Source: a virus (Duplodnaviria > Heunggongvirae > Uroviricota > Caudoviricetes). From it: a stretch of 23,684 bases of DNA. A model generated the notes under the pieces. That model did no database searches and was not told the DNA's origin. It saw only the letters and a list, made by a program, of their open reading frames with translations. This document shows, piece by piece, positions 1 through 23,684 of the stretch; the stretch's first letter is position 1; every line of letters begins with the position of its first letter. Location of the stretch: IMG/VR virus record IMGVR_UViG_3300028797_000103, positions 1 through 23,684 of that record, one strand, 5' to 3'. A program made the translations under genes and the position numbers.

Positions 1-84
1 AAGCTAGCTGAGAAAGAGATAGAGAAGTTGAAAAGCCTTGTACCAAAAGACATGATGGCTAAAAGTGAATCATTACAAAAATAA
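1..84 (+). CDS. 3' end of an upstream gene (partial; ...KLAEKEIEKLKSLVPKDMMAKSESLQK*)
   Basis: Frame open from base 1 to TAA at 82-84, 12 nt before the next ATG on the same strand. Confidence 0.7.
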   Translation, partial: KLAEKEIEKLKSLVPKDMMAKSESLQK

Positions 85-96
85 GAAAAACTTGTC

Positions 97-2031
97 ATGA
101 CACAGGAACAAATGGATAATATAATAAATTTGATGAACGAAAACAAAAATGTTAATCTGTTCATCAAAGACTTCATATTACACTTCAGGTTTCCTGAATT
201 TGCGCTCCATACGAAAGACGCAGATAAATCCGGATATATGATAACATACACACCTGTCAGCAAAATGGCTGAAAATTATGAAAAGGATTCAAGTGTCATA
301 TTAAGAGAATACGAAAAGAACATAAAAAGAGTTTGCGATTCCGATAACGTCAAGTCAAAATGCGAAGGAGATGATATCCTTGGTTTGAAGAAAGAAATAG
401 ACAACGAGAAAAAGAAATCAATAAACAAAATAATAAAGCAGTTCAGAAACACAGCAAAATATGGGTTTTCTTCCGGAAAGATAGAAGACTATATGTTATA
501 TGAACATTACGCAAATTATCTTTTGAGTGATGACTTTTATTATGACAAGGACAACCCTTATGTTGTTGAGCTCTTTAAGCTTCTGAACGATTTTATGAGA
601 ATGCGAAGCAGAATAGAGTTGAATTGCCAGAACATAGACGGTATGGTGACAAAATTCAACAAAGACTGCGGAAGTGTTGTGGCAAGATTCTGGGGAAACA
701 GAAAAAAAGATTACTACACATACCTTAAAGATCTATTCAGATATGATTTTTATACAAACGTTGATGATGATTTGATAGAAGCGAAAATAAACGATGATAA
801 CAGAGTGACACTATATGAGAAAGTTTTGAACTTTCTTAAAGATATTTGTCATTATGTTCCACCAACCAGCCCTGACGAAAAATACAAAGAACTCAGTTTT
901 GAGGAAATGTCAAACGCAAACAGTCCGAAAAAAATAGCAATAGACAACAAATACAGCAAGATCGAAAAGGATAATGAATCATTATTAAAATCTTTAAAAA
1001 AGATTGCACTCGATTTTGTAAAATTAAGAAAGATAGAAGTAAATCACGGAGATTATAAATATTTTTCAAAATACATTTCAAAAAGCGATTTGACTCAGGT
1101 GTTCACCGCTAAGGAAGAGTTGGCAAAATATAAAATAGACATAAAAAACTATAGTTCCACAACAACAAACGCCAGAATGCTGAAATATAAGAACGCTTTA
1201 AAAAAATATCTGGGTGCATTACAAAGCATAACTCAGGACGAATCAAATCAGCTGAACGATTTATGCGAACGGGCTATAAACTGGTATCTGAACAAAAGCG
1301 AACGTGTTGAAAATGGGGAAGCTCTCCAAGAATTCATAGAACCATCTTGGAGTTCCCCAACAAAAGTTTTCAAGGACGATGAGGGGCATGACTTTTATTA
1401 TGTACAAATACCAAAAACACAAGAGACACCAAAGAAAACAATCGATTCGTCAGGAAACATAACATATGAGGGGGATCCATATGTATACACAGAAGACTCC
1501 TTAAAAACAAAATTTGGTGTAAATGAATACGGATATTGGCTAAAATACTGCACAATGGCAACTATAGTAAACTGTATGATGCCAATGTACTGGGGAACCG
1601 GATTGATTCTTCCAAGCGGTCCATTGTCACTCCCAATAATATTCATACCTATAGTTGTTATATCTGGAAGGGTTACGATCGTTATAGGTCTTGGGTTGTG
1701 CGGAATATGTCCGTTACCAATGATATTGTTTGTCAATATGAGTGACGTTCCAGCATTTCCGATACCCTTAATAAACATGGCGATAGACATGCTAAGACAA
1801 CTCGCAGGAAAATTAGTTGGATTATCAGCTGAACCAATAAAGGGGATGATAAAAGGGATGATAAAAGGATATGACGAAGCTATAAATTCTATAAACAACG
1901 AGATAGATCAAATTGACACAGATATTCTAAATCTTCGTTCTGGAGTAGACTCTGATTTAGAAACTCTTAGAAATATGAAGAAACGATTAAATAAACAATC
2001 TAATTCAAAAAGAAAAGGAGCTGGCGATTAA
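97..2031 (+). CDS. Hypothetical 644-aa phage protein: helical N-terminal region, hydrophobic Pro/Gly/Cys-rich segment, C-terminal coiled coil; possibly structural
   Basis: Long ORF with ATG start, followed by a terminator hairpin; segment YWGTGLILPSGPLSLPIIFIPIVVISGRVTIVIGLGLCGICPLPMILFV; no catalytic motif recognised. Confidence 0.75.
   Translation: MTQEQMDNIINLMNENKNVNLFIKDFILHFRFPEFALHTKDADKSGYMITYTPVSKMAENYEKDSSVILREYEKNIKRVCDSDNVKSKCEGDDILGLKKEIDNEKKKSINKIIKQFRNTAKYGFSSGKIEDYMLYEHYANYLLSDDFYYDKDNPYVVELFKLLNDFMRMRSRIELNCQNIDGMVTKFNKDCGSVVARFWGNRKKDYYTYLKDLFRYDFYTNVDDDLIEAKINDDNRVTLYEKVLNFLKDICHYVPPTSPDEKYKELSFEEMSNANSPKKIAIDNKYSKIEKDNESLLKSLKKIALDFVKLRKIEVNHGDYKYFSKYISKSDLTQVFTAKEELAKYKIDIKNYSSTTTNARMLKYKNALKKYLGALQSITQDESNQLNDLCERAINWYLNKSERVENGEALQEFIEPSWSSPTKVFKDDEGHDFYYVQIPKTQETPKKTIDSSGNITYEGDPYVYTEDSLKTKFGVNEYGYWLKYCTMATIVNCMMPMYWGTGLILPSGPLSLPIIFIPIVVISGRVTIVIGLGLCGICPLPMILFVNMSDVPAFPIPLINMAIDMLRQLAGKLVGLSAEPIKGMIKGMIKGYDEAINSINNEIDQIDTDILNLRSGVDSDLETLRNMKKRLNKQSNSKRKGAGD
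1837..1872 (+). repeat. 3 x 12-bp imperfect in-frame tandem repeat (IKGM-IKGM-IKGY)
   Basis: ataaaggggatg ataaaagggatg ataaaaggatat. Confidence 0.8.
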
Positions 2032-2048
2032 ACCAACTCCTTTTTCTT
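2010..2048. terminator. Likely bidirectional intrinsic terminator between convergent genes
   Basis: Minus-strand stem GGAGUUGG/CCAGCUCC (one U-G pair) flanked by A-rich and T-rich tracts. Confidence 0.75.
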
Positions 2049-2062
2049 ATTATCAACCTCTA

Positions 2063-3274
2063 TTAAAGGTTATTTAGAATGTCGTCCACATTCATCCCTG
2101 CTGCTGGGGCAGCTGCCTGAACAGGAGCCGTCGCGGGAGTAACTGTTGGTGCAGCTACTGGAGCGAAACCAACACCCTGAGGTGCGGCTGGAGCAGCAAC
2201 GGGTGCAACGGGTGCAACAGGTGCGGCTGGAGCAGCTACAGGAGCTACAGGAGCCGTCGGTGCGGCAACGGGGGCAGTAACTGGTGCGGCTGGTGTTGCG
2301 GGGGCAACGGGTGCTACAGGCGCTGCAACTCCACCGGGAAGACTAGTAGCTCCTGGGAAAACCACGGGTGCCGCTGGCTGAGGAACAGCTGGCGTAGCTG
2401 TCGGCTGACCGGCAAACATAGACTGTATACCAGCACCGACAATCTGAGATGTTGCACCAAGACTTCCGGTTGAGAGGTAATTGTTTGAAATCGTAAGAAC
2501 CTCATTGACATGTGCAATCTGTTCCTGCGTCCAGTCCTGATATTCGTAATTATCAAGGTCTGGAGAATTTGCTGCGAGATAATCTACGAGATACTGACGG
2601 TTTTTCTCCGGCATAGATTCGATAGCAATCTCATAGTTTTGGGTTTCTGGGTTTATGTACCAGATACCAGAAGGAAGAACCTGTGTTCCGGTTGGATCTT
2701 TCTCATCGTAGAATGCTGATTTGTCGAAGTTGTTGTACTCTGACACGTTCTCGCAAACAATCGCGAACTTACGACCACGGAACGGATCGAACGGATTGAT
2801 ACCAGCCTGACCGTTCTCAGGATGTTCCTCGCTGTGAAGTTTGTCGAAAATCTTCTTACCGTAAACGAAAACCTTAATCTGTCCGACAAGTTCTGGATGA
2901 ATATCATCCTTCAAAATCTGGACAAGAGAAGCATACTGCTGCTTGCTTCCGAGGTTTTTCTTCGCAAACTCCTGATAAGTTGCGATATTCGTGTTCTGCA
3001 TCTTCCAATAAAGCTCGTTCACTGGAGATGGTTTGCCGACTGTACGAGGATCATCGATGTAAAGTCCAGTCCCAGTCACGGGGTTCTTTACATAGGTGAC
3101 AAATTTCGCAACGATGTTCTTTGCTGGATTCTTGTAGAAAGGAATAAAGCGGACAACTGATGTGTACTTTCCACTCTTAGATGCTTTATAATTTACACGA
3201 TAAAGCTCCGTGTTTCTTGGCTGTTGTTCAGTTACACCACTGGGTGTAAACAGACCGTTGTAATCATTACCCAT
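2063..3274 (-). CDS. gp32: T4 gp32-like single-stranded DNA-binding protein
   Basis: SVVRFIP, D.hPElvGQIKVFVYGKKIFDK, INPFDPFRGRKF, YNNFDKSAF match the gp32 core pattern; acidic tail MNVDDILNNL resembles T4 gp32 DLDDLLNDL; near gp46/47. Confidence 0.9.
   Translation of the reverse strand: MGNDYNGLFTPSGVTEQQPRNTELYRVNYKASKSGKYTSVVRFIPFYKNPAKNIVAKFVTYVKNPVTGTGLYIDDPRTVGKPSPVNELYWKMQNTNIATYQEFAKKNLGSKQQYASLVQILKDDIHPELVGQIKVFVYGKKIFDKLHSEEHPENGQAGINPFDPFRGRKFAIVCENVSEYNNFDKSAFYDEKDPTGTQVLPSGIWYINPETQNYEIAIESMPEKNRQYLVDYLAANSPDLDNYEYQDWTQEQIAHVNEVLTISNNYLSTGSLGATSQIVGAGIQSMFAGQPTATPAVPQPAAPVVFPGATSLPGGVAAPVAPVAPATPAAPVTAPVAAPTAPVAPVAAPAAPVAPVAPVAAPAAPQGVGFAPVAAPTVTPATAPVQAAAPAAGMNVDDILNNL
2098..2405 (-). 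repeat. Low-complexity Ala/Pro/Val tripeptide repeats (APV/APA) forming the gp32 linker
   Basis: GC-rich degenerate 9-nt units such as gcaacgggt and gctacagga; translation VAAPVAPVAPATPAAP... Confidence 0.85.
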
Positions 3275-3373
3275 TTTTGAACTTTTTTAATTTTTTGAAT
3301 TTTTTAACCTTTTGATTTTTTTGAACTTTTGAATATTTTGAAATGTATTATGTAGTATTTCTACTACACAATA
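3275..3373 (-). promoter_or_regulatory. Putative gp32 translational autoregulatory leader: 12-bp GAAA-tetraloop hairpin plus 8 U(U/C)AAAA-type repeats abutting the AUG
   Basis: mRNA UAUUGUGUAGUA-GAAA-UACUACAUAAUA (3373-3346), then periodic A-tract units 3343-3275; analogous to the T4 gene 32 operator. Confidence 0.7.
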
Positions 3374-3379
3374 TTTATT
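3372..3379 (-). promoter_or_regulatory. T4-late-like promoter motif AATAAATA upstream of gp32
   Basis: One of seven RATAAATA sites seen upstream of starts; resembles T4 TATAAATA. Confidence 0.5.
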
Positions 3380-3405
3380 CATATTTTCTGGAGTTCGCTT
3401 TTCAT

Positions 3406-3416
3406 TGCAAATATAC
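3406..3416 (-). promoter_or_regulatory. Bacteroidota-type -7 promoter (GTATATTTGCA) for gp32
   Basis: Matches TAnnTTTG; identical 11-mer in four intergenic gaps. Confidence 0.8.
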
Positions 3417-3423
3417 TTCTTTT

Positions 3424-4452
3424 TTATGAATTAAGAAAAGACGATACAATCTCAAACCTTTTTTTCTTCGCTTCCGGAAATCTGTAAAACTTCTTCTTAT
3501 TCTTTCCATCAAAAGAAATGAGAAGTATTCTTAATATATTCTTATACACTTCGTTTCTTTTACAAACAAAACCAACGGTCGAATTCAAATATTCATAAGA
3601 AACATCTCCGAAATATCCGCACATCGGTGGAAGAAGATCTTCTGGTTCAAATACAGTTGTAGAAAAAATGTCGGTTTTGTTTATATAGGAAAGAAATAGT
3701 TCCTGAATCCTATCACAGTAGTCGGATTTCGAGCTAACCGCATTTCTTAAATCTTCATCCGTTATAACCTTTATAAAATCTTCAATTATCACGTCTCTAT
3801 AAATTAGTTTTGTAGATCTTTCAATCTCGGCGGAGGAATCGTTCAACCTAACAATAAAGCGTAATTTTCCGGATGAAATTACAATACCCTCGATGTCATC
3901 TATATTATTTCCGGAAAACGTAGATTCTCCACACAATGATTTTATAACATTATAATTTGTGTCATCCGGAAAGATTGAATCTGGAAGACCATTAAATGTC
4001 TTTATTATTGGATATCCGGATACACTAAAATTTCCGAAGCCACATTCTCCAACATATGAAAGCAGATCGCTGATATTGTTCAGCGACTTATCATTTGTAT
4101 AAAAATCCGACAAAATAAACACAGGTCTAGAATATGAAGAATATGTTATCTGCTTCGTTTTGTTAACCGGAAGATAAAAAAATCCAATCATGCATCCACC
4201 AAACGCTTCATAAAATTCCAAATGAGAAGCTGGATTGAATCTTTCTGCAAAATCAAGGATTTCTTTATTTACAGAATTTACAATACAGTCAGATTTTCCA
4301 ATAGGACGACCCTTAGAATTAAGTATGGAAAAGCTTTTATCGTTTCCAACCTTAACCGTAAACCTTATCATATCTAAAAGTTCTCTAACCTCCACGGGAT
4401 GAGACTTAAGATACAATAATTCATCTTTTGTTATTTCTGAAAAATTTTTCAT
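3424..4452 (-). CDS. Hypothetical 342-aa protein, possibly RNA-ligase-like (covalent nucleotidyltransferase fold) with degenerate motif I
   Basis: VEVRELLDMIRFTV at the motif I position (normally EKxDGxN); DIEGIVI resembles motif IV. ORF is solid, function tentative. Confidence 0.45.
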   Translation of the reverse strand: MKNFSEITKDELLYLKSHPVEVRELLDMIRFTVKVGNDKSFSILNSKGRPIGKSDCIVNSVNKEILDFAERFNPASHLEFYEAFGGCMIGFFYLPVNKTKQITYSSYSRPVFILSDFYTNDKSLNNISDLLSYVGECGFGNFSVSGYPIIKTFNGLPDSIFPDDTNYNVIKSLCGESTFSGNNIDDIEGIVISSGKLRFIVRLNDSSAEIERSTKLIYRDVIIEDFIKVITDEDLRNAVSSKSDYCDRIQELFLSYINKTDIFSTTVFEPEDLLPPMCGYFGDVSYEYLNSTVGFVCKRNEVYKNILRILLISFDGKNKKKFYRFPEAKKKRFEIVSSFLNS

Positions 4453-4453
4453 A

Positions 4454-6130
4454 TTAAATTACGCTCAATACGCTGTATCCGTATGGTTTTTCTACGCTAA
4501 GATGAACATCGAAAAGATTTTCATCAAGCGTCGTGTGACTAACTATAAAAATGTTCATTCCCATGCTCTTTGAAAGTTCCTTCAGATATTTTATGACATC
4601 TGTCGAGCTCTCATAATCAAGAGACGATACTGTCTCATCAAGACAAACCAAATTTATCTGAGGATATTTTCTCTTAAGCATCTTCAATATTGCACAAAGG
4701 ACAGTGAGGTCAACCTTCTTGTGCTCGCCGGTGGAAAGGCTTTGTGGTGTTATTTCTCCTGTTACGTCCTGAAGATGGGCATCAAACATCGCATCAAACT
4801 CAAGAGTGTATGGGAAACCGAGAGCCTTCAGCGTTTCAGCGACTTCCTCATTAAGAGTTGGAATGTAATTGTTCATGAGGTCCTGCTTTATTCCGTCGGC
4901 AGAATACAATTCCTCCATCACGCTTAAAATCTCCATCTTATCGTTTGAATCCTTAAGAGATTTTTCAAGATTCGCCTTACTTTCTTCTGTCGTTTTTATT
5001 ATATTACGTATAGAGTTGGCTTCACTTGAACTTTTTATAACCGCCTCGATTGTCCTATATTCAACAAGAAGCTCCTGATATTTAGTGTTTATCTTTGTTA
5101 TGTTGTTATTAAGTTCAGTGAGCAGAGATTCATACGATTTCTTCGATTCATTTATGGTTTCGACTTTCTTTGTTAAATCGTCTATATACACAAGAACATC
5201 GTTTTTCTGTTTTTCAAGAGCCTGTTTCAAATCAGCAAACGCCTCACTATTAAATGAAGTTCCACACGTTGGACACTTATCCTGATTGAAAAGATTTATT
5301 TTCTGCTGTATTGTATTCAATTCAACATTCTTTTGGTATATCAGCTGCTTGAGTTGATTTTCTGATAAAACAAGCTCATTATATTTCGCATAGTGGTCCG
5401 AATACAGTTTTGTATGTTTCTGATATAAATCCGAAACCGTTGCGAGCTTTGTCTGAAGTTCAGCAAGTTTATCCTGAGAACCCGGCTGACCAGACGAAAG
5501 AGATTCAAGTTCAGCAGTTGATGTCTTTATCATCTGGTCCAACGTAAACATCTGGCTATTGCTGGAGTTTATCTCGTTTCCGAGATCGCGCATATCTTTC
5601 TTAACAAGCTCATAGACCTTGTTGATTATTTCGAGCGAGAAAATCTTGTCGATGATAGCACGCTTATCTGCCGGTGTCATAGATATGAACGACTTGAAAT
5701 TATTCAAAGAAAGCGTCATAACATTGGCAAAGATATGATACGGCATACCGTCAAGGACATCGTCTTCTATAATGTCCTGTATGCTCTTTATGCCAGCTTT
5801 ATCAATCTGCTCCCCGTTCTTGAAAAGCGTAAGCCCTGATGGAGAAAACGTGCGTTCTATTATATAAAGGTCTTTTCCTTTCTTTATAGTTCCACGAATC
5901 CATCCTTTTTTGTTTATTCTGTTTGCGATTGCAGTCACACTGACATTTCTACCATCAGATCCTTCTGTCTTTCCAAACAAAAGGAGTTTTGGTATAGTCA
6001 AAAGACTACTCTTTCCGGATCCGCTTCTACCGGAAAGCTGCCACAGCTTTGCATCCTCCCCGAAATCTATGGTAGTTACATCGTCACCATATGAGAATAT
6101 GTTTTTCCACTCTAATTTCAATATCTTCAT
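4454..6130 (-). CDS. gp46: Rad50/SbcC-like recombination endonuclease ATPase subunit (T4 gp46-like)
   Basis: Walker A GRSGSGKS, coiled coils with CPTC zinc hook, signature LSTGE, Walker B VCLDE, H-loop VSH. Confidence 0.95.
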   Translation of the reverse strand: MKILKLEWKNIFSYGDDVTTIDFGEDAKLWQLSGRSGSGKSSLLTIPKLLLFGKTEGSDGRNVSVTAIANRINKKGWIRGTIKKGKDLYIIERTFSPSGLTLFKNGEQIDKAGIKSIQDIIEDDVLDGMPYHIFANVMTLSLNNFKSFISMTPADKRAIIDKIFSLEIINKVYELVKKDMRDLGNEINSSNSQMFTLDQMIKTSTAELESLSSGQPGSQDKLAELQTKLATVSDLYQKHTKLYSDHYAKYNELVLSENQLKQLIYQKNVELNTIQQKINLFNQDKCPTCGTSFNSEAFADLKQALEKQKNDVLVYIDDLTKKVETINESKKSYESLLTELNNNITKINTKYQELLVEYRTIEAVIKSSSEANSIRNIIKTTEESKANLEKSLKDSNDKMEILSVMEELYSADGIKQDLMNNYIPTLNEEVAETLKALGFPYTLEFDAMFDAHLQDVTGEITPQSLSTGEHKKVDLTVLCAILKMLKRKYPQINLVCLDETVSSLDYESSTDVIKYLKELSKSMGMNIFIVSHTTLDENLFDVHLSVEKPYGYSVLSVI

Positions 6131-7239
6131 TGTGCAAGTTCCTCCTCAGCTCTTTTTATATACTCTTTGTTAAACGCAAAGAGAGTTTCTTTAAAATCGT
6201 TTCCAACCTCACGCTCAGAAACCTTCTCCTCGAATATGTCATACAGCGTAGCGTCTTTTTTCACCGTGCGTTCCTCTTTGTCAGAGTCTGGCTTTTTAAC
6301 ACTCTTTTCAACAAATTCAAGCTTTCTTGGGCACAGTGTCTGAAGAGACTCAGACAACTTATTCACGTTAACCTTTTTAAACTGACCGTGCTCAAATAGA
6401 ATTTTCACATAGTTGTTTTTTATGAATGCCCATTTTTCCAAATCTGATCCATAATCATTATATTCGACAACATACTGGCGAGGTGAATATGTGTTTTCGT
6501 GAAATTCTCTAACAATCTCATTCGAGTCATTAACATAAAATGTATATATACCTTTTATGTTTCCCATATCTTCAATTGTTATCTCATATGGAGAACCAAA
6601 ATACAATGCCTTTTTGGATTCCTGCCTTTTGTGAATGTGCCCCGACAAAATCCTGCAATCATCACCGAGAACACTTACATTCAAACCGCCTGTTATTTGT
6701 CTTCCATTGTCATATGACATTCCTGATATCTCCGTATGGAAAACTAAGAAATCGTACTTATCTTTATATTTTGTTATAATCTTGTTTTCCTTTGACGGAT
6801 CGCCTACCCAAGAATTCAGCATAAACGTGCGTTCGTTCTTTATAGAAAGAACAAGTTTATCCTTAATGATGTCTATGTTCTTATAATGATCTATAACCCG
6901 AAGCGACGTTGTGCCGGTATCATTCTTTTTATAGATATCATGATTTCCTATCATAACATAAACCGGCAATATCTCAGCTATCTTAAGCATCGTATCAGTT
7001 GCCTTGTTCATAACGTCAATATCAACAGTGTTTCTGTTATCGAAATAGTCACCCGCAAAAACAACAACAGGATTTCTCTTTTTGATAATCTCATTATTGA
7101 TTAGAGGTATAAAAAAGTTATCAAAATAATCTACTATATCTTGATTCCAATCTAAAGAAGTTCGCTTCTTGTCGAAGTGAACGTCAGAGATGAAAATTAT
7201 TTCATCAACATTTGGTAAGTTTGCTGTTCTTATTGCCAT
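6127..7239 (-). CDS. gp47: Mre11/SbcD-like metallophosphoesterase nuclease subunit (T4 gp47-like)
   Basis: SDVH, GDYFDNR, GNHD, SGHIH motifs; ATGA overlap with gp46. Confidence 0.95.
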   Translation of the reverse strand: MAIRTANLPNVDEIIFISDVHFDKKRTSLDWNQDIVDYFDNFFIPLINNEIIKKRNPVVVFAGDYFDNRNTVDIDVMNKATDTMLKIAEILPVYVMIGNHDIYKKNDTGTTSLRVIDHYKNIDIIKDKLVLSIKNERTFMLNSWVGDPSKENKIITKYKDKYDFLVFHTEISGMSYDNGRQITGGLNVSVLGDDCRILSGHIHKRQESKKALYFGSPYEITIEDMGNIKGIYTFYVNDSNEIVREFHENTYSPRQYVVEYNDYGSDLEKWAFIKNNYVKILFEHGQFKKVNVNKLSESLQTLCPRKLEFVEKSVKKPDSDKEERTVKKDATLYDIFEEKVSEREVGNDFKETLFAFNKEYIKRAEEELAQ

Positions 7240-7700
7240 TAGAAAAGTTTTTTAGATTGTGATACGTGTTTATCAAGTCCGTTTTGTTCTTCTATGAGTT
7301 CTAGAATCGCCGCCTTATCTTCAAGAGTTATAACATCCTTATACAGAGTCCTGTAATTAAAATCGAAGAATTCAGCAATTGCACAGAAAATCTGTATTAT
7401 ATTAAACTCGTCGTACTTTGTAAGAACATCCTTAAAGTGATAATAGATTTTGAACATATCGCGGCGTTCAATTTTTCCGGATGAATCTTTATACTTCTCA
7501 TAGAATTCAGAATTTTCATAAGCCTGCGATAATATGTCTCGCAGTCTTCTCTCAGTATACAGATCCTCTATATTTTCGCTCGTGCTTTCTTCAAATCTGC
7601 TTGCAAATATAGGGTCTATCGCGACAGCATTTTGGGTTAACCGTTCTGTTCCATATTCGGTATTATCAAAACTATTATTAAAAATTTTATCCTCAACCAT
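7239..7700 (-). CDS. Hypothetical 153-aa protein; C-terminal half resembles T4 gp33 late-transcription co-activator
   Basis: TAATG overlap with gp47 supports the gene; by-eye helical pattern IIQIFCAIAEFFDFNYRTLYKDVITLEDKAAILELIEEQNGL...KKLF. Confidence 0.4.
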   Translation of the reverse strand: MVEDKIFNNSFDNTEYGTERLTQNAVAIDPIFASRFEESTSENIEDLYTERRLRDILSQAYENSEFYEKYKDSSGKIERRDMFKIYYHFKDVLTKYDEFNIIQIFCAIAEFFDFNYRTLYKDVITLEDKAAILELIEEQNGLDKHVSQSKKLF

Positions 7701-7718
7701 AGCTGGGTATGATTACTT

Positions 7719-9296
7719 TTATTCAGGTAGGAACAAACCCTTCCCGGTTATTTTTATGAGTGGTGTTATTACATTATTCTGAACTTGCTGTTGTGGTTGT
7801 GTAGTTCCGCCATTATTGAAAAGGTCTATTCCTTGTGAAAATTCATCTTGCTGTGGTATAACAGCAACCGGGGAACCTTGCTCGAACTGCGGTTTTGAAT
7901 CCGTCTGAACAGTATATGTTGCCTTTCCCGGAGTTTTTGTTTGAGGGAACACAACACTCATTTCCTCAACACCGGTGTTAGGATCTTCTGTTATGCGAAG
8001 ATAATTAAAATCACAATTGAAGCGTTTTCTTTTATTCGCCTGAGGAGAAACGCGGTCATATATGCATTTCAAGAAATAGAACCCCTGAGCCATCATGAGT
8101 GCATCTGCAATTATACCGAACATCGCATCGACCGTGGCGCCAAGCGCAGATGATTCGGAAACCTGATTTGCATTAACGTCGTTAGTGTCAAACTGCGTTC
8201 TGTTTGTCTGCGTAGCAGTTATTATCGCCCATCCGTTTTTGGTACCCATAGCACGCAAGTCTTCAGCAAGCTGCTTGATTTTCATATAAGTGTTCTCTGT
8301 GTTTGGGTTCCTGTAATTCTTCATAATGTTGATATAATCAACAAATATGTTTTTGAATTTAAACGGTTTGTCCGGAGTTGACCTCCGGTCTTCTTCAGCC
8401 AGAAGAAAGCTTTCAAGTTCAATGACCGTTAATGTTGAAGTTGGAAACTCTTTGACGAGAAGTTCACCAAGAACACCCATAAAACCTCTTTTAAAGGAGT
8501 TTATTTTCTCCTTCATCATCGTTCCGTCCTCTGCGACTTTCTCATATTGTAGCGAATTGATTGAAAACATATTCGAACCAATTCTCGATGTTACCATTTC
8601 TTCTGGAAGCTCCAACGTTATGTATGCTGAGTTATGTCCCATTTTAACGGATTCCGCACAAAGGTTCTGAAGCCAAAGTGACTTACCAATCTTAGGCGCA
8701 CCGACAAAACAAGCCAAACAACCGTCGAACCACCCGCCATTCAAACACATGTCGATAAACGGGAATCCGCTTGAACGCCTCTTTAATTTTTTCTGACGAT
8801 GCGATTCTGCATCCCAGAAGTCCGAACCGTGATCTACAGTATCGGCAAATTCTATAACACATGTTTGGTTGAACATAGTTTTTATATGCTCAACCATCTC
8901 CTTTGCCTTTCCGCTTTCCATGCTTTCTTGATTTAACTTCAAGTATGCTGCGGCATCATATATTGCTTTCTTTACATTCTCTATAATTGCCCAATTCGTT
9001 GTTTCATCATAAAGCCAATCCTCTCCGTATGTATCAAGCATCTGCTTCTGAGAATACAACGCATCAACAATATCATCGGATAATTGATCGAGAACATTTT
9101 CCTGCCTTGTCAACTGCTTCATCTGATCTGCGGTTGGGGCGGAGTGATATTTAATCAAATAATCTTTAGCAAGCTTGAATGCAATTTGAACAGGCTTCGC
9201 AAAAAAGAAATCCGGTTCGAACTTAATAGCCAAAGACGGTTCCGATAATATATAGTGATAATAAATGTTTTGAATGTATGTATTTGTTGTATTCAT
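7719..9296 (-). CDS. gp41: Replicative DnaB-family helicase (T4 gp41-like); start moved to ATG at 9296
   Basis: Walker A GAPKIGKS, YITLEL, Walker B IFVDYIN, ITATQTNR, SESSALGATVDAMF. Confidence 0.93.
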   Translation of the reverse strand: MNTTNTYIQNIYYHYILSEPSLAIKFEPDFFFAKPVQIAFKLAKDYLIKYHSAPTADQMKQLTRQENVLDQLSDDIVDALYSQKQMLDTYGEDWLYDETTNWAIIENVKKAIYDAAAYLKLNQESMESGKAKEMVEHIKTMFNQTCVIEFADTVDHGSDFWDAESHRQKKLKRRSSGFPFIDMCLNGGWFDGCLACFVGAPKIGKSLWLQNLCAESVKMGHNSAYITLELPEEMVTSRIGSNMFSINSLQYEKVAEDGTMMKEKINSFKRGFMGVLGELLVKEFPTSTLTVIELESFLLAEEDRRSTPDKPFKFKNIFVDYINIMKNYRNPNTENTYMKIKQLAEDLRAMGTKNGWAIITATQTNRTQFDTNDVNANQVSESSALGATVDAMFGIIADALMMAQGFYFLKCIYDRVSPQANKRKRFNCDFNYLRITEDPNTGVEEMSVVFPQTKTPGKATYTVQTDSKPQFEQGSPVAVIPQQDEFSQGIDLFNNGGTTQPQQQVQNNVITPLIKITGKGLFLPE

Positions 9297-9331
9297 TAAG
9301 TATAAAAACAAAGTATATTCGCCTTTGTGTT

Positions 9332-9342
9332 TGCAAATATAC
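9332..9342 (-). promoter_or_regulatory. Bacteroidota-type -7 promoter (GTATATTTGCA) for the helicase-gp47-gp46 operon
   Basis: TAnnTTTG match, intergenic, 35 nt upstream of ATG. Confidence 0.8.
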
Positions 9343-9369
9343 TGATTTTTTATTTTTTAGAAAAGTTCT

Positions 9370-9831
9370 TTATTTAAGATATATTATGTTTTGATTTGTA
9401 GAACCCCTGAATAAAGCATCTTCATCTTTCAATTCTTCTATAAAAGGACCATCAACCAAAACATCTATTTCTCTGAGAATTGAATTTATTTTATCATCAT
9501 TCATAGCGACGAGTTCATCCATCGTAAACCCAGTATATATCCATATGTTTATGTCTGGTATCCTGTGTTTAAGTTGAGTAATGAGCTCAAGCACTTCATC
9601 TCTCCTATACATTGGGTCTCCGCCAGACAGTGTAACTTTATGATTGTCGTATTCTTCAACCAAATCTACAATTTCAGAAATCTCCATTTCTTTCCCGCCA
9701 TGAAAATCCCAAGATTCAGGGTTATGACAACCCTTGCATTTGTGTGCACACCCGGCAAAATAAACTGCGGTTCTCAAACCAGTCCCGTCGACAGCTGTAT
9801 CTGGTATTATATCTAATATTCTTGTTTTCAT
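9370..9831 (-). CDS. nrdG: Anaerobic ribonucleotide reductase activating enzyme (radical SAM)
   Basis: VDGTGLRTAVYFAGCAHKCKGCHNP (CxxxCxxC), TLSGGDP, DVLVDGPF, FRGSTNQ. Confidence 0.96.
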   Translation of the reverse strand: MKTRILDIIPDTAVDGTGLRTAVYFAGCAHKCKGCHNPESWDFHGGKEMEISEIVDLVEEYDNHKVTLSGGDPMYRRDEVLELITQLKHRIPDINIWIYTGFTMDELVAMNDDKINSILREIDVLVDGPFIEELKDEDALFRGSTNQNIIYLK

Positions 9832-10394
9832 AATAAAAATCTCCTTATATTACATCCTATTGTATTTCCCAACAAAACTATTCCCCAATATGCAAGAGCA
9901 TCAAGAGTGAACATCTTTGAAGAGAATATGTAAAAAGGTTCTGCAATCGAATGATAAAAACCAGATAGGATAAAAAGAGGAACGCCTATCAAAACCGGAA
10001 CAGGGTTAAAGGATGGAAAGTTTTTATATATGTATACAGATACATCAACAATCAATCCGCACATTATTGCCCGCCCCAATATCTCTAAAAATCCTTTCGA
10101 CATTTTTGTCGCTTCAACGGCAGTAAGCGAATCTACATCTCCAGTAAAAATCAAAGAAATCAACAAACATCCGATTAAATTTCCAAACAAAGTTTTAACG
10201 ACAAACCAAAGATCGTCTCTCTTAAATGTAGTTGAACCTACACACCCTGTATACAGTGGTGTGCCGAGACACAGTATTGTAATTAAACCGAATGAGAATA
10301 AAATCGCGCCAACAACTCCGCCGACTACGGCGTAAGCCCACGCACCGGCAGAAATGAGCACGCCGGATAAAATTGCTCTAGCAAACTGTTTCAT
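9828..10394 (-). CDS. Formate/nitrite transporter (FNT) family channel, 188 aa; start MKQFARAIL at 10394
   Basis: Six hydrophobic segments with FNT motifs AILSGVLISAG, FSFGLITI..LYTG, GNLIG, AIMCGLIV, FILSGFYHSIA, GNTIG; ATGA overlap with nrdG. Confidence 0.85.
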   Translation of the reverse strand: MKQFARAILSGVLISAGAWAYAVVGGVVGAILFSFGLITILCLGTPLYTGCVGSTTFKRDDLWFVVKTLFGNLIGCLLISLIFTGDVDSLTAVEATKMSKGFLEILGRAIMCGLIVDVSVYIYKNFPSFNPVPVLIGVPLFILSGFYHSIAEPFYIFSSKMFTLDALAYWGIVLLGNTIGCNIRRFLL

Positions 10395-10396
10395 TT

Positions 10397-10407
10397 TGCA
10401 AATATAC
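10397..10407 (-). promoter_or_regulatory. Bacteroidota-type -7 promoter (GTATATTTGCA) directly before the FNT start
   Basis: GTATATTTGCAAAATG on the minus strand. Confidence 0.75.
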
Positions 10408-10417
10408 AGAAAATATT

Positions 10418-10456
10418 TGAAAAATAGAGCCTCTATGAAAGAGGCTCGTTTTTTAT
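10418..10456 (-). terminator. Intrinsic terminator after nrdD
   Basis: Perfect 8-bp stem GAGCCUCU/AGAGGCUC with 5-nt loop, followed by UAUUUUU. Confidence 0.8.
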
Positions 10457-12768
10457 TTTTGAACTTCGTGCTGAATTCTGTCTTTGAACTCTGCTTGTTT
10501 TCCTGAGTTCCACCTGTCGACAGTAGAAACAAGATATCCTGTTATTCTTTGTAGAACAGACACGTTTTTGCTTCCACAAACCGGACAATACTTTTCTCCG
10601 TTTTCATCAACTGGAAATTCTTTTACGCTTTCGTGACAGCAATGGTCGCATCTTGCTACATTATGGTTAAAGCTTCCGTAACCGATGTCATATTTGTCCA
10701 TAAGGTCAACTATATTCATAACGGCTTCCGGATTCTTTTCAAGTTCACCATCGAGCTCAACGTAAAAAATGTGACCGGCCGGAGTAATCTTATGATAAGG
10801 AGCCTCGACTTCAGCTTTGTGTTTCGCTGAGCAGTGATACCAAACCGGAACGTGATTTGAGTTTGTATAATAATCCTTGTCAGTCACTCCTTTTATCTCT
10901 CCGTATTCCTTCTTGTCCACCTTAGTAAACTTTCCAGAAAGACCCTCAGCTGGTGTAGCAAAACAGCTATAATTGTGATTATACTTCTCTGAAAACTCCT
11001 TGCATCTTTTATCTATTAAAGAAACAATTTCAAGACCAAGCTTCTGAGCGTATTCTGATTCTCCATGATGTTTCCCAACAAGAGCAACTAAGGTCTCAGC
11101 AAGACCAATAAATCCAACACCCAAAGTGCCATGCTTAATGACTGGTTCAATTGTATCTTCCGGATCAAGTTTATCCGAACCGTTCCAGAGACCGCTCATA
11201 AGCAAAGGGAACTGCTTAGCCTTTGCTGTAGATTGGAATTGATATCTTTCATCAAGTTGCTTAGCTACTATATCGAGAGCTTTGTTCAGCTCATCAAAGA
11301 ATAACGATATTGTTTCTCTCTGAATATCTTTCTCAAGCACATCAGAAACGGAATGTTCGTCATATATACTTACAATCTTTCCGTCCTTTTCATAAAGAGA
11401 TGCAGTTGCCAAAGCAGCTTCAATTGCAAGCTTCGGAAGATTTATCGTGGTAAACGAAAGATTACCCCTTCCGATTGATGTTGGATATTCGCCAAACCTA
11501 TTTCCATAAACTCTTGTTCTGCAACCCATCGTTGCGACTTCGTGCACATATCTCTTTGGATCATTTTTATCCCACAGCGGGTCAACATTATATGACGCAT
11601 CAAGATTCAAGAAATTCGGGAAAAATCTTCTTGCAGAAACCTTACATGCGAGTTTATACAAATCATAATTTGGATCTTCAGGAAGATAGCTAACGCCGCG
11701 CTTTTTCTTCCAAATCTGGATAGGGAAAATTGCTGTGCTTCCATTGCCTACACCTTCGTATGTCGAATTTAAAATTTCCCTTATAACGCAGCGTCCTTCT
11801 GCCGACGTGTCGGTTCCATAGTTAACGGAGCTAAATACGACCTGATTTCCGCCACGGCTATGTATCTGATTCATATTATGAATAAACGCCTCCATAGCCT
11901 GATGGACTCTGTTAACGGTTTCGTTTATAGCGTGCTGCTTCCATCTTTCATCACCAGACAGCCCATCAAGTGACTTTACAATATAATCATCGATTTCTGC
12001 GTCTTTAAGGTTACTATGATCAATTCCGTGTAAAGCTGATATCTTATCAATCTCCTCTTTGTATGTAGCCCTAACATAAGGAGCAAGATAAAAATCAAAC
12101 GCAGGAATAGCCTGACCTCCATGCATTTCATTCTGAACAGTCTCCATAGATATACAAGCTATGATTGCTGCCGTCTCGATTCTCTTCGGAGCTCTGGACT
12201 CTCCATGCCCTGCTCTGAATCCATTTTCGAATATCCTGTCAAGCGGGTGCTGAATACAGGTTAAACTTTTTGTTGGATAGTAATCTTTGTCATGAATATG
12301 AACTATATTGTTGTCTACATATTCTTTGACATCTTCTGAAATAAGATAATTGTCTACAAAGGTCTTTGTCGTTTCACTCGCAAACTTCATCATCATTCCG
12401 GCTGGCGTGTCAGCGTTCATGTTTGCGTTCTCTCTGGTTATGTCATTTGCCTTTGTAGCCACAATCTCATCAAACATAACCTTTGTCTTCGATTGTCTTG
12501 CCACGTCTCTTCTGTGGCGTTCTTTTACGTATTCACGGGCTGCGTCTTTTCTAGTTGAACTCATCAGTCTTTTTTCAACGATATCGTGAATTTCCTCAAC
12601 TGATAACTGTTTTACATTTTTGCTTTCAACGTAGTCAATGATCTTTTCAATAATTTCTTCATCAACCCCCTTCTTTGTCCTTTGCATCGCAAGAGCGACA
12701 GCCTTTCTAATTTTCTCAGCGTCAAATTCAACAATTCGACCATCCCGCTTAATTACAGTTTCTAACAT
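10453..12768 (-). CDS. nrdD: Class III anaerobic ribonucleoside-triphosphate reductase with N-terminal ATP cone
   Basis: ATP cone VIKRDGRIVEFDAEKI; MGCRT; TPAEGLS; zinc site CDHC...CPVC; glycyl-radical loop RITGYL. Confidence 0.97.
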   Translation of the reverse strand: MLETVIKRDGRIVEFDAEKIRKAVALAMQRTKKGVDEEIIEKIIDYVESKNVKQLSVEEIHDIVEKRLMSSTRKDAAREYVKERHRRDVARQSKTKVMFDEIVATKANDITRENANMNADTPAGMMMKFASETTKTFVDNYLISEDVKEYVDNNIVHIHDKDYYPTKSLTCIQHPLDRIFENGFRAGHGESRAPKRIETAAIIACISMETVQNEMHGGQAIPAFDFYLAPYVRATYKEEIDKISALHGIDHSNLKDAEIDDYIVKSLDGLSGDERWKQHAINETVNRVHQAMEAFIHNMNQIHSRGGNQVVFSSVNYGTDTSAEGRCVIREILNSTYEGVGNGSTAIFPIQIWKKKRGVSYLPEDPNYDLYKLACKVSARRFFPNFLNLDASYNVDPLWDKNDPKRYVHEVATMGCRTRVYGNRFGEYPTSIGRGNLSFTTINLPKLAIEAALATASLYEKDGKIVSIYDEHSVSDVLEKDIQRETISLFFDELNKALDIVAKQLDERYQFQSTAKAKQFPLLMSGLWNGSDKLDPEDTIEPVIKHGTLGVGFIGLAETLVALVGKHHGESEYAQKLGLEIVSLIDKRCKEFSEKYNHNYSCFATPAEGLSGKFTKVDKKEYGEIKGVTDKDYYTNSNHVPVWYHCSAKHKAEVEAPYHKITPAGHIFYVELDGELEKNPEAVMNIVDLMDKYDIGYGSFNHNVARCDHCCHESVKEFPVDENGEKYCPVCGSKNVSVLQRITGYLVSTVDRWNSGKQAEFKDRIQHEVQK

Positions 12769-12826
12769 GAATTTTATATTATTGATTTTCTATCGTGCAA
12801 CGTGCACGTCAGATTATATGGTAGTT

Positions 12827-12834
12827 TATTTATC
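12827..12834 (-). promoter_or_regulatory. T4-late-like motif GATAAATA upstream of nrdD
   Basis: Intergenic; recurring motif. Confidence 0.5.
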
Positions 12835-12856
12835 CCTCGCGGGACAAATTGCGCGA

Positions 12857-12867
12857 TGCAAATATAC
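12857..12867 (-). promoter_or_regulatory. Bacteroidota-type -7 promoter (GTATATTTGCA) for nrdD
   Basis: TAnnTTTG match; fourth identical copy. Confidence 0.8.
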
Positions 12868-12968
12868 GGAAAATTCATAAGAAAAAATAAAAAACAAAGC
12901 CAGAGTGCGCTGTGTGGCATTAAAAATTTTTTCAAAAAAAATTAGGCTTCAAAATCTATCAAAAATCG

Positions 12969-12976
12969 AATAAATA
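12969..12976 (+). promoter_or_regulatory. T4-late-like motif AATAAATA upstream of the nucleotidyltransferase
   Basis: 22 nt before ATG 12999. Confidence 0.55.
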
Positions 12977-12998
12977 TAGAAACTTTCGTAAGAAAATA

Positions 12999-13778
12999 AT
13001 GAAATATTTCAAATACAAAGACTTAGGTGAAGCAACTCCAGAAGATGTCGATCTTTCTTCATTTGAGTTGAAAGACGAACTAAATAAAAAATTCTGGATT
13101 GATGGTAAATTAAATAGAAGCGTTAGGGTTGACCTTTTAAAAATTACAAGAGATTTTTTGGAAAATCTTGAAATAGAAGGAATATCCATTGAAGATATTA
13201 TATTCACCGGCTCATTGGCAAACTACAATTGGAACGAAGATTATTCAGACATAGACCTTCATATAGTATTAGATTTTAAAACAATTGGAGACGACGAAGA
13301 CCTTGTTAAAAAATATTTTGATGCAGTAAGAAAAAATTGGAACGATAGACATGATGAAATAAAGATACTTGGATATCCAGTTGAACTGTACGTCCAAGAC
13401 ATAAAAGAAAAACACACATCAAGCGGAGTATATTCAGTATTAAACGATGAATGGATTGAAAAACCATCAAAGGACAAAATAAAAAATGACAACCTCGACA
13501 ACGAAAAAATTTCGACAAAAGCGGCAGAGTTAATGACTGATATAGAAGACTTAGAAACAGAATTCGAATCAACAACAGATTACTGGGATTTATATATAAA
13601 AGCCGATGAGCTGTTCGACAAAATAAAATCAATAAGAAAAGATAATTTCACAAGCGGAAACAAAGAAATGTCAGAAGGAAATCTAATATTCAAAACATTA
13701 AGAAGAAACGGATATCTTGAACGACTAGTTGAACTAAAAACAAAATGTTACGACAAATCAAGAAGTATAGAAAAATAG
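12999..13778 (+). CDS. DNA polymerase beta superfamily nucleotidyltransferase
   Basis: hGS...DhDh motif IIFTGSLANYNWNEDYSDIDLHIV, third acidic strand PVELYVQD, helical C-terminal domain. Confidence 0.85.
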   Translation: MKYFKYKDLGEATPEDVDLSSFELKDELNKKFWIDGKLNRSVRVDLLKITRDFLENLEIEGISIEDIIFTGSLANYNWNEDYSDIDLHIVLDFKTIGDDEDLVKKYFDAVRKNWNDRHDEIKILGYPVELYVQDIKEKHTSSGVYSVLNDEWIEKPSKDKIKNDNLDNEKISTKAAELMTDIEDLETEFESTTDYWDLYIKADELFDKIKSIRKDNFTSGNKEMSEGNLIFKTLRRNGYLERLVELKTKCYDKSRSIEK

Positions 13779-13800
13779 ACCGAAGATTCGGTCTATTTTT
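13771..13800 (+). terminator. Intrinsic terminator of the nucleotidyltransferase gene
   Basis: Perfect 13-bp inverted repeat aaaaatagaccga-agat-tcggtctattttt. Confidence 0.85.
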
Positions 13801-13823
13801 ATTAGCATATCGCCCGCATGCAT

Positions 13824-13865
13824 AATAAAAATCGTCTCCTTGTTTTATCAAAGAGACGATTTATT
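13824..13865 (-). terminator. Intrinsic terminator of the MoxR/vWA cluster
   Basis: Minus-strand stem AUCGUCUCUUUG/CAAGGAGACGAU followed by UUUUAUU, just downstream of stop 13881. Confidence 0.8.
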
Positions 13866-13880
13866 AAAATGTTTGTGAAA

Positions 13881-16850
13881 TTAGATTCTCTTGAAAATTC
13901 TGATTCCAGACGCAGACTCAACAAGTCTGTAACCCCTCTGCTGTAGAGATTCTGCAAATGCAGATGCACCAGTAGCGGAAGATCTTGATTTGTATGCATC
14001 ATATGTATCTGCTGCGTCCAAAATCGTTTCGATGTCTGGAAGAATTGTTTTTATAATTCTAGCCTTGGCTTCGATCTTTTCTTTTGTTCCGAGAACATCA
14101 ACATCAGTCTTCTTCATAAGTTCTGAACCGGCTATATGTTTAAACGCTTCAAGAACATCTTTGTGGTCTGCAAGATATTCGAAGTCACCGGAGTTTACAA
14201 TTGTATTACCAAACTTAGCAACATCTCTAATATCCGCCACTATCGTATCAATGTTTCTAGATATTGTTCTCTTAAGAGAATTATCAGAAATGAGTCCAAG
14301 ATTCTTTCTTATTGTTCCGATTGCAATTCTCAATGAACTTGCATATCCTGTAACCTTTGTCACATCGGAAGTAAATGAATCCACATCAACACCGGATGGT
14401 CTAACTTCACTTTGGTCGATAACATCAGATAGCTTCTTCTGCTCTTCCTCTCTTGTTTTCAAATTTGTATTTAAATCTACAATGTAGTCATAAACCTTTC
14501 CCTTTAGAGGAGTTTCGCCCAATTCGTCGGCTATGTTGTTGTATTTCTGAATAAGGTCATCTAATGTTTTTGCAATGTCCTTAAAGTTTATCACAATCTC
14601 TTTATCTGAGAGTGAACCATCTCTTATAACAGTCATTTTGTCAACAACATTGAACAAATTAGAAACAAATTCAGAAACGTTATTATACGCTACATCGTTT
14701 GATTCTATTTCATCTGCACCATGTTTTGTATAGAAACCAAGTACACCGTCTATCAATGTTGGGATAAAGAGAAATACTTTTCTAACCTGATCCAAATCTA
14801 CACCAGCAGCAGATGCTTTATTTTTCTCAAAAGCGCCCTTTATGACGGCATAAGCATCTTGTCTCAAATTATCGTTTTCAAGGTTTTCCTTAACCTGCTT
14901 TATTGCGCCAAACACCTTTCCAATATTTTCAGAAAAGTCTCCAATTTCTCCCTGCAATCCAATCTTCGAAAGAGCTCTGCTTGCTACAGTCTGCATTCTC
15001 TTAATGTTTTCTTCCTTAACATTAACGTTAATTTTATATTCTTTAGCCATCTTGTCTGGGAAAAGAAGACAAACTGTTGCAGGAGCAGCTTTATCTGAAG
15101 ATAGATTCGAAGGTTCGTATGATCCTCTTTTTGCTGATGTACCGGACAACTTGACATCCATAATTGATTTTATTATATCAACCAATTCATCCTTGCTCCC
15201 TTGTTCTATGTCATCAACCGTATACGTAGGACAGGTATCCTTTAAACGTATACCACAGCCAAATGCAATACACTTCAAGAACTTTTCGCTCAAAGAATTT
15301 ATCAACTTCTCGTTAAGAGGGTTGTGTTTTTCCGCCGCAAGAACAAAATTGTTTCTACAGGTGCTTATGTCGTTTGAATTTATATCCTTAAAGAAAACAG
15401 TTTTTCTATCATCTCCAGCATATCCCTTAAAATTGTAATTAAGTTCGCATACGAATTTTTCTTTTTTGGGATCTTCATTTAAGGTCCAAGAACCTCTTCC
15501 GAACAAAATGTCCATAACCCTATCAAAAGTTTCATCTTCTGATGCTCTATTTAGGTCAAAAACAGATGATATATATCTTCTTGAATAATCAGACGCACTC
15601 TTTGTAAGATGGTTGCAGAGCCACCAATATGCACAAGAGTATACCCATTTTGCAACAGTCGTGTCTTCATCCTTCGTTACTTCATTAGGAGTCATACCAA
15701 ACTCTTTAAAGGAACCAAACATCCTTTCATAATAATCGTTTCTGTCCTTTATTGTATTATAAATCGTGTTAGAGTCTGATACGCTTGTAAGATTTCTAGA
15801 GTCATCCTTCAGGTAAACAAGAGTTGGGTATTTTGCAGATGGAGTATAAGCATAAACCATACTTATAAGACCATTCTTTGTTGTGAATATCTTAATACCT
15901 TTAAATTTTCCTCTTACGCTAAGATCTCTTGCGATTTCAAACGGATTGTCGATAACGTCTACATCAGAGTCATTTATGTTACCCCAAGGAATAGTTATTA
16001 TTGGGTCTATGACATCAAAAAGGATTCTCTTGTTAATGTTTTTGACGATTTTTGCATTTCCACTTAACTCCTGTCCATGCCTTGCTGGTATCAATGCAGA
16101 CAACTTTGTCCCCATTTCTTCATTAAGGGATGATATATACTTTTCGCCAAGATTGAATCTTTTCTTAGCCTCTATTAAAAGTTCACTTTTCATATCTTGA
16201 TTTTCAGATTTACTTTCATTTGCATCACCAGAAAGACGTTTAATGTACTTATTAGCCTGAAGCTGATTAAATTTGTTAATCATCTTTATTTCAACATCTC
16301 CTGTAACAACGCCCGGAGCATTCTCATAATCTATTGGTCTTGGAATGTTTCTAACAACTACACTTCCATCAACCTTCTTTGGGAATCCAACTGGAAATAG
16401 TTTAACGTCATTCTTTCCAAATAGATTTGACAATTCTATATTTCCTATCAGTTCATCAAATATAACCCCCGTTTCGCACACAGCAACAACACCAGCTATG
16501 TTTTCATTTGTTATGTCTAGGTGTAGAACAACAGTTTCTTCGTCTGTTATGAAATAAGATTCTTCTGTATTTTCACAAGAGAAAAGATTAGCAACTGGAC
16601 TTACATCCGGAAGGTTTTCTTTCATTGTTTTGACAATTTCACCGAACACTTCGTCGTATTTTCCGGTTCTTCTTGCAAAAGCAATATCGGCAAGTCTAGC
16701 TGCTCGCTTCTTTTCTTCATCTGAAGCTGAATCTGCCTGCTTAAATATTTCAACGTCGTCTACGGTTTTTTCACCAGACTGGATTTCGTCATCCAAGTCA
16801 TAGAGATCCAAACTAGTTACACGTCCTTCTGTTATTTTAAGTTTCTTCAT
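13881..16850 (-). CDS. Large (~989 aa) hypothetical protein; N-terminal ~200 aa paralogous to the C-terminal domain of the vWA protein; probable start MKKLKITEG
   Basis: Long ORF; the ATG at 16868 overlaps a GATAAATA motif, so ATG 16850 is preferred. Confidence 0.8.
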   Translation of the reverse strand: MKKLKITEGRVTSLDLYDLDDEIQSGEKTVDDVEIFKQADSASDEEKKRAARLADIAFARRTGKYDEVFGEIVKTMKENLPDVSPVANLFSCENTEESYFITDEETVVLHLDITNENIAGVVAVCETGVIFDELIGNIELSNLFGKNDVKLFPVGFPKKVDGSVVVRNIPRPIDYENAPGVVTGDVEIKMINKFNQLQANKYIKRLSGDANESKSENQDMKSELLIEAKKRFNLGEKYISSLNEEMGTKLSALIPARHGQELSGNAKIVKNINKRILFDVIDPIITIPWGNINDSDVDVIDNPFEIARDLSVRGKFKGIKIFTTKNGLISMVYAYTPSAKYPTLVYLKDDSRNLTSVSDSNTIYNTIKDRNDYYERMFGSFKEFGMTPNEVTKDEDTTVAKWVYSCAYWWLCNHLTKSASDYSRRYISSVFDLNRASEDETFDRVMDILFGRGSWTLNEDPKKEKFVCELNYNFKGYAGDDRKTVFFKDINSNDISTCRNNFVLAAEKHNPLNEKLINSLSEKFLKCIAFGCGIRLKDTCPTYTVDDIEQGSKDELVDIIKSIMDVKLSGTSAKRGSYEPSNLSSDKAAPATVCLLFPDKMAKEYKINVNVKEENIKRMQTVASRALSKIGLQGEIGDFSENIGKVFGAIKQVKENLENDNLRQDAYAVIKGAFEKNKASAAGVDLDQVRKVFLFIPTLIDGVLGFYTKHGADEIESNDVAYNNVSEFVSNLFNVVDKMTVIRDGSLSDKEIVINFKDIAKTLDDLIQKYNNIADELGETPLKGKVYDYIVDLNTNLKTREEEQKKLSDVIDQSEVRPSGVDVDSFTSDVTKVTGYASSLRIAIGTIRKNLGLISDNSLKRTISRNIDTIVADIRDVAKFGNTIVNSGDFEYLADHKDVLEAFKHIAGSELMKKTDVDVLGTKEKIEAKARIIKTILPDIETILDAADTYDAYKSRSSATGASAFAESLQQRGYRLVESASGIRIFKRI

Positions 16851-17550
16851 CGTGTGTGTATTTATCATTTAATTAAAAGTGAATGACACTCTTTGTGATA
16901 TTTATCCTTAATTGAACACAGAAATTCTCCCAAACTCTATGTTCTTTCCATTTCTAAGTCTATTCTCAATTTGCTTTACCCTTGAAAGCGGAATTTTGTT
17001 AGACAGAAAACCAAGATCAACGTTTCCTGTAACAGTTGTCGGGAAGTTTTTATCGTTCAATAATTTTGGTAAAAATTCAACCTCAAAATCACCGTCTATT
17101 ACTTTTGGAAAACCATCAGGAAATTCTTCAACTGTATCACAATCATCTACAGATATGTTTCCGATGATCTTATCGACAATATATTTTGAGCACACGTATA
17201 ACAAATCGACAAATTTACTGTCTTTTATATCAGTATGAAGTATTATCGTTTCGTCGTCTGTTATGAAATATGTGTTCTCGTCATTTTCACATTTAAATTC
17301 GCTTTCAACAGGAGAAACATTTGGAAATCGTTCTTTCATAACGTTGATGATTTCACCAAAAACTTCCTCATACTTTCCGGTTCTTCTTGCAAAAGCAAGA
17401 TCTGCCAATCTTGATGATTTCTTTTTTTCTTCATCACTGAGACTATCATGCTTTTTAAAGTATTCTATATCATCTACAGAAATACGCCCAGCTTGAATTT
17501 CGTCATCCAAATCATAATTATCAAGATTTTCTACTCTACTTTCATTAACG
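16230..17550 (-). repeat. Diverged direct duplication (~0.6 kb units, 714-nt offset) spanning the junction of two genes
   Basis: Identical 25-mer at 16660-16684 and 17374-17398; identical 17-mer at 16540-16556 and 17254-17270; shared peptides YDLDDEIQ, SDEEKK, AFARRTGKY, YFITD. Confidence 0.92.
16859..16906 (-). promoter_or_regulatory. Two tandem T4-late-like GATAAATA motifs (16899-16906, 16859-16866)
   Basis: Both lie in the 57-nt intergenic gap, oriented toward the 989-aa gene. Confidence 0.6.
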
Positions 17551-19622
17551 TCGGATGAATCATCATCGTCCAAAGAATTTTGTATACGAAGTTTATTGAC
17601 AACCATAAATTTAGAATCGGCTGCAATAGAATTTCTAACATCTTCCTTTACCTCAGACATCGTCATAGAATAAGAGTCGTCATATATTAAATAGAACATT
17701 TTCTCTGTGCATGATGGATTCAATCCATCTGCTTCTATGCTGTCTCCTGTTCCGGTGATACCAGAATGGTCTGAAAGTATAATGATGAAATCGATTTCTC
17801 CGTCTAATTCTCCTCTATCTGTATAGTTTTTGTATATATGTTTGTATACCGCGTCAGGAGACGTTCCACCGCTCCTTATCTTAACTCCGTTATCATTAAA
17901 TATATCATATGCGTCTTCTGGACTCATATCAATATATCTGTCTCTATCGTAAACGCTATCAGCAAACAGATGGAAATCTACACTTTGGAAGTTATTTTGC
18001 ATCAGGAGCTCAGAAACTTCTTTAAGCATCGATATAACAAATCCTATAGCAGAACCAGACGTATCAAGATAAACCAGACACTTTTTCAAAGAATCTTTTG
18101 TTCTATATGAATTCTTCATATAGAGTCCAGATCTTGATGCGACATTTTTGTTGAAATGTCTATATTCTTTATTCGTTGAATAGGATGAGATGTAATCCTG
18201 AAGCTCTCCTTTCCAGTCAATGTCACTATCAACTGCCTCTTTAAGAGAGGCAATCATATTTTCGTTTGATTCTTTAATTCCTTCGTTTGCCGCCGGGACA
18301 TTGGCTCGTTCATTGCTTCTCATCTGAGCACCAGTAGCCTTTAACGCGTTTAGGACATCGTTATCATTTCCCTCTACACCATAATCGTCCTTTGCATTAG
18401 TTTCCGCATTAAGTTCATCCAATATTTCTTTAGCTTCTTCATCTGTTAATACTTTATCGGAGAATTTTCCGGACTTATCTCCGGTATTTCTCATAGCGAC
18501 TTTATCGCTTCCCCCATATTCACTTTCGGCTTTTTCTAAAGTATCCTCATATTCTTCTGCGGTCATCTTCTGTGAACCAGACGATCCGCTTCCGCCTCCA
18601 TTTTGATTAGAACTTCCAGTGTCGTTGCCGCCATCAGAACCAGAATCATTGCCAGATTCTCCACCGTTTCCTTCTGAATCGCTTCCATTAGAATCATTTC
18701 CCTTACCGGAACCAGGCTCTATTTCATCTGAAGAATCGGAACCACCATTATTCGAATTTGAATTTTCTCCATCCTTTCCCCCATTTTCTCCATTTTCTCC
18801 ATTTGAATCCCCACCTTTGTTGGAACTTGAAGAATCTTCTCCGGATTTATCACCATCGCCCTTGCCTTCACCGGAGGAACCTCCGCTATTCTCAGAATCA
18901 GACTGTGATCCATCCGAAGAATCGGAACCACCTTTCTGTCCTTGATTTGCGTCATCGGAACCACCTTGCTGACTTTGTCCTCCTTGCTGACCTTGTTGAT
19001 TCTGTCCTCCTTGCTGACCTTGTTGATTCTGTTGATTCTGTTGATTCTGTTGATTCTGTTGTCCACCCTGATTATTTTGTGAACCCTGATTATTCTGCTG
19101 TTGCTGTGGAGGATTATTCAATTCAAAAGGTGATGGACCATTTTGAGCACCACCGGACTGTGGTTCTGGTTCATAATCCTTAAATATCTGATTGATATAA
19201 TCTACAATTTTTTGATAAGCTTCTTCATTATTCATTGATGTAACAATCATCTGGTTGATTGCTTTTATGTAATCCTCTTTATTACGAACATCATATGTAG
19301 AAGCACTTTCATGAAGAGCTTTTATTATAGAAACATCTATATCCGGAATCTCATATTCAATATCAGGTTTTACGCCATGGTGATTAAACATGTACTCTGC
19401 ATACAATTTTCCAAAATAGAACCCCCTGAGATACTCAGGATCCTCCCTATTCAATTTAGGATCGTTTAGGTTTGGTTCATCCTGAGGTGAACCATCTGGC
19501 TGTTGGTTATCTTCATTTTCCGGAAAAATTTTATCAACGATTATACGTGCTGCTTCAGCTGGTTCAAACCCTTTTCCAAGAACAACTCGTATACTATTCT
19601 CGCTTTCTTTAGTCAATCTCAT
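16908..19622 (-). CDS. vWA (MIDAS) domain protein, DUF2201 C-terminal-like, with long Q/G/S/N linker and extra C-terminal duplicated domain; probable start ATG 19622
   Basis: DIDWKGELQDYIS precedes CLVYLDTSGS (DxSxS), SGGTS, FIIILSD; adjacent to MoxR ATPase and HExxH genes. Confidence 0.85.
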   Translation of the reverse strand: MRLTKESENSIRVVLGKGFEPAEAARIIVDKIFPENEDNQQPDGSPQDEPNLNDPKLNREDPEYLRGFYFGKLYAEYMFNHHGVKPDIEYEIPDIDVSIIKALHESASTYDVRNKEDYIKAINQMIVTSMNNEEAYQKIVDYINQIFKDYEPEPQSGGAQNGPSPFELNNPPQQQQNNQGSQNNQGGQQNQQNQQNQQNQQGQQGGQNQQGQQGGQSQQGGSDDANQGQKGGSDSSDGSQSDSENSGGSSGEGKGDGDKSGEDSSSSNKGGDSNGENGENGGKDGENSNSNNGGSDSSDEIEPGSGKGNDSNGSDSEGNGGESGNDSGSDGGNDTGSSNQNGGGSGSSGSQKMTAEEYEDTLEKAESEYGGSDKVAMRNTGDKSGKFSDKVLTDEEAKEILDELNAETNAKDDYGVEGNDNDVLNALKATGAQMRSNERANVPAANEGIKESNENMIASLKEAVDSDIDWKGELQDYISSYSTNKEYRHFNKNVASRSGLYMKNSYRTKDSLKKCLVYLDTSGSAIGFVISMLKEVSELLMQNNFQSVDFHLFADSVYDRDRYIDMSPEDAYDIFNDNGVKIRSGGTSPDAVYKHIYKNYTDRGELDGEIDFIIILSDHSGITGTGDSIEADGLNPSCTEKMFYLIYDDSYSMTMSEVKEDVRNSIAADSKFMVVNKLRIQNSLDDDDSSDVNESRVENLDNYDLDDEIQAGRISVDDIEYFKKHDSLSDEEKKKSSRLADLAFARRTGKYEEVFGEIINVMKERFPNVSPVESEFKCENDENTYFITDDETIILHTDIKDSKFVDLLYVCSKYIVDKIIGNISVDDCDTVEEFPDGFPKVIDGDFEVEFLPKLLNDKNFPTTVTGNVDLGFLSNKIPLSRVKQIENRLRNGKNIEFGRISVFN
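18560..19160 (-). repeat. Low-complexity Q/N/G/S linker with tandem repeats
   Basis: tgttgattc x4 (19021-19056); exact 27-mer x2 (18976-19029); G/S/D/N-rich tract following in the protein. Confidence 0.9.
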
Positions 19623-20334
19623 AATGCTCAATTAACCCCTTACTTTTTAAATAATCGCGATAACCCTCAACAGCAGCCCTAAATCCTTCCTTAAACAAAT
19701 CGCTTGTTTTTTGAACCTCTTCTGTATCATCACCCGGTTTATCCGGTATCTGATTATAAATCGTCTGCCATGGTAAATTTTTAAAATTTTCATCATAGCA
19801 ACCATTCATTTTCTCAGTCATTCCTTTATAATCATCACGAATATGATTTTCTATATAATAGTTCACTTGGTAATCCATTGCTCTATTCTCTCTATCCTGG
19901 TTTGGTTTATGAATAGTTTTTGGAGAGCAGTGACCATATACTATATGCATAACCTCGTGAATTAAAACATATTCCATACACATAACAGGAGTTGCAAAAT
20001 CGAATTTTCCAGTAGAAGCATCAACTGAACCAACTCTAGCTATTGTTCTTTCAACCCAAGCAGGATTTATAAAGAAGCTGTGACCGTTTGTTGCCATTGT
20101 GTCAATCTTTGGGTGATCCGTATAGAATATATCTTTACTTTCCAAATATCTGAACCATTGAGGAAACTCACTTCTTATGTTACTGAGTGCAGCATCAATA
20201 ACCCTATCAACGGTTTTTATATCAACAGTACCACCTTCGGGGCGAAGCCAAATAAGATTTCGCCCCGAACGGTTTGTTGTTATTACACCGTTTCCACCAC
20301 CGGATGATTCCAATAATATTTTTTCAATAATCAT
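19609..20334 (-). CDS. Putative zinc metallopeptidase (DUF2201 N-terminal-like, HExxH)
   Basis: DTMATNG..FFINP, YVLIHEVMHIVYGH, NRAMDYQVN. Confidence 0.85.
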   Translation of the reverse strand: MIIEKILLESSGGGNGVITTNRSGRNLIWLRPEGGTVDIKTVDRVIDAALSNIRSEFPQWFRYLESKDIFYTDHPKIDTMATNGHSFFINPAWVERTIARVGSVDASTGKFDFATPVMCMEYVLIHEVMHIVYGHCSPKTIHKPNQDRENRAMDYQVNYYIENHIRDDYKGMTEKMNGCYDENFKNLPWQTIYNQIPDKPGDDTEEVQKTSDLFKEGFRAAVEGYRDYLKSKGLIEHYEID

Positions 20335-20353
20335 CTCAATGCTTTAATTATTT

Positions 20354-22495
20354 TTAACCAAGCCAATTCTGTGCTGTTGCTACACCAAACACCTTCGCTA
20401 TAGCTGTTCTTACGAAATGTTTTTCTTCATCAGCAGATTTAACTTCACTGGGTTTAGCATAACCACATCTCTGCGTTAAACAATCCAAGAAAGTTTGCGC
20501 TTTATCACCACCCTGTTGATTTCCCTTTGTCTTGTCTATCAACTTACCAAAAGCATAAATCAATTTTGCAAGACCATCAGTTGGAATACAGTTTTCAAAT
20601 CCATTAAGAAGATTCTGTATTGCAGAATTAAGAGAAACATTCGAAAAATATTCCTCGATAGCATCTTTGCTTGTGTAGAAAGCGGTAGTAAACTTATCGG
20701 CGACCTCCTGCCTTGGTGTATAAGCATCACCCTTTTCAAGCATTTCTTTCAAATCTGTAAACGAAAGTCCGTTCATCTTCATTGTTAGATAATCGATTAC
20801 CTTCTCTGCCAATTTTGTTCCAAGACCCATGTAAATTGTCGACGCAACAAGTTCATCCGACAATATGTCGAAAATATAATCATCATAGTGTTTTCCTTGG
20901 ACAATTGTAATCTTTCCACTGTCAATAAGATCGTCTATGATGATTCTTATGTCTTGAGAAAGCTGCTCCCATCTTCTTGGACAAGCTTGAACAAGAGTAC
21001 AATCGAGATCCTGAGGTCTACTCATATCTTGTCTGGCAAGTGCATAATATGAATCTGGATTTGCGTCTATAAACTCTATAAAGTTTTTATTCACTTTACT
21101 AAAATTCGGCATGCTATCTGCTTTGCCAAGAGCCCAATCTTTCCACTCGCTATATTTTGGAACAAAATTGCACATTTTAAAACGACCAGTTGCGGCAGAA
21201 TCAAATCCTATGAGTCTTAATGAACCAGTACCTTTTCTTGTTATGTCACTGTATCTGTTGGATGCGCAAACAACAACCCATTTTGTTCCAAGTCTCAAAT
21301 CTGAGTTCGAACCAATTTGTCTACTCAACGGCATATCAAATATCGATGCCATACCAGCATCTGACATTCTTACAAACTCGTCGATAAAGAAGAATCCGCC
21401 ATCACCATCGCCATCACACAAACCATCGTCATTTGGAATTGCTCCGTTTGCTAAATAAATTCTCTGATTTAATTCATCTTTTGATATAGAATTATCAAAT
21501 TCATAAACCGGCATCCAAGATTTTGGAAGATCTTTTATGATTTTGTCACCGAGGGCACCAACTGCGCCGTTCATTTCTTCAGTGCCCTTTGAAATTGCAC
21601 TTTTGAAAATTTCTTTTTGTCTCTTGTTTCTATACTCTCTAGAAACCTGAGCTGGCATTGTAAACGCCTCTGGTTCAATATTTGATGCCATAACAGTCAA
21701 AACAGGAACATTTCCATGTTCTGCTGCAACAGCTTTAATTATAGATGTTTTTCCGATACCTGGTGCACCCCATATAAACAATGGCCACTCTCTATCAACC
21801 TGACCTTTAACTCTAGCTCTATATGCAAGATGAAGCATTCTGCACAAAATCTCAGTATTAACATCAACAAACTTCTCGTTCGTTAGTACAAGGACGTCTT
21901 CCTTCTCTGAACCGTAAACTGTTCCCTGTTTTACGTTTTCCTGCGACTCGTTTAATCTCATCGGGTTTCCGTTTTTATCAAACTCATGATCACAATATAT
22001 TGCTGAACCGGCATAAGCATAGTCAGAAACCTTTGGTTCAAAAGATCTGGCAGTTACACCAAGGTCATCAGCAAAATTAACCATATCTTCTGATGGAATA
22101 AACCCAATAGCGTCGTTTTCGGATGCTGCTAACATTCCATTAACTGGGTGGATTGCTCTTGCAATCTCACCGTTTTCCTGCTGGAACCAAATTCTGTTCT
22201 TAGCTTTTATTATTCTTGAAATTACATAATCAACTGCACCTTTTATTGCGCTGCCTATTTTCTTGCCAAATTTACCAAACTCACTTGCGGCGCCCTTTAC
22301 GATATCGCTGAGTTTTCCTTCATTTACGAGTTTAAGAACACTTTCATCTATCTTATCCAAAGACGTTACTTTATTCTTGTCAACGTCCTTTATAACACCA
22401 CTTTTGAATCTAACGATGTATCTTCCTGCATTCTCGTTAAGAAGCTCACAATTTACGGTTTGATTTCCATTTGAACCAATTATATACTTTGCCAT
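20354..22495 (-). CDS. MoxR-family AAA+ ATPase with ~200-aa N-terminal extension
   Basis: Walker A IWGAPGIGKT, Walker B FFIDEF, sensor-1 VCASNR, Arg finger DSAATGRF, sensor-2-like CPRRW. Confidence 0.9.
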   Translation of the reverse strand: MAKYIIGSNGNQTVNCELLNENAGRYIVRFKSGVIKDVDKNKVTSLDKIDESVLKLVNEGKLSDIVKGAASEFGKFGKKIGSAIKGAVDYVISRIIKAKNRIWFQQENGEIARAIHPVNGMLAASENDAIGFIPSEDMVNFADDLGVTARSFEPKVSDYAYAGSAIYCDHEFDKNGNPMRLNESQENVKQGTVYGSEKEDVLVLTNEKFVDVNTEILCRMLHLAYRARVKGQVDREWPLFIWGAPGIGKTSIIKAVAAEHGNVPVLTVMASNIEPEAFTMPAQVSREYRNKRQKEIFKSAISKGTEEMNGAVGALGDKIIKDLPKSWMPVYEFDNSISKDELNQRIYLANGAIPNDDGLCDGDGDGGFFFIDEFVRMSDAGMASIFDMPLSRQIGSNSDLRLGTKWVVVCASNRYSDITRKGTGSLRLIGFDSAATGRFKMCNFVPKYSEWKDWALGKADSMPNFSKVNKNFIEFIDANPDSYYALARQDMSRPQDLDCTLVQACPRRWEQLSQDIRIIIDDLIDSGKITIVQGKHYDDYIFDILSDELVASTIYMGLGTKLAEKVIDYLTMKMNGLSFTDLKEMLEKGDAYTPRQEVADKFTTAFYTSKDAIEEYFSNVSLNSAIQNLLNGFENCIPTDGLAKLIYAFGKLIDKTKGNQQGGDKAQTFLDCLTQRCGYAKPSEVKSADEEKHFVRTAIAKVFGVATAQNWLG

Positions 22496-22498
22496 TGT

Positions 22499-23116
22499 TT
22501 ATTGTTTGTTATTTTCTTTAAAAATCCATGAAAACATTAAATTATCTGTAAGTTGCTCATCTAATGCAGCAACAAACTTATCCTTTTCTCTCTGGGAGAG
22601 AGACATCTGCCCGGCGTTTATCTGACGTCTCACTTCGTCATTAAATGCGTCTGTGTGATCTTCACCATCAGAACTCCAAGACTCATTTCTGTTTATGAAC
22701 TCGACGAGTTTTCTTGCCATAGTTCTTCGTTTAGTTGTATTCGGTGTATATGATAAACCATCAATGGAATCAAACGCCATTGAGATTGCCGTATACATTT
22801 CATCTGTTCTGTTGGCTGAAGCTTCGTATAGTTTCCTACCGAAGCATTTTCTTCCCTCTATGACCGAAGACGGAGTAACTTCACCACCAAGCTTTGCGAT
22901 TTCCTCCTGCTTTTTCACAATCTGATTTTTCTTATCAGTTATAGCAGCGTTTGATGCAGACTCTATATTAACAATATCCTGCTCCAATTTGGTGACATCA
23001 TTATTTAAAGTCTGTATCTTTGCTTCAACAGCCTGCTTCTGTGCTGCCTCGGCATCTGGTGTTGCGTCGTCTTCGTTAACTTTTTTCTTACCTTTGAAAT
23101 ATCTTATTAAAATCAT
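22499..23116 (-). CDS. Hypothetical 205-aa coiled-coil protein; start moved to ATG 23116 (MILIRYFKGKKKVNE)
   Basis: GATAAATA 26 nt upstream; heptad-like VEAKIQTLNNDVTKLEQDIVNI; 3-nt gap to the MoxR start. Confidence 0.75.
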   Translation of the reverse strand: MILIRYFKGKKKVNEDDATPDAEAAQKQAVEAKIQTLNNDVTKLEQDIVNIESASNAAITDKKNQIVKKQEEIAKLGGEVTPSSVIEGRKCFGRKLYEASANRTDEMYTAISMAFDSIDGLSYTPNTTKRRTMARKLVEFINRNESWSSDGEDHTDAFNDEVRRQINAGQMSLSQREKDKFVAALDEQLTDNLMFSWIFKENNKQ

Positions 23117-23142
23117 ATATGAATAGATAACGTCGGTTTTAT

Positions 23143-23169
23143 TATTTATCCAACTAAATGCGATAAATA
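23143..23169. promoter_or_regulatory. Back-to-back divergent GATAAATA motifs (minus 23143-23150; plus 23162-23169)
   Basis: tatttatc-caactaaatgc-gataaata, each 23-26 nt upstream of an ATG. Confidence 0.65.
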
Positions 23170-23192
23170 TAAAAAAGTTAGATGTCGTCAAA

Positions 23193-23333
23193 ATGAAGAA
23201 ATGTCCAAACTGTGGAACAGGTGGAACCACTATAAATTCAAATGTTGAAAATAAAAAACCAGCGCAATCGTCTAAGGTTACAACGATAAAGGGCAAAAAT
23301 ACACAGAAAAGTTTTAGAAAAACAAAGATCTGA
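23193..23333 (+). CDS. Small basic 46-aa protein with CxxC (MKKCPNCGTGGTTINSNVENKKPAQSSKVTTIKGKNTQKSFRKTKI), absent from the ORF track
   Basis: Own upstream GATAAATA, A-rich start context, stop inside a terminator hairpin, fills an otherwise empty gap. Confidence 0.65.
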   Translation: MKKCPNCGTGGTTINSNVENKKPAQSSKVTTIKGKNTQKSFRKTKI

Positions 23334-23356
23334 GAAATCTCAGATCTTTTTTATTT
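23324..23356. terminator. Likely bidirectional intrinsic terminator
   Basis: Perfect 11-bp stem aaagatctgag-aaat-ctcagatcttt with A/T tracts on both sides, between convergent ORFs. Confidence 0.85.
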
Positions 23357-23381
23357 GAAATATATCACCTCATTCGATATA

Positions 23382-23684
23382 TTACAAAATCGTGATATTT
23401 GAAAGTATAAACGACTTTAATGGACCAACTTGATTATCATCTTCATCGACAATCTTAAATACGTATTTGTTCGGATTTATCTCATACATAGGAACGCCGC
23501 TGTAATTTACACCATCGAACCTGAAATCGAGACTTCCTCTGTCAGCTTCTGACTTTTTAAGTTCTCCCCTAAGAACAGACAATAACGTTTTGCCAGTTAC
23601 TTCTGGAGATTGATACTCTTTTTTATCAGAGTCTTCCAATTCTTCAGGATTGTCTAAATTAAGCCTTTCTTCAGACCCTTCCTC
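23382..23684 (-). CDS. 3' part of a hypothetical protein running off the window edge
   Basis: Frame stays open upstream of TTG 23639 to base 23684 (EEGSEERLNLDNPEELED...). Confidence 0.7.
   Translation of the reverse strand, partial: EEGSEERLNLDNPEELEDSDKKEYQSPEVTGKTLLSVLRGELKKSEADRGSLDFRFDGVNYSGVPMYEINPNKYVFKIVDEDDNQVGPLKSFILSNITIL

Follow-up and report, generated by a model that had tools for sequence, protein, structure and literature searches.

A conserved MoxR-like AAA+ ATPase, metallopeptidase and split vWA protein module with late-type promoter motifs in a rumen huge phage

Introduction

What task does a phage assign to a MoxR-type ATPase and its peptidase–vWA partner, and at which stage of infection? 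To our knowledge, these two are among the most widespread phage gene couples without an experimentally established function, occurring in N4-like phages, many jumbo phages, Lak megaphages and hundreds of metagenomic contigs. The pair as found in jumbo phages has been published, and a role in virion assembly and processing was proposed for it (Iyer et al. 2021, Viruses 13:63, PMC7824862). We analysed an elaborated version of this already known pair in a 23,684-nucleotide stretch (the window; positions 1 to 23,684 of IMG/VR record IMGVR_UViG_3300028797_000103) from a rumen huge phage of the Caudoviricetes, whose source record spans 151.7 kb and is 38% complete. We argue that the module is a late-transcribed MoxR AAA+/metallopeptidase–vWA system that may serve as an assembly or maturation chaperone-protease for a late client, a reading that we hold with belief and doubt in about equal measure.

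Results

Five packed genes lie between a promoter-like motif and a terminator

The initial annotation described five packed, co-oriented genes between a sequence motif and a terminator, and this layout was confirmed: five tightly packed minus-strand ORFs, here called genes A to E, occupy 13881–23116, with the motif at 23143–23150 and the hairpin at 13862–13829. The genes are separated by 3 nt (A–B), 19 nt (B–C) and 39 nt (D–E), and C and D overlap by 14 nt. The features are as follows.

13829..13862, minus strand: intrinsic terminator-like hairpin of 14 pairs, 19 nt past the gene E stop codon; downstream boundary
13881..16868, minus strand: gene E, 995 aa (989 aa from the ATG at 16850), X domain copy 2 and tail
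16899..16906, minus strand: second late-type motif, GATAAATA, within the 39-nt D–E gap
16908..19622, minus strand: gene D, 904 aa, vWA protein (vWA profile, MIDAS) with X domain copy 1
19609..20334, minus strand: gene C, 241 aa, predicted DUF2201_N-type HExxH zinc metallopeptidase (phrog_1314, HExxH)
20354..22495, minus strand: gene B, 713 aa, MoxR-like AAA+ ATPase (PF00004, phrog_1297)
22499..23116, minus strand: gene A, 205 aa, coiled-coil N-terminus and a C-terminal domain of no known family
23143..23150, minus strand: late-type promoter-like motif, GATAAATA, then ATAAAA, 26 nt upstream of the gene A ATG
23324..23349, no strand assigned: bidirectional hairpin terminator, 11-bp stem with a T-run after it on each strand

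The bidirectional terminator closes an upstream gene (23382–23747) and a small plus-strand ORF and forms the upstream boundary of the module; a hairpin lies at the matching place in two related phages, L009 and L010. Gene A has relatives of 203 aa in L010 and 297 aa in L009, the alignment with which begins at the 23116 start, making a longer TTG-initiated ORF (to 23296) implausible. Its coiled-coil matches in Pfam were all below threshold.

The module carries the promoter class of structural genes

Among upstream 8-mers of the 151.7-kb record, RATAAATA was the most enriched; it was found upstream of the portal, tail-tube, head-closure and tape-measure-like genes, 19–26 nt from the ATG in the structural genes and gene A and about 20 nt genome-wide. 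A different class, GTATATTTGCA, stands upstream of the genes for DNA polymerase B, ligase, a RecA-like protein, dUTPase, NrdD, a DnaB-like helicase and gp32. With up to one mismatch allowed, GTATATTTGCA had no site in 13881–23169 and six in 3406–12867, against 0.54 expected by chance, bearing out the earlier statement that such host-type sites are missing from the module. A two-mismatch relative of this early motif, upstream of the module at 23292–23302 on the minus strand, was given no weight, the window holding 15 such sites against a chance expectation of 10.6 ± 3.4.

Both the promoter motif upstream of gene A and its position are kept in L009 and L010. Late promoters of the T4 type, TATAAATA, are read by gp55, gp33 and the clamp and are recognised by an ATAAATA core at a fixed distance upstream of late genes; the motif here, RATAAATA, has G or A as its first base where the T4 type has T. 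The module also closes a 37-kb, mostly minus-strand stretch (13.9–50.5 kb) holding tail-tube, baseplate-hub and head-closure genes; the large late proteins g25, g36, g50, g70 and others received no named function from PHROGs. With RATAAATA marking structural genes and GTATATTTGCA marking replication and nucleotide genes, the proposal of late control is supported: the module appears to stand under the promoter class that serves structural genes, a class that points to late timing.

Gene B encodes a MoxR-like AAA+ ATPase with a conserved N-terminal extension

Gene B belongs to the AAA+ ATPase superfamily by its motifs, profile score and fold. It scored 26.2 bits against PF00004 (cut-off 21.2) and matched phrog_1297 (E = 1.4e-21); Walker A (GAPGIGKT at 243–250), Walker B (D372-E373), N413, R438 and R507 are invariant in 26 homologues. 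Strain differences within the gene sit at third codon positions, suggesting purifying selection.

The assignment below the superfamily level is best worded as MoxR-like. The score against AAA_5 (PF07728) was 21.2 bits, under the cut-off of 22, with 18 of the 26 family members matching this model at E ≤ 0.01; AAA_3 (PF07726) and NCBIfam gave no match, and more distant homologues (E = 1e-13 to 1e-18) carry PF07726 and PF20030 (bpMoxR). A search of PDB sequences with the gene B profile returned P-loop-level matches only. In the AlphaFold2 (AF2) model (pLDDT 71.8), the closest structures included NorQ (Z 10.8, 225 residues aligned, rmsd 4.3) and CbbQ2 (Z 10.4), which do not prove the subfamily, being tied with ClpC and Hsp104 among many AAA+ chains matched at Z ~10; Foldseek ranked MCM, sigma-54 activators and NorQ. 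The MoxR subfamily is recognised by a helix-2 insert and a pre-sensor-1 beta-hairpin. The secondary-structure string of the AF2 model has a long beta-hairpin insert after strand 2 (279–324) and a small hairpin before strand 4 (392–402).

The extended leader of the ATPase that had been noted earlier is real, as gene B carries an N-terminal extension of ~230 aa including a Lys/Gly-rich segment, but it is a set of domains conserved in the 26 family members and not a propeptide. A beta-barrel (1–45), a Lys-rich segment (60–90) and an alpha/beta domain (90–150) come first, then the AAA+ core (~210–470) and a helical C-terminal domain.

Gene C is a predicted metallopeptidase encoded apart from the vWA domain

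Gene C matched phrog_1314 (E = 1.8e-17) and scored 20.3 bits against PF13203 (DUF2201_N), below the cut-off of 23.2; its presumed orthologues scored 31.6 bits in L009 and 31.3 bits in L010. The HExxH motif and the downstream ligand positions are intact: the alignment columns of H126-E127-x-x-H130, H135, N150, D154 and N158 are conserved in 69 or more of 74 homologues, and gene C is placed in the DUF2201_N metallopeptidase family. The gene C stop overlaps the gene D start by those 14 nt, and a programmed frameshift joining the two was rejected because all three phages have a plain ATG/stop overlap with no slippery run. The DUF2201-like partner is split, as the initial annotation stated, the peptidase and vWA domains lying in separate genes, but the split is not unusual, being found in ~30 of 72 related loci (~40%).

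Genes D and E represent one ancestral vWA protein, split between two copies of an LRR-like domain

Gene D comprises an N-terminal domain, an acidic Gln/Asn/Gly/Ser/Asp-rich low-complexity stretch (about nt 18573–19160), a vWA domain (about nt 17643–18095) and the first copy of a domain that we call X (nt 16911–17549). Gene D had no match in Pfam, and its L009 orthologue scored 19.7 bits against PF09967 (DUF2201; cut-off 26.4); the gene D vWA profile matched PDB vWA sequences at E = 3.3e-12. The MIDAS residues D520-x-S522-x-S524, T587 and D618 are intact and fall in columns (DxSxS, T, D) that are invariant or nearly so in the aligned vWA family, and the GGGT motif typical of this family is present.

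Gene E carries the second X copy (nt 16278–16835), 52% identical to the first, followed by a tail of ~800 aa. Neither this tail nor the gene D low-complexity stretch belongs to a recognisable family, and the tail had no usable ESM Atlas match. The counterpart of D plus E is a single ORF in L009 (1690 aa) and L010 (1902 aa), and the split here falls between the two X copies. An exhaustive search for gene E relatives returned 21, mostly fused to vWA (1276–2082 aa) and one stand-alone (989 aa). A 99%-identical variant of gene D has the identical end residue, and a 35%-identical relative, P0134 (871 aa), shares the domains up to and including X and likewise lacks an E-type tail. The two large unknown genes that were said to be added to the module are something else: D is the vWA protein itself, and E is its split-off C-terminal part.

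A contig that comes from an independent study spans the D–E junction (16545–16973); it shows 8 differences and aligns without gaps. D and E share one reading frame with three TAA codons between them; TAG read-through joining them was rejected, as all three intervening stops are TAA and in-frame TAG codons are absent from the module genes. A complex prediction for the two X copies (the end of D and the start of E) scored 0.00, giving no verdict.

The X domain has the repeat pattern GxPxxVxGxFxxxxNxLxxL in 19 sequences. It had no match in Pfam and matched the IpaH LRR at E = 0.0066; its AF2 model (pLDDT 81) had its best structural matches, all weak (Z ≤ 5.8), among receptor L domains and LRR proteins. 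X is fused to vWA in the huge-phage clade and stands as its own gene directly upstream of the peptidase–vWA gene in ~ten distant loci, and we argue for a functional link to peptidase–vWA because it is fused in some loci and adjacent in others.

On another reading suggested by this architecture, D and E would make up a structural fibre or adhesin in the particle, with vWA, LRR-like and tail parts, and B and C would serve specifically to assemble and mature it as chaperone and protease, in the manner proposed for tail growth in the archaeal virus ATV. In the L009 orthologue, collagen triple-helix repeats (PF01391, E = 6.4e-25) occupy the position of the gene D low-complexity stretch, vWA and LRR-like domains are typical binding modules, gene E has its own late-type motif, and the ATV MoxR ATPase p618 interacts with the filament-forming protein p800 (PMC4124505). 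We nonetheless regard the fibre reading as unlikely: searches of Pfam, PHROGs and NCBIfam with D and E returned no family of tail fibres or other structural proteins, the X fold matches are weak, and the vWA protein is short (about 320–680 aa) and tail-less in most related loci, so that a fibre cannot be the general client of the family.

Linkage of the ATPase, peptidase and vWA genes is conserved in distant loci

Neither the module by megablast nor the ATPase by tblastn had a match at 1e-5 in the phage collection, and a single-sequence scan of viral contigs likewise found none; a profile scan found 80 IMG/VR ATPase loci. A peptidase domain adjoins the ATPase in 72 of these and a vWA domain in at least 70, with the MIDAS kept, indicating that B and D probably constitute a MoxR–vWA couple. 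The full order of upstream gene, A, B, C and D/E is kept in L009 and L010 at 25–40% identity, so the expectation of conserved linkage in relatives held. Homologous pairs were also found in Vibrio phage SBP1, PA5oct, phiR1-37 and Lak megaphages, and peptidase matches in Bacillus phage G.

In N4-like phages the homologous pair sits among the replication genes, beside helicase and DNA polymerase genes, and a morphogenetic role is for this reason not general for the family. The N4-like location, among middle genes, would also fit a conflict or take-over device (counter-defence, superinfection exclusion or targeted host proteolysis) that is merely expressed late, with the LRR-like domain as a target sensor. 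LRR-like domains are classic recognition modules, and the third partner of the pair varies, X being stand-alone in some loci and vWA-fused in others. The late-type promoter, the placement in the structural block and the lack of any known defence or anti-defence family among the neighbours examined speak against such a device, which we consider improbable.

Processing by a head protease is not indicated, and carriage in the particle is possible by analogy

The initial annotation further proposed that the proteins are packaged into the head and matured by the head protease, after which they either remodel capsid contents or are injected as a chaperone-protease acting on host targets. Its observation of prohead-protease-like motifs in every product did not survive comparison with chance: [LI]xE, [LIV]xE, [LIVT]xE[AGS] and [SAG]xE were no denser than in shuffled sequences or the phage's other proteins, with counts within 1.5 sd of the shuffles, and the proposed cleavage sites before the X domain are kept in neither L009 nor L010. 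With the ATPase N-terminus being a conserved folded region rather than a propeptide, maturation by the head protease lost its basis, and the module proteins do not look like substrates of a T4- or phiKZ-type prohead protease. Searches of the phage's own record with PF03420 (T4 prohead protease) and PF07068 (gp23) gave no match, but neither did the controls, and this negative carries no weight.

Packaging or injection as such may be proposed by analogy only. A long acidic disordered stretch like that of gene D also occurs in some internal head proteins, which counts for head-packing, as do the late-type promoter and the place in the structural block. In ATV, p618 is a major virion component and is bound by its vWA partner p892 (PMC4124505). 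The record of the homologous PA5oct ATPase bears an "ESI-MS/MS" note, and the PA5oct paper reports particle association for 93 gene products, of which 7 were put in the class of virion-unrelated enzymes (PMC7318152). The PA5oct peptidase–vWA record, in turn, lacks such a note, g304 and g305, the homologues in phiR1-37, carry no structural flag while neighbouring genes do, and the N4-like pair, as noted, lies with replication genes. On this balance the complete scheme of packing, trimming and remodelling or injection seems doubtful to us. A variant in which D and E are built into or carried in the virion, with the ATPase and peptidase travelling along as a particle-borne, ATP-driven remodelling and protease machine that acts after assembly or on entry, strikes us as distinctly unlikely; if true, it would parallel, in a virus of bacteria, the extracellular MoxR-dependent morphogenesis of ATV, and module proteins in the particle would make this the first MoxR machine carried by a tailed phage. 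Taken as a whole, the earlier observations on this module were partly confirmed and their interpretation partly supported.

Discussion

The preferred reading of the module, a late assembly or maturation chaperone-protease, would distribute four functional components over five genes. Gene B would be the ATPase motor, presumably a hexamer, and the vWA/MIDAS part of gene D its adaptor domain. In the solved MoxR systems NorQ–NorD and CbbQ–CbbO, a vWA-type domain binds to the ATPase and holds on to an acidic client residue. Gene C would supply the zinc-peptidase half of the usual fused partner, translationally coupled with D, and the X domain with the long tail (the end of D and all of E), which form part of one giant protein in the nearest relatives, would be the client-binding or scaffold part. 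Such a complex would most likely use ATP to remodel a late virion-assembly client and would subject it to limited proteolysis; a function in replication or early take-over seems less likely than an assembly or maturation chaperone-protease.

What is new here is the LRR-like X domain as a recurrent extra component and a vWA adaptor that is both giant and split. As a third component found either as a neighbour gene or fused to vWA, X is a natural candidate for client recognition. The natural series from fused to duplicated to split shows which pieces are separable, and in one lineage the pair is linked with structural genes through a defined promoter class.

The closest known system is the jumbo and N4-like pair (PHROG 1297 with PHROG 1314; DUF2201_N with DUF2201), in which an ATPase of the same profile families likewise adjoins an HExxH peptidase and vWA/MIDAS domain. 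By comparison, the ATPase here is about twice as long (713 aa versus about 370–430 aa); its barrel, Lys-rich segment and alpha/beta domain, all conserved, lie at the N-terminal end and a large helical part at the C-terminal end. The peptidase has a gene to itself, translationally coupled, the vWA protein carries an acidic low-complexity stretch, LRR-like X and a tail of 800 aa and is divided between two genes, and the coiled-coil gene A and a late-type promoter are extra. ATV p618/p892 is likewise a virus-encoded MoxR/vWA couple, linked to particle morphogenesis (PMC4124505); ATV is an archaeal spindle virus without a peptidase partner, and presence in the virion has been shown for its couple. 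The cellular NorQ–NorD, CbbQ–CbbO and RavA–ViaA systems resemble the module in the AAA+ core fold of gene B (NorQ, CbbQ2) and in a vWA partner with a complete MIDAS. These systems mature or repair metabolic enzymes and are peptidase-free, in contrast to the module described here with its peptidase gene C.

Genome setting and gene layout

The IMG/VR record, of which the window is the initial 23,684 nt, is 151,684 nt long, and because CheckV rates its completeness at only 38%, the phage would belong to the ~400-kb class. Sequencing runs of DNA that contain the locus are bovine gut metagenomes. Five minus-strand ORFs occupy 13881-23116, with intergenic distances of 3 nt (A-B), 19 nt (B-C) and 39 nt (D-E) and a 14-nt overlap between C and D. 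Elsewhere in the window lie genes for gp32, Rad50/Mre11-like proteins, a DnaB-like helicase, NrdG, a formate/nitrite-transporter-family protein and NrdD.

Features of the module and its borders
22499-23116, minus strand: gene A, coiled-coil protein, 205 aa
20354-22495, minus strand: gene B, MoxR-like ATPase, 713 aa
19609-20334, minus strand: gene C, peptidase, 241 aa
16908-19622, minus strand: gene D, vWA protein, 904 aa
13881-16868, minus strand: gene E, large C-terminal part, 995 aa
13862-13829, minus strand: hairpin terminator, 3' of E
23324-23349, both strands: bidirectional hairpin, terminating the gene upstream of the module

An extended TTG start of A, reaching 23296, was rejected because the alignment of relatives begins at the 23116 start.

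A MoxR-like ATPase with a conserved N-terminal extension

Against Pfam, B scored above threshold for AAA and slightly below it for AAA_5, and it matched phrog_1297 with E = 1.4e-21. A search of 5.8 billion proteins placed its homologues in a family of 650-750 aa proteins encoded by contigs as long as 404 kb, and the MoxR models PF07726 and PF20030 were found on its remoter sequence homologues. The AF2 model (pLDDT 71.8) opens with a barrel of five strands, followed by a Lys-rich segment predicted with low confidence, an alpha/beta domain, the AAA+ core, into which two beta-hairpins are inserted, and lastly a C-terminal domain of helices; its best structural matches, NorQ (Z 10.8) and CbbQ2 (Z 10.4), tie with Clp/Hsp104. 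B is here called MoxR-like, a possible member of the MoxR subfamily in the strict sense. In an alignment of 26 homologues, Walker A, Walker B, N413, R438 and R507 are invariant, as are positions within the first 50 aa, and the ~200-aa leader of the initial annotation thus belongs to the conserved body of the protein and is no removable propeptide.

Peptidase and vWA protein

The product of C retains HExxH and four more conserved positions, and its counterparts in L009 and L010, two related IMG/VR loci with the same gene order, exceed the DUF2201_N threshold. D had no Pfam match; a profile built from its region 440-700 and 22 relatives matched vWA proteins in the PDB (E = 3.3e-12), with the MIDAS residues D520, S522, S524, T587 and D618 in invariant or nearly invariant columns. 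In all three phages the stop of C overlaps the ATG of D, an arrangement indicative of translational coupling; the junction shows no sign of a frameshift site. The linkage of the genes that the initial annotation presumed is conserved in related loci. Among the 72 with a peptidase domain, 43 carry it fused to vWA and about 30 carry separate genes, and the split of the DUF2201-like partner, described earlier as unusual, is thus a common variant.

The Gln/Asn-rich part of D (~18,990-19,060) varies in repeat length between strains: a 99%-identical variant lacks 3 aa, and contigs from other samples show indels of 8 nt and 36 nt. Residues 103-161 of the L009 D/E orthologue (L009:12710-17782, plus strand) consist of collagen triple-helix repeats (PF01391, E = 6.4e-25), at a position occupied in the window protein by an acidic low-complexity stretch.

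One protein divided in two

D and E are one protein divided in two, rather than the two large added genes of the initial annotation: their equivalent is a single ORF of 1690 aa in L009 and 1902 aa in L010, and in the further related loci L011 and L012 peptidase, vWA, the LRR-like domain X and the tail all lie within a single 1602-aa ORF. X, of ~190 aa, is single in L009 and a tandem pair in L010; in the window one copy ends D and the other, 52% identical, opens E. The two genes share a reading frame, with three TAA codons and a late-type motif in between. That the split is genuine and has been retained is shown by three findings: the junction is bridged by a contig from an independent study, D in a 99%-identical variant stops at the same residue, and in another phage lineage the D-type protein (871 aa, 35% identity) and the E-type protein (989 aa, 42% identity) are likewise separate.

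TAG occurs neither as a stop nor in frame in the module genes. Across the phage it ends just 5 of 110 ORFs of at least 100 aa, and an array of 31 tRNA genes (~122,300-149,200 of the record; L006:19326 to L008:6171) includes one with anticodon CTA (L007:4850-4923), which would read TAG.

X was found in 25 ORFs of related loci by iterated profile search and has no Pfam model. Its core is a ~22-aa repeat, and its AF2 model (pLDDT 81) bears a weak likeness to receptor L domains and LRR proteins (Z <= 5.8). In about ten distant loci X stands alone as a protein of 134-445 aa, and the end of its gene lies a few nt 5' of the peptidase-vWA gene; since X is a neighbour in some phages and a fused part in others, it probably works with the vWA protein, and we read it as the putative client-binding part. 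An unrelated viral contig encodes a 936-aa protein of six tandem X domains (L034:13378-16188, plus strand), ~3.4 kb downstream of the ATPase gene start.

Processing by the head protease, also proposed earlier, did not withstand scoring: under four motif definitions, T4-type and phiKZ-type, the A-E proteins showed no excess of cleavage motifs over shuffles or over the phage's other proteins, and the two sites proposed before the X copies are absent from L009 and L010. The proposed motifs are chance occurrences.

Two promoter classes

Of the 22 exact copies of GTATATTTGCA in the record, the four in the window all lie upstream of replication-type genes, and the stretch from 13.9 to 50.5 kb is free of them. 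This class stands upstream of DNA polymerase B, NAD ligase, a RecA-like operon, dUTPase, a GMP-reductase-like gene, DnaJ, a methylase, the DnaB-like helicase and NrdD. In an unbiased 8-mer count over the 100 nt 5' of all ORFs, GATAAATA ranked first (11 of 17 copies upstream of genes) and AATAAATA second (14 of 26). RATAAATA with a short A-rich tract on its 3' side, 19-26 nt 5' of the ATG, precedes the portal (phrog_213, E = 3e-46), tail-tube-like, head-closure and tape-measure-like genes and gene A; the distance to the ATG is 26 nt for A and 30 nt for E. Both classes are present at gp32 and nrdD. Because the motif and position of the A promoter persist in two relatives whose proteins are just 25-40% identical, late control of the module, as the initial annotation had it, is well supported as a prediction from promoter class.

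Upstream of A, in nominally intergenic space, a plus-strand 46-aa ORF (23193-23333; N terminus MKKCPNCG) has its own GATAAATA at 23162-23169 (plus strand), 23 nt 5' of its ATG and divergent from the A promoter, and terminates at the bidirectional hairpin; the DNA of this region, ORF start included, is kept in L009 and L010. Downstream of E, a convergent 259-aa gene (12999-13778, plus strand) has a late-type motif 22 nt 5' of its ATG and is one of the five TAG-ended ORFs; it would gain 69 codons by read-through. Early-type promoters precede a full-length DnaJ (109784-110827 of the record; J domain, CxxCxGxG and C-terminal domain) and a WYL_2 Sm-like barrel protein (69089-69373).

Relation to known phage modules

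The MoxR and metallopeptidase-vWA pair has been described in jumbo phages by Iyer et al. 2021, who proposed that it serves virion assembly together with proteolytic processing and cited the MoxR/vWA tail chaperone of ATV. Among the major virion components of ATV is its MoxR ATPase (PMC4124505). Homologous pairs occur in an N4-like Vibrio phage, adjoining helicase and DNA polymerase genes, in phiR1-37, without a structural flag, and in PA5oct, with an 'ESI-MS/MS' note on the ATPase record and none on the peptidase-vWA record; the peptidase also matches Lak megaphages and Bacillus phage G. The locus is thus a version of an already known phage module, to which it adds a giant adaptor occurring in fused, duplicated and split forms, an LRR-like component, an extended ATPase and a clear promoter-class assignment.

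Follow-up and report, generated by a model that had tools for sequence, protein, structure and literature searches.

MoxR-vWA pairs are widespread remodelling machines. To our knowledge, few of their targets have been identified, and virion assembly is the one role suggested for them in phages. In T4-like (group 2.2) jumbo phages, a MoxR AAA+ ATPase is paired with a metallopeptidase-vWA protein, for which a role in virion assembly and processing was put forward (Iyer et al. 2021, PMC7824862). In bacterial MoxR-vWA ternary conflict systems, effector-associated domains (EADs) supply an adaptor logic (Kaur et al. 2020, PMC7159879).

We analysed a 23,684-nt window (the whole stretch of DNA under study) from the 151.7-kb contig of a cattle-gut giant phage, which is T4-like by a Portal_T4 match (E 3.5e-49). 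The module in this window comprises the following features, where X1 and X2 are two copies of a domain that we call X, and BIG is the region behind the second copy.

20354..22495, minus strand: MoxR-like AAA+ ATPase, 713 aa (Pfam AAA, E 1.2e-5; AAA_5, E 3e-4)
19609..20334, minus strand: HExxH metallopeptidase-like protein, 241 aa, in its own gene (Pfam DUF2201_N)
16908..19631, minus strand: vWA protein P0001, 907 aa (translation)
17538..17549, minus strand: VNES motif before X1, P0001 695-698 (aligned to the family pre-X motif)
16908..17549, minus strand: X1, C-terminus of the vWA protein, P0001 695-907, predicted folded core from ~729 (BLASTP paralogy)
16851..16907, minus strand: intergenic spacer with three in-frame TAA codons and two GATAAATA words
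13881-16868, minus strand: next protein, P0002, 995 aa (translation)
16824..16835, minus strand: ITEG motif before X2, P0002 12-15, 5 residues past the likely start (leader MKKLKITE)
16203..16835, minus strand: X2, N-terminus of P0002, residues 12-222, predicted folded core ~46-218 (BLASTP paralogy, AF2)
16212..16220, minus strand: NES motif just past X2, P0002 217-219 (Glu column 100% in 20 family proteins)
13881..16202, minus strand: BIG, a ~770-aa region sitting directly behind X, to which it is fused in most relatives

The AAA+ ATPase keeps its Walker A (GAPGIGKT) and Walker B (FFFIDE) motifs in 7/7 orthologues checked; we call it MoxR-like on the AAA_5 match and its context only. The HExxH protein matched Pfam DUF2201_N at E 4.5e-4 (20.3 bits, under the 23.2-bit cut-off), and its HExxHxxxxH motif was intact in 11/11 loci. 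P0001 consists of a helical N-terminus, ~250 aa of low complexity rich in Q, N, G, S and D, a predicted vWA domain with a DTSGS MIDAS and then X1. The MIDAS residues D-T-S-G-S, T and D were invariant or nearly so in 13 relatives. A Pfam scan of P0001 (E up to 0.1) gave no match, and profile support for the vWA domain was weak, coming from the relative P0008 only (DUF2201, E 0.0026, 18.3 bits, short of the 26.4-bit cut-off). The likely true start of P0002 is Met7 at 16850, giving the 989 aa of the preliminary description. Among PHROGs, P0001 had no family and P0002 only a weak match of unknown function; BIG matched no Pfam or PHROG family. In a profile search, the last ~300 aa of BIG had only compositional PDB matches, to designed helical bundles, which suggest a helical-bundle tail.

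The window module is a variant of the known jumbo-phage MoxR/peptidase-vWA pair. As in that pair, a MoxR-like ATPase in a large T4-like phage has as neighbours a predicted vWA protein and a putative HExxH peptidase. In the Prevotella Lak phages, the nearest named phages, the gene after the ATPase encodes an 851-aa protein bearing HExxH (in Lak-C1). Unlike in the jumbo-phage pair, the peptidase is not fused to the vWA N-terminus but is a separate gene in 11/11 loci, slightly overlapping the vWA gene in the window and all 10 related loci; Lak-C1 is without the long low-complexity region, the X domain and the ~770-aa BIG of the vWA protein described here; and in the window the vWA protein is split into two genes.

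The duplication of a ~190-aa domain at the C-terminus of the vWA protein and the N-terminus of the next protein, noted in the preliminary description, is real: BLASTP aligned P0001 695-876 with P0002 12-197 at 96/186 identical residues (52%; 72% positives; E 1e-55). At the DNA level, direct repeats of 130 nt (76%) and 67 nt (70%) were spaced 714 nt apart. The reported gap-free alignment at this offset was borne out for the first ~120 residues, but two later indels, of 1 and 3 residues, interrupt it. Exactly two X copies were present on the whole 151.7-kb contig.

Purifying selection keeps both copies, as had been surmised. Between X1 and X2, dN was 0.47 and dS ~2, which is saturated, so dN/dS is at most ~0.24 (Nei-Gojobori). 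Population variants in other cattle-gut metagenomes were 32 synonymous against 4 non-synonymous for both copies together (X1, 17 and 3; X2, 15 and 1), and every family-invariant residue was present in both. Neither copy was found to be evolving neutrally, and the distant relative L013 retains both. Among the data sets listed as containing the stretch, none is recorded as an RNA run.

X is a small family, with 24 matches among 1.84 billion representative proteins. By its sequence, X is a previously undescribed domain family of ~170-210 residues. No Pfam, PHROG or PDB sequence family matched it, nor did any other well-described family, and PDB sequence profiles of X and of the whole protein returned chance or compositional matches only. 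A word-index protein search with P0002 1-215 returned the query alone, P0002 had no tblastn match in 50,697 phage records, and back-translated IMG/VR scans with X, P0007 and P0006 likewise gave nothing where alignment-based scans succeeded.

Gene order was constant across the related loci, running from a 265-aa protein through the AAA+ ATPase and the HExxH protein to vWA-X(-X)-BIG, with incomplete contigs judged on the genes that they reach. In most relatives vWA-X-BIG is a single protein of 1,300-2,100 aa with one X (L004, L005, L009, L010 and most database matches) or two tandem X (L003/L011, L012, L014 and P0006), and stand-alone X proteins also exist (P0010, P0015, P0019 and P0020). A split between X1 and X2 occurs in the window and L013 only. 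Because most relatives carry one polypeptide, we read the two window genes as the parts of a single protein that meet at X; and because the relatives are fused and the split falls exactly between the X copies, the window records a domain duplicated in tandem and the later fission of its gene. By design, X is an internal domain of a giant protein and not a free small protein. The preliminary description had offered X as a tag linking the 989-aa protein to the MoxR-vWA machine; in evolutionary terms this link is supported, the parts being one polypeptide in most relatives, while a physical X1-X2 link is our inference.

The gene fission is real. In the window, both open reading frames lie in the same reading frame, separated by the three TAA codons, whereas the L013 junction is an ATGA overlap in a different frame; stop-codon readthrough or frameshifting to a fused protein is thereby ruled out. 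The window and L013 share by position two indels and 9 sites in the LRR-like half of X (described below), and their X2 genes start alike with MKK-x-KI (the L013 orthologue begins MKKIKINEG), so that one duplication and fission predated the divergence of the two. The GATAAATA word was considered as an internal promoter in the spacer and rejected, as its count in the window was not above chance (7 seen against 4.7 expected; 17/100 shuffles reach 7).

Structure prediction and fold searching, proposed in the preliminary description, gave X a predicted fold class of helices capping a short LRR-like solenoid. X models well in this form, with a mean pLDDT of 78.6 in AF2, a core above 90 and short parallel strands; residues 1-45 were below 56, placing the pre-X motif in a segment modelled as disordered. 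A model from only two sequences (pLDDT 47.8) was unusable. The best structural matches (VIA) were LRR and L-domain chains at Z 5.6-4 (full list down to ~3; 100-134 aligned residues), among them the Roco LRR domain, insulin/EGF receptor L domains, plant LRR receptors and tropomodulin, with the proviso that Z below 6 is a level common also for unrelated models. Foldseek found nothing in PDB and BFVD at E 0.001 or better, and the ESM Atlas held no usable match for X or BIG. The likeness to LRR and receptor L-domain solenoids lies in the predicted fold, and in units of ~22 residues (FP-x-x-FP-x-x-I-x-G-x-h-x-h); LRR-like repeat proteins were also the weakest sequence matches of X. X differs from them in having ~4-5 turns only, a family-specific helical N-terminal cap and no Pfam LRR match.

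The helical and LRR-like halves of X have evolved differently. In the window and L013, helical halves were 61-70% identical between paralogues against 33-43% between orthologues, while LRR-like halves were 35-39% identical between paralogues against 43% for X2 orthologues. Grouping by genome was seen at 21 sites, and in trees the paralogues of each genome fell together (support 97/95 and 94/82); plain positional orthology was not firmly rejected in an AU test (p 0.06).

X resembles EADs in that one non-enzymatic domain ends the core component and starts the adjacent gene product (in the window and L013), in that the downstream part is fused straight to the core component in other genomes, and in that within-genome paralogues are closer than orthologues, for X at least in the helical half. 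Unlike EADs, X is retained in the fused forms too; it matched no Pfam EAD family (scan of P0001 and P0002, E up to 0.1); and it belongs to a phage module in which we found no VMAP or iSTAND component.

The explanation that we prefer, and regard as probable if only just, is that the window genes are the halves of an ancestral vWA-X-BIG protein in which X was duplicated and the gene split, X now coupling the halves in one complex. The ancestral giant protein would have been the vWA partner of the phage MoxR-like AAA+ ATPase and HExxH peptidase. Tandem duplication of X, then a split between the copies, took place in the common ancestor of the window phage and L013, leaving a vWA half that ends in X1 and a BIG half that starts with X2. 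X would act as a coupling module where the two parts meet. In each genome its copies keep their helical halves matched while the LRR-like halves diverge, and the matched helical halves most likely hold the vWA half (as ATPase adaptor) and the BIG half (as cargo or effector) in one complex. This coupling logic is modelled on the EADs of bacterial MoxR-vWA systems. X1 and X2 may associate physically; a predicted complex of the X1 and X2 cores scored 0.00 in two runs, a result that, having come without controls, speaks neither for nor against binding. Since X also occurs in unsplit proteins, it needs a role beyond re-joining halves. The module as a whole may act as an assembly chaperone or a remodelling machine.

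A further possibility, which we rate somewhat below even, is that a Glu-specific protease cuts at the conserved hydrophobic-N-E-[A/G/S] motifs of the domain borders, be it a prohead protease of T4 type or the HExxH peptidase of the module itself, and that the giant protein is a polyprotein. X1 and X2 would then be freed with equivalent new N-termini, and the gene split would hard-wire one of the cuts; this is compatible with fission and coupling and does not exclude them. T4 propeptides are 10-20 residues long, with prohead-protease cleavage after Glu (PMC5694885). Cleavage at the Glu motifs here, which resemble T4-type sites, is plausible. The preliminary description had each copy beginning right after a putative cleavage site: the sites are present (VNE/S and ITE/G, the slash marking the cut), but the folded core of the AF2 model begins ~35-45 residues past the motif. 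The E-site cluster that it placed after the second copy was found at ANES (Glu218) and LNEE (Glu250), in columns that are 100% Glu in 20 family proteins. Among these proteins (mean identity ~25%), only 8 columns reach 70% Glu, and 4/8 are linker motifs: before vWA, before X (Glu in 18/20, 90%), NES after X (100%) and NE-x (100%). The window VNES was aligned to the pre-X motif separately, as whole-protein MAFFT misplaces the window row at that column. In the NES after X2, E867 and S868 are invariant (alignment A2).

Consistent with processing, the pre-X motif lies in the segment modelled as disordered and, in stand-alone and split X proteins, only 5-15 residues from the start, resembling T4 capsid-targeting sequences and propeptides in its short N-terminal leader and hydrophobic-x-Glu followed by a small residue (PMC5694885). 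The phage is T4-like, and its relative G001 encodes a gp21-family prohead protease (Peptidase_S77, PF03420, E 3e-17) as well as a Gp23-type capsid protein with VNES and LNEE in its N-terminal region. In a neighbouring protein of 1559 aa, itself in conserved synteny, h-x-E-[S/A/G] sites number 28 where 7.6 would be expected (z 8); its two longest orthologous fragments are likewise enriched (z 4.5 and 6.6), and two shorter ones give z 2.0-2.7. The intact HExxH motif in all 11 loci also fits. P0001 and P0002, however, have 4 such sites each against 3.3 expected, which is chance level and no overall enrichment; the NES and NE-x past X may just open a conserved BIG helix; and, unlike in T4 propeptides, the putative motif is found inside the chain as well, separating domains in a protein of 1,300-2,100 aa. 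The 151-kb fragment, a 38%-complete contig, held no prohead protease gene, and entry of these proteins into the prohead is an assumption. A conserved exposed Glu may instead be a ligand of the vWA metal site, as in MIDAS-ligand binding.

We think it less likely than not that the X copies have simply become subfunctionalised, each binding its own target through a diverged LRR-like half with no X-X contact, the helical half being kept alike only by gene conversion or a common intramolecular role. This would suit the pattern in all six two-X genomes, where the LRR-like halves of paralogues were 22-39% identical and the helical halves 46-70%. It would also suit the tree, in which X was duplicated independently at least three times, also without a gene split, and X1 branches were three to four times the length of X2 branches. 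The matched helical halves may indeed reflect gene conversion instead of a co-evolving interface, given the lower dS there (0.96 in the helical block against saturation elsewhere) and the mosaic of P0014/P0015, where a stretch of 134 identical residues gives way to 29% identity. Left unexplained is why the one fission observed, which the window and L013 inherited from a common ancestor, lies precisely between the X copies so that each half keeps one, and the within-genome matching of helical halves is left with no reason beyond recombination.

It is distinctly improbable that the MoxR/peptidase/vWA-X-BIG module is a capsid-internal machine of cattle-gut megaphages, in which a T4-type prohead protease would cut h-N-E/S to free X and BIG in the head, X-X pairing would keep the products together, these would enter a Prevotella-like host along with the phage DNA, and the recurrent duplication of X and divergence of its LRR-like halves would track changing host targets. 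It is barely credible that the split arose as an artefact or through recent, pseudogenising breakage of a fused two-X gene: the shared reading frame of the window genes would suit this, but the spacer holds three in-frame TAA codons, not one, two further studies yielded contigs that run across the junction unchanged, both halves show a strong excess of synonymous variants, and the distant L013 carries a split in the same position, where the junction differs.

Together, these loci form a natural experiment, in which the same adaptor is fused with one or two X domains, or split exactly between the copies. This arrangement singles out X as a candidate for complex cohesion or target choice, and offers a clear example, open to dating, of a gene that underwent fission once a domain inside it had been duplicated, the two domain halves evolving as a mosaic. 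If the Glu motifs are true cleavage sites, they would also give the protease specificity of an uncultured clade with kinship to the Lak megaphages, and a set of proteins processed in it.

The repeated segment, here termed X, closes one gene of the window (copy X1) and opens the next (copy X2).

16908–19631, minus strand: P0001, the vWA protein (907 aa), with a helical N-terminus, ~250 residues of Q/N/G/S/D-rich low complexity, a DTSGS-motif domain and, last, X1
13881–16868, minus strand: P0002 (995 aa), with X2 at its N-terminus, followed by ~770 aa (BIG)

BLASTP aligned P0001 residues 695–876 with P0002 residues 12–197 (52% identity, 72% positives, E = 1e-55), bearing out the duplication claimed in the preliminary description, and the constant 714-nt offset claimed with it was visible in the DNA. 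The alignment, described there as gapless, was so for the first ~120 residues, with two small indels beyond. These were the only two X copies on the surrounding 151,684-bp contig, which CheckV rated 38% complete, giving a genome of roughly 400 kb. The copies differed with a dN of 0.47 and a dS of about 2, which is saturated, so that dN/dS is at most about 0.24. Both ORFs lie in the same frame with three in-frame TAA codons between them, and contigs from two other studies bridged the junction at 95–99% identity, with positions 16821 to 16965 unchanged. The other studies' contigs showed 15 synonymous variants and 1 non-synonymous variant in X2, and 17 and 3, respectively, in X1, in keeping with the earlier suggestion that both copies are under selection. 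The split is genuine and both halves are maintained. The low-complexity region (window 18400–19200, P0001 residues about 150–400) was highly variable across the family: its counterpart in P0021 was about 800 aa of A/Q-rich repeats, and the database variant P0003 had, relative to the window, a 3-residue indel within the QNQ repeat.

A profile of both copies, run against 1.84 billion representative proteins, recovered a family of 24. In the majority, the vWA part, one X and a BIG homologue form a single chain of 1,300–2,100 aa; some (P0006, P0011) carry two tandem X copies, and a few are short stand-alone X proteins. P0007 (871 aa, C-terminal X) and P0005 (989 aa, N-terminal X), which adjoin each other in locus L013, show the same split as the window, there in different frames with an ATGA overlap. 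Sequence searches of Pfam, PHROG and PDB gave no match to X, and the two weakest profile matches were LRR-like repeat proteins.

Twelve related loci (1 from IMG/VR, 11 from metagenome contigs) shared a gene order of a 265-aa protein, a ~700-aa AAA+ ATPase, a ~240-aa HExxH protein and vWA-X(-X)-BIG. Walker A and B were present in all ATPases checked, HExxHxxxxH in 11 of 11 peptidase-like proteins, and the MIDAS residues of the vWA domain were invariant or nearly so. Synteny also extended upstream of the module, to the gene for a 1559-aa protein and to three small genes. The former, outside the window at 27023–31702 of the contig (minus strand; L015:4023–8702), was conserved there in six related loci, had no Pfam or PHROG family and had Ser after 37 of its 174 Glu residues. 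Directly downstream of P0002, on the opposite strand, lies a stand-alone nucleotidyltransferase (12999–13778, plus strand; NTP_transf_2, E = 1.7e-5), found at the same location in L013 (E = 2e-117).

AlphaFold2, from an alignment of 19 sequences, modelled X with a mean pLDDT of 78.6, rising above 90 in the core (about residues 50–215 of P0002). Helices (50–85) were followed by short strands alternating with turns (95–196) and a closing helix; residues 1–45, which contain an acidic stretch and the ITEG motif, were modelled as disordered. Foldseek returned no match to the model at E = 0.001 or better, and exhaustive structural comparison ranked LRR and L-domain proteins first, with weak values: a Roco LRR scored highest (Z = 5.6), ahead of the L domains of the insulin and EGF receptors (about 5) and, lower still, plant LRR receptors and tropomodulin.

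Maximum-likelihood analysis of 31 X domains placed the window, L013 and the single-X locus L009 in one clade (support 99/99), within which window X1 paired with window X2 (97/95) and L013 X1 with L013 X2 (94/82). The two copies of L012 also paired (99/97), and the X1 copies of L003, L014 and P0006 formed a separate clade (100/100), groupings that imply at least three duplications of X. X1 branches exceeded X2 branches three- to fourfold in length. Positional orthology between the window and L013 was not clearly rejected (AU test, p = 0.06), because site patterns conflict along X: 21 sites, clustered in the N-terminal helices, grouped copies by genome, 9 sites and two indels in the C-terminal half grouped them by position, and only 2 sites showed the crossed pattern. 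In the N-terminal helices the two window copies had derived states in common that set them apart from L013 and from the outgroup.

Identity between X copies of the window and L013, by half
Helical half: within-genome paralogues 61–70%; orthologues 33–43%
LRR-like half: within-genome paralogues 35–39%; orthologues 43% for X2 and 29% for X1

The two X2 genes share the start MKK-x-KI-[TN]-EG. Most simply, these sequences would be explained by one duplication and one fission, both predating the window–L013 divergence, with the helical half subsequently homogenised or co-evolved within genomes. P0014 (residues 324–457) and P0015 (residues 1–134) share an identical 134-residue run followed by 29% identity in the LRR-like half; this pair is a recombination mosaic broken at the helical/LRR junction, indicating that recombination at this boundary occurs within the family.

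Only 8 columns were at least 70% Glu among 20 full-length family proteins, and 4 of these were linker motifs.

ES-[LM]-N, ahead of the vWA domain
h-N-E-[A/G], ahead of X (Glu in 90%)
N-E-S, behind X (Glu in 100%)
N-E-x, about 30 residues past N-E-S (Glu in 100%)

These motifs are tentative candidates for cleavage sites, a possibility compatible with a coupling role for X. Cleavage after Glu is common to the prohead proteases of T4, phiKZ and SPN3US, and leaders in T4 are 10–20 residues long (PMC5694885). The relative genome G001 encodes a Peptidase_S77 protease (PF03420, E = 3e-17), and VNES and LNEE occur in the N-terminal region of its Gp23-type capsid protein. In the 1559-aa neighbour, h-x-E-[S/A/G] sites numbered 28, with 7.6 expected (z = 8); enrichment extended to its two longest orthologous fragments (z = 4.5 and 6.6), with several sites conserved, and two shorter ones reached only 2.0–2.7. 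This neighbour may belong to the head core or be scaffold-like, and undergo heavy processing. Yet the same sites occurred at chance level in P0001 and P0002, and the window's own 151,684-bp fragment carried no protease gene. In G001 the T4-type protease domain opens a 575-aa ORF (L024:1426–3153) that runs on through an extended acidic segment to a helical tail, where several h-x-E-S sites lie; the capsid gene is next (L025:1207–2985).

The contig is T4-like, with a Portal_T4 match (E = 3.5e-49), a UvsX-like RecA, and gp32, DnaB-like helicase, gp46/47-like and NrdD/G-like genes identified by their translated products. Its nearest named relatives were the Prevotella Lak megaphages, at 27% identity over the AAA+ core and, for the G001 capsid protein, 47–48% over the full length. 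In Lak-C1 the ATPase is followed by an 851-aa ORF bearing HExxH, and neither X nor BIG was detectable. The standard code gave open frames for the window's genes, whereas TAG was taken as Gln for the Lak locus; GC was 35–41% here versus 26% in the Lak locus. The window stretch occurred in cattle-gut metagenomes from several studies, with no RNA run among the listed records that contain it. Between nrdD and nrdG lies a hydrophobic ~190–234-aa ORF (9828–10532, minus strand) with FYHSIAEP in its translation. NrdD homologues in relatives (L005:16280–20197, L007:16766–19915, L013:17362–20610) were 1,049–1,305 aa versus 771 aa in the window, and their match was interrupted at query residues about 388 to 490; this points to a large inserted element, such as an intein, in the anaerobic ribonucleotide reductase gene.

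It is firmly supported that X is a previously undescribed LRR-like domain with a real and ancient duplication, that a giant vWA protein partnering MoxR underwent gene fission between its X copies, and that both copies have been constrained long-term. That the two LRR halves took separate targets without X–X contact seems rather unlikely: they have diverged within genomes, but the helical halves have stayed matched. We lean towards X, most likely through that matched helical half, holding the two protein halves in one ATPase-driven complex. The pattern of X fits the defining logic of the effector-associated domains of bacterial MoxR-vWA systems (PMC7159879), although X belongs to none of those families and persists in unsplit proteins. 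As a syntenic ATPase/HExxH/vWA module of a T4-like, Lak-related phage, the locus is the counterpart of the MoxR/metallopeptidase-vWA pair reported from T4-like jumbo phages by Iyer et al., who suggested for it a role in virion assembly (PMC7824862); here the pair is extended by X and BIG.
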